NCBI GenBank assembly: GCA_963713855.1
Contig: OY970209.1
Span: forward strand, 384,001-448,000
Direction of reading: 5' to 3'
DNA from: an uncultured bacterium
GTDB taxonomy: Bacteria; Babelota; Babeliae; Babelales; Babelaceae
DNA: 64,000 nt
Part shown: positions 1 through 64,000 of the stretch, one piece after another
Layout: the number at the start of each line of letters is the position of its first letter
How positions within the stretch are numbered: the stretch's first letter is position 1
Notes under the pieces: generated by a model
The model's database searches: none
Seen by the model: the letters and a program-made list of their open reading frames with translations, nothing else
Told to the model about the DNA's origin: nothing
Translations under genes and position numbers: made by a program

Positions 1-77
1 CTTTGATGTACCTCTTGCCTAAAATGCCAGGTGCTCTTAAAGCTTGGGAAATAAAACAAAAATCGTAAAAGCGACAT

Positions 78-113
78 CAAAAAAGAATTGGGCGCTACGT
101 TTAGCGCCCAATT
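78..113 (-). terminator. Intrinsic terminator downstream of the 216..1616 gene
   Basis: Perfect 12-bp inverted repeat AATTGGGCGCTA-CGTT-TAGCGCCCAATT (86-113), followed on the minus strand by CTTTTTT. Confidence 0.75.
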
Positions 114-215
114 TCACGTTTTTTAGGATCCTAACATTCTACACAAAAGCCACCCTACAGCGATGCTAATGCAAGCTATATTAAGCCAAAGGTAGAACGT
201 CAAGCTTTTCATATA

Positions 216-1616
216 TTAAAGCTCTTTTTTATTTCGATCTTTTCTTGAAGAATCTCTTTTGCCTTTACCTTTGCCTTCTTCAGGTTTATTTTTTTCTGGT
301 TTTCTTGCCTTTGCTTTTGTGCTCTCTGTTTTATCTTTTTTAGCTACATCGTCTTTTGCCGGCTCAGAAGATTCAACGTCCATGCTCTGCTCGGGGTTTT
401 TCGGTTTTTCTGGCTCTACAGCTGGCTCGCTTTTAGCAGGCATTTCCGGTATGGTTGGCTCATCAGCAACCTTTGCCTCATCCGATTGGTGCTTTACCTC
501 CTGCTGTGCATCCTGTTCGAGTACTATCTCAGGCTCTTCTAATGGCAATTCAACCTTTGCTTCTTCTTTGGATTCCTCTAAAACTTGTTCAACTTTTTCA
601 ACTTGCTCAGTGTTTTCAGATTTAGAAGGCTCAGATTCTACCACAAGCTCTTGAATTTCTATCACCCTAGGCTCTTCTAATTTAGGTTCGAATTTTTCCT
701 CCTGAACTTGCGCTTCAGAGCCCGAAATTTGAGCACCTTTTGTTAACGCCACTTTCAACTTTTCAACAACTTTCGTAAAGTCTTTAGCTTCTGCAAGCGT
801 AAGCGCTCCTTCAAGCTCGGTCACCGCATCATGCATGTAATCGATTAACAATAACGCAATACCCTCGTGCCCGTACTCAATGGACCACCAAAGAGCAGGA
901 TTTCCCTCTGCATCTTTAAGCTTTGGATTACTACCAGCTTTAAGAAGTAACTCAACAACTTCTTCGCTATTGCCTTCTTTGGATGCAATCATAAGCGGTG
1001 TCAGGCCATCATTTGCAACTGCGTCAACCGTAACCTTCTTAGAAAGAAGAAGTCGCACAGTGTCGGGATCACCATTTTCTGCTGCCAAAGATAGAGGAAC
1101 GTGGCCGTAGTCATCAGCTTTTTCAAGCTCGAAATCCTTTTTTATAAGCTCAACAGCCTTCTCGCTATTTTTATTAAGAAGGCTATCAGTTAAAGCACCT
1201 GGTTTAGCAATAGGATCCACATCTGAAACAAAAGCGCGCCGCAGTTTTAGCGCCTCCTTATCTCCTTTGCTTATCCCAAATGCGTTTTCAAAATGAGCAC
1301 CTTCTACTTTTGCCTTGTTAAATTTAGCACCGGTAAGATCAGTCCAAGAAAAATCAGATCCTCTAATATCCGCTTGACCAAATTTTACGCCCCTTAAATC
1401 TAGGTTAATAAGCTTTGCATTTCTCAAAATGGATTTACCAAAGTCCCCACGAACAACCGATCCTTCATGAAAGACAGTGCGCTCTTGTTCGCTCAAATCT
1501 ATACCACCTTTAGAAACCTGCGTATCGCCTGCAATCACTAAATCACCTGAACGAAACTCAGCATATGCCATAAGAGGCACAAGCGAGGATAGCGCTAGAA
1601 AAAATGTCGTCTTCAT
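216..1616 (-). CDS. Exported pentapeptide-repeat plus ankyrin-repeat protein with Glu/Lys-rich tail
   Basis: Signal-peptide-like N-terminus; A(D/K)LxxA pentapeptide repeats; ankyrin repeats (GHVPLSLAA, GLTPLMIAS); low-complexity C-terminus. Confidence 0.8.
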   Translation of the reverse strand: MKTTFFLALSSLVPLMAYAEFRSGDLVIAGDTQVSKGGIDLSEQERTVFHEGSVVRGDFGKSILRNAKLINLDLRGVKFGQADIRGSDFSWTDLTGAKFNKAKVEGAHFENAFGISKGDKEALKLRRAFVSDVDPIAKPGALTDSLLNKNSEKAVELIKKDFELEKADDYGHVPLSLAAENGDPDTVRLLLSKKVTVDAVANDGLTPLMIASKEGNSEEVVELLLKAGSNPKLKDAEGNPALWWSIEYGHEGIALLLIDYMHDAVTELEGALTLAEAKDFTKVVEKLKVALTKGAQISGSEAQVQEEKFEPKLEEPRVIEIQELVVESEPSKSENTEQVEKVEQVLEESKEEAKVELPLEEPEIVLEQDAQQEVKHQSDEAKVADEPTIPEMPAKSEPAVEPEKPKNPEQSMDVESSEPAKDDVAKKDKTESTKAKARKPEKNKPEEGKGKGKRDSSRKDRNKKEL

Positions 1617-2015
1617 AACTACGACCCTTCTTGTAAAAAAGTTAAGATATAAACTGTTTTTAATAACAGCAGTACCATTATAGGAAAAAGAAAAAGGATC
1701 TTCAAATTAAAGTTAAGCTTCCAGCTTCAACTAAATAAGGCTGAATATCTTGCTTCTTTCTTAATAAAACCTTACCTCAACAATTTTTGCACATTACGCT
1801 CAATGCGAATTTTTTCCCATTTTATATGCTTACATAGACCGTCAATGTCAAGCTCTTTGTATGCAAGAAGTATCTTGAGAATAAGGCCACGTATCTGCCT
1901 TCGGACCCTTCGAAAGAAGACTGTTTAGTATAAGATTTTATATAAATAACAGTACTCCCTTATGCAACAATTGCTATAAATCAGCAGCCAACTAGCCAGA
2001 CTTTTACAAGCACAT

Positions 2016-5000
2016 CTACACGATGCTATTCATCGGCTGTTCAGTGCCATCAAAATGAACACTGCCCCCTGGATGCCTAAACATATATTTATAGAATGCA
2101 AAGCTTACAGCAGCCGCTGTTCCTGCGCCTATAATAAAGGCGGCGGGAACGCCTAACGATACACCAAGAGCAATCCCGAGCGTAGTTGTGCCACCATCGC
2201 CCGATTGAACAGCTCCGCTATTAGTACCGCTCGAGCCGGTACCAAGCAACGACCCTAGAGACACATCATTTGAATCAAAGTTAGCAGTTGCTAGATATTC
2301 AGTACTGACGGTGCCGTTATTGGGAGCAAAAACGAGTGCAACGCATTTAGTGGAATTTCCTGGCAAAGGGTATGAGGACGCTTGATTAAAACTACCACTA
2401 GTAAGATTAAAAACAGTAAAGCTACTTGATCCGCTATTGGCAGTAGCAAGATAGCCGCCGTTTGACGAAGCTGCTATCGATTGCGGATTAAAAGACCCTG
2501 CAGGCAAAGAATACGATTTTCCAAACCCTAAGCTCGTTTGCTGAACAGGAAATACGCTAATATCATTCGAGCCGCTATTTGCCGTGACAAGCGCCAATTG
2601 AGTGGGACTGACCGGTAAAAAAATAACCGCCTGGGGCCCGGTCGATCCCGTCGGCAAGGAAGTGATACTTCCACCTGAAAGAGCCCCTTGTAAAAATTGA
2701 AAGAGCGCGACATTGTTCGTACCGAAATTGGCAGTGGCGAGCAAAGAACCATCAGAACTAAAAGCCAGCGCCTCTGGCGTCGTTGCTCCGGCGGGAAGCT
2801 TATAGGCAATCCCATTGCTCAAAACTCCATTAGCTACCTGAAAGACTGCCACGTCATTTGAACCGCTATCAGCAACAGCAAGATATAGGTCACCAGGAGC
2901 AAACTGGATAGCAGCAGGAACGGTTGATCCAACGGGCAATGCATACGAAAGAGCTCCGATCAATTGTCCTCCAGCAACCTGGAAAACGCTTACATCATTT
3001 GTTTTTTGGTTAGCAGTAGCCACATAAACACCATCTGATGTAAATGCTACCGCAATCGGAAGAGAAGGCGTAACCCCATTATACGGTAATGGGTATGATC
3101 TTTTAGTCCCGAGAGCAAACACATTGCCCGTTGAGTTAGTATTAAAAAGGGTAACATCGCTGGTAGCATAATTTGCTGTTGCCAGATAGGCAAGGTTCGA
3201 CGAAAAAGCAACGGCATTCGGCTGGCGCGAACCTTTAAAGAGTGGCGGTAAAGTATAAATGGCGCCAGTATTTAATGCTCCACCAGTAACGTTAAAGATA
3301 ATAATCTCAGACTGGGACCGATCGGTTAATGCCAAGTACAATCCGTTGGGAGAAAAGGTAATTGTCTCCCCATAAGATGTTCGAGGGGGCAATGGATATT
3401 CAGTTTGATTGGTCAACACCCCACCGGTACCCACCGTAAAGACTATCACAAATCCAAGACCATTAGCGAAAATATATGAAGCAATAGCAAGATAGGTGCC
3501 CGATGGAGAAAAAACCAACGAATAAGGGCTTGCACCACTATAGAGAGCATAAGACTGTGCACCACTCAAGGCTCCTCCCCCTCCCACCTGAAAAATAGTA
3601 AGGTTTTCAGAATCCACACAACCGACGGCAAGAAGCGTATTATCAGGCGAAAATGCTATAGTAAGCGGGTGAGCAGATCCTGTGGGTAATGCGTATGATG
3701 TTGGCGTGCCCAAAACTCCACCGCTTTGAATAGGAAAAATCGTTACATCATTCGATGATTCATTGGCTGTTGCAATATATGACCCATTGGGCGAAACAGT
3801 CAAAGCACGAGGAAGCGTAGAGCCAGCTGGCAATGAGTATGAAGTAGGGTTACTTAAAACTCCACCGGACCCAACGCTCCATACAACAAGCGTGCCTACG
3901 AAGGTCGAGGTAACAAGATATGATCCGTTGGCAAAAAACGCTAGAGCTTCAGGACCTGAGCTACCACTCGGAAGCAAATAGGAGGTTCCATTAGTAAGCA
4001 CTCCTTGGGCTTGGACCGTGAACATGGTTATCGTATTAGCTTGGGTGTTTGCAGTAGCAAGATATGACCCATTTGGAGAAAATGCCAATGCATAGGGCTC
4101 TATCGAATCAGAAAAGACGGTATACGCAGTTCCATTAGTAAGAGCACCAGTTCCTCCAACAGTAAATACCGCTAAACCGTTTAAGTTATAATTAGCAAGA
4201 GCAAGATAACTGCCTGATGGCGCAAAAGAGACAGAACGCGACTGCGTCAAACCGGCCGGAAGGCCATACTGAGTAAGGTTGGCCAAAACGCCTCCTGCTT
4301 GGACATCAAAGGTCACAACAACCCCCGAGATCGATGTAGCTGCAAGATAAAGACCATTGGGTGAAAATGATACTGCGTAAGGATTGCCGACGGGCCCATA
4401 CGATGCGGCTCCACTAAGTGTGCCATTTCCGTTAACAGTAAAGACCGTTACATCGCTCGAATTGAAGTTTGCAGTAGCCAGATAAGCACCACTGGGTGAA
4501 AATGTTACCCAGGTCGGCTGGGTCGAGCCGACAGGCAATGCGTATGATGCTCCGGCGCTCAGGACACCTGATTGAAATGAAAATACCGTCACATTGTTAG
4601 TACCAGAATTGGCGGTGCCAACCAAAGAGCCTGAGGGAGAAAAAGCGAGTGAAAAAGGTTGAGTCGCGCCGGAGGGTAACGCATATGATATCGGATTGAT
4701 CAAAGTCCCCTGGGAACTTAAAGTAAAAACCGTGAGATCACTCGAGTTGTAATTAGCCGTAAGGACGTATTGCCCCGAGGGAGAAAAAGTTATCGATTCC
4801 GCAGTGCTTGAGCCAGAAGGCAGTGTATAAGAAACCCCGCCTTCCAATGCTCCTGTCTGACTAACGCTAAAAAGGGTCACATCGTTTCCATTAGCGCTAA
4901 CCAGATACGAGCTATCAGGTGAGAAAGCAAGTGCCGCCGGAAGTACAGAGCCCAGCGGTAAGGCATAAGGAACGCCATTACCAAGTACGCCATTAGCGCC

Positions 5001-5339
5001 TACCGGAAAAATAGTGATATCTGCTGAATTATAATTTGCAGTAGCAAGATACAAACCATTTGGAGAATACACAGCTGCTATGGGCTGCGTTGCACCTTGG
5101 GGTAATAGATACGAAGCCCCGTCATATAAGTTGCCACTCGTATTTACATTAAATACTGACACGTCATTGCGATTCGCGGTAGCCAACAAATTGCCACTGG
5201 GGGAAAATTGTGCCTGAGTAGGCCAGCCTGAGGCACCTGGCAAAGGGTAACTTTCTTCGCTCAGAAGCACTCCCCGTAGTCCCAGTACCCAAAACATTAT
5301 CAAGATAAACAACACATAAAGACGATTTACGGCAAACAT
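2016..5339 (-). CDS. Beta-propeller repeat (lactonase-like) membrane-anchored protein
   Basis: 21 repeats of Y.LP.GS..P..(L/V)AFSP.G.YLATAN..S.DVTVF; hydrophobic N-terminus; C-terminal TM helix and short tail. Confidence 0.85.
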   Translation of the reverse strand: MFAVNRLYVLFILIMFWVLGLRGVLLSEESYPLPGASGWPTQAQFSPSGNLLATANRNDVSVFNVNTSGNLYDGASYLLPQGATQPIAAVYSPNGLYLATANYNSADITIFPVGANGVLGNGVPYALPLGSVLPAALAFSPDSSYLVSANGNDVTLFSVSQTGALEGGVSYTLPSGSSTAESITFSPSGQYVLTANYNSSDLTVFTLSSQGTLINPISYALPSGATQPFSLAFSPSGSLVGTANSGTNNVTVFSFQSGVLSAGASYALPVGSTQPTWVTFSPSGAYLATANFNSSDVTVFTVNGNGTLSGAASYGPVGNPYAVSFSPNGLYLAATSISGVVVTFDVQAGGVLANLTQYGLPAGLTQSRSVSFAPSGSYLALANYNLNGLAVFTVGGTGALTNGTAYTVFSDSIEPYALAFSPNGSYLATANTQANTITMFTVQAQGVLTNGTSYLLPSGSSGPEALAFFANGSYLVTSTFVGTLVVWSVGSGGVLSNPTSYSLPAGSTLPRALTVSPNGSYIATANESSNDVTIFPIQSGGVLGTPTSYALPTGSAHPLTIAFSPDNTLLAVGCVDSENLTIFQVGGGGALSGAQSYALYSGASPYSLVFSPSGTYLAIASYIFANGLGFVIVFTVGTGGVLTNQTEYPLPPRTSYGETITFSPNGLYLALTDRSQSEIIIFNVTGGALNTGAIYTLPPLFKGSRQPNAVAFSSNLAYLATANYATSDVTLFNTNSTGNVFALGTKRSYPLPYNGVTPSLPIAVAFTSDGVYVATANQKTNDVSVFQVAGGQLIGALSYALPVGSTVPAAIQFAPGDLYLAVADSGSNDVAVFQVANGVLSNGIAYKLPAGATTPEALAFSSDGSLLATANFGTNNVALFQFLQGALSGGSITSLPTGSTGPQAVIFLPVSPTQLALVTANSGSNDISVFPVQQTSLGFGKSYSLPAGSFNPQSIAASSNGGYLATANSGSSSFTVFNLTSGSFNQASSYPLPGNSTKCVALVFAPNNGTVSTEYLATANFDSNDVSLGSLLGTGSSGTNSGAVQSGDGGTTTLGIALGVSLGVPAAFIIGAGTAAAVSFAFYKYMFRHPGGSVHFDGTEQPMNSIV

Positions 5340-5695
5340 GGATAACTTCTCCCTTACAGTCCTGAAAGACTAATTTAACGGCCTATTATAGTGAGCACTC
5401 CCTGGTTTGTCTAGCCAGCTCGATACGTCATGGGGCTATAAAAGTCAATCAAACAAATTGACCAGCACGTATTTAAGTTGATCTATCCAATTAGCTAACA
5501 TAATTACGCTCTACTTCAGCAATGCGATTTCTACAGCTCAGCCAGATGGGGCGACTGCCCTCCTCGGTTATCTGTGCTCATCGAACAGAAAATAGTGAGT
5601 GAAGAAGTCTCTAATTGCATGTTAGATCTTTCAGAATGTGCTTTTGGTGCTATACTCTTACTGTGCGTACTTGGTTTATATTGCGAGGAATACTT

Positions 5696-6310
5696 ATGCA
5701 ATTGCCTTTTTTATTATCACATGAACAAGAAGTCTGCATACAAGAACGATTGCAGCAGTTTTCAGCTTTACAGAAATGCGACGAGAAAGCATGGTTTAGT
5801 GAGCTTTGTTTTTGCATCTTAACGGCCCAATCTTCCGCGCTAAAAGCTATAAAGATACAAGAAGAGGTGCAAGAGGCAGGCTTTTTGACCTATTCTCAGG
5901 AAGAGCTAAAATCCATTTTAAGAAGACACTCGCATCGCTTTCACAACAAAAAAGCTTCGTATATTGTCGAAGCTAGAAAGCATGCTGATATTAAAAAAAC
6001 GCTCACAATACTGCACTCTGGATCAATAGACGCTATCAAAGCCCGTACGTATATTGCTCAGAACGTTAAAGGCATTGGGCTTAAAGAAGCCTCCCACTTT
6101 TTGCGCAATGTTGGCTTTAGTAACGTCGCCATTATTGACCGTCATATTATTCGCTTTTTAGTGAGGTATAATGTTATCGATAAAGCGCCAAAAAACATTA
6201 CCAGTCATGACTATTTTAAGCTCGAAAACGCCCTTAAAAAATATGAAATACCGCTTGACAGACTTGATCTAATGATTTGGTGCCATATGACTGGCACTAT
6301 CCTTAAATAA
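5696..6310 (+). CDS. ogg: 8-oxoguanine DNA glycosylase/AP lyase (archaeal/Thermotoga-type)
   Basis: ELCFCILTA, HhH motif KGIGLKEASHFLRNVG, VAIIDRHI; start moved to ATG 5696 behind GAGGAA. Confidence 0.85.
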   Translation: MQLPFLLSHEQEVCIQERLQQFSALQKCDEKAWFSELCFCILTAQSSALKAIKIQEEVQEAGFLTYSQEELKSILRRHSHRFHNKKASYIVEARKHADIKKTLTILHSGSIDAIKARTYIAQNVKGIGLKEASHFLRNVGFSNVAIIDRHIIRFLVRYNVIDKAPKNITSHDYFKLENALKKYEIPLDRLDLMIWCHMTGTILK

Positions 6311-6313
6311 GTG

Positions 6314-8941
6314 CTATCCACTTATACGTCCAACACGGAAAGTAGCTAGATCCTGTGCTAAAAGCCGCGATACAGATTCTTGTACCTCGTCGAGTCTTAT
6401 CGCTTGTAGATGCTGGGCACGAGTGTCAAAAAACGTTGCAGGCAATTTAAACCGATCTAAAAAGAGAAAACTATTTGCTATTTGGTGGTTTGAAGCAAAA
6501 TGATCGACAAGGTTTGCAGCGATAGCTCTTTGAGATTCTAAAAGCTCGCTGTCAGTCAAATCTTCCGCTTTCTTATTCAAAACCTTCTTTATAAGAAGCT
6601 CTGCTTCTTCAGCTTTCTCGCCAGAAACAATCGTTTTGATAAATATCATGCCGGGCTCAGTATGAGCACCAGAGACAAGAGAACCTCCTATCGTATAAAA
6701 AAGGCCAGAACGCTCTCTAATTTGAAAGAGTCGTGAATTCATCGACCCTGAAGCTCCGCCAGTCAACACGTGGTCAAAAAGAAAAAGCTTATCAAAATCT
6801 GTGTCCATACGTCGCACAGAAAGCCCCGCAAACGCAAGTACCATTTGGTCCCGATTAATATAGCGGTTCACACTCGTCTTATCAGAGCGCACAAGGTTAG
6901 GAAAAATAATGTCTGGCACCTCCGGACCCTGCCATGAGCCAAGAGACTCTTCAAGTAAATTTTTTAAATCGGATGCTTTAAAATCGCCTACTATCGCTAA
7001 ACGTGCTTCTCGGGGAGTTATGAAAGCGCGGTAGGCGTGTAAAAGGTCCTCTCTACGTATCGAATTTATGCTTTGTACAGTACCTAGATATGACTTTTTA
7101 TAAGGGTGGCCTTCGTAAATGGCCTCGCGCGCTAATTGTCCAATAAACTGGGTAGGAGTGTCCCAGTAATCTTTAATATCTGCAAGAATGTGCGTACGCA
7201 CTTTTTCGATGGTTTTGGGCTCAAAAAGAGCCTCAGTTAGAATGCTACTAATTAGAGAAAGCGCTTTGGGAAAATCCGTGCTTAACATGCTCATACTTAT
7301 TTGACCAGCATGGGTCTGCAACGCAATACCAAGGGACTCAAGCTCCTCAACGAAAGTGTGGCCAGGAAAACGAGCAGTTCCTTCATCGAGCATATCCATC
7401 ATAAAACTCTGAAGACCTTCCCTCGCGTCAGGGTCATAATATCCACGTGCTTTAAAATCTATAATGACACTGATCTTTGGCACATGTGAACTGGCGCTAT
7501 ACAAAACTCGAAGACCATTTGAAAGTGTCATCGACTCATATTTAGGAAAATCGAAATGCTCCCATTCTCTAGGTTCTACGGTATGCACAGCCAATCCAGC
7601 TTCAATCTCGCTTTCACGTACGATTCGATTAAGAACGAGGGCATCTTCTTTGTCCGATAGTGCCTGAAGTTGAAGCCAAAAAGGCTTTTCCTTTTCCGTT
7701 ATTGGAAGTACTTGGCCTACGTGCATTACAGATGGCCTTAAGTACGTTGTTATAAAATGCTCAAATTCTTTGCGAATAGCGTCTTGATCATGCCTGATAT
7801 AGTGTAGAAGATACTGCTCATCAGAAGTAGCAAGATAATGTTTGCCTAGCAAAAAAGCGCACCTTTCTTGATCTTCTAAAATGCCCATCCAGTCAAGCTC
7901 AGTTTTTTTCTTTGCTCTTAAAAATTCGCTATCTGTGCACCCGTTAACTGAAAGCTCTTCAAGTTCTCTCTCTATAAGACCAATCGCTTTTTCAATAACT
8001 TCTTGGCAAGTAGGCTGAAAATGCACGATAAAGAGAGCGTGATCCATAAGGTCGTAAACCATGGCCTCAACATCAGTAGCTATCTGCTCAGTATCAACCA
8101 GGCGTTTAAAAAGTCGTGAACTTTTACCCGACCCGATTATACTTGCGGTTACATCCATAAGGTAGTCAGATCGCGCACGTAGCCCGGGAACAACCCAAGC
8201 TACCATGACGAACGGCTGCTGTATATCGCGGTATACAACCACGCGCTGACTACTAATATCCGGCGAATGATAATACTCTTTTGGAGTGTATGACCAATCA
8301 GGCATAAGGTGCGAGAAAGCCTCCTCTACTCGCTCTTTGACTTCGTCTTCTTTTACAGCACCTGTTACAATGAGCGTAGCATTGTTCGGAATATAGTGTT
8401 TTTTATAAAAAGCTACCAAATGGTCTCTATTAAGGTTCCACAAATCTTTTTTATAGCCGATAACAGGATAGCGATAGGGGTGATCCGAAAAAAGCGAACC
8501 CATGAGCTTTTCAATGAGAATGGAGCCGTAATCGTCCTTATACATCTTTAATTCTTGTATGACCGCTTTAAGCTCTGCATTAAGAAGATCTTCTTTGAAT
8601 GTGCAGTTTACCATGCAATCAGCCATAATCGGCAAAGCTTTATCCCAGTTAGTTGAGGGTAGCTCAAACATATAACCAGTATAGTCATGGGACGTAAACG
8701 CATTACAATAGCCAGCTAGCTTGTGAGTAATGAGATTAATATCCGATTCGGAAAGCGTCGTAGTCCCTTTAAAAATCATATGTTCAATCAGGTGCGCTAT
8801 GCCCTTTTCTCTCGAGCTTTCATCCTTCGAACCAACACGATACCAAAGCTGCAATGAAACTTTTGGTATGCGAAATTGAGGCAGCGTCAATACTGTCATA
8901 CCATTTGATAAACGATGCTTATAAACAGCTGATGTAGCCAT
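6314..8941 (-). CDS. M16 family zinc peptidase (fused two-module PqqL-like)
   Basis: HxxEH motif (HLIEH) followed by MIFKGT and NAFTS; second LSNGL module. Confidence 0.9.
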   Translation of the reverse strand: MATSAVYKHRLSNGMTVLTLPQFRIPKVSLQLWYRVGSKDESSREKGIAHLIEHMIFKGTTTLSESDINLITHKLAGYCNAFTSHDYTGYMFELPSTNWDKALPIMADCMVNCTFKEDLLNAELKAVIQELKMYKDDYGSILIEKLMGSLFSDHPYRYPVIGYKKDLWNLNRDHLVAFYKKHYIPNNATLIVTGAVKEDEVKERVEEAFSHLMPDWSYTPKEYYHSPDISSQRVVVYRDIQQPFVMVAWVVPGLRARSDYLMDVTASIIGSGKSSRLFKRLVDTEQIATDVEAMVYDLMDHALFIVHFQPTCQEVIEKAIGLIERELEELSVNGCTDSEFLRAKKKTELDWMGILEDQERCAFLLGKHYLATSDEQYLLHYIRHDQDAIRKEFEHFITTYLRPSVMHVGQVLPITEKEKPFWLQLQALSDKEDALVLNRIVRESEIEAGLAVHTVEPREWEHFDFPKYESMTLSNGLRVLYSASSHVPKISVIIDFKARGYYDPDAREGLQSFMMDMLDEGTARFPGHTFVEELESLGIALQTHAGQISMSMLSTDFPKALSLISSILTEALFEPKTIEKVRTHILADIKDYWDTPTQFIGQLAREAIYEGHPYKKSYLGTVQSINSIRREDLLHAYRAFITPREARLAIVGDFKASDLKNLLEESLGSWQGPEVPDIIFPNLVRSDKTSVNRYINRDQMVLAFAGLSVRRMDTDFDKLFLFDHVLTGGASGSMNSRLFQIRERSGLFYTIGGSLVSGAHTEPGMIFIKTIVSGEKAEEAELLIKKVLNKKAEDLTDSELLESQRAIAANLVDHFASNHQIANSFLFLDRFKLPATFFDTRAQHLQAIRLDEVQESVSRLLAQDLATFRVGRISG

Positions 8942-9209
8942 TTTCCCCGGTCTCCTATCGCCTTAATCTCACACTTTTAATAAACTTCGCTTTTACTATA
9001 ATAATAAAATACTGAAAATTTTAAAAATTACCACCCAAGTTATGAATTTCAATTAAAGAATAATGAACTGCCAATCCGCGAAGAATCGCAAATGTACAAT
9101 AGCCAGACCGCTCAAGGCAGCCATGTGGCGTAATCTGTTGCTCTTTCTATCTCGTTCTTTTGCTGATATAGTATGATCATAGTACTTAAGCTTACAAAAT
9201 AGTTTGACC

Positions 9210-9782
9210 ATGAATATTCCAACGCTGCTGACCCTCATTAGACTCATACTTTCGCCCCTGATCATGCCTTGGCTTTTAATAGTATTTCTTCCGCTTAATA
9301 TCTTGTGGATCAACGCTTGTCTATCCTCCTTGTTCATTCTTTTTAGCTTTACGGATTTTTTAGACGGTTATCTGGCTCGAACGCGACAACAAGAAACTGC
9401 TCTTGGTAAAGTATTAGATCCTATTGCAGATAAGTTTCTGGTCTATTCCACGCTTATTGCGCTTGTGGCTACAAAAAAGCTCTTTTTCTTTTGGCCTATC
9501 GTCATTATAGGGCGTGAGTTTTTTATCATGAGTTTACGAGAAATTGCTCTTAGCCATGGATTTACGATTTCGGTTAATCAGATGGGAAAGGCAAAAACTT
9601 TTGTTCAAATGCTTTTTATAGCCTTCATCATACTTAATCCGGCACAGCAACAAGGCGGCTATGTTCTTTGGAACAGCATTGAAAGTGTTCTCATCATGGT
9701 AACTGTTGGCTTGACTCTTTACTCGGCGCTTTCATATGGCCGAACTTTTTGGTGTAAATGGATGCTCATTGGTTGCAATTAA
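9210..9782 (+). CDS. pgsA: CDP-diacylglycerol--glycerol-3-phosphate 3-phosphatidyltransferase
   Basis: CDP-alcohol phosphotransferase motif DFLDGYLAR...GKVLDPIADK. Confidence 0.92.
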   Translation: MNIPTLLTLIRLILSPLIMPWLLIVFLPLNILWINACLSSLFILFSFTDFLDGYLARTRQQETALGKVLDPIADKFLVYSTLIALVATKKLFFFWPIVIIGREFFIMSLREIALSHGFTISVNQMGKAKTFVQMLFIAFIILNPAQQQGGYVLWNSIESVLIMVTVGLTLYSALSYGRTFWCKWMLIGCN

Positions 9783-10903
9783 GGTATATATCCATTTCGC
9801 TGCCTCCCATCGTTTTTCTTACTTTGTCATTTGCTCTCGGTATTTTTGTTGGGCATACACATCTACCACTCTGGTACCCTTACCTGGGATTTACTTTCCT
9901 TGCCTGTCTTATACTGTCCTTGCAAAAACCAGTTTATGCGGTCGTGATTCTTTGCCTATGCTCGCTAGCAACAGCAGCTGGCTACTATAGGATCGAGACA
10001 ACCTACCTAAAAGAACGCGCACTTTCCCATTTTCTTGAAAGCTCACCTTTTGAGCTAAAAGGCTTAGTAACAGATGTTTGCAAAATCAAGTCAAAGCGCT
10101 TTAAGAAAAAGATTGGCTTATCCCTCGACTCCATCGCGAATGGCTCGAAAACGGTAAAACCTGCAAGGACGTGCGAGCTCTATCTTCCTTATAGATCCAG
10201 TGTGCATGTTGGGCAAAAAATCACGATAACTGGTGCGATGCTTATGCCCCAAAAAAGGAGGGAGCAATCAAATCAAGCCCCTTTGTTACGCTTTAGCGTG
10301 CCTTCGAGCCATGCGCATATTGTTGATACCAAGATGAGCATCGGAGAAAGACTAAAGAGCGCAGTATTAAGCGCACGCTATAGAATTGCTCTTCGGATTA
10401 GTAGCAAATTGCTTCCCACAACAAGCACTCTTTTTAAATGGCTCTTTCTGGGTTTATCGACTCATGACGAAGACGTTTTGTACCTAAAAGAGCACTGTAA
10501 ATCCTGGGGAATTAGCCATTACTTAGCACGCTCTGGCTTGCACGTAGGCATGATGCTTATGGTATGGCAATCGCTTTTGAGGCACATACCATTCCCATTA
10601 CTCATTAAAGAATTACTCCTCCTTTTTATTCTTCTTATTACAACGGTGCTTTCTTGGCCCAGCATCTCCTTTAGCCGCGCTGTCAGCTCATATATTTTTT
10701 TAAAGTGCTACTCACTTTCAAGGCTATCGATACACCCGTTCCATGTATCATTTTTAACATGCTTCCTGTTTTTATGTTACAACCCACTCTACCTTTTAAG
10801 CATCAGTTTTCAATTAAGCTTTTTGGGAGTATTTTTACTTACGTGGGTCCAAGAAATTGAATTACTACGAAAAAGACCTATCGATGCTCAAAAAAACGTA
10901 TAG
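9758..10903 (+). CDS. comEC: ComEC/Rec2 family competence membrane protein (short form)
   Basis: GISHYLARSGLHVG and SFQLSF motifs; multiple TM segments; no C-terminal beta-lactamase domain. Confidence 0.75.
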   Translation: MDAHWLQLRYISISLPPIVFLTLSFALGIFVGHTHLPLWYPYLGFTFLACLILSLQKPVYAVVILCLCSLATAAGYYRIETTYLKERALSHFLESSPFELKGLVTDVCKIKSKRFKKKIGLSLDSIANGSKTVKPARTCELYLPYRSSVHVGQKITITGAMLMPQKRREQSNQAPLLRFSVPSSHAHIVDTKMSIGERLKSAVLSARYRIALRISSKLLPTTSTLFKWLFLGLSTHDEDVLYLKEHCKSWGISHYLARSGLHVGMMLMVWQSLLRHIPFPLLIKELLLLFILLITTVLSWPSISFSRAVSSYIFLKCYSLSRLSIHPFHVSFLTCFLFLCYNPLYLLSISFQLSFLGVFLLTWVQEIELLRKRPIDAQKNV

Positions 10904-10938
10904 TATAGTTGATAGACAGCAGTTCTGAAAGCAACACT

Positions 10939-11520
10939 ATGAACATTAACGCCTTTAAGCTCCATCTTTTAAATGAGGCATACGCTGCGTACCTACAGCT
11001 TAAAAAATGCCCTGTAGATACAAGCGGATGCACAAAACTCGTTTTTGGTGAAGGAAATCCAGATGCTAAAATTATGTTTATTGGAGAAGCACCCGGAAAG
11101 GAAGAAGATGAACAGGGTCGCCCCTTCGTGGGAAGGTCAGGCAAATTACTTAATGCCTGCCTCAACGCTGCCAACCTCAAGCGGCAAGATGTGTTCATCT
11201 CTAATATAGTAAAATGCCGACCTCCAGAGAACCGAAAACCATTGCCCTCGGAAATCACCTGCTATAAACCACTGCTGTTGCATGAAATCAAGATTGTTCG
11301 ACCCATTGTCTTATGCACCCTCGGCAGCTCAGCCCTCGAAGCCCTCATACTAGAACCCTTTTCTATGACCAAAATTCGGGGGAAACACCTCGACTTTCTA
11401 GGAATCACCCTTATTCCCACCTTCCACCCAGCTTATGTCTTAAGAAATCAAGCCGCACTACCCGAGCTCCAGCATGATATAGACGAAGTTTCTCGCATAG
11501 CATACCAAACAAAAAAATGA
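10939..11520 (+). CDS. Uracil-DNA glycosylase family 4
   Basis: GEAPG, GRPFVGRSG, NIVKCRPPENR, TFHPAY motifs. Confidence 0.92.
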   Translation: MNINAFKLHLLNEAYAAYLQLKKCPVDTSGCTKLVFGEGNPDAKIMFIGEAPGKEEDEQGRPFVGRSGKLLNACLNAANLKRQDVFISNIVKCRPPENRKPLPSEITCYKPLLLHEIKIVRPIVLCTLGSSALEALILEPFSMTKIRGKHLDFLGITLIPTFHPAYVLRNQAALPELQHDIDEVSRIAYQTKK

Positions 11521-11585
11521 TCATCCGCGTTTTATCTACCTCTATTTCAAACGTACATAAATTTTTTTTTGTAAAAAGTTAGGTA

Positions 11586-11885
11586 TGTGGATAAGTGGTG
11601 GATAAGTGGTGGATAAGTGGTGGACAAAGTTTTAAGCACGTTTTGCGTAATACGTAACACAGACACCTTTGAGCATCATCTTAAAGGATTTGTTTGATCA
11701 CAAAGGAGATATAGGTGGAATAGGTTTAGGGGCTAAAAAGTTATCCACCACTTATCCACCACTTATCCACCACTTTTAATAGGGTCAAAAAGGCTTCTGG
11801 TAAAGGTTATAGCTCAAAGTTATCCACAAAAATCGTCGATACAACAACTATATATTAAATATAGATACTATGTATAAATATATAT
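11586..11885. other. Probable chromosomal replication origin oriC
   Basis: Perfect DnaA boxes TGTGGATAA (11586) and TTATCCACA (11820); near-consensus boxes at 11597, 11608, 11619 and, inverted, at 11741, 11752, 11763; trio-like TAC-AAC-AAC-TAT (11840-11851); AT-rich tract to 11885; local C>G to G>C switch. Confidence 0.8.
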
Positions 11886-11947
11886 GGTTGCTAATAGCAC
11901 AGGCTGAAAACCTGACAGATAAACCTCTAAAAGATGGTGGTGCTTTA

Positions 11948-11975
11948 TTGCCTTTTTCCAGTTATGAGCTATACT
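11948..11975 (+). promoter_or_regulatory. Sigma70-type promoter for nusA-infB
   Basis: TTGCCT-16 bp-TATACT. Confidence 0.55.
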
Positions 11976-12180
11976 GGCAAAGTATGCGATAAACGTGCTT
12001 TTTGGCATGTACGGCGAAAGGCTTAAGGAGTCTACGTCGTAAAGTGTGTGCGCTGGATGCTAAGTAAACCTAACTCTCAGGCAATCTCTAAAAATAGTTT
12101 TAAGTTAGGTCAAGTGTGATATACTTGATTAGCTCATAGAGCATGAGCTGTCTCAAGTATAGGTTACCCTAAGGAAAACT

Positions 12181-13239
12181 GTGCAATTATCACAGGTTAT
12201 TGAAGAACTCGTCGAAGAAAAAGGTCTTGATCGCACCCTTCTCACGGACATTGTATGTGAAGGCATTTTGAGCGCCTATCTAAAAAAATACCCTACGGCA
12301 AAGCTGACTGTTTCCTACAATAGAAAGAGCGATGAGCTGGCTATTAATGCTGAAAAGAAAGTTGTGCAAACTGTTGTAGATGATCTGTTGGAGATAAGTT
12401 TAAGAAAAGCAAAAACATTTAACGAGAGTTCTCAACTGGGCGATGTCATACAGGTTCCCTTCCAAGAAAGTATCGGGCGAATCGAGATTTTAAGAGCTAA
12501 ACAGATTATTGCCCAAAAGATCAAAGATGTTGAAGCAGAAATAATTTACAATCAGTTTAAGGACAAGCTTAATACCATCGTCCACGGTATCGTGCACAAG
12601 GCTGAAAGAGCTGGTGTGACGGTCAAGCTTAATGACGCCTTAGCATTTTTGCCAAAATCTCTCATGATACCGGGAGAAGAATGTTTGGTTGGGCACACGG
12701 TAAAAGCGCTTTTAAAAGAGGTTCTTGAAGAGCCAAGAAATGAAAATCAACTTATTTTAGATCGCGTGTCTCCTCTTTTTGTGGCTAAATTGTTTGAACT
12801 CGAGATTCCAGAGGTCTTTGAGAAAATAGTAGAGATTAAAAAAATCGTAAGAATCCCGGGATATAAATCGAAAATAGCCGTCATCTCCCACGACGAGAAT
12901 ATTGACCCGGTAGGTACATGTATCGGTGTTGGCGGAGCAAGAATCAAGCCTATTTTACGCGAACTTAAGACTGAAAAAATTGATGTTATTAGATTTAGCA
13001 ACTCTTTAGAAGAGCTTATTCGTGATGCTCTTAAGCCGGCAGTGGTAAATCGCATACAAATTATCGATAATCAAAATGCTCAGGTGTGGCTTGATGATGA
13101 CCAGAGGTCACTGGCCATTGGCAAATCAGGCCAAAATATAATACTTGCTTCACAGCTTGTAGGGCTGACGATCCATTTAGTAAAAAATGAGCCGTCTACA
13201 GCGCTTGGCGAGCATTTAGAAGCAGAGCCTCAGGACTAA
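12181..13239 (+). CDS. nusA: Transcription factor NusA
   Basis: LFELEIPE, RIPGYKSKIAV, DPVGTCIGVGG, SLAIGKSGQN; GTG start after AAGGA. Confidence 0.97.
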   Translation: MQLSQVIEELVEEKGLDRTLLTDIVCEGILSAYLKKYPTAKLTVSYNRKSDELAINAEKKVVQTVVDDLLEISLRKAKTFNESSQLGDVIQVPFQESIGRIEILRAKQIIAQKIKDVEAEIIYNQFKDKLNTIVHGIVHKAERAGVTVKLNDALAFLPKSLMIPGEECLVGHTVKALLKEVLEEPRNENQLILDRVSPLFVAKLFELEIPEVFEKIVEIKKIVRIPGYKSKIAVISHDENIDPVGTCIGVGGARIKPILRELKTEKIDVIRFSNSLEELIRDALKPAVVNRIQIIDNQNAQVWLDDDQRSLAIGKSGQNIILASQLVGLTIHLVKNEPSTALGEHLEAEPQD

Positions 13240-13266
13240 ACTGACTTGTAAAGGTACCAGCACATA

Positions 13267-15306
13267 ATGAGAGTTTACGAATTTGCCAAAAAATACAATC
13301 TCAGCAACAAGGATATACTGGTCTTTTTGCAAGAGAATGGATTTAAGATCCAAAGTCACATGGCAATGGTTCCGGCAGCAGCGCTAGAGCTTCTGACAAA
13401 AAAGTATGCTAAAGTCGAGGTTGCTTCCCCTACACCAAAACCTGCCAAAGCTCAAATTATCGAACAAAAACCGCCAAAAGAAGAAAAAAAACCAACTCCT
13501 CCTGCCCCACCAGTACCGCCTCAACCGACATTCAAACAACCGGCTAAGCCTCCGGCTAAAGAGATGCCGGCTAAGCAGGTAGCGCAACCCGAACCTATCG
13601 TTCAACCCGCAGCACCTGAAGGTATTCATCTGGAGCCAATGACGGTCAGTGATTTTGCTATGCGAGCAAAAAAGCCCGTTGGTGACGTTATTCTTAACCT
13701 TTTGCGGCAGGGAACTGTGGCGGTAAAAAATCAAGTTATCAATGAAAAAGTGGTTGCACAGCTTGCGCGTTTTTATGGTCTTAAAATACTTGAAGAAGTG
13801 CAAAAAGTATCTCCAGCAGCACCTAAAAAAGATGTTGAAGGTGCTACTGAGGAAAGGTTGCCTGTTGTTGTCGTCATTGGACATGTCGATCATGGAAAAA
13901 CAACCCTTCTCGATTTTATCAGAAAAACCCGTGTGGCAGCTAAAGAAAAGGGTGGGATTACTCAGCATTTGGGGGCATACGAGGCACATACTAAACAAGG
14001 TGATCTTGTCTTTTTGGATACTCCGGGTCACGCAGCTTTTACTAAAATGAGAGAAAGAGGCACACGCGTTGCCGATATTGCTGTCCTTGTTGTTGCCGCT
14101 GATGATGGTGTGATGCCACAAACTACGGAGGCTATTAAACAAGCTCAAGCTGCTAACATACCTTTAGTTGTTGCAATTAATAAGGTTGATAAAGCTTCGG
14201 CTGGGCAAATTGAAGCGGTAAAGCGTTCGTTAACTCAGTATGGACTTGTTCCTGAAGAATGGGGTGGTCCAACCATTTTTATGCCGATTTCCGCTAAATT
14301 TGGCACTGGAGTTGAAGAACTTCTTGATGTGCTCGTTTTGCAGTCAAAAGTTATGGAGCTTACTGCGGCGCTTTTTGTACCGGCAAGGGGCTTCGTTCTT
14401 GAAGCAAAGCAAGAGAAAGGGCGTGGATCAGTTGCAACTGTCATTAATCAGCATGGCATTTTGAAGGTGGGTGATACCTTCGTCACGAGCGCCGGAGTGA
14501 CTGGTAAAGTTACGTCTTTAATCGATTCGTCAGGTAAACGTGTCAGGCAGGCACACCCTTCTCAGCCCGTACAAGTTGCTGGTTTTGAAAGTTTGCCTCA
14601 GGCAGGTGACACGTTTGAAGTCGTTATGCCTGGCGAGATGAAGAAAATTAAGCAAGCAAGTCAAGGCCGCGTTTTGCACGTTACACGTCTGTCCCAAGAT
14701 CATGGCATAAACGTTGTACTTAAGGTGGATAATGATTCTTCTCGAGAAGCTCTTTTAGGCGCCATTGAAAAGTTAAACGACAAGGCCTACCAAAAGATTA
14801 ATGTCATCGCTGTTGGTATAGGTGCTATTTCTGAGAGTGACATTCAGCTTGCTGATGATACTCGTTCGACTGTTTATGGCTTTCATACCAAGGCCGACCC
14901 TTCTGCATTGGCTCTAGCTACAAAAACCGGCGTAATTATACATCAGTTCGATATAATTTATCGCTTATTAGAGCATTTGGAGGCAATCACTAACGCTGGA
15001 AAACCTGTTAAAAAGATCGCAAAAAAGACGGGTGAGGCGATCATACTTAAGGTATTTGATATCAAAAATATCGGTAAGGTCGCGGGTGGTCAGGTTAAAT
15101 CTGGCAAGATTGTGAAAGATGGCAAGGTAACGGTATGGCGCTCAAAACATAAAGTTGGTGAAGGCACGATTAAAAGTTTACAGCGTGAGAAAAAGACCAT
15201 AAAAGAGGCTCTTACGGGAATGGAATTTGCGTTTATGGTTGACGGATTTGATGATTGGGTACCAGAAGACAGAGTTGAATGTTACCAAGAGGTACCTGAA
15301 GCTTAA
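13267..15306 (+). CDS. infB: Translation initiation factor IF-2
   Basis: MRVYE N-terminus; GHVDHGKTT, GGITQH, DTPGH, NKVD. Confidence 0.97.
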   Translation: MRVYEFAKKYNLSNKDILVFLQENGFKIQSHMAMVPAAALELLTKKYAKVEVASPTPKPAKAQIIEQKPPKEEKKPTPPAPPVPPQPTFKQPAKPPAKEMPAKQVAQPEPIVQPAAPEGIHLEPMTVSDFAMRAKKPVGDVILNLLRQGTVAVKNQVINEKVVAQLARFYGLKILEEVQKVSPAAPKKDVEGATEERLPVVVVIGHVDHGKTTLLDFIRKTRVAAKEKGGITQHLGAYEAHTKQGDLVFLDTPGHAAFTKMRERGTRVADIAVLVVAADDGVMPQTTEAIKQAQAANIPLVVAINKVDKASAGQIEAVKRSLTQYGLVPEEWGGPTIFMPISAKFGTGVEELLDVLVLQSKVMELTAALFVPARGFVLEAKQEKGRGSVATVINQHGILKVGDTFVTSAGVTGKVTSLIDSSGKRVRQAHPSQPVQVAGFESLPQAGDTFEVVMPGEMKKIKQASQGRVLHVTRLSQDHGINVVLKVDNDSSREALLGAIEKLNDKAYQKINVIAVGIGAISESDIQLADDTRSTVYGFHTKADPSALALATKTGVIIHQFDIIYRLLEHLEAITNAGKPVKKIAKKTGEAIILKVFDIKNIGKVAGGQVKSGKIVKDGKVTVWRSKHKVGEGTIKSLQREKKTIKEALTGMEFAFMVDGFDDWVPEDRVECYQEVPEA

Positions 15307-15318
15307 AAAAGAGGTCGG

Positions 15319-16413
15319 GTGATGTTAATGATGGGCATACGACTTTTGGGTGCTCTGGTCGTAGGTTTCTTTGCAAGCATTTATTTTGCTCCCGTGCTCA
15401 TTAAGTTAGCTCATGCCTTCAACTTTCTCGATCGACCTAATGGTCAGCTTAAAAATCATGGACAACCCATTCCTTACGCCGGTGGACTTGTTGTCTATTT
15501 GGGCATGCTCGTGTCTTTGATGCTTTTTTTTCCCTTAAAAGAGACAAACACATTCTTTTTGTTCGGCTCAACTTTCTTGCTCATGATAGGATTGATCGAC
15601 GATTGCATTTCTTTAAGCCCATTTCAAAAAATGAGTGGTCAACTGCTTGCGACTATTTGTTTTGTCAAAGGAGGGCTCTATCTTAAAGAAAAATTTCTCC
15701 TCGCGTATGATCATCCTCTTTCTTACTTTATCTGGATGTCCCTTTCCTCTTTTTGGATGCTCTCTATTATTAACGGCTTTAATCTTATAGATGTCATGGA
15801 CGGCCTTGCCAGCGTGGTGGCCTTGATGGCATCCTTTAGTTTTTTGGGCATGGCTCTTCTTGCGGGAGCATATACCCCAGCATTTCTTCTTGTGGCGCTT
15901 TCAGGCTCTCTTCTTGGCTTTCTATGGTACAATAAGCCCCCCGCAAAAATGTACTTAGGAGATGCTGGTGCATTATTTATAGGTGGTATCTTGGGGGCGG
16001 CTCCCTTTATGATTCCCTGGGGAACCTTTTCATTGTGCGGCTATTTTATTCCTGTGCTTATTTTGGCTATCCCTCTTCTCGAAATAGGTACGTTAATTCT
16101 CATACGTACTTATTTAAAAATACCTTTCTATAATGGAAGCCCGCATCATTTTTCACATTTCTTTAAAGCTCGCAGCTGGTCCATACACCAGATTTTAGCA
16201 TATACTATCGCATTCTCCATTTTGCTCTCGATGGCAGGATTCCTCTTTGCTCTTCAGCACATTACTTTTGTTGCTTTTGTCTCATTGTCGCTTATTCTTG
16301 TTGCTTTTTGGTATTTTATGCTCCTTTTTTCCAGAATCGGCTTAAAGGGCTTTGTGTTGCCCGGCTTTCTTTTTCGGGCAAAAAGAAGCGATTTTTTTGA
16401 AAAAAGCCTTTAA
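15319..16413 (+). CDS. MraY/WecA-family polyprenyl-phosphate HexNAc-1-phosphate transferase
   Basis: GLIDD, NLIDVMDGLA, YLGDAG motifs; many TM helices. Confidence 0.85.
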   Translation: MMLMMGIRLLGALVVGFFASIYFAPVLIKLAHAFNFLDRPNGQLKNHGQPIPYAGGLVVYLGMLVSLMLFFPLKETNTFFLFGSTFLLMIGLIDDCISLSPFQKMSGQLLATICFVKGGLYLKEKFLLAYDHPLSYFIWMSLSSFWMLSIINGFNLIDVMDGLASVVALMASFSFLGMALLAGAYTPAFLLVALSGSLLGFLWYNKPPAKMYLGDAGALFIGGILGAAPFMIPWGTFSLCGYFIPVLILAIPLLEIGTLILIRTYLKIPFYNGSPHHFSHFFKARSWSIHQILAYTIAFSILLSMAGFLFALQHITFVAFVSLSLILVAFWYFMLLFSRIGLKGFVLPGFLFRAKRSDFFEKSL

Positions 16414-16425
16414 ATAAGCTATAAT
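16397..16425 (+). promoter_or_regulatory. Near-consensus sigma70 promoter of candidate sRNA
   Basis: TTGAAA-17 bp-TATAAT with no downstream + strand ORF. Confidence 0.65.
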
Positions 16426-16431
16426 TTTGTT

Positions 16432-16633
16432 GTTGCTCTTTAATACTTCCGAACTTTGGTTGTATTTTCGGGCTGCTTGAGAGAGAATGATCATGCCTCA
16501 TCATTGATATCTCAAAATATCTGTGTCAACTCCTTTCCTTGAGCACATAGATAGTATTGGTTTAAAGGCGCTGCGTACATCAGCGGTCAAGATTTGTCAT
16601 GATCTTTCATGCGATCCTGGCCGCTGTTTTTTT
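16432..16633 (+). ncRNA. Candidate structured sRNA (four-way junction plus terminator)
   Basis: Upstream promoter; closing stem 16441-47/16553-59 enclosing three hairpins; terminal hairpin followed by T7. Confidence 0.5.
16581..16633 (+). terminator. Intrinsic terminator
   Basis: CAGCGGTCA...TGGCCGCTG stem followed by TTTTTTT. Confidence 0.8.
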
Positions 16634-16647
16634 GAAAAAACGTTGAG

Positions 16648-17517
16648 CTATTTTACAAGGCTTCTTAAGAGGTCGATGTTTTGAGCGTACAGTCTTAGTG
16701 CGTCTTTAGCATAATTTTCGTACGGCGTCTCGAGAATTTTAGGCAGGGCTTTAAAGTGGTTATCGTTCATAAGTAGGCGGAAGGCTTCTATTCCTATTTT
16801 TCCCTTGCCGATCTGTTCATGACGGTCTACGTGCGAGCTTAGCTCTTTTTTGGAATCATTAAGGTGGAATGCTTTTAGGGATTTGATACCGATTATTTCG
16901 TCAAACTGTTTCCAAAAAGCGTGGTAGGTTTTGGGAGTAGTAAAATCATATCCTGCTGCAAAGCCGTGGCAGGTGTCAAAACATATTCCAGTGCGCTTTT
17001 TGTTTTCAATCGCATGTAGCATGAAAGCGAGTTCTTCTAGTGTTGAGCCGCACACGTTTCCTTGTCCTGCCATATTTTCAAGAAGAATCGCTGTCTTTCC
17101 AGGCTTTGAGCTTAAGGTTTCATTAATGCCCTCGGCTATAAGTTCGAGGCTTTGTTTTGGTGTTGTATCAGTTGCGGTTCCCGGGTGTAATACTAAATAG
17201 GGAATGCCGAGTTCTTCACATTGAATGATTTCTTTTTTGAGCATCTCTAGTGAGCGTGATCGAGTTTCTTTATTGCCAGATCCAAGATTTATAAGATAAC
17301 TTGCATGGACGATGACGTAAGCTATTGGCGAGTCTGGCACGACCGCTTTATATTCTTTTATTTGCTCAGCCGTTATATTTTTCATTGCCCACTGTCTATT
17401 GCTATGCAGAAATACTTGCATAGCAGTACAACCTATCGATTCAGCGTCTCTGACAGCCTTTGGAAACCATCCACTTATTGAAATATGCGCTCCTAAAGGT
17501 TGTTCTTTAATACTCAC
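16648..17517 (-). CDS. nfo: Endonuclease IV
   Basis: GAHISI, HASYLINL, ENMAGQG, CFDTCH, HLNDSK, DRHEQIG, ILETP. Confidence 0.95.
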   Translation of the reverse strand: MSIKEQPLGAHISISGWFPKAVRDAESIGCTAMQVFLHSNRQWAMKNITAEQIKEYKAVVPDSPIAYVIVHASYLINLGSGNKETRSRSLEMLKKEIIQCEELGIPYLVLHPGTATDTTPKQSLELIAEGINETLSSKPGKTAILLENMAGQGNVCGSTLEELAFMLHAIENKKRTGICFDTCHGFAAGYDFTTPKTYHAFWKQFDEIIGIKSLKAFHLNDSKKELSSHVDRHEQIGKGKIGIEAFRLLMNDNHFKALPKILETPYENYAKDALRLYAQNIDLLRSLVK

Positions 17518-17588
17518 TTTTTTCCTCGCTTAATTGTAATTGACAAAGTAATTAGAACAAGTAAATTGTTATTTGTCTTCTAAAAATT

Positions 17589-19889
17589 ATGAAGATTATC
17601 TTTTCTGTTTTAGCAATGATTCTGGAGTCTGCGATGTGTCGCCGTGATAGTAGGGCACCGAGTGCTTTTCTTTTTACTAAAAGTCTTTTTATTTTTCTTG
17701 TTGTAGCGCAAAGTAATATCCCTGTGGATGCGAGGGCGGTTCCGCCGCTAGTGCCCTCTCCTTTTGTAAAGCCTCTTATTACGACAGATTCAATTCCTGC
17801 TCAAGGCGGGACTAATATATCTAAGACTACTTTTGATGATAAAGCAAGTAAAAAAGAGCAGCTTCCTAAGCATTCGTCAACCCCGTCAACCCCGCCCCAG
17901 GATGCCGGTAAAGATGACGCTATTGATGATAGGGTGAAAACTGAAAAGGGTTTTTTCAAACTTTCTTTTGGTGATAGCACCTTTGAAATTACCAATCGTC
18001 TACGTATAGAAAGTCTTTACGGACAAAATCTGCGTTTTCTAAATAACGAGAATAATGAAGAAGACCCACAACTTGATAAGATAGCCTATCCTGGAAGGCA
18101 CACATTAGATATATGGTTTTTATATACGTACGGTCAATTAAGCAAGGGTTATGACGTTGCTAAATGCCGATTGGGACTTCGTAACCGAGCTGTTTGGGGT
18201 AATGAAGTAAATAACTTATTAACAACATCTACGTTTGTAAGAAATGGGGATGTGTTTATTGGAGCGCACACTCATGCCATCAGCCGTCATATATTTTGGG
18301 CAAGGGAATTGTGGTTTGAGGTGGTGCTTAATGATGTCCTTCGCGTGAACACTCCTCTTAAGCACACATTTACCATGGGACTTTTTCCATTCTCTCTCGG
18401 TCGGGGTATAGCCTTAGGTGATGCATTTGCTACAGATCCCGATTTTTTGGGCTATTTTGGTGCCAATGCTATCGATCAATTTGCCCCCGGATTTAAGCTT
18501 TCTGGTGAGCTTTTGCCGCAAAAGGTCCTTGGTTATGATTTATATGCTGAGGTTGTGGATAATAGTTCTTCTACTTTTGACGAGATTGTGGATGAGGTTA
18601 ACAGCCAACGATTTGGAAGACGATTTACTCCCCAGCGCGGATTTGGCGTTTTTGACTATATTTTAGCCGGTCGGCTTATGTGGCGACCAGTTAATGATCC
18701 AGGTAATCGAGTTTACTTAGAGCCTTATGGTCTTTACAGTTTTGACGGTGAGCAAAAAATCGAGTTTATTGGAGATGCCAAGCAGCGTCTTTTTACCTTC
18801 GGGTTGGCCGGTGAATTTGAGTACGGCAATTTTGAATGGGGTTTTGACACTGCGTTCAATATAGGAAAACAAACCGTCTTTGGCTGGGATCGGAATATTG
18901 CGGAAACCAAAAATAAAGATGGTTTTCAGACAAGTGCCTATACCGAAATATTTACCGAAAAACCAGAGCCTGGCAAAAAAGTTCCACAAGCTCTCGTGAC
19001 CGAGGAAAGCAAAAAAGCCGCAGCTGCAAGTAAACAGGGCCAACAATTTAATGGCCAGCGCATTCATGTCGAGGGTGATACCGATGACGCATCTAAGAGT
19101 GAATCAAAAAAAGTCTTTTTTAACGGATTGAATCGCTTTACAAATCAATACGAAAACCATCTTCGCGGTGCGATGTTCGTTTTTGACTTTGCTTATAAAT
19201 TTCCGCGCACAATCAAAGTAGCGGGTACTGCTGGTATTGCTACTGGAGGAGAAGATCCTAATAAAGATCTTGCAAGCATTGGTGAAAGTAATAGAGAGAA
19301 GGATTTTAGGGGCTTTGTTGGAGAGCAAGAAATCTACTCAGGTAAGCGCGTTAGAAGTCTGTTTGTCATGGCCGGTGAAGGTAAAATACCCCGCGTTTTT
19401 AGTATTCCTGCCTTTGATACGATCGACGGTGAGCCAAGAAGAACGTCGCGATTTACCAACCTTATTCTTGCGGGAACTGGAGTGCAAATAAAACCAAGCA
19501 TAGGGTCTGTTATCTGCGATATGCGAAGCAATATCCTTGCATTTTGGGTTGATAAAAGACCTCGCGTATTCGAGGCACGTAAGCACCCAGATGAATCCTT
19601 TGAGCATCGTGCACACGTTAAACGTGTTCTTGATAGCTTTTTGGGCGTTGAAATAAACTTTATACTCGAGGCCGAGATCATCAAGGATCTTACCTTTATC
19701 TTTAATAGCGCAGTTTTCATACCCGGTGGCTTTTTTAGGGACCTTAAAGGAGTGCCGCTTAAAAGGGATCATCGTGAGTTTTTGCAAGTCCAAAAGGTTC
19801 CAACCCAGGCGTTACGCGTTAAAAAGATCCCACTTATAGGCAATGACCTAGGATTTTTCGTAAACTTTGCTTTTGAATATCGCTTCTAA
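17589..19889 (+). CDS. Probable outer-membrane beta-barrel protein (start uncertain)
   Basis: Amphipathic aromatic-rich strands; C-terminal FFVNFAFEYRF beta-signal; hydrophobic N-terminal segment. Confidence 0.6.
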   Translation: MKIIFSVLAMILESAMCRRDSRAPSAFLFTKSLFIFLVVAQSNIPVDARAVPPLVPSPFVKPLITTDSIPAQGGTNISKTTFDDKASKKEQLPKHSSTPSTPPQDAGKDDAIDDRVKTEKGFFKLSFGDSTFEITNRLRIESLYGQNLRFLNNENNEEDPQLDKIAYPGRHTLDIWFLYTYGQLSKGYDVAKCRLGLRNRAVWGNEVNNLLTTSTFVRNGDVFIGAHTHAISRHIFWARELWFEVVLNDVLRVNTPLKHTFTMGLFPFSLGRGIALGDAFATDPDFLGYFGANAIDQFAPGFKLSGELLPQKVLGYDLYAEVVDNSSSTFDEIVDEVNSQRFGRRFTPQRGFGVFDYILAGRLMWRPVNDPGNRVYLEPYGLYSFDGEQKIEFIGDAKQRLFTFGLAGEFEYGNFEWGFDTAFNIGKQTVFGWDRNIAETKNKDGFQTSAYTEIFTEKPEPGKKVPQALVTEESKKAAAASKQGQQFNGQRIHVEGDTDDASKSESKKVFFNGLNRFTNQYENHLRGAMFVFDFAYKFPRTIKVAGTAGIATGGEDPNKDLASIGESNREKDFRGFVGEQEIYSGKRVRSLFVMAGEGKIPRVFSIPAFDTIDGEPRRTSRFTNLILAGTGVQIKPSIGSVICDMRSNILAFWVDKRPRVFEARKHPDESFEHRAHVKRVLDSFLGVEINFILEAEIIKDLTFIFNSAVFIPGGFFRDLKGVPLKRDHREFLQVQKVPTQALRVKKIPLIGNDLGFFVNFAFEYRF

Positions 19890-19993
19890 GATCAACATTC
19901 GGTTTTAACGCGTTGCAAAAGCCTAATTTGGCAGGCGCCAAGGAAGGTGTTAAGCTAAGCTATAGTACACCTTCTACCTTATGATTGAACATT

Positions 19994-21781
19994 ATGAAGT
20001 TTTTTGAACGCACCTCCTATTGCGGGGAAGTTACGAGTAAGCACGTTGACACAGTTGTTACCTTAGCAGGGTGGGTGGATGCCCGGCGTGATCACGGAGG
20101 CCTTATCTTTATTGATTTACGTGATCGAAGTGGTGTTGTGCAGCTTGTTTTTGACAAAGATACGTCCCAAGAAGCTTTCACCTTAGCTCACACACTAAGG
20201 CCCGAATACGTTCTAGCTATAAAGGGAAAAGTAGTCTACCGAAAAGCGGGCACTATTAACGAAGAGCTTGCTACCGGAGGATTTGAGGTACGTGTTTTTG
20301 AGGTTGAAGTTCTTAATAAAGCTAAGCTCTTACCATTTTCGCTTAGCGAGGGTGATGCTGTCGACGAAGAGCTACGCCTAAAATACCGCTATCTCGATTT
20401 GAGGCGTCCTCTTATGACAGCACGCATGGCCGCGCGTCATGCGTTCATTTTTGCACTCCGGGAGTTTTTAGATACTAGAGGGTTTTACGAAATAGAAACT
20501 CCAATTTTGACAAAAAACACGGCCGAAGGTGCGCGTGAATTTTTAGTGCCTTCACGTATACATCAAGGATCCTTTTACGCTCTGCCTCAGTCGCCCCAGC
20601 TTTATAAACAGATTCTTATGGCAGGTGGTTTGGAGCGCTACTTTCAGATCGCACACTGCTTTAGAGATGAGGACTTACGAGCTGATCGCCAACCTGAATT
20701 TACGCAGCTTGATATGGAGATGTCCTTCGTTAAGGAAGGCGACATTCAAAAGCTTATCGAAGAACTTTTACAGTACGTGCTTAAAAAGAATTTTGGGTTT
20801 GATCTGCAGTTGCCTTTGCCGCGAATGACGTATGATGATGCGTTTGCACTCTTTGGGAGCGATAAGCCGGATGTCCGTTTTGGAATTCCTATACATGAAA
20901 TAACTGACCTTTTTCTGGAAACGCCGCTCGGGTTTTTAAGAGCTGTTATCGATAAAGGGGGCAAAATCGGTGCGTTACGCGTTACCGATTACTCGTTTAC
21001 CCGCTCAGAGCTAGAATCTTGGGTCGAAAAGTCAAAGAAAAACGGTGCCCAAGGTATGGTTTGGCTAAGAATCAATGAGCACGGAGAGATCGAATCTCCA
21101 ATTGCCAAATTTTTACCAGCGACATTTAAGGATGACCTTAAAAAATCATTTACTGATCTTGTTCCCGGTACTACTTTTTTTATTATTGCGGGGCCCTACA
21201 AAGAAGCATGGACTCAGTTGGGTAGGTTACGTGTGCAGCTTGGTTGTGAGCTTAATCTTATACCTACAAATTGCTTTTCTTGGCTCTGGATAACTGATTT
21301 TCCTCTTTTAGACTGGGACAAAGAAGGCCGTCGGTGGGTTGCTGCGCACCATCCATTCACTCAGCCTCAAGAGGGCTGGGAAGGAAAAGATCCAGGCGCT
21401 ATAAAAGCCCGCGCTTACGATCTTGTGTTGAATGGTGTTGAAGTGGGTGGCGGCTCAATTCGTATACACACACCCGAAATGCAACGCAAAGTTTTTGAGT
21501 TTTTAGGATTTGATGAAACTGCTCTTAAAAGTCATTTCGGGTTTCTTTTTGAAGCGCTTGAGTTAGGCTTTCCGCCCCATGGTGGCATAGCTCTTGGCAT
21601 TGATAGAGTCTTAATGCTCCTTCTAGGGTGTGCTTCAATACGTGACGTAATAGCTTTTCCAAAGACTCAAAGCGGGCACGATCCACTTATGGACTGCCCA
21701 ACACCAGTATCTAGTGCAAAATTAAAAGACTATGGATTGATGCAAGTTCCGGGTAAAAAAGGCCCAACGCCTGAAAAATAA
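19994..21781 (+). CDS. aspS: Aspartate--tRNA ligase (likely non-discriminating)
   Basis: RRDHGG, LKYRYLDLRR, LPQSPQLYKQ, FRDEDLRADRQPEFTQ, PPHGGIALGIDR. Confidence 0.97.
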   Translation: MKFFERTSYCGEVTSKHVDTVVTLAGWVDARRDHGGLIFIDLRDRSGVVQLVFDKDTSQEAFTLAHTLRPEYVLAIKGKVVYRKAGTINEELATGGFEVRVFEVEVLNKAKLLPFSLSEGDAVDEELRLKYRYLDLRRPLMTARMAARHAFIFALREFLDTRGFYEIETPILTKNTAEGAREFLVPSRIHQGSFYALPQSPQLYKQILMAGGLERYFQIAHCFRDEDLRADRQPEFTQLDMEMSFVKEGDIQKLIEELLQYVLKKNFGFDLQLPLPRMTYDDAFALFGSDKPDVRFGIPIHEITDLFLETPLGFLRAVIDKGGKIGALRVTDYSFTRSELESWVEKSKKNGAQGMVWLRINEHGEIESPIAKFLPATFKDDLKKSFTDLVPGTTFFIIAGPYKEAWTQLGRLRVQLGCELNLIPTNCFSWLWITDFPLLDWDKEGRRWVAAHHPFTQPQEGWEGKDPGAIKARAYDLVLNGVEVGGGSIRIHTPEMQRKVFEFLGFDETALKSHFGFLFEALELGFPPHGGIALGIDRVLMLLLGCASIRDVIAFPKTQSGHDPLMDCPTPVSSAKLKDYGLMQVPGKKGPTPEK

Positions 21782-21788
21782 CTCGGTT

Positions 21789-22067
21789 CAGTTCCCGAAT
21801 AAGAACGAGGGAAGCGTAAGCCTACGCGGCTGGCGGCAGGACATTGTCCTGCACCTGTTGCTTGTTTTGGTTCTTACATACTTATTGTGTATGAGATAGA
21901 CCGGTAAACCCGGTCTATCTCATTAGCACATATACCAGAAAGGGAACCCCTTTCTGGTATATCAAATCTACGTAAAAAGTTTAAGAAGGGTGTGGGTCAA
22001 TGGGTCATAAAGCCTGGGTCAAGGGCGAATGCCCTTGCGCTCGCCGCGTAGGCGCCTATTTCTCTTT
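21789..22067 (+). repeat. Structured palindromic repeat, copy 1 (core 21820-22053)
   Basis: Inverted ends GCCTACGCGGC/GCCGCGTAGGC, four internal hairpins; homologous to 34053-34306 and 46957-47294. Confidence 0.95.
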
Positions 22068-22089
22068 GGCTTAAGTTTAGGTAGCTTGT

Positions 22090-22815
22090 TTATTTTCTTC
22101 TTTCTAAGAGCGATCTGAGCATCCAAGCCATCTTTTCATGATCTACTAAGATTTCTTGTAAAAAGTTACTTGTTCCCATGTCGCGTCTTTTTTCTTCTGT
22201 GGTATTAATGCCTTGACGAATATGGCGTATAAGGACCTCCTGGTTGACGAGAAGATTATATACCATATCTTTTGGTGCAGGAATTGGCCCCATATCCTCT
22301 TTAATGTAACTGTGTTGGAGAAATTCGGTCATGGTGCCAAGCGCAACGCCGCCAACAGCGCGAACGCGCTCTGCAATGGCATCGACAAACTTTAATCCCT
22401 TTTCATAAAGATCTTGAAAAAGAATGTGGTAATCATGAAACTCTGGTCCAACAAGATTCCAATGGTATCCCCATTCTTGCAACGTTAAGGTAAATTCTGT
22501 AGCAAGAATTTTATTCAAAATATCTACAGATGCAGAAAGATCCTCTTTGGAAATGCCTATTTCAGGTTGTATCGTAGCCGTGATGCCATCTTGTTTTTTC
22601 ATAACGCTCCTTTGCTGCGGGATAAATAGTGCCTCGGGTTGACTGAATGTTTCAGGAGAAGGAGATCTGACAAAACGATGGTCTACCGAGTCCGGAATTG
22701 CCATACGTGTAACACCTTCATCGCTCCGTTGAGCAAGAAGTACAGAAATTATTCCTATTAAACCCACACTTCCTACGCAAAGTAGGACGCATAAGAATAT
22801 CTTGGGCTTTTGCAC
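22090..22815 (-). CDS. dps: Dps-family protein with N-terminal hydrophobic extension
   Basis: HWNLVGPEFHDYHILF and DAIAER ferroxidase motifs, EKMAWML; GTG start at 22815 after GGGAGAG. Confidence 0.85.
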   Translation of the reverse strand: MQKPKIFLCVLLCVGSVGLIGIISVLLAQRSDEGVTRMAIPDSVDHRFVRSPSPETFSQPEALFIPQQRSVMKKQDGITATIQPEIGISKEDLSASVDILNKILATEFTLTLQEWGYHWNLVGPEFHDYHILFQDLYEKGLKFVDAIAERVRAVGGVALGTMTEFLQHSYIKEDMGPIPAPKDMVYNLLVNQEVLIRHIRQGINTTEEKRRDMGTSNFLQEILVDHEKMAWMLRSLLERRK

Positions 22816-22882
22816 TACCGCTCTCCCTTTATGAGTGCTAAAAGAGAGTATAATCATAAGAATCGTCTTCTGTAAAGTCGCC

Positions 22883-23383
22883 TTAAAAGAATGCTTCTGT
22901 TACCCGCGTTATTGCTTGTCGTAATTCCTTTATATGTTCTCTTAATCGCCTCGTTACCTTATGCCAAAACGTTTCGCGATGAACAACAAGTAAGCGCTGT
23001 CGATCGGTCGCGGTAAGATCGGGCCACAGATCCACCTCTTTATTGTTAAGTATGAAGGCAACTTCTTGTTCGAGTTTTCCTACCGGATTTGGAAGCATCG
23101 ATGCTTTAATAACGTCGACCACCTGGGCTATTGCAACATCGAGTTTTTGTGGTGTAGCTAATTGTTGTATTAACGATGCATGGGTGGTGGAAAATGTATC
23201 TTTGAGTTGCTGAGCTTTGTCGTAGTAGGCATCAAAATCATTTATAAAAGAAACATTACCAAGATACTTAGCGCTGTAGTCCTCTGCAGAATACCTGAGT
23301 ATGCGATGTATCGATTTTAATAGTGCATCAAAAGCTTCATCAAATGAACGCGTTATTTTAAGTGAAGTGTATTTTTTTTGCAT
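22883..23383 (-). CDS. Hypothetical; possible frameshifted C-terminal part of the subtilase
   Basis: Overlaps the subtilase 3' end by 31 bp across an A8 run. Confidence 0.5.
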   Translation of the reverse strand: MQKKYTSLKITRSFDEAFDALLKSIHRILRYSAEDYSAKYLGNVSFINDFDAYYDKAQQLKDTFSTTHASLIQQLATPQKLDVAIAQVVDVIKASMLPNPVGKLEQEVAFILNNKEVDLWPDLTATDRQRLLVVHRETFWHKVTRRLREHIKELRQAITRVTEAFF

Positions 23384-25212
23384 TCGGTGAGTACATGCAA
23401 TACAAATAATGCCGTACGCATGTCAAGTGCTCCCAGAACGACCTTTTTCTTCCAGTCATTATTATCTTTAAGCTTTAATGTTGACGTATAGCAGACTCTT
23501 GTAAGCTGATCCCGCGTGAAAATGGCCTTAAATTCCCCGAGCATGAGTGCTAAAAATGCCGAGATCATAGGTGCTGCCATTGAGGTTCCAGACATGATGC
23601 CATAGGCTGAGTTTTCGTCCTGTTGTGGAACGATCGTAGTGCTTAGAATATCAACACCCGGTGCTACAAAGCGTGGTCCATGATCGATGCTATATTGAGA
23701 AAAAGGTGCAATAGCGCCTTCAGCATCGAATGCACCCACGTCAAAATGTATACAGTTGAGTGATGCGGGAAAACCCTCAGTCTTTATACCCCTGTTTCCT
23801 GTCGAGATGACAACATAAGGAATAAGCTGGTAGGTACGGCATAGTAAATGACCCGTAGCCTTTTTTTGAAAATAAGGTAGTTCCTCAAAATTGTCGTAGC
23901 TGATACTCAGATTTACGATGTCCGCATCCTGTTCGATGGCTTTTCTAAAAGCGCTTAAAATGTGGGAAGAAAGGGACTTTCCTTCTTTGTCATTGCGCAT
24001 CGCTTTAAACATCATAGTTTCTGATTGTGGGGCTATTCCTTTTAAAAGCGGCAGGTCTTTGGATGGATGAGCGGCAACGATGCCAAAAACATGGCTCCCG
24101 TGGCCATAGCTATTGCCTATTTTTTCAGCAGGTAAAAATTGGAGAATGATATTTTTTTCGGGTGGTGTTTCAAGATTTTCAATGGTAAAGCGAGGGGGAG
24201 ACATTGCTTTCTGGATTTGAGCTAAAGCTTTTGTGCCCTCCTCAGTAAGACCCGAATGATTCGACAAGCTTGTATTTCCATGTTTTAGAAGATAGTGTAT
24301 GATACGGTCGCTTTTTTTTTCTATAAGATAGTCTCGTATCCATTGTGGTACGATGAGTTCGACTTTTTTCTCGTCAAAATTCTCTTTTCTTGTAAATTGC
24401 TCAATGAGGTTTACCAGTTGATGGAGAGGGTCATTTCCTTCGAAGCTCACGACGTTGTAATTTTCATTGGTAAAATCTCTCTTCATGGAAAGGTTTTCAT
24501 TTTTCCGATAAGCGTCATCGCCTTCAACGGCAAAGGCGGCGACTCCGGTATCAATGATTGCAATTTTTATCCCACTTCCTTTGTGGGGAGCCAATTCGTA
24601 AAGGCTGAAAAAATGGGGGATGTAAGGGTATGAAGGCCCATCGACAATGATGCCTACCGTAGGAGTTTTGTAGTGCCAGTACAGTGTTTTACTGAGGGAG
24701 TGAAGTCTATCAATATCCTTTTTTATGTTTTGAAATTCCACTGCTTTTTCAGGAAACTTTTTAAGTTCTGAAAGCTTTTCGATGCGCTTTTTTATAAGCG
24801 AGCCATCTTCAAGGCCTTTAAGCGCGCTAAGATTAAAAAAATAATTAGCATGTTCAAAACCGTGAGCCGTTACAGCCATATCTTGGATGACGTCCACCGG
24901 TAAAGCCTGCTTTTTAAATAAAGTTTCAAGTCTTTGTATAACCTGTTTTTGGGGAATTTTTCCGGGTACACTAATGGTAAAAATGCCGAGTGCACGATCT
25001 TTTTGTACAAACACCGCCTTAAACGTGGAATTTTTTTTTGAAAGTTCGTGATTAAATTGCCTAACTACGGCTTCTACTGTTTCATTCCATTGTGTGTGTT
25101 GGTCCGCTGAGGTCGGTTCACGGTTAAAAGCGACGATGAAGCGATTATCATTTTGCGCGTAAGCTGAAATACCAAGATATGCTAATGCTAGAAAAAGGTA
25201 TAAGAATCTCAT
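23353..25212 (-). CDS. Exported S8 (subtilisin-like) serine peptidase
   Basis: Signal peptide; triad motifs IAIIDTG, HGSHVFGIV, SGTSMAAP. Confidence 0.9.
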   Translation of the reverse strand: MRFLYLFLALAYLGISAYAQNDNRFIVAFNREPTSADQHTQWNETVEAVVRQFNHELSKKNSTFKAVFVQKDRALGIFTISVPGKIPQKQVIQRLETLFKKQALPVDVIQDMAVTAHGFEHANYFFNLSALKGLEDGSLIKKRIEKLSELKKFPEKAVEFQNIKKDIDRLHSLSKTLYWHYKTPTVGIIVDGPSYPYIPHFFSLYELAPHKGSGIKIAIIDTGVAAFAVEGDDAYRKNENLSMKRDFTNENYNVVSFEGNDPLHQLVNLIEQFTRKENFDEKKVELIVPQWIRDYLIEKKSDRIIHYLLKHGNTSLSNHSGLTEEGTKALAQIQKAMSPPRFTIENLETPPEKNIILQFLPAEKIGNSYGHGSHVFGIVAAHPSKDLPLLKGIAPQSETMMFKAMRNDKEGKSLSSHILSAFRKAIEQDADIVNLSISYDNFEELPYFQKKATGHLLCRTYQLIPYVVISTGNRGIKTEGFPASLNCIHFDVGAFDAEGAIAPFSQYSIDHGPRFVAPGVDILSTTIVPQQDENSAYGIMSGTSMAAPMISAFLALMLGEFKAIFTRDQLTRVCYTSTLKLKDNNDWKKKVVLGALDMRTALFVLHVLTECKKNTLHLK

Positions 25213-25265
25213 CGGTACTCACTTTTTACCTTGATGATACGAAGCAAGGTAGGTAAAAAGCAAGA

Positions 25266-26219
25266 TCAGATTCCCTCTTTGTTGAGGAGCTCATTTACTT
25301 TTTTTTCGGGTGCTCCCTCTAATCGCTTTTGTTTTTCTATGTCACCAAGATAAATTTCGGTTGTTGCTGGATTTGTGTGGCGCATCGCAAGCTGTACCTC
25401 ATGAAGTGATGCTCCAGCCTTGATAGAAAGAACTCCGAATGTGTGCCGAAGACTGTGAGCGGTAAGGCGTCTCGTGTTGAGTCCCGCCTTTCGCAGGTAT
25501 CCTTTTATTAAACGTGAGAGCGAATAGGTCGTTAGCCTTCTTCCGCGATTTCTATCGCTTACTGATGCAAAAAGCGGTTCTTGTATTGACTGCATGTTAC
25601 GCATACGTATATAGTCGCGTATCGGTTTTAACGCATCTTCCGCTAGAACTACGCACTCATCTTTTCCATCACGGCCTTTGCCACGTACCCAAAGCATTGC
25701 TTCTTGGCCATGAAGGTCAAGATCTTTGTAATCTGCGCGGACAATTTCAATAAGCCGCAACCCTGTGCGCACCAAAAGATTAATAAGCGCAAAATCTCTT
25801 TTTCCCTGTAGGCTTTGCCGCTCTATACCCTGTAAGACATTTTTAAGCTGCTCTATACTCAGAGGATCTTTCTGGTGATGCTTAAGCGAACGCCGCGCTC
25901 CTTTAACTCCTTTTGCGATATTGGGGTAGAGTTTTAAGCTTTCGGTCCACTCAAAGAATTTTCTGACAGCTACTAAATATAACGCTCGAGTTGGCGGCCT
26001 TAGTCCTTTAAGATCGAGCATTTCTTTATAGAGTAAAATAGTTTCACGTGTTGGCTCTCCATTTTTTTGAGCGGCAAACCAATCGAGAAATTGCTTTAAA
26101 GCATTGCGGTAGGTTGTCTTTGAGCTGCGTGTTATGTCTTGTGTTGCAATAAATTGTTCAAGTGCCTGGCTAAATCGCGTATTTGCTACGCTAAGACTAT
26201 TTTTTTCTTTACTAACCAT
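25266..26219 (-). CDS. Tyrosine recombinase/integrase (Xer-like)
   Basis: TGLR, GKG, HSLRH, RH and TTEIY catalytic residues intact. Confidence 0.92.
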   Translation of the reverse strand: MVSKEKNSLSVANTRFSQALEQFIATQDITRSSKTTYRNALKQFLDWFAAQKNGEPTRETILLYKEMLDLKGLRPPTRALYLVAVRKFFEWTESLKLYPNIAKGVKGARRSLKHHQKDPLSIEQLKNVLQGIERQSLQGKRDFALINLLVRTGLRLIEIVRADYKDLDLHGQEAMLWVRGKGRDGKDECVVLAEDALKPIRDYIRMRNMQSIQEPLFASVSDRNRGRRLTTYSLSRLIKGYLRKAGLNTRRLTAHSLRHTFGVLSIKAGASLHEVQLAMRHTNPATTEIYLGDIEKQKRLEGAPEKKVNELLNKEGI

Positions 26220-26298
26220 AGATGTACTAGTCCCCGATTTTGTGCTATTTAGTATGCATAATGTATGGTTCTTTAGTCAAATGGTATGTGAGATGATT

Positions 26299-27513
26299 AT
26301 GACCGCAAAAAGAAGCTTTTTGAGCTTGTTAATCTTAACGTGTGGATTAATAGGCCATTCTTATAGTAGTGCTGGAGCGGTAGTACTCGAGGATTTGGAG
26401 CTACACGAGTCAATTGGCGCAAATGATTTTGATGGAGTATTAAAAGCTTTAAATGATCATGCTGATCCCAATGCGCGTTATCGTTTTAGCAAAGAACAAG
26501 GTAGGCCTTTAACGCCTTTGCAGCGAGCAGCAGAGGTGGCTGATCCGAGAATAATTCGTTTACTTCTTGAGCGTGGTGCCCACCTCTATCCAAATGGAGA
26601 TTCACCTTTACGTTTAGCAGTAGTAGCAGGTCGTATTGATGCTGCGCGAGTTATGCTGGAATTTGGTGCAAATCCTAACTTTGATAGACCACAACAGCTC
26701 ACATATGTTGCTGCACAATCTCACAATCATGAATTTCTTAGGCTTCTTATGGAGTATAGTGAAGACGTCACTTTGACCGAAGAGCCTTTAGAGTCAGAGC
26801 AACCATATGAACATCTTCTTATCATGTCCGCCCGTCAATCAAGTGAAATTCTTGAACGATTTATTCAGGAACATGCTCTTGGAGCACCCCATTATCAGGC
26901 AGCATTGAGCTGCTTAACGGTAAGGGGCACCATAGACAATTTTAAGTTTCTGTATGCAGCATTGCTCATGTTGACCGAAACAGACGCCCCCTTTTTGCAA
27001 GAGCTTTTTTTAAGAGCGGCTCGCTGTGGCAATTGTCCTGTCATCCAATTTTTGTCGGATCTAAGAGATGTTGTATTTCTTCAAGAGACGCTCGATAGAG
27101 CCTTGGCTGCTGCTTCTGCTCAAGGCCACCACCCAGTTGTAGAGTTTCTTATAACAGGAAGATTCTTGGATGCAATAAACATAGAAAATGCTATAGATGT
27201 GCTTCAGCCAAGAACCATAGATGCTGATCAAGGTGTGGAAATAACTCATATAAACGAACTTAACGATGATCAACAGAAATGTTTGGTCTTACTTTTGCGT
27301 GCTCTTGAATCCCAAAGGTTGCAAAGACAAAATCTCATTGCTCAAACATTACGAGTTGCAAGAAGTGAATTTGTAAGGGCGGAATTAACGCAGATTGGAG
27401 TGCTTGAGTTACCGGAAGAGATCGCTGGCCGCATCGCCCGCATCGCTCACCCCGTACAAGGCCGTTTTCCTTCTTTCATTTTAATGTCAACAACTAACTC
27501 AAATATTTTTTAA
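26299..27513 (+). CDS. Exported ankyrin-repeat protein
   Basis: Signal-peptide-like start at ATG 26299 (MTAKRSFLSLLIL); TPLQRAA and SPLRLAV ankyrin repeats; GANPN. Confidence 0.8.
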   Translation: MTAKRSFLSLLILTCGLIGHSYSSAGAVVLEDLELHESIGANDFDGVLKALNDHADPNARYRFSKEQGRPLTPLQRAAEVADPRIIRLLLERGAHLYPNGDSPLRLAVVAGRIDAARVMLEFGANPNFDRPQQLTYVAAQSHNHEFLRLLMEYSEDVTLTEEPLESEQPYEHLLIMSARQSSEILERFIQEHALGAPHYQAALSCLTVRGTIDNFKFLYAALLMLTETDAPFLQELFLRAARCGNCPVIQFLSDLRDVVFLQETLDRALAAASAQGHHPVVEFLITGRFLDAINIENAIDVLQPRTIDADQGVEITHINELNDDQQKCLVLLLRALESQRLQRQNLIAQTLRVARSEFVRAELTQIGVLELPEEIAGRIARIAHPVQGRFPSFILMSTTNSNIF

Positions 27514-28936
27514 TAAGCTCATTAATAATTTGAGGGTTTCCCTTGCCTTGGGTCTTTTTCATAGCTTGGCCGACGAAAAAACCGAATAATTTATCTTTTC
27601 CAGACCTATACTCTTTAACGTTTTCCGGATTAGCTTCAATAATTTCTTTAATGATTTTTTCAAGTTCCTCGGTAGAACCGACCTGTTCAAGACCTTTTTC
27701 TTTTACGATGTCTTGCGGACCTTTACCCGTTTTTGCCATTTCTATAAAAACATCCTGCGCGACGCGGGCGTTGATAGTACCTTGATCAATAAGTGACACA
27801 AGTTCTGCGAGAAGTTTTGGTGTTATTAGGAGATCACTAAGCTCCGCTTTTAAGTCTTTAGAAAGCTTAAGAAGATCTCTTAAAACCCAATTAATGAGAT
27901 GCTTACTTTTTGTAAATATAGCTGCTTTTTCGTAATAATCAGCGATTGGCTTATCATAGACGAGGATGTCAGCTTCGTAAGAAGTAAGTCCATAATCCGC
28001 ACAAAGCCGTTCAAATTTTGCATCTGGTAACTCAGGAAGCTCTGAAAGCGCTTTATCAATTTGATCGGTGCTCATTACTATATAAGAAAGGTCCGGATCT
28101 GGAAAATAACGATAATCAGGGGCTTCCTCTTTACTGCGAAGTGGAAACGTTTTTTGTTCCTTGGTACTCCATGAGCGGGTTTCTTGGTTAACTTTTTGAC
28201 CGCTTTCAAGAATATCTATCTGCCGTTCAACCTCGTACTCGATAGCATCGCTAATAAACTTAAAGGAGTTAATGTTTTTAAGTTCACAACGTGTCCCAAG
28301 CTCTTTTTGCCCTTTTTTTCGCACCGAAACATTAGTATCAGCTCTAAAGGCGCCTTCTTCCATGTTTCCAGTCGAGACGTCAAGATACATAACAAGCGCG
28401 CGAAGTGCCTTTAAATATGCTCGTGCTTCCGAGGAGCTTTTAATATCAGGATAGCTTACGATTTCTAAAAGTGGCGTACCGGCTCGATTAAGGTCTACAA
28501 AGCTTTCGTTACTTTGCGGTGCGTGAATATTTTTGCCAGCGTCTTCTTCGATATGGATACGTATAAGGCGTATATTTTTTTTGCTCCCATCCTCCAAGCG
28601 TATAGGTACATATCCTTCTGAGCAAAATGGTTTATCGCTTTGGGTAATTTGGTAGTTCTTAGGAAGATCTGGGTAAAAGTAATGCTTTCGAGCAAAAACG
28701 CTTTGGAGCGCTACCTTTGAATGAGTGGCAAGAGCTGTTTTTAACGCGGATACAACAACAGCTCCATTGAGTATGGGCAATACCCCTGGGTGACCGGCGC
28801 ATATTGGACACAATTGGCTATTAGGCTCCTCGCATGAGCCATTCGAAGAAGTACAAAAAATTTTACTCTTCGTTTTTAGTTGTACATGGACCTCAATACC
28901 GATATCCATTTCATAGTCTTGTGTTTTTAGCATCAT
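27494..28936 (-). CDS. gatB: Asp/Glu-tRNA amidotransferase subunit B
   Basis: IGIEVHVQL, RKHYFYPDLPKNYQITQ, DLNRAGTPLLEIVS, YRYFPDPDL. Confidence 0.97.
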   Translation of the reverse strand: MMLKTQDYEMDIGIEVHVQLKTKSKIFCTSSNGSCEEPNSQLCPICAGHPGVLPILNGAVVVSALKTALATHSKVALQSVFARKHYFYPDLPKNYQITQSDKPFCSEGYVPIRLEDGSKKNIRLIRIHIEEDAGKNIHAPQSNESFVDLNRAGTPLLEIVSYPDIKSSSEARAYLKALRALVMYLDVSTGNMEEGAFRADTNVSVRKKGQKELGTRCELKNINSFKFISDAIEYEVERQIDILESGQKVNQETRSWSTKEQKTFPLRSKEEAPDYRYFPDPDLSYIVMSTDQIDKALSELPELPDAKFERLCADYGLTSYEADILVYDKPIADYYEKAAIFTKSKHLINWVLRDLLKLSKDLKAELSDLLITPKLLAELVSLIDQGTINARVAQDVFIEMAKTGKGPQDIVKEKGLEQVGSTEELEKIIKEIIEANPENVKEYRSGKDKLFGFFVGQAMKKTQGKGNPQIINELIKKYLS

Positions 28937-29171
28937 GCCCTACTTACACTTGAAGATACAAAGTACCTTTCAAGCATACAAAAACATACGTATTTTGACA
29001 ATCTGATGGTTTACTCCCATTTCCTTTTTTTACATAAAAAGCTTTTAAGTGCGGGCTTATTTTTTAAGGAACTATAATACCCTTGTTTAATTCTGTTTGG
29101 TAATTGTATTCTAGCTTCGTATCTTATAGACAAAGGTATGAAAGAGGGGAAATTTTAAGGGGCATATATTC

Positions 29172-30563
29172 ATGAAGAAGCTCTTTTTTGCAATTCTTTT
29201 TAGCTTTTTTGTCCCTACTCGGGTTTCATTTGGAGCATCTTTGCCCCAATTCAAAGATACTATAGATTCTTATAAAGAAATAGCTGGAAGTAATTTCATA
29301 GATGAAATTAAGTTGCCCTGTAAAAGCTTACATCAAGCATGCGGTCAACACAGTCAAGCAAAGCCTAAAAAAAAGATACTTATTGCCTGGAGTAAGGGTG
29401 GCGGGGCACATAAATCGATGCTTGATGCCCTTCGGGAATACTTGTGCGATGAATATGAGGTTATAGCTTTTAATCCTTTAGAGCGAATATGGACACGTTT
29501 TGATTTAATACGTTCTTGTTCCTGTGGGTACATGGATGGTGAGGATTTTTACAATTCTCTTTTAGCAAACGATTATCGTTGGATTATCAATAAAATATTC
29601 TTCTGCGGCACCGGTTCTATGAGGAGGCATACAAAATACATCGAAGATCAGCTTGAACTTTGCTTTCGTAAAGAAAGGCCAGATCTTATCATATCGGTCA
29701 TTCCCATCATGAATTACGCACTTAATGAGGTTGGAAGAAGGCTTCACATCCCGTTCTTGATGATTGCCCCCGATTGTGATACGACTCACTATCTTAATAA
29801 TCTGTATCCGACGCGTCCCTTTTACGCCACTCTTCCTTTTAAGGATGACCTTTTACGACAAAAAGCGAATGCCTCTTGGATTGAGGATCATTTTATCAAA
29901 GAATACGGTTTTCCCTTAAGAAAGAATTTTTTTGAACCGAAGAATAAGAAGGCCATTATTGAAAAGTTCGGGTTTCCAGAGGATGCTCCTCGCGTAATGC
30001 TTCTTAATGGAGCGACAGGCTCTTCTAAAGCTTTAAAATGCCTTAAACATCTTGCTAAAATAGATCGAAGGCTTCACTTAATTATTTGTATTGGAAAGAG
30101 TAAGCATTTAAAGCCTAAAATTCAAGAGCTTAAGTTTCCCGCTAACATAACGTATTCCATTATCGGATTTACAAAAAGGATTCCTGATTTAATGGCCGTG
30201 TCAGATATGCTTATCAGTAAGGAGGGAGCATCGACGGTGTGCGAGGCTGTTCATATGGAGCTACCCCTTATCCTTGACCATGTGTCAGAGCCTCTAGAGA
30301 TTGAGCGGTTACAGCCGGTATTCGTGCAAAGAAATAAGCTTGGCGAGCTTTTGACATGCTATGAAGATCTTCCACGTATTATACATAAACTACTTGATGA
30401 TACAGCATATGTTGCCGGTATACGAGCGCGTATGAAAGCGTTTAGTAACATGACGTTTCCCGAGCGACTAAAAACGCTTATTGAACACATACTTTCACAG
30501 TCGGCTCAAAAAAAATATACCCCTGAAGGAATTAATCCTGGCATGCGGTGGCTTAGGCCATAA
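29172..30563 (+). CDS. MGDG synthase-like glycosyltransferase (GT28) with signal-like N-terminus
   Basis: GGGAH, PDLIISVIP, GFPLR, GFT...LMAVSD...SK.G..T..EA motifs. Confidence 0.8.
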   Translation: MKKLFFAILFSFFVPTRVSFGASLPQFKDTIDSYKEIAGSNFIDEIKLPCKSLHQACGQHSQAKPKKKILIAWSKGGGAHKSMLDALREYLCDEYEVIAFNPLERIWTRFDLIRSCSCGYMDGEDFYNSLLANDYRWIINKIFFCGTGSMRRHTKYIEDQLELCFRKERPDLIISVIPIMNYALNEVGRRLHIPFLMIAPDCDTTHYLNNLYPTRPFYATLPFKDDLLRQKANASWIEDHFIKEYGFPLRKNFFEPKNKKAIIEKFGFPEDAPRVMLLNGATGSSKALKCLKHLAKIDRRLHLIICIGKSKHLKPKIQELKFPANITYSIIGFTKRIPDLMAVSDMLISKEGASTVCEAVHMELPLILDHVSEPLEIERLQPVFVQRNKLGELLTCYEDLPRIIHKLLDDTAYVAGIRARMKAFSNMTFPERLKTLIEHILSQSAQKKYTPEGINPGMRWLRP

Positions 30564-32067
30564 GTATTTCATAGGCGTTTAAATGAGCCTCTTCATTTGT
30601 TATGAACATCATCTTCGTCTTATATATTTTTTCAAGCTCAAGAATTGCGTTATATTCGGTGGAAGTGATGTAGTGAAGAATTGAAGGATGAACAGCTAGC
30701 GTGACGTATGCAGGCTCATAACCCTGATTTCTGTCAAGCTGCTCTTTAAGTTTACGTAAAAGAGCAAAACTTTCGGTTTGTACGGATTTGGTAAAGCCAA
30801 GCCCTCTGCAGGTGTGACAGACTTCGGTCATCTGCTGAATAAGTGTCTTTCCTGATCGTTTACGTGTCATTTGGACCAAGCCAAACTCTGATACTTTAAG
30901 CACAACAGATTGGAATTTGTCGTGCTCTTTGAGGGTTTTTTCTAAAAAGCGATACAGTTTTTGCCTGTGGGACGAAGAAGCCATGTCTATAAAGTCAATG
31001 ACTATAAGACCGCCAATATTCCGGAGTCTCAACTGCCGAACTATTTCTTCGGCTGCTTCAAGGTTAGTTTTTAAAATAGTTTCTTCTAAACGAGATTGGC
31101 CAGTGTATCGTCCTGTGTTGACATCAATAACGGTCATCGCTTCCGTGGTCTCTATAATGAGTGAACCACCGGATTTTAAATATACTTTTTTCTCAAGTGC
31201 TTGGCCGATCTGCTTTTCTAAATCGAATTTTTCAAAAAGCGATGTGGGCCCTTCGTAAAGCCTGACCTTAGAAGCATGCTCAGGGGCTATTCGTTTTACA
31301 AAGCGATAGACATGATTTTGAGATTCTTGTGTGTCACATAGAACAAGCTCAACGTCATCATCAAGATTGTCTCTAATGACTTGCAGTACAAGATCGATAT
31401 CTTCGTAGAGCTTTTTACCGGGCTCAGATTCTTTGTAACGTGTCAAAATAGTGTCCCAGGTATCAAGAAGATAAGAAAGATCCTGTGAGATTTCGCGTTC
31501 AGTTTTTTGATCTGAACTTGTTCGTATAATAGCTCCCATGCCTTCTGGTAGCTGCTTTGCTACAAGCTCCTTAAGTCGGTGACGCTCTTCCCTGTCTTCA
31601 ATTTTTTTACTTATACCAATGCGAGGAATGTTAGGCATCAGCACAATAAACCGACCAGGTAGCGTAAAGCATGTAGTAAGCTTTGCGCCTTTTTCATAGA
31701 CGGGTTCCTTGCTTACTTGAACGAGAATGCTCTCTTTTTCTTTAAGTATCTTGCTTATATCAAGCTCTCTTCTAACCGGCTCAGGTTTTTCTTCGGCTTC
31801 CTCTATTTCCTCGAGTTGCTCATTCATGCGCTTGATTGCAAGTTCTCGGTCGATCTCTGAAATATGTAAAAAACCCGCTTTTTCTTGGCCTATATCAACA
31901 AACGCAGTTTGTATACCCGGGAGAACTTTAGAGACAATCCCTTTAAAGTAAGATCGCTCAAGTCCACTGGAGGTATGAGTACGAAAATAGAGGTTTTCTA
32001 GTTTATCGTTATCGGTAAGGGCAATCCGTGTTTGCCAAAGATTGTCGTTAATTAAAATTTTTTTCAT
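30553..32067 (-). CDS. rng: Ribonuclease G/E family
   Basis: VLPGIQTAFVDIG, VQVSKEP, IDVNTG, QLRLRNIGGLIVIDFIDM. Confidence 0.93.
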   Translation of the reverse strand: MKKILINDNLWQTRIALTDNDKLENLYFRTHTSSGLERSYFKGIVSKVLPGIQTAFVDIGQEKAGFLHISEIDRELAIKRMNEQLEEIEEAEEKPEPVRRELDISKILKEKESILVQVSKEPVYEKGAKLTTCFTLPGRFIVLMPNIPRIGISKKIEDREERHRLKELVAKQLPEGMGAIIRTSSDQKTEREISQDLSYLLDTWDTILTRYKESEPGKKLYEDIDLVLQVIRDNLDDDVELVLCDTQESQNHVYRFVKRIAPEHASKVRLYEGPTSLFEKFDLEKQIGQALEKKVYLKSGGSLIIETTEAMTVIDVNTGRYTGQSRLEETILKTNLEAAEEIVRQLRLRNIGGLIVIDFIDMASSSHRQKLYRFLEKTLKEHDKFQSVVLKVSEFGLVQMTRKRSGKTLIQQMTEVCHTCRGLGFTKSVQTESFALLRKLKEQLDRNQGYEPAYVTLAVHPSILHYITSTEYNAILELEKIYKTKMMFITNEEAHLNAYEILMA

Positions 32068-32217
32068 AATCTGTCAGATGTTATCGCATTGCAAATTTGT
32101 ATTCGTATACTACTAGCATACCGTATATCTACCACAATAAGTAGAAAATTAAAAAAAATTGTGTTAAAGTGCCTCATGCATAAGAATGTCTACCCCAACC
32201 ATACCGGAGATAGTTGC

Positions 32218-32928
32218 ATGGAAAAAAGATTTCTTCTGGCCGGGTTAGCAATGTTAGCTATTCCTGGTTGTGGATGCCGCAATGAAAGAGGTCATGTAAG
32301 GCACATAATCTGCAAGGAAGAGCCAGCCTGTATCGAAACCTGTGCTAGACCAGACTCGTTGGAACAAAATGTAATGCCGGATCGAAAGTCACAAAGGTCT
32401 CAACCTGCCTCAGGTGAAGATATTGAAGGATTTGCATTTGAAGAGCCTGGCAACACTTTTAAGCTCCTCGATGAAACGGGTACTGCCCCAATGCCTGGTA
32501 CTCCAGAAGAACGCGAAGCGTGGTTTGATGAAAGAGCTGAGGCTGCTCAGAAACACGGCTTTAAAACAATCTACTTTGGCTTTGCTGAGCACAATCTTCG
32601 AAAAGACCAAGAAGAAGCGCTCGAGCAAAATCTTAAAAAGATACATGCGGCCACAAAAAAAGGAACAGTCTTAGTTGAGGGCCATGCTTGTAGCTTTGGT
32701 GGTAATCGCGAGTATAATATACACCTTTCGCATGAGCGAGCAAAGGCAGTTAAGGATTTCCTCGTTGAGCGCGGTATACCTGAAGAAAAGCTTAAAGTGG
32801 TTGGTAGGGGCAACGACATGAAAATTGTTCGTGAAGGTGATTGCGAACAGCAAGCACCAAACCGTCGCGTTGAGTTTCATCTGTTAGGAGAGGGCCAAAA
32901 AGAGCCTATGGCTCAAGAGCCAGCTTAA
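32218..32928 (+). CDS. OmpA/Pal-like lipoprotein
   Basis: Lipobox-like IPGC after ATG 32218 (GGAG upstream); EGHA, YNIHLSHERA, NRRVEF. Confidence 0.85.
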   Translation: MEKRFLLAGLAMLAIPGCGCRNERGHVRHIICKEEPACIETCARPDSLEQNVMPDRKSQRSQPASGEDIEGFAFEEPGNTFKLLDETGTAPMPGTPEEREAWFDERAEAAQKHGFKTIYFGFAEHNLRKDQEEALEQNLKKIHAATKKGTVLVEGHACSFGGNREYNIHLSHERAKAVKDFLVERGIPEEKLKVVGRGNDMKIVREGDCEQQAPNRRVEFHLLGEGQKEPMAQEPA

Positions 32929-32942
32929 TAGCATTGCTTACC

Positions 32943-34049
32943 ATGTTTAGCACTTATAAAAAAAACAGAAGGAGAGCGTCAAAGCTCTCCTTCTGTTTTT
33001 TGAGTATATGCGCTGGTTTTTCTCAACTATTTCCCGGCGATTTTGCTAGTGCATTGAGAAAAAAAATCAAAAGAGACCCTCCGCCCTGGATGAGTGCGCA
33101 AATAGATACCGATTTAAGGCACTATAAAACTGGTATTACAAGAGCCGATATAGATGCTACCAAGTCTTCAATTATGTCTTATGCTCGTTGCAAGATAGGA
33201 GATAAGGGGATAACGATAGAAAGCAATGCCAAAAACGGTATTTCGCGCAATCGGCTAGATTTATTAAAAAGGGTCTTGCATAAGCTTCATAGGGCAGTAA
33301 AGCTTCCCAAACTCGATTTTTTAGTTGATCTTTTTGATGCGAGCGGATGTAAGGTAAAAAGAGCACCCGTTTTTTGTATCAGCAAGCATACCGACGATAC
33401 GCATGTAGTTCTAATGCCAGATTTCATAAAGTTTATGTGGGCTTCTACCTATATAAGTGACGTTTATCGGGGCAATAAGAGCTTTTCTTGGCATAGTAAA
33501 AAGCCACAAGCCTTGTGGCGGGGTTCGACGACTGGAGCGTTGGTTGATCATACGGATTTTGAACGTTTAAATCGTTCTAAATTGGTAGCACTTTCTCTTG
33601 AACATCCTAACCAGCTTAATGCACGTTTTTCTACAGTAACAAGGAATGATCGAAGGCTTGAAAAAATACTTAGGCAAAGGGGCATGTATAGCGATCATCT
33701 TTCTATGGCAGATCATCTTAAATATAAATATATACTCGCAGTTGACGGTAATACGTGGGCAAGTTCATATTTTTGGCAACTTTTTGGCAATTCTCTCATC
33801 TTAAAACAAGCCTCACCTTTTTCAGAGTGGTACCACGCAGCACTTAAAGCCTATACGCACTACGTGCCCTTTAATCGTGACCTGTCTGATCTTATAGAAC
33901 GTATTTCTTGGGCAAAAAAGAATGATAGAAAAGTGCGAGAGATAGTAAGGCAGGCTAACAACTTTGCTCGCTCGTATCTTAAAGAAGTAGATCTCTATTA
34001 CTATTTCTATCTGGCTCTGCGTGAGTACGAAAAGTTGCAGCGTTTCTAG
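32943..34049 (+). CDS. Glycosyltransferase family 90 (CAP10/KDELC-like)
   Basis: WRGSTTG, HLKYKYILAVDGN, EWYHAALKAYTHYVP motifs. Confidence 0.85.
   Translation: MFSTYKKNRRRASKLSFCFLSICAGFSQLFPGDFASALRKKIKRDPPPWMSAQIDTDLRHYKTGITRADIDATKSSIMSYARCKIGDKGITIESNAKNGISRNRLDLLKRVLHKLHRAVKLPKLDFLVDLFDASGCKVKRAPVFCISKHTDDTHVVLMPDFIKFMWASTYISDVYRGNKSFSWHSKKPQALWRGSTTGALVDHTDFERLNRSKLVALSLEHPNQLNARFSTVTRNDRRLEKILRQRGMYSDHLSMADHLKYKYILAVDGNTWASSYFWQLFGNSLILKQASPFSEWYHAALKAYTHYVPFNRDLSDLIERISWAKKNDRKVREIVRQANNFARSYLKEVDLYYYFYLALREYEKLQRF
32960..33001. terminator. Bidirectional intrinsic terminator after pal-like gene
   Basis: AAAAAACAGAAGGAGAGC-GTCAAA-GCTCTCCTTCTGTTTTTT. Confidence 0.8.
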
Positions 34050-34052
34050 GGA

Positions 34053-34306
34053 CTGTGCTCAAATAAAAATCAGGGAAAAATACGCCTACGCGGCTAGCGG
34101 CAGGACATTGTCCTGCACCTGTTGCTTCTTTTGCGTCTTACATAATTATTGTGTATGAGATAGACCGGTTCCGGTCTATCTCATTAGGCACATTTACCAG
34201 AAAAGGAAATCCCTTTCTGGTAAATTAAACAACCATAAAAAATTTAAGCAGGGTGTGGGTCAAGGGCGTCTGCCCTTGCGCCCGCCGCGTAGGCGTCTAT
34301 TTTCCT
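34053..34306 (+). repeat. Structured palindromic repeat, copy 2 (core 34084-34294)
   Basis: Same ends and hairpins as copy 1, with compensatory changes and a short internal deletion. Confidence 0.95.
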
Positions 34307-35685
34307 ACACAAAATTCTTTAAAAACCGTGTCCAAAGCCGCTTCGCTAATACTTTTTCCCGTAAGCTCAGTGCTTATTTCAAGAGCATTTTTAAGATGTA
34401 CCGAAACAAGCTCGTAATGAATGGTTCCGGACAGTAAATCGCAGATAATTTTTAGCTGTTCATCCAGAGCGGATAGCACTCTATGGTGGCGAGCATTAAG
34501 AAGGAAGGGAAGTTCTTGAGATTCCTTAAAAAGTTTTAGAACACATTGTTCGATGTGTTTTTCTATAAGCTCGGCATCTTTTTTTTGAATGCCAGAAACC
34601 TTTATTGCTGCTAATGTTGTAAAAGGGTCTTGCTTATATTCAGCTAAATCAGCTTTATTTTGCACAAGTATGCATTTATGGGGGTATTTATCGATAAGCG
34701 ACGTATACAAGATGCGCTCTTCGACCGTTAAGGGACGCGAGCCATCAAAGACAAGGAGGATACAATCAGCCTTTTGCGCTTCCGAAAGTGAACGCTGTAC
34801 CCCTTCTTGTTCAATCACGTCTTTCGTTTGCCGAATGCCGGCAGTGTCTATGAGTGTCCAAGAAGATCCTCTTACGCTTATGGTCGCTTCAACAGTATCT
34901 CTTGTTGTTCCTGGAAATTGGCTTACGATGGATCGGTTGTGGCCGATAAGATTGTTAAAGAGTGATGATTTGCCCGCGTTTACGGAGCCGATGAAGGCTA
35001 TGCGGATACCTTGACGTATTTGCTGATGCAGGTCAAATGTTTTTTTAAGATCGTGCACTCGTGTACGTATTTTTATAAGGTGCTCGTGTATGCGTGTACC
35101 AAATTCCTCTTCCTCATCAAGAAATTCAAAGCTTGCTTCACACCACGAAAGTGCTCTTAAAAGCTCCTCTTCGCATTCACGCACCCATCGCGAAAAGCTA
35201 CCTTCGAGCTGACAAAGTGATTTTTTAAGAGCTTGCTGCGTTTGAGCATGGATAAGCTCGTTAATCGCTTCTGCTTCCAGAAGATCTAATTTGCCATTGA
35301 AAAATGCTCTTTGAGAAAACTCTCCCTCTTGGGCAGGACGCGCTCCTTGCGCGATTGCAGCATCTAAAATAGCTTCAACAATATATTGATTGTTGTGACA
35401 GGTAATCTCGACCGTGTCTTGTCCGGTAAATGTGCGGGGAGCACGCATTATCGAAAACATCACCTGATCAATTGTGTTGCCGGATGTATCTTGTATAGCC
35501 CCAAAATGAATAGTATGGCTTTCGACCTGCGTTATGCTTTTTCGGGATGCAAGCACGCCTATAGCCCCTACAATACAACAAGCATCATTGCCTGATAAGC
35601 GTATAATGGCAAGAGCCCCACTGCCTTGTGGCGTAGCTTGGGCTATGATTGTTTGGTCATCGCGGCTCTGTAGCTTGTGTATCAT
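34297..35685 (-). CDS. mnmE: tRNA modification GTPase MnmE
   Basis: TIIAQATP, FTGQDTVEI, NAGKSS, GTTRD, DTAG, C-terminal FCVGK. Confidence 0.96.
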   Translation of the reverse strand: MIHKLQSRDDQTIIAQATPQGSGALAIIRLSGNDACCIVGAIGVLASRKSITQVESHTIHFGAIQDTSGNTIDQVMFSIMRAPRTFTGQDTVEITCHNNQYIVEAILDAAIAQGARPAQEGEFSQRAFFNGKLDLLEAEAINELIHAQTQQALKKSLCQLEGSFSRWVRECEEELLRALSWCEASFEFLDEEEEFGTRIHEHLIKIRTRVHDLKKTFDLHQQIRQGIRIAFIGSVNAGKSSLFNNLIGHNRSIVSQFPGTTRDTVEATISVRGSSWTLIDTAGIRQTKDVIEQEGVQRSLSEAQKADCILLVFDGSRPLTVEERILYTSLIDKYPHKCILVQNKADLAEYKQDPFTTLAAIKVSGIQKKDAELIEKHIEQCVLKLFKESQELPFLLNARHHRVLSALDEQLKIICDLLSGTIHYELVSVHLKNALEISTELTGKSISEAALDTVFKEFCVGK

Positions 35686-36286
35686 GAGCGATGTGGGTCA
35701 GTATAATTTTGTGCCCCTTAAATCCCGCCTTAAAGGCTTGCTTAAGGCTTTCAATGATAAGTGCCGCAAAGCTTGCTAGAAGCCTTTTTTCCTGGGCCTG
35801 TTGCTCGCACAGTGGTCTATTAAACATGATCCGGAGATAAAAATTTGAAGGCTCAATAGTAAATTGCACATTGTCTAAGTGCATGATGTTAAGTGTTTGC
35901 CTGACCCAGTCTTTGACAAAAGCTATGGTGGCATCATCCCAGAGTGTTTTGCGTTCTTTCCTTTCAGTAGCTTGTTTAGGAACAGCTTTTACCGGGGAAG
36001 GTCTTCGGGCTTCTGGGTGTGGCTCCGCATGTTTTGCAGCTTCGGACTGCTTCTGGTCTGCAGGTTTATGCACGGTCATTCTTTTAGGGTGCAATGCCTG
36101 GGGTTTTGATGCAGGGGTCACTTCAAAGTAAAGAGCTACCTTTGCTGATCGTATGGTAAACCCTAAGAAGTTTTTATGTGCTTCCTCTAAGACTTTTATA
36201 GTAAATTCTGCTGGTTTTCCAGCATTTTGCCAAGCTTGTTCTATTGCTTTGGCTATTGAAGAGGCTTCTTGCATAACAGATTTCAT
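35657..36286 (-). CDS. jag: Jag/KhpB N-terminal domain protein (short, no evident R3H)
   Basis: Jag_N-like start (KAIEQA...VLEEAHKNFLGF); directly upstream of mnmE. Confidence 0.65.
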   Translation of the reverse strand: MKSVMQEASSIAKAIEQAWQNAGKPAEFTIKVLEEAHKNFLGFTIRSAKVALYFEVTPASKPQALHPKRMTVHKPADQKQSEAAKHAEPHPEARRPSPVKAVPKQATERKERKTLWDDATIAFVKDWVRQTLNIMHLDNVQFTIEPSNFYLRIMFNRPLCEQQAQEKRLLASFAALIIESLKQAFKAGFKGHKIILTHIAHDTQATEPR

Positions 36287-36383
36287 ACCTAAATATTCCT
36301 TTTATGATAGTTGCTGTAAAGGCAGAACTATAAAGCAGATAAACTGGAAAAAGACACAGGCATCAAGAAACGCTCAGTATTAC

Positions 36384-36459
36384 TGGAGCGGGAAACGGGA
36401 TTTGAACCCGCGACCTTTGCCTTGGCAAGGCAACGCTCTGCCAACTGAGCTATTCCCGC
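36384..36459 (-). tRNA. tRNA-Gly(GCC)
   Basis: GCGGGAATAGCTCAGTTGGCAGAGCGTTGCCTTGCCAAGGCAAAGGTCGCGGGTTCAAATCCCGTTTCCCGCTCCA; cloverleaf with encoded CCA. Confidence 0.98.
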
Positions 36460-36471
36460 AACAACATCTTA

Positions 36472-36500
36472 ATAATAAGTAATTCTGCCATAGATGTCAA
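36472..36500 (-). promoter_or_regulatory. Promoter for tRNA-Gly
   Basis: TTGACA-17 bp-TATTAT on the minus strand. Confidence 0.7.
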
Positions 36501-36627
36501 ACCGCCAAGATCGTTTAAAAGGCCCCTTGCGTGCTTAAAAACATTAAGAAATTTCAAAGCAATTCTTTGATAACTTGTACATATCGGTTAAGCTGGTGCA
36601 GTGGTATTTATTTTTGGAGAGAAAAAT

Positions 36628-37236
36628 ATGATCGCGTATGTCGCGGGAACAATTCATGAAGCTCGCATTCAAAATGACTCCGTTCTTGCTGTAACAATTG
36701 TTGCACAATCGATAGGGTTTAGCATACAAATACCATCACGCGTGCCTGTCAAAATTGGGGGACTTTTGACCCTCGAGGTGTATACCCATTACACACAGGA
36801 GCACGGTACTCTATTATTTGGGTTTCAAACTACTGATGAAAAAGCCCTTTTTTCGCTTATTTTAAGCTGTTCCGGTATCGGGCCTAAGTTAGCTCTCGGT
36901 TTAGTTAACGCTTTCACACCAAGCACCTTCAAAGGGGCAATCATGAGTAACAATATCAAGCTCTTAAGTTCTGTCGATGGTGTAGGCGCCAAAAAAGCTG
37001 AAAGCATCATCATGCAGCTCAAGGACAAGGTTTCTAAGATGGCCGTAGCCCATGAAGTCGAAAATCCAGAATTACTGCGATTTAAACAATTGCATGACGC
37101 TTTTGGTGGGCTTGGTTACTCTCGCCTCGAGATTAATGACGTGCTTGAACATTTAAAAGGCGAAGATTTTCTCTTCAAAGCCCAATTTCCAGATCTTCTA
37201 CGAAAAGGACTCGCGTTTTTGTCCTCAAGAGCTTAG
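36628..37236 (+). CDS. ruvA: Holliday junction helicase subunit RuvA
   Basis: MIAYVAG start; LFGF; HhH motifs SGIGPKLAL and GVGAKKAESI. Confidence 0.93.
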   Translation: MIAYVAGTIHEARIQNDSVLAVTIVAQSIGFSIQIPSRVPVKIGGLLTLEVYTHYTQEHGTLLFGFQTTDEKALFSLILSCSGIGPKLALGLVNAFTPSTFKGAIMSNNIKLLSSVDGVGAKKAESIIMQLKDKVSKMAVAHEVENPELLRFKQLHDAFGGLGYSRLEINDVLEHLKGEDFLFKAQFPDLLRKGLAFLSSRA

Positions 37237-37514
37237 CTGATCGGCTTTTTAAAGGCCTTTCGAAGCTCTACCTTGGCTTTCTCTAGCCTTTTTTTATCAG
37301 CAGCTTTGAGTTTTTTGCCCGCTCTATTGATATAGAGGTTCAACATCGACATGGCTGACTGAAACTTAGTACCCTTCGTTCGAGAACTTTCATACACAGC
37401 TTTTTTTAGACCTTTGGCTATGCCTTCCGGATCTAGTGTAAAAATGCCCTCAGGAAGGTCCATAGCATTAGATGTGCGAGCAACTCGCTGAATCCACAAT
37501 GTTTTTTTATTCAT
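37233..37514 (-). CDS. DUF3175-like small basic protein
   Basis: SNAMDLPEGIFT and SAMSMLNLYINRAGKKL, recognised from memory of the family. Confidence 0.7.
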   Translation of the reverse strand: MNKKTLWIQRVARTSNAMDLPEGIFTLDPEGIAKGLKKAVYESSRTKGTKFQSAMSMLNLYINRAGKKLKAADKKRLEKAKVELRKAFKKPIS

Positions 37515-37687
37515 AACTTTTCCTTTTGGCTTAGGCTTTCTTTTAATTTAAAATAGACATAATATTGAAGTAAAGTATTTTATTTTGCTATCTTATTAAA
37601 AGAAAGGTTCTTCTTGAATAGAAATGCCTTCGTATTGGGCTTTGATAGCCTTTGAAAGATCTTAGAAAGAAAAAAAAGGAGATAGTA

Positions 37688-38038
37688 ATGAAAAAATTTT
37701 TAAGTTTAGCTTTTATCGGAGCTTTATTAAGCTCAGCGTCATTAGTTCGAGCAGTCGAGTTTGTATTTCATAATGACATGGATAAAGATGTAGTGCTTCA
37801 TCCAAACTATGATTCGACTCTTTGTACTACAAATCCGTTCAGAATTAACAAAAAATCATCCTACACTTTTGATGCCGGTAAGGCTTGTTACATGGTATTA
37901 AAATCTATAGATCTAACGGTGCCTGATAATCCTCACCTAATTGGTACTATAGATGACTTACCGCACGACATTTTTGGTAGTTATTCTATAACCATCAAAG
38001 AAGAAAACAACATGCTTACGGCAACTTTCAAGAAGTAA
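37688..38038 (+). CDS. Small exported protein, tandem paralog 1
   Basis: AAGGAG RBS; signal peptide; LTVPxNP and DLP motifs shared with the next two ORFs. Confidence 0.8.
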   Translation: MKKFLSLAFIGALLSSASLVRAVEFVFHNDMDKDVVLHPNYDSTLCTTNPFRINKKSSYTFDAGKACYMVLKSIDLTVPDNPHLIGTIDDLPHDIFGSYSITIKEENNMLTATFKK

Positions 38039-38192
38039 TGTTTTAAGTAGTTGAGTTAGGTCTATCTAGGCACTTTTTCGTTTTATCCGACCTTGATCTC
38101 TAATTTAAAAGGTGAGTTTGTAGTGTTGGATACTTGAGGGGTGAAGATATGACGGATTTAATTGGATCTAAACATACAAAAAGGAGATGGTA

Positions 38193-38555
38193 ATGAGTAA
38201 ATATGCCTTAGGTTTAGCTTTTATCGGAACTTTATTAGGCTCAGCGTCATTCGTTCAAGCTGACGATTTTACGTTTTACAACAAAACCGATAATGATGTA
38301 ATGGTTCATCCGAACTTCAGTTCGGACTATTGTAGTAATAATGCGCCGTCATTTATGGTGCCCAAAAAATCATCGCACCATTTTGATCCAGGGCAAACAG
38401 GGTGTTACCTATTATTAACATCCATGGACCTAACGGTTCCCGGTAATCCGCATCTTGTTGGCAACGTGCATGATTTACCCCGTGGTATGTTTGGCACCTA
38501 TTTTATATCGATTACTGAAGAGAACAACGCGCTTATTGGTAGTTTTAATAAGTAA
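38193..38555 (+). CDS. Small exported protein, tandem paralog 2
   Basis: AAGGAG RBS; signal peptide ending VQA; same motifs. Confidence 0.8.
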   Translation: MSKYALGLAFIGTLLGSASFVQADDFTFYNKTDNDVMVHPNFSSDYCSNNAPSFMVPKKSSHHFDPGQTGCYLLLTSMDLTVPGNPHLVGNVHDLPRGMFGTYFISITEENNALIGSFNK

Positions 38556-38767
38556 TATTTTAAATGGCTGAGTAGGCAGCTATTCAGCCGCTTCTTACTT
38601 TTTATCGACCTAGATCTGCGGTAAATAATTTGAAAGTTCATAGTGTTTGATATTTGAGAAGTTTGGAGGAAGATGATTTTTATTTAAGCCGCTTCTTTTG
38701 GCTTACCTTTCTGTTTAGTCGAAATAGAAATAATATTGAATTAAAATGTTTAAAGAAGGAGACGGCG

Positions 38768-39142
38768 ATGAATAACTATGCATTAAGTTTAGCTTTTATT
38801 GGAGTTTTATTAAGCTCGGTGTCTTTAGTTCAAGCGCGCGATATTGTGTTTTACAACCAAACCGATAAAGACGTGAAGGTTCGTCCGACCTACGACTCGG
38901 CTCGTTCGATGCACGACTTGTTGTATTGTAGCACGGTGCCATTTATAGTACCAAAAAAATCGTGGAAAGAGTTTCATGCAGGAAGTTGTTCCCAAGATCC
39001 GAAAGCCATATTTCTAACGGTGCCCGGCAATCCTCAGCTTTCTGGCTATGTACATGATTTACCACTAAGCAATTATGGCTCCCCCTATATAACCATTAAC
39101 GAGGAAAACAACGCAATTGCAGGTTACTCTGGTGTAACCTAG
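38768..39142 (+). CDS. Small exported protein, tandem paralog 3
   Basis: AAGGAG RBS; signal peptide ending VQA; same motifs. Confidence 0.8.
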   Translation: MNNYALSLAFIGVLLSSVSLVQARDIVFYNQTDKDVKVRPTYDSARSMHDLLYCSTVPFIVPKKSWKEFHAGSCSQDPKAIFLTVPGNPQLSGYVHDLPLSNYGSPYITINEENNAIAGYSGVT

Positions 39143-39159
39143 CTCCATTTTGATACCTT

Positions 39160-41367
39160 CTATCCAATAAGGGGGTGATTTTTTTGTTCATTTTCAAAAC
39201 ATTGTTGCGTGCTTAAAGCTGTCACATCTATCGCCTGTGTTAAAAGGCGTGGTGCATGTAATTCAAGGCCGAGTTGAATAATAAGATCTATAAATTCCAT
39301 TGGCCTTAGTCCCCATTCTGCAGCTTGATGAAATAAGCACGTTGCGGGTGTAAGTCCTGGAAGCGTGTTGAGTTCCAAAACGATGACACGGTCAGTTTTT
39401 GTGGGGCTCATAGCGGCCGATTGATAAAAGCAATCGATTCGCGCGTATCCGGCGCAACCTGTCACTTTATAGGTATCTTCTATTGTTTTTAATACTAGCG
39501 TTGTTGCAGTTGCCGGTATCGGTGCCGGTGTTTGGTTTTCCCCTGCACCTGGCAAAAACTTTTCTTCTATAGACAAAACACCAGCTTGCGCAACTGTCAT
39601 GCTCGGTGGTAATGCTCGGCAGATACTATTACCCACAACTCCGACACTCAGCTCCAAACCTTCAATGCACTCTTCTATTAGTACCGCATTTTTGCCCGCA
39701 CCAAACACTTCATTAATCGCTTTTTTAAGCGCTGAAGCATTGGTAACTTTTGCGACCATAACGCTGCACCCGTCATCATGCGGTTTTACAATAAGGGGGA
39801 AGGGCGGCAAGCCGTGCTTTTCGGGATCATTATGCCACTCTTTCGCTTCAATAAGTACACCCGCTGGTACAGGTATACCGTGCTCTTTTAAAACTTGTTT
39901 TGTTTTCCATTTATCCATACAAAGAGCGCTTGCAAGAACGCCTGAGCCGTTATAAGGTATGCCGAGCGTTTCCAGTAATCCTTGTATAGAGCCGTTTTCG
40001 CCATGTCCTCCGTGCAACGCTACGAATGCAAAATCGATAAGATTCGGTAAGTCTTGCCAAGAGATTTTCATTGAAGAGGTAAGCTCAGCTTCTATCTCAG
40101 CAGTTGTGTTACGCACCAGCAGTCGTTGGTCGATGCAAAACAATTCTAAGTTTGAGCTTAAGAATAGCGGGATAGCCGCATATTTTTGTGGAGAAAGCTT
40201 ATAAATCACATTCCGCCCGGAGGCAAGAGAAATTTCTTTTTCGTTTGATTGGCCGCCTAAAAGAATACCAACGCGCATTTTTTTTGCGTCTGTAATTTTA
40301 GTGTCGTGTTTTAGGTTTTCTGCATTTTTAAGCATAGTGTACGTATGTAATTCGGTGGCTATAAGGTGGTTGATAAATTGGGTATGGCTCATATTTATCT
40401 CGGCCGCTTGCAGGAATGCAAGACTTGCTGGATCCATGCCAGAAAAAGTATTTGGGTCAATAATAACGACCCGATTATCATGTGTCAAAATACCATCAAT
40501 GCGTCCCAAGTTGTGTATACTCAAGGCTGACATAACGCGAAGGCATGTGTCTTTAATACGCTGCTCGGCTTCTTTTGTGCATCGTGCCGGTGTACGTTTT
40601 AAAGTTTTACCAGGCATGTATTTCTGCTCGTAATCAAAAAAGTCAGATCCCTCATTCAGGACTATCTCAGTTGGAGGAAGCGGTAAAAGAGTTTTTTTAG
40701 CGTAATCGGTAATGACAATGCACGAAAATTCCATGCCGCGTACATATTCTTCTATAAGCACTTTTTGCTGTATTCCCGGTGTGATAGTTCGTGCTTTTAT
40801 GATAGCACTTTGTAGTTCATGTTCGTTTTTTACCACGGTTATACCTAAGCTCGATCCCTCATGGCAAGGCTTTACGATGCAGGGAAATCCAAAAGGTGGC
40901 GTAGAAATGTTTTTATCATAAGGCTCGACGATAACTGCGTTTGGAACATCGATGTTTGCAGATTTTAAAAAAGTCCGCTGCATCACTTTGTCCATGCTTA
41001 GAGCGCTTGAAAATACTTTGGATCCGAAATAGGGGATGCCAAGAATTTCAAGAAAGCCTTGTATCGATCCATCCTCCGCGTACCTTCCATGCTGAGCTAT
41101 ATACATAAAATCAATGATCTGCTTAAGTGCATCCCATGCAACCGGCTCGGCTTCAGCTTCGAGCCGATGTTCAAAGTCACTTGTTTTACCGCGGTGCAAA
41201 AAATGGATTGGCATTTTATAGAGAGTGCCCGTTTTTGTTTGAAAAAGGGGAACAACGCGATAGCACGAGGTATCAAGATGATCGCACACCGTTCTTCCAG
41301 AATTCAATGAGACTTCGCGTTCTTGAGATTTACCACCCATAAGAACGCCAATGCGTAGACTGTGCAT
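39160..41367 (-). CDS. ddl: Tandem double-domain D-alanine--D-alanine ligase
   Basis: Two complete GGxSxE(R/K)E(V/I)SLxSG ... HG..xE(D/N)GSIQG.LE.LGIPY.GS ... MDK ATP-grasp modules. Confidence 0.88.
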   Translation of the reverse strand: MHSLRIGVLMGGKSQEREVSLNSGRTVCDHLDTSCYRVVPLFQTKTGTLYKMPIHFLHRGKTSDFEHRLEAEAEPVAWDALKQIIDFMYIAQHGRYAEDGSIQGFLEILGIPYFGSKVFSSALSMDKVMQRTFLKSANIDVPNAVIVEPYDKNISTPPFGFPCIVKPCHEGSSLGITVVKNEHELQSAIIKARTITPGIQQKVLIEEYVRGMEFSCIVITDYAKKTLLPLPPTEIVLNEGSDFFDYEQKYMPGKTLKRTPARCTKEAEQRIKDTCLRVMSALSIHNLGRIDGILTHDNRVVIIDPNTFSGMDPASLAFLQAAEINMSHTQFINHLIATELHTYTMLKNAENLKHDTKITDAKKMRVGILLGGQSNEKEISLASGRNVIYKLSPQKYAAIPLFLSSNLELFCIDQRLLVRNTTAEIEAELTSSMKISWQDLPNLIDFAFVALHGGHGENGSIQGLLETLGIPYNGSGVLASALCMDKWKTKQVLKEHGIPVPAGVLIEAKEWHNDPEKHGLPPFPLIVKPHDDGCSVMVAKVTNASALKKAINEVFGAGKNAVLIEECIEGLELSVGVVGNSICRALPPSMTVAQAGVLSIEEKFLPGAGENQTPAPIPATATTLVLKTIEDTYKVTGCAGYARIDCFYQSAAMSPTKTDRVIVLELNTLPGLTPATCLFHQAAEWGLRPMEFIDLIIQLGLELHAPRLLTQAIDVTALSTQQCFENEQKNHPLIG

Positions 41368-41503
41368 GCTTATTTTTTCTTCCATGAAAGATATACTCAA
41401 AAAGTGTATCATCAACATATGTAGTGTCACAAGAAAAAACTTGTGAGTATTTGCTTCCACTTGTTACTCTATAAATCGATAAAGAACATAAGGATTTTTT
41501 GTA

Positions 41504-42088
41504 ATGCTTCCCGACACTCTTTTTTGGATAGATTTGGAAATGACAGGGTTAGATCCTGATCGCGACACTATTATCGAAATTGCAAGTGTGGTAACGCAAA
41601 GTACTCTCGAATTTATCGCGCAAGGGCCTTCCTTTGTGATTCATCAACCTGACTCCATTCTTGATGCCATGGATGACTGGAATAAAAATCAGCACAGAAA
41701 ATCAGGCCTATGGTCCCAAGTACAAGCGTCCACCGTGACGTTACCTCAGGCATACGAGGCCACCTTAGCTTTTGCGACTCAGTACTGTAGACCTCGTATT
41801 ACGCCAGTATGCGGAAACTCCGTATACCAAGATCGTGCATTTTTAAGAAGACTCATGCCAGAGCTTGATCGCTATTTCCATTACCGGATCATCGATGTCA
41901 CCACGGTTAAAGAACTCGTACGTCGCTGGTATCCAAAAGATAAGTGTGTTTACTTTGAAAAAAGCACCGACCACAGAGCACTTTCAGATGTATATGCTTC
42001 AATAGAAGAACTAAAGCACTACCGTAAGCACTTTTTCAGAACTGTCGCTGAGCTAGAAGGCTTGCAAGAAGCCCAACCCACGTTTTAA
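41504..42088 (+). CDS. orn: Oligoribonuclease
   Basis: WIDLEMTGL, CGNSVYQDR, FHYRIIDV, HRALSD. Confidence 0.95.
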   Translation: MLPDTLFWIDLEMTGLDPDRDTIIEIASVVTQSTLEFIAQGPSFVIHQPDSILDAMDDWNKNQHRKSGLWSQVQASTVTLPQAYEATLAFATQYCRPRITPVCGNSVYQDRAFLRRLMPELDRYFHYRIIDVTTVKELVRRWYPKDKCVYFEKSTDHRALSDVYASIEELKHYRKHFFRTVAELEGLQEAQPTF

Positions 42089-42488
42089 CTGAAGCGAATG
42101 TGTTAAACTCTTCGCGCAATACCGTCTCAATTAAAAACCACTCAATTTTGCTTGACTCAGTCATATTCCAAACAAGGTTTGCTTTTTCGTCAGCAATCCC
42201 CGCATAGATAATGTCTATATGTTCTTTTTGGCCTTCTTTTATAACGTTACGCTGTATGCCAAAAGGCCTAACCATTCCACCGCTTACAGGAGCTTTTTCG
42301 CCAATAAGAGTAACTGTTAAGCCAGTTTCTTCTAAGCACTCGCGCAAGGCGGCATCTTCGGGGGTTTCATTGGCATCTATTTTGCCACCTGGTGGTAACC
42401 ATTTGCGGAGCTTCTTGTGATCAATACACACTGTTTTTGTAAAATCTTCGTTAAAAACGTAGACCGTAACGCAAAGCAGTCTTTCCAT
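42036..42488 (-). CDS. NUDIX hydrolase
   Basis: Nudix box GGKIDANETPEDAALRECLEETG. Confidence 0.9.
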   Translation of the reverse strand: MERLLCVTVYVFNEDFTKTVCIDHKKLRKWLPPGGKIDANETPEDAALRECLEETGLTVTLIGEKAPVSGGMVRPFGIQRNVIKEGQKEHIDIIYAGIADEKANLVWNMTESSKIEWFLIETVLREEFNTFASVKTWVGLLASLLAQRQF

Positions 42489-42490
42489 GC

Positions 42491-43639
42491 TTATTCAAAA
42501 AGTAGAGTTTGAGCGGTAATTTCAAAGTAAGCATTTGCGTTTGACGGCACTGTAGCGTTTTCAGTAACTTGAGGTATAAGTGGCATTTGTTGTTCTTGCT
42601 GCCCTGGCCAAGTGCTCATTATCTCATTTTGCAGTTTTTCAAGTCTTAAAAGCAATTCTTTTACGTCAATGCCGTGTTTTTTAGCATAAGCTTTTACGAT
42701 TTGCTTTTTAATCTTTTTCCACCCATATTTTACAAGATCTCTAAAGCGCTCATGATCTCTATGCAAGATGTCAGTAATGCTGTGACGATTAGGAAGCTCG
42801 TGATCGTGATAATAAACTCTACCCTGATTATCGACGCTTACGGCGTTGCCCATAGTCCAATATCCGGTGTAAGCGGTAAGACGTACCAGAGAAGTAAGAA
42901 TTTCTTCATCCAATGCTAGGGGCGACTCTGAAAGAGGCGTTAATGGTCCGAGATAAAGCTCTACTACAACGTAGTTTGTATCTTCAACTTCGAGCGGTCG
43001 ACCCGGTATATGTACTAAATGGGTTTCTGGTATATGAATGTTTGTTATACCGAAAGTGCGTAATGCTTCTCGGGCGCGTAGATAGATCATAGCCCGGCTT
43101 ATGTTCTGGTACACTCTGCCATACAAAGGCTCTGCGTTAAATCGCTGCCATTCTTCTTGGGTTAAGATGCGCCCATAAGGGGTGTTGCTTTTTGTCCAGT
43201 GACCCGCATCCATAGATGCTAAGGTGTCAACGACATTTTGACGAGAAATAGCTACTTTCGATCGTTTTATAACCCATGCATTATCAACGTTGATGATATA
43301 AGAATGTCGATTTTCAATAAGAGGTACGTTGTTATCGACGAGTTCTTTGTCGATACCGGCAGCAAGCGCTTTTCGTTCTTCTGCTGAACCCGTAAAGAAG
43401 ATCTCTAGATGATCTGCTCCAGAAAGTATATGACCGATACCGTATCTTTCGATGAAGCCTTCTATCTGGCCTCTTACGTCGGGATCAAGCAAAGCCTCTT
43501 TTTCAAGTAGTTCAAGAAGATTTGAAGATGTGATTTCCTCACCGTTATACGTGCCGTACGATTCTTCCTTGGGTTGATGCATCCCATAAGCTGTTGAACA
43601 TGCTATTAAAATGAAGGTTGCTATATATCTATAGTTCAT
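42491..43639 (-). CDS. Exported orphan protein, possible kinase-like fold (paralog B)
   Basis: Signal peptide MNYRYIATFILIACSTAYG; strong similarity to 43629..44816. Confidence 0.7.
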   Translation of the reverse strand: MNYRYIATFILIACSTAYGMHQPKEESYGTYNGEEITSSNLLELLEKEALLDPDVRGQIEGFIERYGIGHILSGADHLEIFFTGSAEERKALAAGIDKELVDNNVPLIENRHSYIINVDNAWVIKRSKVAISRQNVVDTLASMDAGHWTKSNTPYGRILTQEEWQRFNAEPLYGRVYQNISRAMIYLRAREALRTFGITNIHIPETHLVHIPGRPLEVEDTNYVVVELYLGPLTPLSESPLALDEEILTSLVRLTAYTGYWTMGNAVSVDNQGRVYYHDHELPNRHSITDILHRDHERFRDLVKYGWKKIKKQIVKAYAKKHGIDVKELLLRLEKLQNEIMSTWPGQQEQQMPLIPQVTENATVPSNANAYFEITAQTLLFE

Positions 43640-44816
43640 TACGTTCCTTAATGAGTTTTTGACTCTCAAGCTCGACGCCAGAAAGATCAGGTGTATGAGC
43701 AACATTTTCTTGTGTCGTAACATTTGTTGTATGCTCTTCTTGACTGGAAGCTTGACGCACCAGGCTATCCATTATCTCTTCCTCTAGAAGATGCAAATTA
43801 TCAAGAAGCTTCGTTCCATCCACCGTGTAACTTAAACCACAACTATTAATTGCTTTAACATAGATGTTAATAACTTGTTCTTCGAGTTGGAGCCACCCAT
43901 ATTTAACAAGGTTTCTAAAACGAACGTGATCTCTATGCAAGATATCGGTAATGCTGTGACGATTAGGAAGCTCGTGGTCATGATAATATACGCGTCCCAA
44001 GTTATCGACGCTTACAGCATCTCCCATTGTCCACCAGCCTGTGTAAGCGGTAAGGCGTACGAGTGAAGTGTGGACTTCTTCATCTATCGCAATCGCTGGA
44101 AAAAGAGCTAACGGCGTTAATTCTCCAACGTGGCGTTCAACAACAACGTAATTTCTATCCTCGACCTCATAAGGTCTTCCTGGAATATGTACCAGATGAG
44201 TTTCAGGTATGTGAATGTTCGAGATTCCTAGCTTTAGTAGTCCTTCGCGTGCTCTCAAATAAACCATCGCCCGACTAACATTTTGATAGATCCTGCCGTT
44301 AAAAGGTTCGGCGTTAAAACGTGACCATTCCTCTCGACTTAAGAGACGCAAATATTCGCCTGGGTCTTGGGTAAAGCTTGGCTGACCAATTGTTGCAAAT
44401 GTATCACAAACGTTTTGGCGACCAAGATGTACTTTTGAACGTTTTATTAACCATTTATTATCAACGTTAATGATAAAGGAATTGGGAGCCGCGATAAGTG
44501 GAATCTTTTTGTCTTTTAATTCGCTCTCTATATCATCTGCAAGTTTTGTGCGTTCTTCTTCAGTACCCGTGAAAAATAGTTCTTGGTGGTCTGCTCCGGA
44601 TAAGATATGTGCTATGCCAGATGTTTCAATAAATTCTTCTAAGCTCTTTCTTACTTGAGGATCAAGCGGTGCTTCTTTTTCAAGAAGTTCTAAAAGATTA
44701 AAGGGCGTAATTTCTTCATCTTGATAGGTACCATAAGAAACTTTTTTAGGTTGCTGCATACCCTGCGCTACTGTGAATGTTGCTAAAACAATTGCAGCTG
44801 CGTATCTGTAGTTCAT
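43629..44816 (-). CDS. Exported orphan protein, possible kinase-like fold (paralog A)
   Basis: Signal peptide MNYRYAAAIVLATFTVAQG; shared IHIPETHLVHIPGRP and GRVYYHDHELPNRHSITDILHRDH. Confidence 0.7.
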   Translation of the reverse strand: MNYRYAAAIVLATFTVAQGMQQPKKVSYGTYQDEEITPFNLLELLEKEAPLDPQVRKSLEEFIETSGIAHILSGADHQELFFTGTEEERTKLADDIESELKDKKIPLIAAPNSFIINVDNKWLIKRSKVHLGRQNVCDTFATIGQPSFTQDPGEYLRLLSREEWSRFNAEPFNGRIYQNVSRAMVYLRAREGLLKLGISNIHIPETHLVHIPGRPYEVEDRNYVVVERHVGELTPLALFPAIAIDEEVHTSLVRLTAYTGWWTMGDAVSVDNLGRVYYHDHELPNRHSITDILHRDHVRFRNLVKYGWLQLEEQVINIYVKAINSCGLSYTVDGTKLLDNLHLLEEEIMDSLVRQASSQEEHTTNVTTQENVAHTPDLSGVELESQKLIKERNEL

Positions 44817-44870
44817 TAGTTTCCTCTATTAACATCATATGAGAACAGTATATCACAGCTTTTACGGCGG

Positions 44871-46844
44871 TTACATACTCAAGGGGTTTGGAGTAAAAAA
44901 GTGACTGCTTTCAAATGCGTGACTTTGCAGTTCCCTATAAAGCCTTATAATCTCATTGATGTTTGCGCCTTTCAGGTACAACTTCCGAATATGCACATTC
45001 TGTATCTTATGTACTGGTGGTTGCGAGGGCCCCAGTAACTGAAGTGTACTTTTTTGAGCGTCAATGAAAGCTAGAAGCAATGTAGCTGCTCTATCCGCTT
45101 CTGCGTCAACGATTGTTTCGTTTCGGTGACGCATTTCGATCTCTGCAAATCGAGTGAGTGGGGGATAAGATACTTGGGCTCTTTGTGCAGTTTCGTAGGT
45201 ATAAAAATCTAAGTACTTTGTTTCGGTCAAATATGACCAGAGCGGATGGTCAAGCATGGTTTGTGCTATGACGAGGCTTTCAGGGTGGTATCTGCCCGCT
45301 CTACCTGCAACCTGAATAAGCTGCTGTAACGTAATTTCTGCTGCGTTATACGACGGCATACCTAAATGCATATCCGCCCAAATAATGCCCACAAGCGTAA
45401 CATTTGGAAAGTGGTATCCTTTGGTAATTGTTTGAGTTCCCACCAGTATATCGAGCTTTTGGCTTTCAAAGTCCTCCATCGTCTTTTGCCACATGCGTCG
45501 ATTAACCGTTGTATCTAAATCTGCTCGGGCAATGCGAGCTTTTGGAAACAGTTTTTGCAGAATGCTTACTATTTGCTGAGTACCGATGCCTTTTTTGATA
45601 AACTCTTTCTTTGCACAGGAGGTACAAGAAGAAGGAGTCTCTTTCTGCAACGTGCAGTAATGGCAGCGAAGTATATTTCCTTCGTGGAGGGTCAGAGAAA
45701 CCGAACATGAAGAGCAGCTTATTATAAAGCCGCACGACCCACACTGAATGAAAAAGCTGTATCCCCTTCTATTTATAAAAATGAGCGACTGTTCACCCTT
45801 TTTAAGTCTTTCGCCAAGTGCAGCCTCAAGCTCTTTACTGATCCAAAAAGATGTTCTTTTGACTATGTTTTTAAGCTTTACAATCTTAAGTTGTGGAAAC
45901 GCACCCTCAAAACGGTTATGAAGCGTTAATAACTTCCAGTTTTTTGTATGTGTGTTATAGAGCGAGCTGATTGATGGTGTTGCCGATCCAAGAAGAATAG
46001 GTATTTTATGGGCTGCAGCTCTCATAAGAGCAGCTTCTTTACTGTTTATTTTAGGGTGCTTTTTTTCTTGATAACCCTGCTCATGTTCTTCATCAACAAT
46101 AATAAGGCCGAGATCGGGCAGTGGAAGCAGTATCGGTAAATGAACACCAATTACAAGCGCACGCTGGTTGTTTTTGATAGCTTTCCACAGCTGCTTTTTT
46201 TCAGAAGCGCTTGTTGCTGAATGAAATCCAAAAATAGGCACTCTGTTGCCAAAATATTTCTTGAGCATCGTACTAAATTGAACAGCTAATGAGACTTCTG
46301 GAAGCATCAAAATCACCGATTTTGATAAAGCATGTGCGTGCTCAATGAGTGTTTGATAAATGATTGTTTTGCCCGAGCCTGTAACCCCATGAAGTAAAAA
46401 TGTCCCATGTTGAGAGTTTGTGATTGTGGGCAAGATTGAATCTACGACTCTTTGTTGTTCAGCCGTAAGAACAGGGCGAACAAGTAGCCCGTCGGAGCCA
46501 TTACCCATAACAGTGGGATCTTTCTGTTCCTTTTGTTGCAAAAAGCTTGAAAGCCTTTGATAAAGTACCCGAGGGTCAAGTACGTAGTAGCTGCTTAGAT
46601 TTTTTAAAAACGACTGGTACCGATCTTCGTTAAGACCGCTCTCATAACCATGAAGCTCTTTAATAGCGTACGACGGTGTTACCAAAAGCTCTTTACATTT
46701 GGTTTCTATAATGGCTAGCTCGAGCCTATTTTGCAAAGGAACCGTTACAATCATTCCTGCTTTAGGCTCCAAAGGCGAATCTAAGGGAATTTTATAAGTA
46801 AGCCTTCCTTGCCAGCCGTTAAGAAGCCTAACCGTAATATACAT
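44871..46844 (-). CDS. priA: Primosomal protein N'
   Basis: LHGVTGSGKT, DEEHE, NRRGY, paired CxxC zinc motifs, QVAGRAGR. Confidence 0.95.
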   Translation of the reverse strand: MYITVRLLNGWQGRLTYKIPLDSPLEPKAGMIVTVPLQNRLELAIIETKCKELLVTPSYAIKELHGYESGLNEDRYQSFLKNLSSYYVLDPRVLYQRLSSFLQQKEQKDPTVMGNGSDGLLVRPVLTAEQQRVVDSILPTITNSQHGTFLLHGVTGSGKTIIYQTLIEHAHALSKSVILMLPEVSLAVQFSTMLKKYFGNRVPIFGFHSATSASEKKQLWKAIKNNQRALVIGVHLPILLPLPDLGLIIVDEEHEQGYQEKKHPKINSKEAALMRAAAHKIPILLGSATPSISSLYNTHTKNWKLLTLHNRFEGAFPQLKIVKLKNIVKRTSFWISKELEAALGERLKKGEQSLIFINRRGYSFFIQCGSCGFIISCSSCSVSLTLHEGNILRCHYCTLQKETPSSCTSCAKKEFIKKGIGTQQIVSILQKLFPKARIARADLDTTVNRRMWQKTMEDFESQKLDILVGTQTITKGYHFPNVTLVGIIWADMHLGMPSYNAAEITLQQLIQVAGRAGRYHPESLVIAQTMLDHPLWSYLTETKYLDFYTYETAQRAQVSYPPLTRFAEIEMRHRNETIVDAEADRAATLLLAFIDAQKSTLQLLGPSQPPVHKIQNVHIRKLYLKGANINEIIRLYRELQSHAFESSHFFTPNPLSM

Positions 46845-46956
46845 AACGTACTTTCTAAAACTGATACTTAAAAAGGTACAGAGTACCTCCAATAAAAGCA
46901 AATACTTGACTATCAAGCACTTTTTTCTTTAGGTACTAGTCCTTAGATAGTGAGTG

Positions 46957-47294
46957 AAAGAGAAATAGGCGCCTACGCGGCGAGCGGCAGGACCCTCCAC
47001 TAATCGCCCTCTGCGAGGGCTGTTGCGGACCAATCATGCCTTACTTGGCATGGTATGGTTCCTGCACCTGTTGCTTGTTTTGCATGTTACATACTTATTG
47101 TGTATGAGATAGACCGGAAAATCCGGTCTATCTCATTAGCACATATACCAGAAAGGGAACCCCTTTCTGGTATATTAAATAACCATAAAAAGTTTAAGAA
47201 GGGTGTGGGTCAATGGGTCATAAAGCCTGGGTCAAGGGCACGCCCTTGCGCTCGCCGCGTAGGCGTATTCTTCTCCCATTTTTATGTAGCACAG
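46957..47294 (+). repeat. Structured palindromic repeat, copy 3 (core 46971-47264)
   Basis: Same core as copy 1 plus an insertion of about 60 bp; outer flanks swapped and reverse-complemented. Confidence 0.95.
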
Positions 47295-47300
47295 AAAAAA

Positions 47301-47828
47301 TTAGGTCAGCGGTTTTTCTATAAAATCTAGGGCCGCCTTAGCAGCTTGATCAATGAGCACTTTAACCTCGTCCGGTGACTGGTTAAATTGTTCAAGGACG
47401 AAAATAGAAACGTTTTCAGGTTTTTCAGGTCTTCCAGTACCCACGCGTAAACGTACAAAGTCGCTTCCAGCAAAGGTAACGATAGACTTAAGTCCGTTAT
47501 GCCCTCGTGCGCTTCCACCGTGTTTTACCGCGACTTTTCCAAACGGTAACTCAAGCTCGTCATGCACCACAAGCATCTCTTCAGGCTTTATCCCCTGTTT
47601 TGTTAAAAAAGGAATGACTTGGCCCGACGCGTTCATGAATGTTTGGGGCTTTACAAGAAGAAGAGAATGCCCAGCGTGAGAAGTTTGCGCTATTTCCATA
47701 GTTTCGCGCTGTCGCCACGTAGCACCAAGTTGTTGTGCAATCGCATCTAGCACACGAAACCCAATACTGTGTCGGGTGACGTAATATTTCGTGCCTGGGT
47801 TTCCTAGACCAATAATTACTTTAATCAT
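47301..47828 (-). CDS. pth: Peptidyl-tRNA hydrolase
   Basis: IIGLGNPG, KPQTFMNASG, VVHDEL, GHNGLKSI. Confidence 0.95.
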   Translation of the reverse strand: MIKVIIGLGNPGTKYYVTRHSIGFRVLDAIAQQLGATWRQRETMEIAQTSHAGHSLLLVKPQTFMNASGQVIPFLTKQGIKPEEMLVVHDELELPFGKVAVKHGGSARGHNGLKSIVTFAGSDFVRLRVGTGRPEKPENVSIFVLEQFNQSPDEVKVLIDQAAKAALDFIEKPLT

Positions 47829-47888
47829 GCATTCATCTCTAAGTATCAGCAAGTGGGGGGCTCTAAAATCCCCCCATCTTTGTGATCT

Positions 47889-48548
47889 TTAGGACTTTGC
47901 GGCTGGTTTTTCAAGTCCTGACGGTAATGCGGGAAGAGGAGACTTTTTTTCCGCTTTCTTTTTAGCTTCATATTCTCTATTGAGTAAATCAATAACGTCC
48001 TGAGTGATATTAGCCTTAGGATCAACGTCAAGCGCTATATCTGCTGGAAGGACCGCTCCGAGCTTTTTTTGAACTCTGAGATCTTTAGAAGCCTTTTTAA
48101 TATTTTCGTGCATGTCCATCTGGAGTTTTTGAACAGCGCGAGAATAGTATTTTTGAAGGTTCTTAATTTCGCTTGTAATTTCAGCCTCTTTAACAGCAAG
48201 AGCTTGTGTTTTGCTGTCGCGTGATTCTTCCGTAGTCCACTTACTGTTTGAAGGGTTATCTAATTCAGCCTTAGCTTTTTGGTATTCCTTTTGTTCAGCC
48301 TCAATTTTTGCATTTTTGGCCTCTAGTTCTGTTTGCAGTGCCTTGGCTTCATCGCGCCATTCATGCACTTCAGCTTCGGTCACATTTGGTGTCATTATTC
48401 TTGCTATTTCGACAAAAGCAACAGGCAAGTTGGAGGCCAAGACCGACGCGGGTACCGATGGCGCAGGAACTAGCTCTGAGCCTTTTTGAGCAAAGCTTCC
48501 GGTAGCTATTGATAGAAGAGCGATGGTCAATGTGTATCTAGAATTCAT
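47889..48548 (-). CDS. Skp/OmpH-like periplasmic chaperone
   Basis: Signal peptide; VAFVEIARI strand; long coiled coil; NITQDVIDLLN end. Confidence 0.65.
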   Translation of the reverse strand: MNSRYTLTIALLSIATGSFAQKGSELVPAPSVPASVLASNLPVAFVEIARIMTPNVTEAEVHEWRDEAKALQTELEAKNAKIEAEQKEYQKAKAELDNPSNSKWTTEESRDSKTQALAVKEAEITSEIKNLQKYYSRAVQKLQMDMHENIKKASKDLRVQKKLGAVLPADIALDVDPKANITQDVIDLLNREYEAKKKAEKKSPLPALPSGLEKPAAKS

Positions 48549-48612
48549 ATAATTATTCCTCGTACAGGGATTAATAACCTATAGGCTTTACCTATTCTCT
48601 TACAAAGTATCG

Positions 48613-51276
48613 TTATTTAGACGTTGCGTCAATGGTCCCTCCCTTAAAAATGCGGCTCAATGCTTTACGGCATTCCTCAACAGCAAGTATCGAAGAGCTT
48701 ATGAGCCCCGCCTCAAACCACTGATTAACGCTCAAAGGAACTGTATGGAAAAGCAATTGTAGTAAGGGTACGTAAACAACCGCTATTTGAAGTGCTATAA
48801 CTAAACACGTCGCAGCTATTAACCAGCGATTAGTGAACAAACCCTTTTGGGCAATCGAAAAGCGCTCGGACCTACAGTTCCACGCATTAAACCACTGGAA
48901 CATAGCCATGCACACAAGTACCATTGTTTGAGCAGTTTCTATGCCAACAGAAAGCCAACGGTGATAAATAAAAAGTGAACCAATCGTCATAACTGCAGCA
49001 TCTATGCCAATTTTTGAAAGGATTGATGAATCAAAAAGTCTTCCTTTTGAATCTTTCCATCGGCTCGAAAGTAAGCCGGGTTCCTCGGGCTCCTGGGACA
49101 GCGCAACGTCAAGAAAACCGTCCGTTACCACGTTAAGCCAGAGTATTTGAGCAGCTCTTAAAGGTAATGGAAGGTTTTGAACAAACGCATAGATAACGAC
49201 AGCGACTTCGCTTAAGTTTGTTGAAAAAAAATACCAAATGACGCGCCGAAGCGTCGAAAAAATATGGCGTCCCTGCTCTATAGCTCGTACGATGCTGGAA
49301 AAGCTATCATCAAGAAGAACGATATCAGCCGCTTCTTTAGCAACATCCGTGCCCGCCACTCCCATGGCTATTCCTATGTCCGCTGCTGTTAATGAAGGAA
49401 CATCGTTAACGCCGTCGCCAGTCATGCCAACGATATGTCCCATATTGCGTAAAACTTTAATAAGCGCAAGTTTATTTTCAGGTGTAACTCGGGCAAAAAC
49501 TCGTATCTTTTCAAGATCCAGTAATGGAAGTTGTTCTTCAAAGGGACCATCAAGCTCGTGCGCGCTAACAGCGATCTCCCCCGGCTCGAGGATTCCTGTT
49601 TTAAGGGCAATTGTTTGAGCGGTTATTTTGTGGTCGCCAGTAGCCATAATTATTCTTACACCAGATGCTCGGGCCTTTCTTACCGCCATTTCGGCATCGG
49701 ATCGTAAAGCATCCTCAAGTCCTAAAAGTCCGAGAAAAGTAAAATGTCCTTTGTAGCTTTCAAATATTTTTTCCCAATCATCCTCGGCAAAAGGCTGATC
49801 CGCGCGCAAAATAGCTAAGCCAACGGTACGTAATCCACCAGTCAAAAAAGTTTGAAGTGATTTTAATGCATTATCAGGAACGAATGTGCATATTCCAAAG
49901 ACGGACTCAGGAGAGCCGGATGCAATGATAACGTATTCTTTGCCGTGCTTGAAAAACCCAGCTTTAAGCCGTTTTGTAAAACTGAATGGTATTTCATGAA
50001 GTTTTGAATATAGTTCGCGCGAAGCGTTAAGCTTGTATGCTAGCACTCCCAGTGCAGCTTCTGTCGGCTCGCCCTTTATCGTAAAGCTTTTAGTTGCTGG
50101 ATCGTATTTTTTTTCAGATGAGTCCATAAGAAGGGCTGCTTCAGCTAAAGGCATAAGATCGCGAAGTTCTTCTTTTTGGATTACAGCATCCTTATTCAAT
50201 ACATGCCCTTTAGGAACATAACCTTCTCCCGTAATTGTATAAAGAGTGCCATTCGAAAATAAGCATCGTACAGTCATTTCATTTCGTGTTAGCGTTCCCG
50301 TTTTGTCAATGACGATGGTATCCGCTCGCCCGAGCGCTTCACCCGCTTGTAGGCGTTTTACAAGAACATGCCGGCGGGCAAGCCTTCGAGCACCGGTAAT
50401 AAGAGCAATGGTAAAAACGATAGGAAGTCCCTCAGGCACAATGCCAATAAAAAGGGCAATAACAAGAGCAAGAAGATCACTGAGTGTTTTGCCCATTGCT
50501 ATGCCAGTAACAAGAAGTACTACGCACAGGATAAGTGCAAGAATAACGATGCTTTGCGAGAGCCTATGAAGTTCAATTTGTAAGGGGCTATCTTCATGCT
50601 GATGTTCTTGGGTTAGCCTTTGTATATGGCCTATTTGGGTCAAACCACCAGTAGCTACTACAATAGCCTCTGCCCACCCCGAAGTAACGGTTGTTCCTCG
50701 AAAGATCATGTTTGTCTGTTCGAAGATCGAACTTTCCCCAGCTAAAGTATCGCTATTTTTCTCAACACTGACCGATTCGCCTGTAAGAATAGATTCGTTT
50801 ACCCGCAGATTTTGCGCGCGAACAAGTCGTGCATCAGCAGGTATTTGGTCCCCCTCTTGCAAGATAATTAAATCTCCAGGCACTAGTTCTTGAGCATCAA
50901 TGACTTGCCGAGTCGACCTAATGACAATAGCAAAGAGCGGCACGAGTTTTTTAAGTTGTTCGAGGGTTTTTTGGGCATTTCTCTCATAGAATGTGCCAAT
51001 AAGCGCATTACAAAAAACGACAATAAGCGTGACAATGGCGTCGGTATAGTTGCCTAAAAGTATGATTAAAAAAGCTGCTATGAGCAGAAAATAAATAAGC
51101 GGGTCTTTAAATTGGTTAAAGAAAATTTTAAATAACGAGGGCAATGGCGCTTCGGGAAGCTTATTGAGCCCGTAAGTCTTAAGTCTTTGCTTAACTTGGT
51201 CAATAGAAAGACCAGTAACATCGTCGGTGTTAAAAAGCTTTATAAGCTCTTCCCGTTTTAAGGTATATACTTTCAC
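48613..51276 (-). CDS. P-type cation (Ca2+-type) ATPase
   Basis: TGES, PEGL, DKTGTLT, TGDH, MTGDGVND, QILWLNVVTD. Confidence 0.93.
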   Translation of the reverse strand: MKVYTLKREELIKLFNTDDVTGLSIDQVKQRLKTYGLNKLPEAPLPSLFKIFFNQFKDPLIYFLLIAAFLIILLGNYTDAIVTLIVVFCNALIGTFYERNAQKTLEQLKKLVPLFAIVIRSTRQVIDAQELVPGDLIILQEGDQIPADARLVRAQNLRVNESILTGESVSVEKNSDTLAGESSIFEQTNMIFRGTTVTSGWAEAIVVATGGLTQIGHIQRLTQEHQHEDSPLQIELHRLSQSIVILALILCVVLLVTGIAMGKTLSDLLALVIALFIGIVPEGLPIVFTIALITGARRLARRHVLVKRLQAGEALGRADTIVIDKTGTLTRNEMTVRCLFSNGTLYTITGEGYVPKGHVLNKDAVIQKEELRDLMPLAEAALLMDSSEKKYDPATKSFTIKGEPTEAALGVLAYKLNASRELYSKLHEIPFSFTKRLKAGFFKHGKEYVIIASGSPESVFGICTFVPDNALKSLQTFLTGGLRTVGLAILRADQPFAEDDWEKIFESYKGHFTFLGLLGLEDALRSDAEMAVRKARASGVRIIMATGDHKITAQTIALKTGILEPGEIAVSAHELDGPFEEQLPLLDLEKIRVFARVTPENKLALIKVLRNMGHIVGMTGDGVNDVPSLTAADIGIAMGVAGTDVAKEAADIVLLDDSFSSIVRAIEQGRHIFSTLRRVIWYFFSTNLSEVAVVIYAFVQNLPLPLRAAQILWLNVVTDGFLDVALSQEPEEPGLLSSRWKDSKGRLFDSSILSKIGIDAAVMTIGSLFIYHRWLSVGIETAQTMVLVCMAMFQWFNAWNCRSERFSIAQKGLFTNRWLIAATCLVIALQIAVVYVPLLQLLFHTVPLSVNQWFEAGLISSSILAVEECRKALSRIFKGGTIDATSK

Positions 51277-51401
51277 AGTGGCCTTTTAGAAATAAGATTT
51301 TCTTTAAATGTACCATTATCTGACTAAAAAAAGTAGCTCGTACGGGCTTAATATAGAAGTGGTCTAAAGTTTTTGCAAAGTGATTAACGGGAATTGGTTC
51401 A

Positions 51402-51698
51402 TCAAGTGTATGGAACATTGGGCGCCGGAAATCGGGTTTTATAACGTGAGGACCATTGTAACAATGCTCTATGCGACACGTCGATAGCAAGCAACTGGGC
51501 CCCTTTTTGTAGTGCTCGTTTTTGCAGCTTTTTGAACTTATTGCGCGTAAGTGCTTTTAGTGCTTGTTGGAAAAGGTGTAAATGTGCTTGGACGTAGTAG
51601 CTGTACTTTTCATTACCATCTTGCTCTGCCGAATATGCGTACGTGGTAAAGCAACATATAAAAAAAAGTTTTTTGAGCATTCCGAGTCCCATAAGCAT
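51402..51698 (-). CDS. Hypothetical small protein with signal-like N-terminus
   Basis: MLKKLFFICCFTTYAYS resembles other signal peptides in the window; no family motif. Confidence 0.4.
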   Translation of the reverse strand: MLMGLGMLKKLFFICCFTTYAYSAEQDGNEKYSYYVQAHLHLFQQALKALTRNKFKKLQKRALQKGAQLLAIDVSHRALLQWSSRYKTRFPAPNVPYT

Positions 51699-51849
51699 AG
51701 TATATGAGTGTAAGTCTACATGTTTTTTTTAAAGACGAATAGGTTTACATTTTCATGATTTGCCGGAGCGCTAAAACGCGCTACTTTACCAAGAGACTGT
51801 GGACAGCTAAAATGATAGGGGCAGTTTAGAATTATGCAAAGGAAGCTCT

Positions 51850-52992
51850 ATGTATAAAAAGTTGTTAAGTGTGTTGCTATTTATTATAGTCATTTTACAG
51901 GTCGACGTGAGTTTTGGTCAATCCTCCTATAAGGAACGCTTGGTTGCTTTAGTAGAAGATAACCGAATACCTGTATGGATGTCCGAGCAGATTAAGAGCG
52001 ATCTAGAGCCTTTTAAAGCGAACCGTATACCGCTTGAGTCGATTTGCGAGACCTCCCCGAAGTGGCAGACCTCGGGTGTTGTTCGCTATACTATCAAAGA
52101 GGGAAAATTAACAATACATCCTTCTCCGCTTTGTTCAACTCTCAGTGTACTTGAATCGAGATGCAAGCAGTATAATGCTATTGTTAAAGCGTTAACCGAT
52201 ACAATACGCGTACCTGATGTTGAATTCACCGTATATCTGGGGGATGGGTTTATAGGCGGAAATTCACACACCCTGCCAGGGCCTATATTTGGTTTTTCGA
52301 AAGACAAAAATTTAGACACGAATGCTCTATTAGTTCCAGACTTTCATGCATTAGAGATCTATCCGCCGCTTATTGAGGATGTTGAAATAGGAAATAGGGC
52401 ATATCCTTGGCATGTCAAAGTCAATAAGGCCTTTTGGAGAGGAGCTAGCACCTGTAATTATCTCGACATAACTCTGAGTAATTATACCGCTTGCCCCAGG
52501 CTCAAATTAGTAGAAATAGCACGTATCAATTCTGATTTGATTGACGCTGGTTTAACCATGTGTGTACAAATGGATGAAGAGACCAGAAAGCTATTCTCAA
52601 ACTATCTCGTATCTTCAGTATCCGTGAGTGAGCACCTTAAATATAAGTACCTCATTTTAACAGATGGTAACGGAGCCGCTTATCCACGGGGGTTTTGGCA
52701 TTTATTTGGTAATTCTGTTGTTTTTAAGCAAAAGTCGGACAGTGTACAATGGTTCTATCGAGGCTTGAAACCATTTGTGCATTTTATTCCTTTTAATGAA
52801 GATTTTAGCGATTTAATTGAAAAGATACAATGGGCAACGAACCATGATGCAGAAACCCGTTTTATCGCAGCTCAAGGCCGCGCCTTTGCTCTAAACAATC
52901 TATGCTTAGAAAATAACTTGTTTTATTTGTATATCTTACTCAAGGAATTTTCTGCACTACAACAAGCCAGTAATTATAAGCAAGAGCTATAG
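51850..52992 (+). CDS. Glycosyltransferase family 90 (CAP10/KDELC-like), signal peptide
   Basis: FWRGAST, HLKYKYLILTDGN, QWFYRGLKPFVHFIP; paralog of 32943..34049. Confidence 0.85.
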   Translation: MYKKLLSVLLFIIVILQVDVSFGQSSYKERLVALVEDNRIPVWMSEQIKSDLEPFKANRIPLESICETSPKWQTSGVVRYTIKEGKLTIHPSPLCSTLSVLESRCKQYNAIVKALTDTIRVPDVEFTVYLGDGFIGGNSHTLPGPIFGFSKDKNLDTNALLVPDFHALEIYPPLIEDVEIGNRAYPWHVKVNKAFWRGASTCNYLDITLSNYTACPRLKLVEIARINSDLIDAGLTMCVQMDEETRKLFSNYLVSSVSVSEHLKYKYLILTDGNGAAYPRGFWHLFGNSVVFKQKSDSVQWFYRGLKPFVHFIPFNEDFSDLIEKIQWATNHDAETRFIAAQGRAFALNNLCLENNLFYLYILLKEFSALQQASNYKQEL

Positions 52993-53002
52993 ACTCGAAG
53001 TT

Positions 53003-53725
53003 TTATCGTTTTATTATTATGCAGAGGCTAGGGTAAAAATGGATAGATTCTATGTGTTCTTGGTGGTAATTTAAACTACGATTCACTTCTTCTGGCCATT
53101 TTGTTTTATCAGCCGATCCACATCGGGCGCAGCCATAATTAAGATCATCAATGAGGTTCTGAAAAAATCGTATAGCGGACGCGGCCCCTGCTTTTGGATT
53201 GCTAGTACTTCCCTCAGAACCGAAATCCTTCCAGTAGGACGTATGCAAGTCCTCTACGACATACACACCTCCACTTTTTAAAAAAGGGAATAGGGTTTGA
53301 AAACTTAAAATTTGTGCCCCCATAAAATGACAACCGTCGTCAATAATAATGTCAAATTCGCCACCTGATTGAGCGGCGACTTCGAGTAACTCTGCTTTAT
53401 CGTGCTGATTAGCTTTATGGAGTTTGCATTTAGATGTAAGACCCTGCAAATGTTCCCAGCATTTATCATTGATATCCATAAAGTGTAACTCTTGCGCATG
53501 GGGAAAATAATCTTGCCACATACGGGCTGAGGCACCTTGCCAAAATCCTATCTCTAATAATTTTATTGGTTTATCTTTAAAACGGCTAAAATAGCTATCA
53601 TATATGAGTGTGTAACGATGAAAAAGAGGACCTTTATCCGAACCATAGCGATCAGCTAAATCATCGAGTTCACACGCTTGCATTGATGTTATAAAAAAGA
53701 GAGAGAATAGTGATATAATTTTCAT
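53003..53725 (-). CDS. SAM-dependent (sugar O-)methyltransferase, signal-like N-terminus
   Basis: YGSDK, LLEIG, FDIIIDDGCH, GGVYVVEDLHTSYW. Confidence 0.85.
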   Translation of the reverse strand: MKIISLFSLFFITSMQACELDDLADRYGSDKGPLFHRYTLIYDSYFSRFKDKPIKLLEIGFWQGASARMWQDYFPHAQELHFMDINDKCWEHLQGLTSKCKLHKANQHDKAELLEVAAQSGGEFDIIIDDGCHFMGAQILSFQTLFPFLKSGGVYVVEDLHTSYWKDFGSEGSTSNPKAGAASAIRFFQNLIDDLNYGCARCGSADKTKWPEEVNRSLNYHQEHIESIHFYPSLCIIIKR

Positions 53726-53737
53726 TGCATTTTCATT

Positions 53738-54451
53738 TCAATCTTGCGTTGAACAGGTATCACCGGTACATAGTATAGGTTTTTCGATCCACCAAAAACG
53801 GGGCTGCAGTGGATGAACATTAACCTTTAAGTTATTTTCAGCGCAAAATTGATTTATTGCTTGTGGAACTCCTGGCCACACTGTAGCATAATCATCGCCT
53901 GCAATAATTCCTCCACCACGGATTTTAGGATACCATGCTCTTAAATCAGCAATCACATATCCATAATTATGATTGGCGTCAATGAAAACGAAGTCAAGTT
54001 CTCGCTCTTTAAAGTGATCGACAGCGTTTAGCGAGGTATCCCTTAATAATTCAAATCGCGAGCCAAACAGCGAAAATTGAAGCTTTACTCTCCAGTAAAG
54101 AATATCAAAGTACTTTTGAGGTAATGGTGTGGTAGCCGGATCTTGGTAGTCGATAAAAGGGTCTATGCCATATAACTTGTCCACTTTGGTATGCTCGAGC
54201 AAATATTTACAATGAGCCCCGGTTAAAATACCTACTTCACAGCCAATGCTCAGGCCTAACCGATTGATAAGATCTGCAAAAAGACTGTGGTAGGGCTCTT
54301 CATGATCAATCTGTTCAATAACTTTTAGTGCTTGTATGATTTCTGATTCTGAAAATCCTGTAATTTGTGCATAATCGGTTACAGCAAGCTTACCTGGTAA
54401 AAGGTGGCAAAAACTTAATCCCAAGACAAATAATATTTTTCTGGCTAACAT
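53738..54451 (-). CDS. SAM-dependent methyltransferase (Methyltransf_24-like), signal-like N-terminus
   Basis: GCEVG, LYGIDPF, DFVFIDANH, GGIIAGDDY; start 54451 after AGGAGAG. Confidence 0.85.
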   Translation of the reverse strand: MLARKILFVLGLSFCHLLPGKLAVTDYAQITGFSESEIIQALKVIEQIDHEEPYHSLFADLINRLGLSIGCEVGILTGAHCKYLLEHTKVDKLYGIDPFIDYQDPATTPLPQKYFDILYWRVKLQFSLFGSRFELLRDTSLNAVDHFKERELDFVFIDANHNYGYVIADLRAWYPKIRGGGIIAGDDYATVWPGVPQAINQFCAENNLKVNVHPLQPRFWWIEKPILCTGDTCSTQD

Positions 54452-54488
54452 GTCTCTCCTTTTTTTGAGCATCTTCATAGGTAACTCA

Positions 54489-55772
54489 TTAAGCTCGATT
54501 TTTAAAGGCTGAAGATAACTTATTGAAAAACTTTTTTGATTTCGTGATAAGACCCTTATCCGTAATAGCATTCTTATTACCAAGTGTAAAGCGGCTAGGT
54601 TTTATAAGATTAATAAATTTTTGCTTTATTGCACCATCACTGTAGCGTAAAACCCATCTTCTTCTCTGTGGAGCTTGCGATAAGTAATGCCCATAGTTAT
54701 CATATACGCGTCGCAAAGCTTTCTTGGCATCACGTATATGGGCATTGAAATTGTTACCAGAATAAGTATTAAAAAATGGATGGTACATCTTTTCAATCAA
54801 GGGAGCAGGAACGCACGCAGCAAGACCCGATGAGCAGATAGTTGAATGAGCGGTATGATCACTTAAAACAACCGGTATGCCAAGAGCAAAAGCTTCACGT
54901 GGTAAGATGGAAAATCCTTCGCCTTTGGAAAAACTAGCAACAACATCGATAGATTTTAAAAGGTCTATGTATTCAGCCTCACTCAGGCTTTTAAAAATGC
55001 ACTTTACATTAGTAAGCTTTAAACGATTGATTAATTCTTGGATTTTTTTTACCGTTTCGCGCTCCTGGGGATGCCCTGTGACACGACCGTGCATTATGAG
55101 TCTTACACCGGGGTTATTGCTAAACTCTTCAGCAAATGCTTTAAGAAGAAGCAGATGATTTTTTCGTTCATAAAAACCTGCAGATAAGCCGAAGGTAAAA
55201 GGAGTATGCGCTCTTTTTTTTAAAGGCTGCTCAAGCAGTTTTTGAAGATAAAGACCGCAGGGTAAAACAAATATCGGGATTTCTACGCCCGCTTTTTCAA
55301 AGACTGAAACGAGGAATTTATCAGGTACTACTAATGCATCGAATTTATTATTAATAATGCTTACCCATGAAGGGGGCGGTGCGTCTGTTTCTATCATTAA
55401 GTAAGCAATCTTAATTTTAGAAGAGGATAGAGCATCTTCCGGCTTTTCAGCAAGTCCAAGTAAATCGATGAAAAAAGCAACTCTGCCGGGCCTTTCAGGT
55501 CTGCTTACTATTTCCTGAACTGCGGGAGAGACGTTTTGGAGATCGATTGCTTGAGGATTAGTCGCTTTAAAATTTATTTTCAAGTCCTTGTATAAATGAT
55601 CCATTACCCAAATAGGTATTCGATATAGTCCGTCACAATACTTCAGTTTTCCGACTATCGTTACGTCATAATCAAACGGTTTACGTTTAGGTAAAGTTTT
55701 TCTGGGTTTAGAAGTCGAACCCAGGCTTACCTTACCGAGTATCAGAATGAAAACGAAGAGCTTAAAATTCAT
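54489..55772 (-). CDS. GT-B glycosyltransferase (GT4-like), signal-like N-terminus
   Basis: RKN motif and EGFSILPREAFALGIPV (E-x7-E). Confidence 0.85.
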   Translation of the reverse strand: MNFKLFVFILILGKVSLGSTSKPRKTLPKRKPFDYDVTIVGKLKYCDGLYRIPIWVMDHLYKDLKINFKATNPQAIDLQNVSPAVQEIVSRPERPGRVAFFIDLLGLAEKPEDALSSSKIKIAYLMIETDAPPPSWVSIINNKFDALVVPDKFLVSVFEKAGVEIPIFVLPCGLYLQKLLEQPLKKRAHTPFTFGLSAGFYERKNHLLLLKAFAEEFSNNPGVRLIMHGRVTGHPQERETVKKIQELINRLKLTNVKCIFKSLSEAEYIDLLKSIDVVASFSKGEGFSILPREAFALGIPVVLSDHTAHSTICSSGLAACVPAPLIEKMYHPFFNTYSGNNFNAHIRDAKKALRRVYDNYGHYLSQAPQRRRWVLRYSDGAIKQKFINLIKPSRFTLGNKNAITDKGLITKSKKFFNKLSSAFKNRA

Positions 55773-55787
55773 GTTTTTAAGGTGCCT

Positions 55788-57362
55788 TCATGTTTTTCTT
55801 AGTATTGGGTTCTTAAAAAATAAGCCTACTTTTTTAGGGCTATAGATTGTGCTAGCCCATGCTTGAGTAAATTGACCTATGGATGCAAAATTGAGTTTAT
55901 TAAGAGTCTCTAAGACATAATTAGTTTTATAGAGTATTGAACCTAGTTTATTTGGTTGTGGCCAGATGTGCTTGCCATGGTGCAACTGCCATGCCATTGT
56001 GTCGTTGCCTAAGAAGGCAGCATTTTTATCAAGAACAGTACTTGCTGGTTGACTCAGGTGTAGGTAAAAGCCTAGAGCAAATGTTTTCTCTAGTTGCTTA
56101 ATGCATTCGTTAAGATTGAGCGCATGTGTATTAATGTAGCTATCTGTCGACAATACCACATGTTTTCTAGCAGCTTTGAGTATTTTTCGTAACGAGTTTT
56201 TTAGTGCATCTCTATTAGCGGAGTGGTTACGTGTAAAATTAACTTTTGAAAAATCCTTACGCATTCCCGCATACCGTTTAGCAACAGAATTTTTAGAACA
56301 CTCATAGAGAACGTGTATTTTTCCTACGCCACGTACATTCTTTTGCACTGCTTTTAGACATTTACTAAGTGCTTGGGGATTATTATGAGATAGTAAAATA
56401 ACATCAGCTCTTGCGTGATCAAATTGCTTGCTTATTCCAACGGGTAATTGTGCTAATGGCTGGTATTTTTCCCATGTTCTTACAAGTTGATTTATGTTCC
56501 ATTGCGCTCCTCGGTTTTCATCTTTTCCGTTGCCTTGGTTTTGTTGGCTTAATGGGTTTTGCCAGTTCCAACGATAGAGAATCTTATCTATAAACTTGCT
56601 GTGATGACTGACCATCTCCAAAATAGGGTACATAAAACAAGAATCTGCTGATGGCGATAATGGCTTAAAACTGCCCTCATAAAGTAGATCTTCGAGTTTA
56701 ATCTTTTTAAATATACATGCGTAAAATGAACGAGGATGAAACCAATCCCAAACATAGGGCACAGCTGGATCCCAATGATCTTGTCTATAGCTATGCGCTT
56801 TTATGACAGCATCGGGTATTGCTACAAAAGGCTTTTCCCAAGGCCCTGGAGGAACATGGGGTTCAAATGACATTAAGCCATAGGTCATCCATATGCCAGG
56901 TGTTTTGTAAGCATCGTTAATCGTCGCAAATACAGTATCTTCAGAAAAGTAATCATCACCATCGATATTCAATAAAATTTCATCATCATTGCATAGATGT
57001 GCTGCGCGATAATGATTGGCCAGCTGGCTTTGCCATTCTTCGTTTCTTACAAGAGTGCATTTATGCTCTAATTTATGTTCTTTAAAATACTCTTCAACTA
57101 AATTGGGAGTATTATCCGTAGAAGCATCATCTACGTAAATGAGGCGATAGTTGTGATATTTTTGAGAAAAGATAGAATCAAGGTTTCGTCGGTACCATCG
57201 GGCATTGTTATATGAAGTGACAACGACAGCAATAGGATGCTCTTGAGGATTTTGCTTAGCAGCTAATTTGTTATCTAAACTAAAAAAACATGCAGATAAA
57301 AAGAGAAAAATACTATTGATTTGAAGCTTTGTCTTACTCGTCATTAGTTCCCTATCGTGCAT
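55788..57362 (-). CDS. GT2 glycosyltransferase with C-terminal extra domain, signal-like N-terminus
   Basis: VVTSYNN, YVDDASTD, IDGDD. Confidence 0.85.
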   Translation of the reverse strand: MHDRELMTSKTKLQINSIFLFLSACFFSLDNKLAAKQNPQEHPIAVVVTSYNNARWYRRNLDSIFSQKYHNYRLIYVDDASTDNTPNLVEEYFKEHKLEHKCTLVRNEEWQSQLANHYRAAHLCNDDEILLNIDGDDYFSEDTVFATINDAYKTPGIWMTYGLMSFEPHVPPGPWEKPFVAIPDAVIKAHSYRQDHWDPAVPYVWDWFHPRSFYACIFKKIKLEDLLYEGSFKPLSPSADSCFMYPILEMVSHHSKFIDKILYRWNWQNPLSQQNQGNGKDENRGAQWNINQLVRTWEKYQPLAQLPVGISKQFDHARADVILLSHNNPQALSKCLKAVQKNVRGVGKIHVLYECSKNSVAKRYAGMRKDFSKVNFTRNHSANRDALKNSLRKILKAARKHVVLSTDSYINTHALNLNECIKQLEKTFALGFYLHLSQPASTVLDKNAAFLGNDTMAWQLHHGKHIWPQPNKLGSILYKTNYVLETLNKLNFASIGQFTQAWASTIYSPKKVGLFFKNPILRKT

Positions 57363-57641
57363 ATACGCCTTAAGACTTTTAAAACTTGGATGACTATAAT
57401 TTACCTGGATAATTATAATATACCTGGAATCTACAGCGCAAGATTGTTCTTAAGTCGGTACTTCTATTCCCTCCAATGAAGAGGGGGATGGTAAGATATC
57501 TAATTGAGGTAATGGTCGAATGAAAATTGAGGATTACGGTGTAAAGTTCTTGATAGGTACAAAATCGTAGTATGTTGAAACTTTTAATCATTCATGCTAA
57601 GAATCTAATGACAATGCTTTTGCGTAGGTGGAAGGAAGATA

Positions 57642-59336
57642 ATGGCATTTATAAAACGAGCTTTTCTTTTATTTGTTATTGGTATACAAAGTTTTTTTTT
57701 AGAAGCCATCAGTATCGAACCTTCCATTAATACGTTAATACCAGAAAAACCATTGGTTGTGGTTATTACTTCCTATAATAATGCTCAATGGTTCGCTAAG
57801 AACTTGGAATCAGTTTTAACGCAAAATTATAAAAATTATAGAGTTATCTATATCGACGATGGTTCGCCGGATGGAACTGCTCAACTTGTAGATGGTTATA
57901 TCAAGGAACATAAGGAGGAACACCGTTTTCTTCTCATTAAAAATAGCCAAAATATTGGACAAATGGCCAATCACTATAAAGCAGTTTGCTACTGTGCTGA
58001 TGATGAGATCGTTGTTCACTTGGATGGTGATGATTTTCTTATCGATAAAAATGTCTTAAAAGTTGTCAACACTATATACAGCACTCATGATGCCTGGCTT
58101 ACTTATGGTCAAGCAAGTCTGTGGCCCTTACTAGAAGAAGTATGGCCTGCTACTGAGGTAGACGTCAAAATAGAGGAAGCTATCGCAAGCAATAAATTTA
58201 GAAAAGAATGGATGTATGGACACTTAAGGACTTTTAAGGCAGCTCTTTTTAAACAGATAAAACTACAAGACTTAATCCATAAGAACAGCTTTAAAACTAT
58301 GTCTCCAGCTCCAGATGTAGCATTTATGTATCCTATGCTTGAGATGGCTGGCACACATGGATATTACGTTAAAACCCCTTTGTACTTATGGAATCGTAGT
58401 AATCCTAACAGTCAGCATAATCTTAATTTGGCTGCCGTTTTTGATCTTTTGTATACCATTCAAGCATGGGAGCCCTATCAGCGCCTTGTCACGCTAAAAC
58501 CTTCTTTTAATAGTAGTAAAAACCAGCTTAAAGCGGATGTTTTCCTCTTTGCTCATGAAATTACCAGTGGCAATCCTGCTTTAGCGAGTTTAAAATTAAA
58601 GGCAAATGACCTTGGCAAAATAACACTGTTTTATGATAAAGCTAAACCTCAGCAAATCGTTGATATGAAGAAAAAGCATCCCAAGGTAGCTTTGATACCT
58701 TTTGCTGACAAGTCATTAAAAACTTTCCAGACATGCCTTCTGAATACCCCGAGTGATCACCTTATTCTTATGAAGGATAACGTGTCTCTAAAAAACAGTA
58801 CGGATATGAAAAAAGCGATTTGTTCACTTGAGACGACCTTTGCGCAAGGGTTTTACTTTGACATAGATGGCGCTTATTTAGAGGCAAGGAGTTTTTCTTA
58901 TGTCGAGCCATTTGATCATTTAATTGGTTGGCAGCCAGAAACGAACCCATTAAATGCGAACGATTTAAATATGATCATGTATCGAAAGCGAGATATTCAA
59001 CAGCAAGTAGCATTAATGCATGGGCAACAAAAGCCATTCTCATATTTTGTTCTACCATTTCAACCTAGACAGCTGCTTGTTGGATGGAAAAATAGTCCTA
59101 TAAAGGTCGTTAAAACCGAAGTTAACAATAACAGGAAGGCAGTTAAGAGTAAAACTCCTAATAAAAAAATAGAAAAGCCCAAAAATAAGAAGAAAATGGT
59201 TGAGAGTAAACTACCCGGCAAGAAAATAGAAAAGAACAAAAGCGATAATAAGGACGCGGTAAAGAATAAAGCCGCTAAGAAGAAGGCAGCAAAGAACAAA
59301 AGCGATAACAAAAAATTGAAAAGGGGTAATAGATGA
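57642..59336 (+). CDS. GT2 glycosyltransferase paralog with Lys-rich tail, signal-like N-terminus
   Basis: VITSYNN, YIDDGSPD, LDGDD; shares YPxLEM and LExTFAxGFY with the divergent neighbour. Confidence 0.85.
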   Translation: MAFIKRAFLLFVIGIQSFFLEAISIEPSINTLIPEKPLVVVITSYNNAQWFAKNLESVLTQNYKNYRVIYIDDGSPDGTAQLVDGYIKEHKEEHRFLLIKNSQNIGQMANHYKAVCYCADDEIVVHLDGDDFLIDKNVLKVVNTIYSTHDAWLTYGQASLWPLLEEVWPATEVDVKIEEAIASNKFRKEWMYGHLRTFKAALFKQIKLQDLIHKNSFKTMSPAPDVAFMYPMLEMAGTHGYYVKTPLYLWNRSNPNSQHNLNLAAVFDLLYTIQAWEPYQRLVTLKPSFNSSKNQLKADVFLFAHEITSGNPALASLKLKANDLGKITLFYDKAKPQQIVDMKKKHPKVALIPFADKSLKTFQTCLLNTPSDHLILMKDNVSLKNSTDMKKAICSLETTFAQGFYFDIDGAYLEARSFSYVEPFDHLIGWQPETNPLNANDLNMIMYRKRDIQQQVALMHGQQKPFSYFVLPFQPRQLLVGWKNSPIKVVKTEVNNNRKAVKSKTPNKKIEKPKNKKKMVESKLPGKKIEKNKSDNKDAVKNKAAKKKAAKNKSDNKKLKRGNR

Positions 59337-60184
59337 TAAAAAGGTTGTTTTTGTTGATGCTTATGATGTTTTTATCTGCTACTATAGAGCAGTCCCTGAT
59401 TGCCAAAAATAACAAGTCAACGTCCCAGGCCAAGATACTGTATCTTGATCTAATCAAGAAGTCTTTGATTAACCATATTTACCAAGATGCCGGCTTAGAT
59501 TATGCTCACGGTGAAGTAAAACCCTATGATTCAGCAGTCAGAGAACAAGGAAAAGATTGGCCAGTTCGTGCTCATACCATGATTGGCTTGAAGCGCTTGG
59601 ACAATCTGCAGGCCTGTATTGAAAGTGTTTTGAAAAATAATGTTCCGGGGGACCTTATAGAAACGGGGGTATGGCGTGGAGGGGCGACTATTTTAATGCG
59701 AGCTGTTCTTAAAGCTTATGGTGTTACTAATCGTAACGTATGGGTTGCTGATTCTTTTCAAGGCTTGCCAAAACCCGATACTGAAAAATATCCTGAGGAC
59801 TCTTTTCTTGCTCAAAACAATATCCAAGATATTAAAGAACTTGCTGTTGGCTTAGAAGAGGTAAAATCTAACTTTAGAAAATATGACCTTTTGGATGGTC
59901 GCGTAAAGTTTTTAAAAGGATGGTTTAAAGACACTTTACCATCGGCACCTATAAAGAAATTGGCTGTACTTCGCCTCGATGGAGATCTCTATGAATCTAC
60001 CATACTGGCTCTTAGGCACTTGTATCCCAAGCTGTCTATTGGAGGATACGTTATTATAGATGATTACAATGGCCTAGATGATGCATGTAAAAAAGCAGTA
60101 AACTATTATCGTAAAAAGCATCACATTACTGAACCAATTATCAAGATTGACAGTGAAGGGATCTTCTGGCAAAAGAAAAAATAG
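59333..60184 (+). CDS. TylF/MycF/NovP-family sugar O-methyltransferase, signal-like N-terminus
   Basis: TMIGLKRL, GDLIETGVWRGG, DSFQGLP, GWFKDTL, LRLDGDLYES, IDDY. Confidence 0.92.
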   Translation: MIKRLFLLMLMMFLSATIEQSLIAKNNKSTSQAKILYLDLIKKSLINHIYQDAGLDYAHGEVKPYDSAVREQGKDWPVRAHTMIGLKRLDNLQACIESVLKNNVPGDLIETGVWRGGATILMRAVLKAYGVTNRNVWVADSFQGLPKPDTEKYPEDSFLAQNNIQDIKELAVGLEEVKSNFRKYDLLDGRVKFLKGWFKDTLPSAPIKKLAVLRLDGDLYESTILALRHLYPKLSIGGYVIIDDYNGLDDACKKAVNYYRKKHHITEPIIKIDSEGIFWQKKK

Positions 60185-60241
60185 TTGATTGACACAAAAC
60201 GTATATATACTTGTTGTGATTCTCAATAAAAAGAGGCAGTA

Positions 60242-61231
60242 ATGAAATCAATAAGGTCTTATTTTACGAGGATTATTGGAGCACTCCTTATAAGTTTTAC
60301 CTTACAAGTAAGGTGTGCTCAAGCGCCCACGTTCCTCGTGTTTGGGGGAAAAAGTGGTTGGATTGGGCAAAAGATAGTCAAATTACTTGAAGAACAGGGC
60401 CATAAGGTAGCTGTTGCACAGTCACGTCTTGAAAATCGACAAGATGTCGAAAAAGAGATTGAAACGGTACAACCAAAGTACGTTATTAACGCAGCGGGCC
60501 TCACTGGTAGGCCAAATATAGACTGGTGTGAAGACAACCAACCAGCAACTATTAGAGCAAATATTATAGGAGCATTAACTCTTGTTGATGTTTGTTTTTT
60601 GCGAGGTATCCATGTTACGAACTTTGGTACTGGTTGCATTTACGAATACGATAAGGATCACGCCCTTAACAGTGGCATCGGTTTTAAAGAAGAAGACACT
60701 CCTAATTTTACGGGTTCTTTTTATTCAAAAACGAAAGTTATGCTTGATGAACTCTTCAAATCGTATAATAACGTTTTAAATTTAAGATTACGTATGCCTA
60801 TTTCTGATGATTTACATGGGCGTAGTTTTATAACTAAAATTGTACATTACGATAAGGTAATTGACGTTCCTAATTCGATGAGCGTGCTTTCTGATCTTTT
60901 ACCCATTGCAATAAAGATGACGGTAAAAGAATTAAAAGGTAACTACAATTTTGTAAATCCGGGAGCTATATCGCATTCGGAGATATTAGATCTCTACAAA
61001 ATTTTTATAGATCCAAGTTTTACTTATAAAATCTTTACTGTTGCTGAACAGGACACCATCCTTAAAGCCCGTCGCTCTAATAACGAGCTTGATGTAAGTA
61101 AGCTTCTTAAAGAATTTCCCGAGATACCACCCATTAAAGATTCTATAAAGGAGATGTTTAAAAGAATGAAAAACAGCAAAACGACATTAGATGAGCTTCT
61201 TAAAAACGATTATCACATAATTGGCACCTAA
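60242..61231 (+). CDS. NDP-4-keto-6-deoxyglucose 3,5-epimerase/4-reductase (plant NRS/ER-type), signal-like N-terminus
   Basis: GWIG, NAAGLTGRPNIDWCE, TGCIYEYD, GIGFKEEDTPNFTGSFYSKTK, RMPIS, RSNNELD. Confidence 0.9.
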   Translation: MKSIRSYFTRIIGALLISFTLQVRCAQAPTFLVFGGKSGWIGQKIVKLLEEQGHKVAVAQSRLENRQDVEKEIETVQPKYVINAAGLTGRPNIDWCEDNQPATIRANIIGALTLVDVCFLRGIHVTNFGTGCIYEYDKDHALNSGIGFKEEDTPNFTGSFYSKTKVMLDELFKSYNNVLNLRLRMPISDDLHGRSFITKIVHYDKVIDVPNSMSVLSDLLPIAIKMTVKELKGNYNFVNPGAISHSEILDLYKIFIDPSFTYKIFTVAEQDTILKARRSNNELDVSKLLKEFPEIPPIKDSIKEMFKRMKNSKTTLDELLKNDYHIIGT

Positions 61232-61254
61232 AAGTATTGCAGTGAAGGTAACTA

Positions 61255-62427
61255 ATGAAGCGCTTTAATTTCTTTTTTATAATGAGCACCGTACAACTAT
61301 TTTCATGGGCAGCGATCAACAATGCTTATGAATGTTCTCTTAATGGGCAAGTTGGACTTGCTGACTTAGAAATGGTATCTACTGGAAATGCTACCAATCA
61401 TAAAACAGTTCTCATAACTGGTGGCGCAGGGTTTATTGGAAGCAATTTCCTGCGCTATATGTTTGACAAATATCCAAGCTACCATTTTATAGTCCTAGAC
61501 TTGCTCACGTATGCTGGATCTCTCGACAACATACCGGACTATATTAAGTTTTCTAAGCGCTTTGAATTTAGCTATGGCTCAGTGACCAATATTCCCCTTG
61601 TTGATTCTCTCATGCAAAAAGCCGATTATGTGGTACATTTTGCCGCTGAAACACATGTTACTCGTAGTATAGCCGACGACGCTGTGTTCTTTGAATCTGA
61701 TGTACTTGGGTCGCGCGTTCTTATGTCGAATCTTGTTAAACATGCTCATAAGGTAGAACGGTATATCCATATATCGACCTCAGAGGTATATGGCACTGCT
61801 CTAGTAGAACCTATGACCGAAGAACATCCTTTAAATCCTCGTTCTTCTTATGCTGCTGCAAAGGCTGGTGGCGATAGGCTTGTGCATGCTTATTGGTGTA
61901 CCTATGATATTCCGGCAGTTATTGTAAGACCCTTTAACAATTATGGGCCTCAGCAGCATCCTGAAAAAATGATGGCGCGCTTTATTACCAGCGCTATTAG
62001 AGAGCAGCCATTAACCATTCATGGGACGGGGCTGCAAGCACGTGATTGGCTACACACCAATGATACCTGCGCTGCTTTAGATGCTGTCTTACACGCCAAA
62101 GATTTTTCTAAAATAAAAAATCAAGTGATCAATCTTGGTACCGGTAAAGCGGCATCTGTTTTGGCTATTGCCAAAATGATTCTTAGCTTTTTTAATAAGT
62201 CTGAGGAGTTAATTAGCCACATATTAGATCGTCCAGGTCAGGTAGTAAATCACATTTCGTCAATCGAAAAAGCAAAGAAACTATTGGACTGGCAAGCAAA
62301 TGTGCAACTGGAAGAAGGCTTAAAAGAAGTGTGTGAGTGGTATGTTAATAATGTCGATCATTGGAAAAAAGCTGAGTTTATGAAGCGCATACCTTTACGC
62401 TTTAATAGCACTTTAGTTATCCAATAA
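61255..62427 (+). CDS. rfbB: NDP-glucose 4,6-dehydratase (RmlB/RfbB-like), N-terminal extension
   Basis: TGGAGFIGSN, DLLTYAG, HFAAETHV, YAAAK, NNYGP.QHPEK. Confidence 0.85.
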   Translation: MKRFNFFFIMSTVQLFSWAAINNAYECSLNGQVGLADLEMVSTGNATNHKTVLITGGAGFIGSNFLRYMFDKYPSYHFIVLDLLTYAGSLDNIPDYIKFSKRFEFSYGSVTNIPLVDSLMQKADYVVHFAAETHVTRSIADDAVFFESDVLGSRVLMSNLVKHAHKVERYIHISTSEVYGTALVEPMTEEHPLNPRSSYAAAKAGGDRLVHAYWCTYDIPAVIVRPFNNYGPQQHPEKMMARFITSAIREQPLTIHGTGLQARDWLHTNDTCAALDAVLHAKDFSKIKNQVINLGTGKAASVLAIAKMILSFFNKSEELISHILDRPGQVVNHISSIEKAKKLLDWQANVQLEEGLKEVCEWYVNNVDHWKKAEFMKRIPLRFNSTLVIQ

Positions 62428-62464
62428 CTAAAAAAAGCTAAGATCAGGAAAATGGCATCATCTT

Positions 62465-63031
62465 TTATTGTAAAGATAGTGTATCGAGGAATTTTTTAAA
62501 GGATTCGAGCGCTTTGATTCGTTGATTCCATTGTTTCTTTTCATCATAGAGCATTTCTGCATACGTTTTTAGGCAGTTATCTGGTTGAAAGACGCTTGCC
62601 CAACCGAATCCAAAAGTGCCGCGAGGCTCTACAATTCTGCCACCTGTAGCTCCGGAAAAGATGTGTATAGCGTTATCATGAGAAACATACGCAAGAACGG
62701 TCTCCGCCATCGCAGCACCATTTCCCATACGTAAGGCTAGCTCATAAAGCCCATGAGCACCCAGTTCTTGTAAAAACCACTTTATAAGAGGGCCAGGAAG
62801 CCGATTAAGTCCGCTAAAGTAGAGCGAAGTGTCTTCTAATATGAAATTACTGTAACCAGCTGCTTGGGCTTGTTCTATTTTGTGGTGGATGATCTTGAGA
62901 GGGTCAACGGCTTGTATTTCTTCAAGGTCTAGCGGGACTTGCTCTATAGAAAGGCTGGTATCGCTTAAGAATGAGGCAATTTCTTCAAATTTGCCTTGAT
63001 TGCTTGTAAGGACGATAAGATGATTCTTCAT
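62465..63031 (-). CDS. HAM1/RdgB/ITPase-family NTP pyrophosphatase (divergent)
   Basis: TSNQGK, DLEEIQ, EDTSL, LPGPLIKWF, FGW, TYAEM. Confidence 0.85.
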   Translation of the reverse strand: MKNHLIVLTSNQGKFEEIASFLSDTSLSIEQVPLDLEEIQAVDPLKIIHHKIEQAQAAGYSNFILEDTSLYFSGLNRLPGPLIKWFLQELGAHGLYELALRMGNGAAMAETVLAYVSHDNAIHIFSGATGGRIVEPRGTFGFGWASVFQPDNCLKTYAEMLYDEKKQWNQRIKALESFKKFLDTLSLQ

Positions 63032-63047
63032 AAAAACCTGAATAAAA

Positions 63048-63423
63048 TGGTGGAGGCGATGGGAATCGAACCCATGTCCGCAATACCTAGACCTTAAAGC
63101 ACTCCATGCTCAGTCCCTGGTTATACAGCGCATCTACCCCAAAGACAAGATCTGATGCACAGTCTTATTTTGTATAATATCAAGCTACAAAGCAAGAAAA
63201 CCTCACTTGATAGTCACATCTTATTACTACGAGTTGGCTCAATTGATGGACACATCAAGACAACAAGCGCTTAGTGCCCTTAGGCAAAAGCTGGGACAGC
63301 CATGCTGCTGCCCCCTACGGTATGTTCGCCGTTTATTGTTTAGATTCTTTTTTTACGAGCACTGAATCAAAGCTCGGCATGCACTCCAAGATTTCAATAC
63401 CACGTCGAAGCCAGTACGCCCCC
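63048..63423 (-). ncRNA. ssrA: tmRNA
   Basis: 5' GGGGGCGTACTGGCTTCGAC; 3' GGGTTCGATTCCCATCGCCTCCACCA; internal tag frame 63330-63280 GEHTVGGSSMAVPAFA-stop. Confidence 0.95.
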
Positions 63424-63433
63424 GTGTCTTTCA

Positions 63434-63462
63434 AAAGTACCTAAAAATTGCCATTTTGTCAA
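63434..63462 (-). promoter_or_regulatory. Promoter for ssrA
   Basis: TTGACA-17 bp-TACTTT on the minus strand. Confidence 0.7.
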
Positions 63463-64000
63463 GATATGCTTGTCAGAATAGTGATCAGTGCTGCCATATT
63501 AGAGAATCTTTTTATTAATGATAGCGTCTATGTTAGACCAGGCACCAATATTTCCTTTAGAGCGGTGCCAATTTCTATCGCCGCCATAAATTACATAAGA
63601 ATCATCGGCTGATGCATAGTTTATTAATTCCTGCTCTAAGCTTCGATGTATCACGAAACTCCTCCGTTGGTCCTTAGAAGATATATATGATGTTCTTATC
63701 AACATACCAAATTATTTTTTGAATACGACTACTTTAAATGTGCGTAAAATTAGGCATTATAATATAATTATTTCTATTATAGAACATTTGTCGTAGTCAA
63801 ATGTTCTATTCTTTGATTTAAGTATTTCTTGTCATCCGTTTAGATTCGATAACGTCTATAAAAGTACCTAACAAGGCCTCATCGTAGAAAAAGAGTGTTT
63901 TCAATAACTACAATGTTGTTAAAAAAACAATTAACGTTAGAGAATGTCGACTATCACGTCGCCAGTCATGAGTCTAAAAAGCGTAAGCATACTCAATAGC

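Follow-up and report, generated by a model that had tools for sequence, protein, structure and literature searches.

The window analysed here is a stretch of 64,000 nucleotides in the 1.52-Mb, single-contig genome of an uncultured Babelaceae bacterium (G000). It contains three hairpin-rich intergenic elements, and their cores were confirmed where the original prediction had placed them (21820-22053, 34084-34294 and 46971-47264), each closed by GCCTACGCGGC/GCCGCGTAGGC and containing the predicted hairpins and loops; the compensatory pair change of copy 2 (ATTTAC/GTAAAT) is also present. Two points of that description needed amending: the cores were right, but the element also runs some 35-40 bp past each core end, and the hairpins are all there, but the first hairpin of copy 3 is opened by a 65-nt insert that is common to three other copies. 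The features, including the likely replication origin that serves as our polarity reference, are the following (window coordinates).

11582..11765, no strand: a likely oriC where the GC skew is lowest, with two opposed arrays of DnaA-box-like 9-mers; outside the element
21785..21818, plus strand: copy 1, decayed shell end B immediately 3' of the aspS stop codon, probably derived from the left terminus of an IS427-like IS
21820..22053, plus strand: copy 1, core, consisting of head, hairpin H1, spacer, H2 (14 bp), H3 (15 bp), spacer, H4 and inverted head
22055..22091, minus strand: copy 1, shell end A, probably an IS right end, reading I-S-L-W-L like a transposase C-terminus; its outer TIR has decayed and its outer boundary is approximate
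34047..34082, plus strand: copy 2, TA target (within the TAG stop codon of a GT90 gene) and shell end B from 34049
34084..34294, plus strand: copy 2, core, shortest form; end A missing; abuts the native mnmE stop codon
46930..46969, plus strand: copy 3, TA target with shell end A at the left; the shell is turned round with respect to copies 1 and 2, with core direction unchanged
46971..47264, plus strand: copy 3, core with the 65-nt two-hairpin insert in the H1 loop; flanked by pth and priA
47266..47299, minus strand: copy 3, decayed shell end B, matched weakly by the profile (E 0.098)

The core of copy 1 lies between the convergent aspS and ferritin-like genes. At the orthologous gap of the same-genus genome G001 (G001:C2:703730-703999, L462:3730-3999) there is a single-copy tmRNA-like sequence (57 bits), and the tmRNA of G000 itself is found at window positions 63048-63423. 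None of the 30 window ORFs (out of 66) that were scanned with Pfam looked like a transposase, which bears out the prediction of a transposase-free window to that extent. Elsewhere in the window there are three tandem small ORFs (37536-39142; 64-72% DNA identity) and two tandem paralogous ORFs (42491-44816; 77%), all without a Pfam family.

While three copies is the correct number for the window, a genome-wide BLAST search found 21 in G000, and a profile search for a 22nd found none. The element is non-coding and multicopy, sits at lineage-specific sites and measures about 290-370 bp where both ends are readable, with a hairpin core of 210-310 bp. Two heads, forming an inverted, intergenic, hairpin-forming doublet, are present in 20 of the 21 copies. 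Using gene calls from a simple ORF caller, we found 11/21 copies in convergent gene gaps, compared to 19% of gene pairs (p=0.0006); the siblings in G001, described below, show the same tendency (17/50, p=0.012). The origin-proximal quarter of the chromosome also holds 11 of the 21 copies (p=0.006).

Outside the inner repeat, each copy has two unlike conserved ends, A (~40 bp) and B (~36 bp), which resemble one another in their outer parts and both start after TA. At least one of these shell ends is kept in all 21 copies, as recognised by profile or by eye; since the profiles were trained on the same 21 copies, such matches show mutual likeness only. Among 41 genomes of the family, a pattern made from the G000 ends alone had a single exact match outside G000, at the left end of an 809-bp IS in G001 that carries a DUF4096 ORF and a DDE ORF and has TA on both sides; a plasmid relative of this IS is annotated as IS5. 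The G001 IS scores 28.2 bits against end B, and its right end, which was not in the search pattern, fits end A with 18.1 bits (best of 1500 random windows, 10.7). No other locus among the 39 related ones fits both ends; the G001 IS is 49-68% identical to the A ends and 50-82% to the B ends, and its first ORF is cut short. Most of the 18 readable A ends translate as I/L/V-S/T/P/F-L-x-L/I, where the G001 IS has I-L-L-W-L.

TA flanks both sides in 19 of the 20 related IS loci with both ends found. In the element itself CTAG stands at the expected place in 8/20 A ends and 8/20 B ends, against about 2% by chance; most outer ends have decayed, so that a TA duplication is unreadable at most copies. 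The accessible text of PMC3281130 gives IS427 elements as 832-865 bp long with mostly 2-bp repeats, and the G001 IS, with its size near 850 bp, its two ORFs (DUF4096 and DDE) and its 2-bp TA flanks, is IS427-like by these standards. In G000, whose marker-based completeness is 91%, neither tblastn nor a genome search found an IS5 transposase or any remnant ORF. Taken together, the likeness of the ends indicates that the element is likely an IS5/IS427-derived MITE, non-coding and now fossil, its transposase lost; the predicted non-autonomous mobile element is thereby supported and given a family by its ends. Profile searches of G000 found no empty shell, and no core among the 21 copies is without any shell end. 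A lone 41-bp remnant at G000:C1:1237985-1238025, without core or transposase, matches the right end of the G001 IS5 at 80% identity. Two other sets of matches to the IS-end pattern were set aside: 23 viral matches had no transposase, and a match in G159 lies inside a coding region.

The core has a distribution of its own. It opens with a head of ~18 nt, GCCT-N-CGCGGC-NN-GCGGC, followed by a hairpin with a CACCC-type tail. Head and hairpin together are multicopy in 6 genomes out of 261 in the class and were matched once in each of three more; among the matches listed, they also occur in records labelled Planctomycetota, Clostridia, Binatota/delta proteobacteria, Chloroflexota, Myxococcota, Actinomycetes and Acidiferrales. 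G001, of which 1.593 of 1.601 Mb was covered, has 50 siblings with the same layout, wholly different hairpin sequences and no IS ends. Three early matches had suggested that G000 and G001 share orthologous insertion sites; the genome-wide comparison ruled this out, with one of 34 testable gene-end sites in common where 1.76 were expected. Two of the G000 sites are short empty gaps in G001, too diverged to show a junction. Two Binatota genomes provide a clean 116-bp filled/empty pair with no shell. The 50 shell-less siblings of G001 and this Binatota pair imply that the core family disperses elsewhere without IS5. As judged by its sequence, therefore, the core is a member of a separate, widespread repeat family and not IS-derived.

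Several observations on related sequences may be recorded here. A plasmid search with copy 3 gave no match. For a Planctomycete sibling, matches to 26-nt hairpins turned up on a small plasmid, on small replicons in phage records and on phage phiLF; these hairpins may resemble the ColE1 oriT hairpin. Twelve viral matches to the head mostly lack the hairpin and look like chance. Heads form tandem arrays at L094:757-882, L112, L142, L151 and L171, with six 25-nt units in G052 and up to eight 40-41-nt head-and-hairpin units in one Clostridiaceae genome. In an actinobacterial-type subfamily (L264-L375, from soil metagenomes, and L131), head and hairpin lie within a longer conserved element. In G209, six contig ends (L103-L106) carry a head variant with a common 50-nt flank, which marks an unassembled repeat. 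G009 (L002, L004, L006, L008, L010, L012) has a different multicopy hairpin family, which contains the 23-25-nt H4 hairpin word and not the head.

An inverted doublet of GC-rich repeats in intergenic DNA suggests a REPIN, and the original prediction had named this class among others. The architecture does agree, and the G000 head has GTAG on one strand. If the core were an ordinary GTAG-type REP or REPIN moved by RAYT, or an SRM repeat served by the GIY-YIG nuclease Ssn, one would look for the tag and for the partner gene, and we searched for both. The base completing GTAG is not constant from genome to genome (G 130, A 30, C 9, T 1), and the motif does not stand at the hairpin's 5' foot; the conserved GT(A/G)G that PMC6006769 gives for this foot was not found. 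Five words searched in the accessible part of the REP table of PMC6006769 did not recover the head. There is no Y1/HUH gene in G000; Y1 genes are present in G001, G052, G262 and G008, in no case with flanking heads, and none was found in G051, G261, G263 and G264. Three TnpB-like (Cas12f1-like) genes or remnants exist in G000 (G000:C1:557315-557511, 812991-813137 and 1386662-1386862), in a genome with no Y1 transposase, and no head was found at these three loci.

The search for other partners was equally negative. The recurrent neighbouring proteins of 80 GTDB loci, of 12 viral loci and of the longer of 58 metagenome head-and-hairpin loci were only host genes or translations of the repeat, 52 lineage-specific neighbours in G001 included no head-bracketed nuclease, and in G001 an ISAs1-type fragment and an rve fragment each adjoin single elements. 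No DUF559, PDDEXK_3, GIY-YIG or Y1 gene is head-flanked in 7-9 element-bearing genomes, and in none of the sets examined is a gene bracketed by heads. Among 22 GIY-YIG loci in nine genomes, none is a small GIY-YIG gene flanked by CGTC-type hairpins; one small gene has a single head upstream, and its orthologue has no head. The SRM consensus, as given in the accessible text of PMC11893778, is of a CGTC type and unlike our head. We regard the RAYT or Ssn explanation as largely refuted and very improbable.

The element has two layers, its core stands either way round within the shell, and its copies are mosaics. In the 20 complete copies, end A is at the 5' side of the core in 13 and end B in 7. 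Hairpin modules are gained and lost among copies, and incompatibility between variable sites grows with distance (39/187 near, 371/810 far; 0/5000 permutations), as expected from exchange between copies, although agreement between near sites is inflated by multi-base events. An identical 150-nt core is present in two copies that lie 306 kb from each other and whose shells are 53% identical; core and shell similarity are uncorrelated (rho -0.09), and cores are 89-94% like their consensus compared to 69-77% for shells.

The second property of the core that sets it apart from the shell is its orientation relative to replication. The GC-skew minimum of the chromosome (position 395,551) coincides with arrays of DnaA-box-like words, identified with the DnaA-box consensus, and the same coincidence is seen in G001; the direction of the rRNA operon agrees with this origin assignment. 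The dnaA gene is ~620 kb from the likely oriC round the chromosome, and the design of oriC is the same in G001. We found the core along the replichore in 19/21 copies (p=0.0002), one of these 19 being only 0.5 kb from the skew maximum (terminus) and hence of uncertain replichore, whereas shell orientation relative to the replichore is 8:13 (p=0.38). Cores are aligned in 12 of 13 A-first and 7 of 8 B-first copies, which fits random insertion followed by directional inversion: since the core follows the replichore and the shell does not, the core was likely turned round after insertion. By standard fork geometry, the strand shown in the window would usually be the lagging-strand template.

The same polarity is present, more weakly, in G001, where 40 of the 50 copies could be oriented and 26-28 of these are aligned (p=0.017-0.08, depending on the window chosen). 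In G052, 11 of 15 copies are aligned (p=0.12), including all seven near-complete ones, a split that was made post hoc; G051 has three copies. A Binatota chromosome has no pattern in its 17 heads, with strands interleaved. Gene direction does not substitute for replication: between tandem genes the core follows the gene in 2/5 cases in G000 and 8/17 in G001, and the gene-strand bias of G000 is slight (546 vs 494). The polarity is an observation on the replichores; its cause, which we would place at the fork and which may lie in flip rate, fork stalling or priming, is a matter of interpretation. According to the part of PMC3971601 available to us, IS200-type elements have a chromosome-wide orientation bias tied to the fork, and most IS5 subfamilies in that survey are without one.

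The original prediction had rested on the fold, and the fold is strong. Relative to shuffles, the cores give z values of -9.4 and -11.8 as RNA, -10.8 for the other strand and -9.5 as DNA. In H2 and H3, 9 of 29 pairs are changed on both sides, as against 0/500 shuffles and 0-3 in slid controls. For the claim that selection acts on the fold, the covariation passes its shuffle control, but the loops and insertions carry the marks of another process. The loops do differ between copies, as predicted, and several are reverse complements of one another (AAAAT/ATTTT, AAC/GTT, AACT/AGTT); in two copies, insertions are mirrored on both arms. The accessible portion of PMC8794818 ascribes two-sided Watson-Crick changes, mirrored insertions and flipped loops to template switching. 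Given the loop inversions and mirrored insertions, stem covariation is no proof of selection, and the two marks point to copying of one arm onto the other at the DNA level rather than to selection as RNA. Single stem mismatches in G000 are balanced (G.T 4 vs A.C 5). In G001, most of 40 copies retain a mismatch in one of the hairpins, A.C 40 vs G.T 8 on one strand, counts that are not independent since the copies bearing the mismatch are related; its persistence counts against arm copying alone, which should erase mismatches.

Could the core nevertheless be kept as RNA, whether as a multicopy ncRNA, as the original prediction had offered, or as a two-way terminator or mRNA-stabilising 3' structure? 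Apart from the two-sided pair changes, such a role would account for the excess in convergent gaps in both genomes, for the conservation of unpaired core stretches (89-91%) and for the G.T-compatible asymmetry of the G001 hairpin. However, no Rfam family other than tmRNA and tRNA matched in the window, and ten element loci searched at E<=1 gave no relevant match. The two strands of the core fold alike, and inside copy 1 there is neither a promoter-like site nor a terminator with a U tail. In G001, transcription of the G.T-friendly strand would run head-on against the fork. G000 and G001 have wholly unlike hairpin sequences and do not share their sites, and the orientation tracks replication and not the neighbouring genes, with no better agreement in tandem genes than the counts given above. 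We consider selection as RNA improbable, and the ncRNA assignment is not supported. An RNA role may add to retention at convergent genes; it does not explain the polarity.

The reading that we favour, with a probability of roughly 0.6, is that IS5-family (IS427-like) ends enclose a hairpin core of a separate family, that the composite spread as a MITE whose transposase was then lost, and that the cores were afterwards converted, arm-corrected and inverted with a bias tied to the fork. One core would have replaced the interior of an IS427-like IS, and a transposase acting in trans would have put the composite at TA sites in random orientation. The transposase would later have been lost from the genome and the shell would have decayed, while cores kept being copied between loci by gene conversion and from arm to arm by template switching, and were inverted between the inverted heads. 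Either inversion or retention would have been biased, such that one core strand is the lagging-strand template, single-stranded at the fork.

A different order of events would start with empty IS5 MITE shells, into which the cores entered later by a single-strand, lagging-strand-targeting route of their own, REPIN-like or IS200-like; polarity would then be set at insertion, and cores replaced, not flipped. This order explains the polarity well, and also that cores are younger than the shells around them and that the same core can occur in dissimilar shells; it draws further strength from the independent dispersal of shell-less relatives (the 50 in G001 and the 116-bp Binatota pair) and from the orientation bias of IS200-type elements (PMC3971601, in its accessible part). 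It also predicts empty shells, and there are none, nor is there a shell-less core, among the 21 copies. It further requires a strict target usable in either orientation, and a partner enzyme, for which G000 offers no Y1/HUH gene and the sets examined no head-bracketed gene. We consider late entry of the cores rather unlikely, although less so than a role as RNA. We would suggest, tentatively and at odds well short of even, that head and hairpin constitute an undescribed, multi-phylum, single-strand DNA element that senses the fork and, via some enzyme, inserts or re-orients itself so that one of its strands becomes the lagging-strand template. G000 would record this fork reading cleanly because the IS5 shell, which is oriented at random, preserves the direction in which each copy first inserted.

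The arrangement is of interest in several respects. One repeat family rides within the ends of an unrelated transposon, and this provides a built-in control, the shell giving the direction of landing and the core the final direction. A 19/21 bias confined to the core would imply strand-dependent sorting of hairpin DNA at the fork once it has inserted. Several phyla carry the head repeat, and no partner enzyme is known for it. For ncRNA discovery there is a caution in that strong covariation was accompanied by flipped loops and mirrored insertions. In a literature search that left most subscription papers outside its coverage, we found no description of a replichore-polarised MITE core, of a polarised core in an unpolarised shell or of the present repeat.

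How does the element compare with known systems? MITEs derived from DDE ISs, such as Correia and ERIC, are, as far as the accessible text of PMC10969869 describes them, likewise short, non-coding, multicopy and intergenic, with IS-matching ends, a modular interior, TA at the ends and a frequent position at gene 3' ends; inversion of Correia is reported in the same text. The interior of the present element differs in coming from another repeat family with inverted ends of its own and not from the IS, and in that it likely inverts within the shell, is exchanged between copies and is replichore-polarised, whereas the shell is not. With REP, REPIN and BIME sequences and their RAYT (accessible parts of PMC3116915, PMC3733652 and PMC6006769), the core shares an inverted pair of GC-rich hairpins closing a long stem, and both belong to families that span many phyla and occur as singlets, doublets and tandem arrays; the core has no conserved GT(A/G)G foot or CGTC tag, and no RAYT partner was found.

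IS200/IS605 elements (PMC3971601, same part) also combine a fork-tied, chromosome-wide orientation with hairpin-rich single-strand structure; here, there is no Y1 transposase, and the bias is on the cargo and not on the transposed ends. Template-switch hairpin repair (PMC8794818) shares the two-sided Watson-Crick changes, the mirrored insertions and the flipped loops, and inversion between IS terminal repeats in Wolbachia (PMC3004938) similarly turns an interior round between inverted repeats; the accessible parts of these two papers describe no bias of either process to one replichore orientation. Set against these systems, the element is most likely an IS5-derived MITE that carries an undescribed REPIN-like cargo with replication polarity.

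Follow-up and report, generated by a model that had tools for sequence, protein, structure and literature searches.

Replication-aligned cores nested in randomly oriented IS5-type transposon ends in a Babelaceae genome

Several described kinds of short repeated DNA resemble the element reported here. MITEs of the IS5 family are likewise short, non-coding and dispersed, carry left and right insertion sequence (IS) ends with TA outside many of them, and occur without a transposase found in the genome. Neisseria mosaics of the NIME type resemble the element as pairs of inverted hairpins with a variable spacer, and inversion of a bacterial MITE-like element between its own terminal repeats has reportedly been seen for the Correia element. 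REP doublets (REPINs or BIMEs), in the cited passages of two papers (PMC3733652, PMC6006769), share with it two short inverted hairpin units, a variable spacer, modular mosaics and a location mostly between convergent genes. Template switching homogenises repeat arms and inverts spacers in the passages cited from PMC8604942 and PMC5941160, and is strand-asymmetric in E. coli in those cited from PMC6357072; the common ground here comprises inverted arms over 9 bp, inverted spacers, arm homogenisation and this strand asymmetry. Finally, the peel-and-paste elements of the IS200/IS605 group share hairpin ends and fork orientation, as presented in parts of two reports (PMC3971601, PMC6006769).

The present element combines parts of these systems. 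Three copies lie in the window, by which we mean the whole stretch of 64,000 nucleotides analysed (positions 384,001 to 448,000 of contig OY970209.1, assembly GCA_963713855.1), from a 1.52-Mb single-contig assembly (91% complete; here called G000). A core of 210-310 bp is enclosed by a frame with two different ends, A and B. Each core end has the same unit in inverted orientation, namely a head of 12-17 bp, a hairpin with a 7-bp stem and then ACC, and roughly 190-280 bp of spacer separate the two units. Compared with IS5-family MITEs, the interior is a foreign repeat pair and not an IS remnant, it lies in both orientations, and it is the interior rather than the ends that is aligned with the replication fork. 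In inversion of the Correia type the whole element reportedly turns, whereas here an inner cassette would turn within fixed transposon ends. Unlike REP doublets, the element has no GTAG/CGTC tag before the hairpin and no RAYT gene was found for it, and its structured spacer of 190-280 bp is nested in IS ends and polarised by replichore. In the element GTAG is confined to the head loop, on the 3' side of the hairpin, and it is not constant in a second genome of the same genus (G001); no match to PF01797 (RAYT/TnpA-REP) was found in G000, and the four Y1 loci checked in G001 have no flanking heads. Judged from its sequence, the core would work like a REP doublet, yet it departs from REPs in two defining features, tag position and the RAYT gene. 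Template-switch spacers described in the cited passages of PMC8604942 measure 2-5 bp, whereas those here are about 50-fold longer and the outcome is directional genome-wide. In contrast to IS200/IS605, it is a cassette inside a DDE-type MITE that shows the bias, with ends that are near-symmetric, and TnpA was not found in this genome. The component parts are therefore of known kinds; for their nesting, with a replichore-oriented cargo inside randomly oriented transposon ends, we found no precedent in literature titles and abstract openings, mostly outside subscription journals.

Copy 3 reads, in order, B (46932-46969), head (46970-46986), core, head (47249-47265) and A (47266-47299). Its B end, on the minus strand, is a decayed IS5-family right end with the last transposase-like codons, identified by end typing and by its match to an IS of G001, and the TA just outside it (46930-46931) is likely a target-site duplication. 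The left head, on the plus strand, forms a mini-hairpin with a 4-bp stem; it is 17 bp long and a perfect inverted repeat of the right head, which has the same length and lies on the minus strand. Adjoining it is the left hairpin, GCAGGAC..TCCTGC followed by ACC (46987-47068, plus strand), with an insertion of about 65 bp in its loop that is also present in three other copies (two B-core-A, or BA, and one A-core-B, or AB). Two internal palindromes, at 47104-47136 (14-bp stem) and 47143-47175 (stem about 15 bp), have loops that are inverted in some copies; they are followed by a G-run tract with the right hairpin, CAAGGGC..GCCCTTG (47201-47248, plus strand), which is homologous to the left hairpin in inverted orientation. 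The A end, on the minus strand, is a decayed IS5-family left end with eroded outer bases and abuts the pth stop codon. Copy 1 (21785-22089, plus strand) reads A-core-B, with A at about 21785-21818, the core at 21819-22054 and B from 22055, and has the convergent aspS and a ferritin-like gene on either side. Copy 2 (34050-34295, plus strand) retains A (34050-34082) and the core (34083-34295), has lost B and is followed directly by the mnmE stop codon. The whole element folds far better than shuffled versions on both strands (z = -12.4), no Rfam family matched at the copies, and a simple scan of copy 3 for a sigma-70-like promoter found none.

A sequence-only reading of the window had first pointed out that the core of copy 3 is inverted relative to its own flanks. 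All strings quoted there are present at the positions given: flank A at 34053 is exact and its gapless counterpart at 21789 matches at 20 of 31 positions, the reverse complement of 46957-46970, left of the copy 3 core, equals 22054-22067 in copy 1 flank B exactly, and the reverse complement of 47265-47294 agrees with copy 2 flank A at 25 of 31 columns. The plus direction that it gave for all three cores is also correct. It had described both copies 1 and 2 as A-core-B, which is true of copy 1 and fails for copy 2: the sequence taken for flank B there (GTCTATTTTCCT) is where mnmE ends (minus strand, ...FCVGK-stop, with the same peptide in G001), and it scores below the null of our end typing. 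The repeat itself was recognised at somewhat reduced size, since the flanks measure about 34 bp (A) and about 37 bp (B) and the perfect inverted heads of copy 3 reach 17 bp.

Beyond the element, the window contains tmRNA (63048-63423, minus strand) and tRNA (36387-36459, minus strand) genes found with Rfam. A 1107-aa ORF at 2016-5339 (minus strand) holds at least 12 copies of a repeat of about 47 aa, and genes with repeats of this type cluster near the terminus in both G000 and G001. Three short paralogous ORFs lie in tandem at 37536-39142, with repeated upstream regions 500-580 bp apart, and two adjacent paralogues of about 400 aa at 42491-44816 (minus strand) have no Pfam match at E 1e-5. 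At 39160-41460 (minus strand) a 766-aa protein consists of two fused D-Ala-D-Ala ligase units; G001 seems to hold a similar fusion gene adjoining one of its elements. Glycosyltransferases, methyltransferases and sugar epimerases cluster at 51850-62427 and likely serve a surface polysaccharide.

BLAST revealed 21 copies of this non-coding element in the genome, which by inspection and alignment comprise 13 with the order B-core-A and eight with A-core-B. Leave-one-copy-out typing of the 41 available flanks, with the 99th percentile of 300 random genomic 42-mers as the null, called both ends in 16 of the 21 copies (10 B..A, six A..B, and none A..A or B..B); in the remaining five, one end is uncalled or missing. 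Eleven copies lie between convergent genes, five between divergent genes and five in tandem pairs. Related elements were absent within 600 bp of 33 of 34 orthologous gene ends in G001, suggesting dispersed, lineage-specific insertions, a comparison in which G001 is too distant to serve as an orthologous-site control: the two genomes share 574 reciprocal best hits at 57% identity, and the strand status of genes is randomised between them (309/574). At the remaining site, G000:C1:480984-481007 and G001:C2:668681, an element stands right behind the same orthologous gene, and one in 34 gene ends corresponds to the chance level. The element was found in two or three of 261 genomes of the phylum. 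Metagenome scans with the core palindrome and with the B flank returned no related loci, nor did a viral scan, and BLAST against plasmids and phages gave no match.

The frame has an intact relative in G001, an insertion sequence (L059/L217). The A consensus agrees with its left end at 24 of 34 positions and the B consensus with its right end at 25 of 37, including 14 of 21 beyond the terminal repeat, and eight other IS5-like loci gave only background best matches of 18-21. Beyond the terminal repeat, the B match takes in the final codons of the transposase (ILLWLKN-stop in the IS and ISLWLTI-stop in the B consensus), and the L059 ORF is recognised as IS5 family by NF033580 (155.9 bits, cut-off 110). 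TA immediately adjoins 11 of the 19 A ends that were scored and eight of 21 B ends, on both sides in five copies, and L059 also has TA on both sides. On these sequence matches, A can be identified as the left end and B as the right end, both decayed, of an IS5-family insertion sequence. The search of G000 for an IS5-type transposase matching the frame was negative, and nhmmer with the A and B profiles detected no empty frames in this genome (best non-copy hits E 0.85 or weaker). Taken together with the L059 matches, this marks the frame as an orphan IS5-type MITE, closest among known MITEs to the TA-duplicating type (IS427 group). The proposal that the flanks follow the neighbouring gene does not hold for such transposon ends, and of the 21 copies, 13 have a gene ending on the A side and 14 have one ending on the B side.

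Replichores were defined from the cumulative GC skew, which has its minimum at 395,551 (window position about 11551) and its maximum at 1,196,910. Inverted DnaA-box arrays at 11587-11775, between udg and nusA and outside the element, mark a putative oriC at the skew minimum, and a DnaA-box cluster is likewise located at the skew minimum of G001. The core points with the fork in 19 of 21 copies (binomial p = 2.2e-4), or 18 of 20 once the terminus copy is left out, and the frame does so in eight of 21 (p = 0.38); configuration predicts frame direction (7:1 versus 1:12, Fisher p = 5e-4). The orientation table that the sequence-only reading had proposed supports it on two points across the genome: the core lies inverted with respect to the frame around it, and its orientation tracks the replichore. 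The replichore of the copy at 1197378 is uncertain because it lies 0.5 kb from the skew maximum, where a dif-like motif and a comparison with the terminus of G001 were uninformative. The two copies against the fork, at 4687 and 160328, both belong to the nine with the short repeat type (12 bp or less) and none is found among the other 12, a difference that is not significant (p about 0.17). In tandem-gene settings the core follows transcription in two of five cases, and 53% of genes overall are leading; local transcription does not explain the fork alignment. Since the transposon ends record random insertion orientation, the alignment of 19 of 21 cores with the fork most likely arose afterwards. 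For this assembly we place high confidence in both the anatomy and the orientation rule; the evidence on orientation is a comparison among its paralogous copies, and no single locus was seen with its core in both directions.

Free cores of G001 point with the fork in 28 of 43 cases (p = 0.066), or 27 of 43 by local skew (p = 0.13), and the irregular skew of that genome may erode a fork bias. In G000, the plus strand has the more stable fold in 17 of 21 cores, but the mean difference is only 2.1 kcal/mol. A G-quadruplex is unsupported as the cause of the polarity, with a four-run G pattern in three of 21 cores, and so is KOPS or another special polar word, the skewed 7- and 8-mers of the core being generic G/T-rich words. 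Overall, folding asymmetry, G-runs and core words of the 21 cores offered no source for the directional bias.

Units related to the head and hairpin also occur on their own. They are present without an IS5 frame at more than 40 sites in G001 and once in one further genome among the 261 of the phylum; the count of 43 left ends in G001 skips 18 profile rows (E above 0.01 or without a hairpin tail) and leaves out the last 12.8 kb of contig C1. Pairing of the head mini-hairpin is kept in 107 of 124 heads, and in 39 of 45 with a changed stem, in related sequences that are not independent. The flanks of the G001 elements are a mosaic. In such mosaics (e.g., C2:86446, C2:119180 and C1:216705) tandem GAATT/GAATC pentamers lie outside one head, and AAT or AATAT precedes most heads; these words and the pentamers are possibly footprints or a target preference. 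Among distant bacteria, one scan found the unit at 29 loci, 27 of them in Clostridiaceae QXXE01, where it forms intergenic mosaic clusters as well as tandem arrays, the longest with four or more units (L167-L195).

Core and frame have diverged to very different degrees. Identity to the consensus is 0.92 for the core versus 0.76 and 0.82 for the frame ends, and the median end branch is 0.049 versus 0.22, so that frames are 4-5 times more diverged than cores. Copies differ pairwise by about 13%, and the non-stem linkers of the core are conserved too (0.89 and 0.85). The AB copy 1197378 and the BA copy 1503938, of the same replichore, share 156 identical bases, compared to a median of 31, and their frames are among the most decayed. 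The palindrome loops occur as reverse complements across copies, both in palindrome 1 (AAAAT versus ATTTT, TAAAC versus GTTTA) and in palindrome 2 (AAC versus GTT, AACT versus AGTT). In copy 561489 the hairpin of the right end is found at the left end too. Among copies, the shuffling of end modules is non-reciprocal, and core variants and modules cross the AB and BA configurations. Inverted loops, a copied end hairpin and non-reciprocal modules are the products described for template switching in the passages cited from PMC8604942 and PMC5941160.

Tentatively, and short of calling it probable, we favour the explanation that replication template switching, with a preference for one orientation, turned the cores round in place between their inverted heads of 12-17 bp. 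The interior of an IS would have been replaced once by a repeat of the head and hairpin family, which lives frame-free in G001, and the composite would then have inserted, randomly oriented, at 21 or more sites and afterwards have fallen quiet. Core orientation is uncoupled from the frame and coupled to the fork, a pattern that may have come about as the nascent strand switched at one head to the sister template, copied the core backwards and returned at the other head. Nested hairpin folding would bring the heads together for this, and template switching would also account for the inverted hairpin loops and for arm-to-arm copying. In this model, cores facing against the fork would flip at about ten times the rate of the others, which would act as a ratchet. 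Ordinary RecA gene conversion between copies (recA is present in this genome) would keep the cores alike while the frames decay, and a dedicated invertase would not be needed. The length of the spacers, roughly 190-280 bp, counts against such flipping, given that the spacer inversions in the cited passages of PMC8604942 span 2-5 bp and favour short spacers. Also against it stand the missing source of the directional bias, the weaker fork bias of the free cores in G001, a frame tree that is compatible with one AB clade, and the two copies pointing against the fork.

An unlikely, though not negligible, alternative is that one or a few early core flips produced two isomers, AB and BA, both of which were spread by the IS5 transposase, and that against-fork copies were later purged. 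Their orientation might be harmful, or the core might serve a polar function when it lies with the fork, and such a function would account for its conservation as well. A single AB clade is compatible with the frame tree (AU p = 0.108) and rejected by the core tree (AU p = 0.008), but both trees are poorly resolved and the assumptions of the core tree are broken by gene conversion and paired stems; by permutation, AB and BA lineages are absent (p = 0.53 for A, 0.16 for B and 0.37 for the core). One right-end module is skewed to BA (8/13 versus 1/8 AB copies, Fisher p = 0.067), and the far better conservation of cores than of frames, non-stem linkers included, would also fit such sorting. However, core variants and modules are shared across AB and BA, the profile search turned up neither empty frames nor deletion footprints, the core is without a KOPS-like or special polar word, and the fork bias of the related G001 cores is only weak. 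Moreover, the cited passages of a survey (PMC3971601) report that IS5b-d have little if any orientation bias, and argue that ISs are not subject to selection after insertion. We are more doubtful still about strand-specific exchange, in which a candidate enzyme would read single-stranded head hairpins and cut and paste cores in the lagging-strand template, refreshing old frames in fork orientation. This would be analogous to IS200/IS605 elements, which acquire fork orientation via lagging-strand targeting according to the cited parts of PMC3971601 and PMC6006769. It would suit the kept pairing of the head mini-hairpins, cores that appear younger than their frames, and the frame-free unit of G001 (43 left ends) and of distant bacteria, which indicates that something spreads it. 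Yet neither a Y1 transposase nor an IS110 recombinase nor a reverse transcriptase was found in the 91% complete G000, the sole GIY-YIG match of which sits in a 434-aa frame, and the Y1 genes of G001 are IS200-like and have no flanking heads. Furthermore, with near-symmetric core ends, end recognition alone would not choose a strand, and the bias is weaker in G001, where free cores abound.

The sequence-only reading had offered a tyrosine recombinase of the window (25266-26219, minus strand, outside the element) as a speculative candidate for the inverting enzyme, and a site-specific invertible element would fit the conserved 12-17 bp inverted ends and the occurrence of both orientations; this or another invertase would act at the heads to flip the core, and FtsK polarity would perhaps give the direction. 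The gene is single, the only PF00589 match in G000 and hence its only tyrosine recombinase, with XerA, XerC and XerD as the best models, below their cut-offs. Its product is 74% identical in G001, where it lies beside the same genes, and one close homologue is found in 31 of 40 family genomes, almost none of which have the element. A conserved, single Xer-like gene does not match an element present in two or three of 261 phylum genomes, and the recombinase is most likely a housekeeping dimer resolvase. Xer enzyme sites consist of two arms plus a spacer, unlike the heads, which are hairpins with covarying stems; in addition, module shuffling is non-reciprocal and the simple scan of copy 3 found no sigma-70 promoter. 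G000 also has a large serine recombinase, broken into three ORFs (152, 146 and 121 aa; L165, G000:C1:1495442). A linked dedicated invertase was not found in G000, where the Xer-like gene and the fragmented serine recombinase are the only candidates and no IS110 was found, and we consider inversion by such an enzyme very improbable. We give even less credence to an artefact of assembly or polishing, whereby collapsed or re-threaded repeats would have created false flips and the 156-bp identity, although there is a single assembly and 156 bp is near a common short-read length. An artefact would not know the replichore (19/21), the heads are just 12-17 bp long and give way to end-specific sequence, and the copies are about 13% different pairwise. 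The skew curve is also smooth across copies, and at eight of 21 copies the genes on either side have counterparts in G001 that are no more than two gene ranks apart.

There is, finally, a bolder and likewise unlikely reading, that the core is a second-level mobile cassette, rewritten in dead transposon frames and always fork-oriented by a putative enzyme that reads single-stranded mini-hairpin heads, or else a domesticated polar chromosome landmark. Whatever its cause, the element amounts to a built-in control experiment for orientation. If flips are the cause, strong polarisation by replication is possible, with no invertase, for inversions of 200-300 bp between repeats of 12-17 bp, which would bear on how invertible regions are called from sequence and on the origin of strand-biased repeats. 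If exchange or selection is responsible, the element points to a hairpin-reading enzyme or to a polar chromosome signal. Should cassette rewriting or the reading of a landmark prove true, these bacteria would possess a replication-polarised, repeat-guided DNA rewriting system tied to the head and hairpin repeat of distant bacteria.

Follow-up and report, generated by a model that had tools for sequence, protein, structure and literature searches.

A nine-gene glycan locus with predicted Sec-type leaders in a probable Dependentiae genome

The locus and its genes

The window analysed here is a stretch of 64,000 nucleotides from an uncultured bacterium that probably belongs to the phylum Dependentiae (Babelota). 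This placement draws on the names of its nearest homologs, the 1.5-Mb size of the genome (G000, 91% complete), an ankyrin expansion, three ATP/ADP translocases, two secretins and the failure to find LpxC. Nine adjacent genes for glycan-building enzymes lie in three blocks on both strands (plus, 51850-52992; minus, 53003-57362; plus, 57642-62427), and their coordinates are collected in Table 1 with those of two further genes. An earlier note had described them as a complete locus of nine leader-bearing enzymes. All nine reading frames and the five N-termini quoted there were recovered in place, but the genes occupy two strands and do not form one operon, and the word ‘complete’ was an overstatement since the sugar-activating nucleotidyltransferase is absent from the locus. 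Pfam returned the enzyme families that had been named (GT90, two Methyltransf_24, GT4, two GT2, TylF, an epimerase/RmlD type and a 4,6-dehydratase type), and it holds equally that neither the nine genes nor their direct neighbours include a flippase, Wzy or an ABC exporter.

Table 1. Leader-bearing genes of the locus and two further ones of the window
Gene product	Positions	Strand	Supporting match and remarks
GT90 glycosyltransferase, 380 aa, Sec-type leader	51850..52992	+	PF05686 E 2e-37, aa 46-374; leader flagged
Class I SAM methyltransferase (Methyltransf_24), 240 aa, Sec-type leader	53003..53725	-	PF13578
Class I SAM methyltransferase (Methyltransf_24), 237 aa, Sec-type leader	53738..54451	-	PF13578
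GT4 glycosyltransferase, 427 aa, Sec-type leader	54489..55772	-	PF00534
Two-domain GT2 (GT2 and degenerate second GT-like domain), leader	55788..57344	-	PF00535; likely ATG 57344
Two-domain GT2, 564 aa, Sec-type leader, lysine-rich C-terminal tail	57642..59336	+	PF00535; homologs
TylF/NovP-type sugar O-methyltransferase, 283 aa, Sec-type leader	59333..60184	+	PF05711 E 9e-99
Eukaryote-type bifunctional 3,5-epimerase/4-reductase (NRS/ER), 329 aa, Sec-type leader	60242..61231	+	PDB 4QQR E 1e-107
RmlB-like NDP-sugar 4,6-dehydratase, T-S-E for T-D-E, 390 aa, Sec-type leader	61255..62427	+	PF16363
Second GT90, leader	32934..34049	+	PF05686 E 1.5e-39; 32% identical to locus GT90; flagged
GT28-like glycosyltransferase, leader	29172..30563	+	PF04101 E 1.4e-10; leader flagged

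The second GT90, whose true start is probably a few codons further in, and the GT28-like glycosyltransferase likely belong to the same exported set as the nine genes. Five paralogs of the GT4, with 33-39% identity and leaders of their own, lie beyond the window in a second cluster (G000:C1:475560-492373), in which one GT2 is fused to ankyrin repeats. The C-terminal half of the first GT2 of the locus resembles stand-alone ORFs in the clusters of relatives (E 1e-14 to 1e-22).

Scoring of the leaders and choice of start sites

Leaders were scored by two home-made signal rules, one loose and one strict. Each flags eight of the nine locus proteins, the loose rule missing the GT4 and the strict one the dehydratase, so that every protein is flagged at least once; Pfam domain matches begin past residue 30 in all nine. 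Genome-wide, 556-702 of 1237 ORFs of at least 100 aa, or about half, are flagged as well, and 1951 of 2000 shuffles contain a run of at least nine flagged ORFs. Because half of the genome is flagged and shuffling reproduces the run, nine consecutive leaders are not significant alone and were rejected as an argument. The non-chance signal is that of the enzyme families, given by the family-matched controls for TylF, NRS/ER and the dehydratase. The rules do give false positives: of 346 flagged representatives that were scanned, about 16 are housekeeping ORFs, mostly wrong starts or frameshift fragments. No intact N-terminus of a ribosomal, elongation-factor or RNA-polymerase protein was flagged, the only flags in these operons falling on two frameshift fragments and SecY.

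The earlier note had allowed for true starts downstream of the leaders. Likely starts do move downstream in two genes, to 57344 in the first GT2 and to 54451 in the second methyltransferase, where an ATG follows an AGGAGA ribosome site and the longer TTG frame runs into the GT4; both proteins keep their leaders. Wrong start codons were rejected as a general cause, since the NRS/ER has no start between leader and fold and the leaders are conserved among homologs. Possible internal starts exist at Met40 of the dehydratase and Met9-12 of TylF, neither of which is favoured by the homologs; one gene caller began the TylF at Met9 (P0405), which removes the leader.

Leader anatomy

The N-region is net-positive in 96 of 102 NRS/ER leaders and in 92 of 95 dehydratase leaders. 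A twin-arginine motif occurs in none of these 197 sequences and TatC was not found in the genome; a lipobox Cys is present in only three of them (two NRS/ER, one dehydratase), which leaves little room for a Tat or lipoprotein route. The hydrophobic core has a median of 11-12 residues, compared with 20 in the UppS anchors of the same phylum, and so falls short of the span of about 20 hydrophobic residues expected of an N-terminal anchor. Candidate (-3,-1) cleavage sites, called by a permissive rule with no shuffled control, are found in 101/102 and 90/95 leaders, respectively. Small residues stand immediately before the Rossmann fold, which the NRS/ER leader abuts, and Ala peaks just ahead of the fold in the 34 shortest leaders. 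Sec machinery is encoded in the genome (SecY, SecD/F, SecG and signal peptidase I). In appearance the leaders match cleavable Sec signals and not membrane anchors. Of the two localisations that had been proposed, export is thus supported by leader anatomy, while a membrane-tethered complex is disfavoured by the short cores, the positive N-region and the small pre-fold residues.

Conservation and family-matched controls

The premise that the extensions persist in relatives proved sound for TylF, NRS/ER, dehydratase, GT90 and methyltransferase homologs. A leader is carried by 14 of 16 TylF copies from this phylum, as against 14 of the 120 best general matches. For NRS/ER, detected in 37 of 201 genomes, the leader is present in 15 of 16 parsed loci of the phylum and in 103 of the 120 best homologs, but in none of the four patescibacterial/archaeal and none of the four viral copies parsed; these four loci were all that a scan of viral contigs gave. 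In the tree, leader-bearing NRS/ERs form one clade (support 0.99) beside the plant enzyme (P0244, Phlomoides rotata): the leader was gained once and has since persisted in two phyla, with about 60% identity between the cores. Among the best 120 dehydratase homologs, 100 of the 107 extended ones have a leader. In a Simkania genome (G205), an rmlC-D-B set without leaders (L214) coexists with a dehydratase-NRS/ER pair that carries them (L217). Both relatives of the locus GT90 found among the 201 genomes bear leaders too, as do homologs of the methyltransferase at 53003..53725 in L023 and L027 (47-48% identity).

Enzyme chemistry and the candidate sugar

The NRS/ER matches PDB 4QQR, which we take to be a plant enzyme, over its full length, and also 7JID (E 1e-63); 7JID and 6VLO are both among the structure matches to locus enzymes. 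Its catalytic Cys, YxxxK and Lys are all kept in 108 of 120 homologs. In the dehydratase, Ser replaces the catalytic Asp of T-D-E, presumably the catalytic motif of RmlB dTDP-glucose 4,6-dehydratase, and [TS]-S-E is found in all 120 best homologs. The protein scores 302 bits against TIGR01181 (RmlB), below the cut-off of 365, yet RmlB is still the best family and structure match; assignment to LegB by its motifs was rejected (156 bits against a cut-off of 475). RmlC was not found in the genome, and RmlA is not among its three nucleotidyltransferases. TylF exceeds its cut-off (PF05711, 330 bits) and matches NovP (2WK1, E 2.5e-87), in an alignment that includes the acidic motifs, as well as the mycinamicin O-methyltransferase. 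Rhamnose is a plausible product. In 35 loci of relatives, the NRS/ER partner is dehydratase-like in 18 and PseB-like in six, and because of these PseB-like neighbours an N-acetylated 6-deoxy-L-sugar is a possible alternative.

The exported set and missing functions of the genome

Elsewhere in the genome, ManC, GMD and sulfotransferases bear leaders, G6PD, NDK and TrxR each occur in leader-bearing and leaderless copies, and NAD kinase and PGM/PMM exist only with a leader. Exported G6PD is found in this genome and in G001 (4/201 genomes at a strict threshold) and exported NAD kinase in 2/31; these two and PGM were dropped as general companions of NRS/ER, having been seen only in this genus or one other genome. 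LpxC, MetK and Wzx, like TatC, were not found in the 91%-complete genome, nor was ATP sulfurylase; with MetK and ATP sulfurylase missing, SAM and PAPS must come from outside. The sole match in a genome-wide search for the Wzx family was MurJ, below the cut-off, and a scan of 80 of the 83 multi-TM ORFs, in which about 20 gave no match at all, recognised no Wzx, Wzy or ABC exporter. Several ABC-2 permeases and a MATE are candidate exporters elsewhere in the genome. A Wzx does lie near the cluster of one relative (L114:2441-3712), where it adjoins a leaderless glycosyltransferase.

Other enzymes of the phylum appear to be tethered. For the cyclopropane synthase, 14 of 20 loci show an N-terminal anchor; 13 of these anchors are more positive on the N side, which predicts that the enzyme faces outward; a lipoprotein form was discarded, with a lipobox in only two of 20 loci and the others anchored or leaderless. 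A TrxR-thioredoxin fusion occurs in 68 of 201 genomes, and 28 of 30 loci give it a leader, which by eye alternates between anchor, lipoprotein-like and cleavable forms. Its charge bias is mixed (N>C 13, C>N 9, ties 8). UppS has long N-terminal anchors in 12 of 30 loci; it was dropped as proof of outward topology, as basic residues often follow the anchor. DsbB was not found in the genome, which agrees weakly with a reducing periplasm.

Interpretation and alternative explanations

We infer that the bacterium is host-dependent, a parasite of protists. The explanation we prefer, and to which we give about an even chance on the sequence evidence, is that the nine enzymes carry cleavable Sec signals and build an O-methylated surface glycan containing 6-deoxy-L-hexose in a host-fed periplasm, drawing NDP-sugar, NADPH and SAM from the host. 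They would cross SecY unfolded, be cleaved and fold in the periplasm, to which an LPS-less outer membrane would admit host nucleotides, sugar phosphates and cofactors. The dehydratase and NRS/ER would use NADPH to make NDP-L-rhamnose from an NDP-glucose, or the N-acetylamino form from NDP-GlcNAc; glycosyltransferases would move the sugars to an envelope acceptor, and the three methyltransferases would cap them. No flippase would be needed because assembly would already take place outside the inner membrane. We favour the periplasm over the host cytosol or vacuole, where the earlier note had placed the pathway, because the phylum's membrane-tethered SAM- and NADPH-users also appear to face outward, and tethered proteins cannot easily leave via type II secretion. 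Against this, type II machinery is present and onward secretion thus available, and the vacuolar growth of Babela massiliensis sets the periplasm one barrier further from the host cytosol.

A rather unlikely though substantial alternative is that the enzymes go on from Sec, by type II secretion or in outer-membrane vesicles, to the vacuole lumen or the host cytosol, where they would use host nucleotide sugars to make a matrix or coat or to remodel host glycans, in the manner of a giant virus in its factory. The genome encodes two secretins, two GspF and a prepilin peptidase, ankyrin, F-box and ubiquitin-type proteins bear leaders like those of the locus enzymes, the NRS/ER is of eukaryotic type, and the ankyrin-fused GT2 fits such a destination; moreover, Chlamydia glycogen is made in the vacuole from host UDP-glucose (PMC4829429, in part), and C. 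destructans sheds vesicles and replicates in the host cytoplasm (PMC6561590, in part). It is opposed by the periplasm-facing appearance of the tethered enzymes and by exported NDK, PGM, ManC and G6PD, which would be redundant in the host cytosol though not in the vacuole lumen, and the cargo signal is unreadable from sequence. Alternatively, periplasmic enzymes could be supplied by the bacterium itself, as in a ‘bacterial Golgi’, with donors made or gathered in its cytoplasm and exported by inner-membrane carriers. Leaderless GalU and GlmU are present, as are five carriers of the EamA family, whose superfamily also includes the nucleotide-sugar transporters of eukaryotes; one of the five sits beside a leader-bearing GT32. 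However, the sugar-converting enzymes, ManC and the only PGM/PMM are themselves exported, and without MetK, SAM would need import and then re-export, which makes this reading improbable.

That the leaders are uncleaved anchors holding a cytoplasm-facing complex at the inner membrane would preserve ordinary cofactor access, and the UppS anchors, ambiguous in orientation, offer a precedent; we nevertheless hold it quite improbable, given the short cores preceded by positive charge and the small residues abutting the fold, and it would leave the duplicated leader and leaderless pathways unexplained and the product still in need of an exporter. More doubtful still is the idea that this lineage adds signal peptides readily, the leaders being a by-product of that habit and the exported enzymes doing little. 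About half of the ORFs are flagged here and 44% in C. destructans (PMC6561590, in part), and the dehydratase lacks the RmlB Asp, but intact ribosomal, elongation-factor and RNA-polymerase N-termini escape flagging, NRS/ER catalytic motifs are retained, the once-gained leader persists across two phyla, and leaderless dehydratases share the T-S-E motif.

Textbook envelope biology has no nucleotide sugars, SAM or NADPH in the periplasm, and bacteria therefore depend on lipid carriers and flippases. Export of such a pathway by Sec, if true, would break this rule, assign a role to some of the 44% Dependentiae secretome that is still unexplained and suggest what stands in for LPS on the Dependentiae surface. 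More tentatively, and with somewhat less than an even chance, the Dependentiae periplasm may be a second, host-fed cytoplasm behind an LPS-free outer membrane, in which entire pathways for sugar nucleotides run alongside methylation and sulfation, NTP and NADPH are regenerated, a thioredoxin system operates and the surface glycan is assembled with no flippase; the kit, including a eukaryote-derived NRS/ER given its signal peptide once, would have been passed to host-sharing chlamydiae.

Comparison with known systems

Bacterial rmlABCD loci likewise group sugar-nucleotide enzymes with methyltransferases and with glycosyltransferases of families GT2 and GT4, and the surface glycan that these build is exported by Wzx/Wzy or ABC systems; the present locus differs by having no RmlC, no RmlA, no Wzx above cut-off and a leader on every enzyme. 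Between them, the ER/Golgi lumen and the Ignicoccus intermembrane compartment offer transferases that act on nucleotide sugars within a lumen, a source of NADPH there, and active metabolism in a space enclosed by two membranes, but in eukaryotes the donors of rhamnose and fucose are cytosolic products that are then imported, and Ignicoccus supplies its own energy; a literature search found no paper for this comparison. The plant NRS/ER and the RHM C-terminal domain include the closest solved structure (4QQR), form the sister clade and keep the Cys/Tyr/Lys motifs, yet are cytosolic and leaderless.

The Dependentiae Sec-type secretome is of the same lineage and has the same leaders. Babeliales lack most LPS genes (PMC4776705, in part). 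The cultured Babela massiliensis, which grows in a vacuole, has a similar cluster in which 7 of 11 enzymes are SignalP-positive according to part of PMC4378268 (supplement file 9); scores are low (1-2 of 3) and four enzymes score 0, two of these with a TMHMM helix. The same supplement already lists SignalP-positive GT4s, GMD, NDK and TrxR; one of two NDK copies is SignalP-positive, and both NDK and TrxR come in pairs with and without a leader. Because B. massiliensis carries both this cluster and these pairs, the pathway is testable now. In the consulted parts of PMC6561590 and PMC4378268, the effectors discussed for Dependentiae are ankyrins, proteases and hydrolases, and ‘glycosyl’ occurs once (in DNA glycosylase) in one of the two main texts and zero times in the other; the relevant content in the part of PMC12172432 consulted is cytoplasmic location only. 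A literature search covering few subscription papers gave no description of the exported glycan-enzyme trait.

Mimivirus R141 (UGD) and L780 (UGER) make UDP-L-rhamnose by the same two-enzyme route in another protist parasite fed by host substrates (PMC9614988, in part), but giant-virus enzymes are made in the host cytosol and are leaderless (4/4 viral loci), and the locus dehydratase, with its T-S-E, is closer to bacterial RmlB than to the viral enzyme. Chlamydia trachomatis similarly places carbohydrate enzymes, including phosphoglucomutase, outside its cytoplasm and draws on host UDP-glucose (Gehre et al. 2016, PMC4829429, in part); there, enzymes without signal peptide leave by type 3 secretion to make a storage glucan with no need for NADPH or SAM, whereas here Sec-type leaders are found on sugar-nucleotide synthases, transferases and methyltransferases.

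Reality of the locus and its leaders

The nine genes at window positions 51850 to 62427 are intact open reading frames, and Pfam bears out the families that the earlier note had assigned to them (a GT90, two methyltransferases, a GT4, two GT2s, a TylF, an NRS/ER and a 4,6-dehydratase). The adjacent-gene locus described there stands as to its nine members, which are laid out in three blocks over two strands. Inspection of start sites places the likeliest starts of the second methyltransferase and the first GT2 at 54451 and 57344. Leaders, i.e. basic-then-hydrophobic N-terminal extensions ahead of the catalytic fold, were detected with two simple home-written rules; the claim of a leader on all nine proteins is recovered, each rule flagging eight of nine, with misses that differ between the rules. 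The GT4 carries a basic linker behind its leader. The window's own genome (G000) is a single contig (C1) of 1.52 Mb, 91% complete, in which EF-G, EF-Tu, L2, RpoB and RpoC are in pieces (838000-846000 and 648685-657085); this indicates assembly indel errors and calls for caution on absences and start calls. Its nearest named homologs and its gene content make Dependentiae the probable phylum.

Nine consecutive leaders are in themselves unsurprising, since the two rules flag 556-702 of the 1237 ORFs of G000 and the longest flagged run reached at least nine in 1951 of 2000 shuffles; for C. destructans, PMC6561590 reports 44%. The real surprise is the type of enzyme, and family-matched controls were therefore used. 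A leader is found in 14 of the best 120 TylF matches from all sources, one being a near-identical copy, and in 14 of 16 distinct copies within the window's phylum. For NRS/ER, it is present in 103 of the best 120 matches and in 15 of the 16 phylum copies parsed (29 loci, 13 not parsed), and in none of the four patescibacterial/archaeal and four viral copies parsed. Most dehydratase homologs (107/120) are extended and 100 of these 107 are flagged; in one extracted locus (L002), a short leaderless dehydratase adjoins a DegT aminotransferase. In the ribosomal and RNA-polymerase operons, flags are limited to two frameshift fragments and SecY. False flags in G000 fell on about 16 housekeeping ORFs.

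The leaders resemble Sec signals. Among 197 leader-bearing NRS/ER and dehydratase homologs, 188 have a net-positive N-region, three a lipobox and none a twin-Arg motif. The median length of their hydrophobic core is 11-12 residues, versus 20 in the UppS anchors of the same phylum, and in the shortest NRS/ER leaders an Ala peak lies 1-2 residues ahead of the first Rossmann strand. G000 encodes SecY, SecD, SecF, SecG and signal peptidase I, and no TatC was found in this 91% complete genome. Export of some kind, compartment aside, is predicted with high confidence.

Product, distribution and origin

The NRS/ER matches 4QQR and mimivirus L780 and the TylF matches NovP and MycF, with which an O-methylated L-rhamnose-type sugar as predicted product fits. 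Ser replaces the RmlB Asp in all 120 dehydratase homologs, and the window's dehydratase scores under the RmlB cut-off. The partner of NRS/ER is PseB-like in 6 of 35 loci, so that other donors and products are possible. A WecA-like protein encoded in the window (see table) is a possible source of a lipid-linked primer for the predicted exported transferases. No description of an exported glycan pathway of this kind was found in the literature searched, mostly papers outside subscription journals.

NRS/ER is encoded by 37 of the 201 genomes from the window's phylum, and by 6 of 201 from the phylum to which a Simkania record belongs. In the window's phylum, TylF is found in 12 of 201 genomes and the locus-type GT90 in three, which makes the locus a variable cassette. 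Clusters of relatives contain further leader-bearing enzymes, namely UDP-glucose dehydrogenase, GMD, a fucose-synthase-like enzyme, PseB-like enzymes, GT6 and an acetyltransferase. In a FastTree tree of 192 rows, with patescibacterial and archaeal copies chosen as root, leader-bearing NRS/ERs form one clade (support 0.99) within which chlamydial copies are nested; its sister group includes the RHM protein of a plant together with one protein taken from a eukaryotic collection, and the NRS/ER donor was likely a eukaryote. The Simkania genome G205 holds a leaderless rmlC-rmlD-rmlB set and, at a separate place, a leader-bearing pair, which argues for two compartments.

Related enzymes elsewhere in the genome

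Flagged soluble ORFs were clustered, and 346 of the 356 representatives entered the genome scan, the other ten being window genes, mostly scanned already. A second leader-bearing glycan cluster, broken up by housekeeping genes, includes FkbM and other methyltransferases and a GT2 with fused ankyrin repeats. Leaders are found on the single-copy PGM/PMM (also in the same-genus genome G001) and NAD kinase, and further on ManC, NDK, G6PD, isopentenyl phosphate kinase, acetyltransferases and GT32s; leaderless paralogs exist for G6PD, NDK and TrxR. GalU, GlmU, two epimerases, three GT4s and one GT2 are leaderless, a set that serves the cytoplasm. Isopentenyl phosphate kinase and UppS could support carrier-lipid synthesis from host isoprenoids. 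Searches of this 91% complete genome gave no LpxC, MetK, ATP sulfurylase, RmlC or DsbB, and the sole match in a Wzx search was MurJ, below cut-off.

Features located in the window and on contig C1 of its genome (G000)
Feature	Position	Strand	Remarks
WecA-like phosphoglycosyltransferase	window 15319-16413	+	under cut-off; directly behind IF-2
D-Ala-D-Ala ligase ORF	window 39160-41460	-	766 aa; two tandem ligase units
C-terminal tail of second GT2	window 59100-59336	+	lysine-rich, ~70 residues
tmRNA gene	window 63048-63423	-	adjoins smpB at window end (ARAGORN)
Second leader-bearing glycan cluster	C1:474322-494160		loci L058, L059; two GMDs (GDP-mannose dehydratases), five GT4s, GT2s, sulfotransferase
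Membrane-anchored TrxR-thioredoxin fusion	C1:499880-501331	-	altered NADPH motif
Membrane-anchored TrxR-thioredoxin fusion	C1:1283902-1285395	-	
UppS	C1:781248-782045	+	N-terminal anchor, common to 12/30 loci examined
Sole PGM/PMM (phosphoglucomutase/phosphomannomutase)	C1:979276-980754	-	leader; Ile at relatives' start-Met position
Isopentenyl phosphate kinase	C1:1044404-1045282	+	leader-like start; over NCBIfam cut-off
TPR-repeat multi-pass membrane protein	C1:302024-305182		TMTC-type protein glycosyltransferase-like by eye; no Pfam GT match; adjoins GT14-family gene
Four related leader-bearing proteins	C1:36626-37495, 1457679-1460910		glycosyltransferase-like start; no Pfam match

Probable compartment of the predicted exported enzymes

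Sec would carry the enzymes to the periplasm, to be retained there or passed on. That they act in a periplasm fed by the host has, in our estimate, an even chance. Retention there is favored by a SAM-dependent cyclopropane synthase, which 14 of 20 loci encode with an N-terminal anchor, the N side being more positive in 13 of the 14. A TrxR-thioredoxin fusion was detected in 68 of 201 genomes under a strict threshold; of 30 loci, 28 bear a leader on it (by eye, five leader-bearing fusions are lipoprotein-like and one cleavable-signal-like) and 22 keep the redox and NADPH motifs. In G000, a plain cytoplasmic TrxR coexists with both anchored fusions. Tethering of these two enzymes implies that SAM and NADPH are available at the inner membrane's outer side. 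Periplasmic retention is also favored by the absence of most LPS genes in Babeliales, as reported in PMC4776705. Against a host-fed periplasm count the mixed charge bias of the TrxR fusions, the rarity of exported G6PD and NAD kinase, and a Wzx flippase and leaderless GT2 that edge a leader-bearing cluster in the relative G006 (locus L114, 2441-5322). A self-supplied periplasm appears quite improbable.

Passage of the enzymes beyond the outer membrane is the main rival, rather unlikely in our judgment, and is backed by two secretins and two GspF in G000, by the vacuolar life of Babela, by vesicles shed by Chromulinavorax and by the chlamydial precedent of lumenal glycogen made from host UDP-glucose (PMC4829429). 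The chlamydial enzymes, however, are described in that source as delivered by type 3 secretion without signal peptides, unlike the leader-bearing set found here.

Comparison with Babela massiliensis

For cultured Babela massiliensis, supplement file 9 of PMC4378268 lists a cluster of six GT4s, a GMD, two methyltransferases, a GMA12/MNN10-type transferase and a sulfate adenylyltransferase. In that list SignalP is positive for seven of the 11 proteins, with low scores of 1-2 of 3; two have a TMHMM helix alone and two have neither. The same source scores the two Babela NDK copies 2 and 0 and the three TrxR copies 1, 0 and 1 with SignalP. The Babela GT4s resemble the GT4 of the window, a likeness judged by eye alone.
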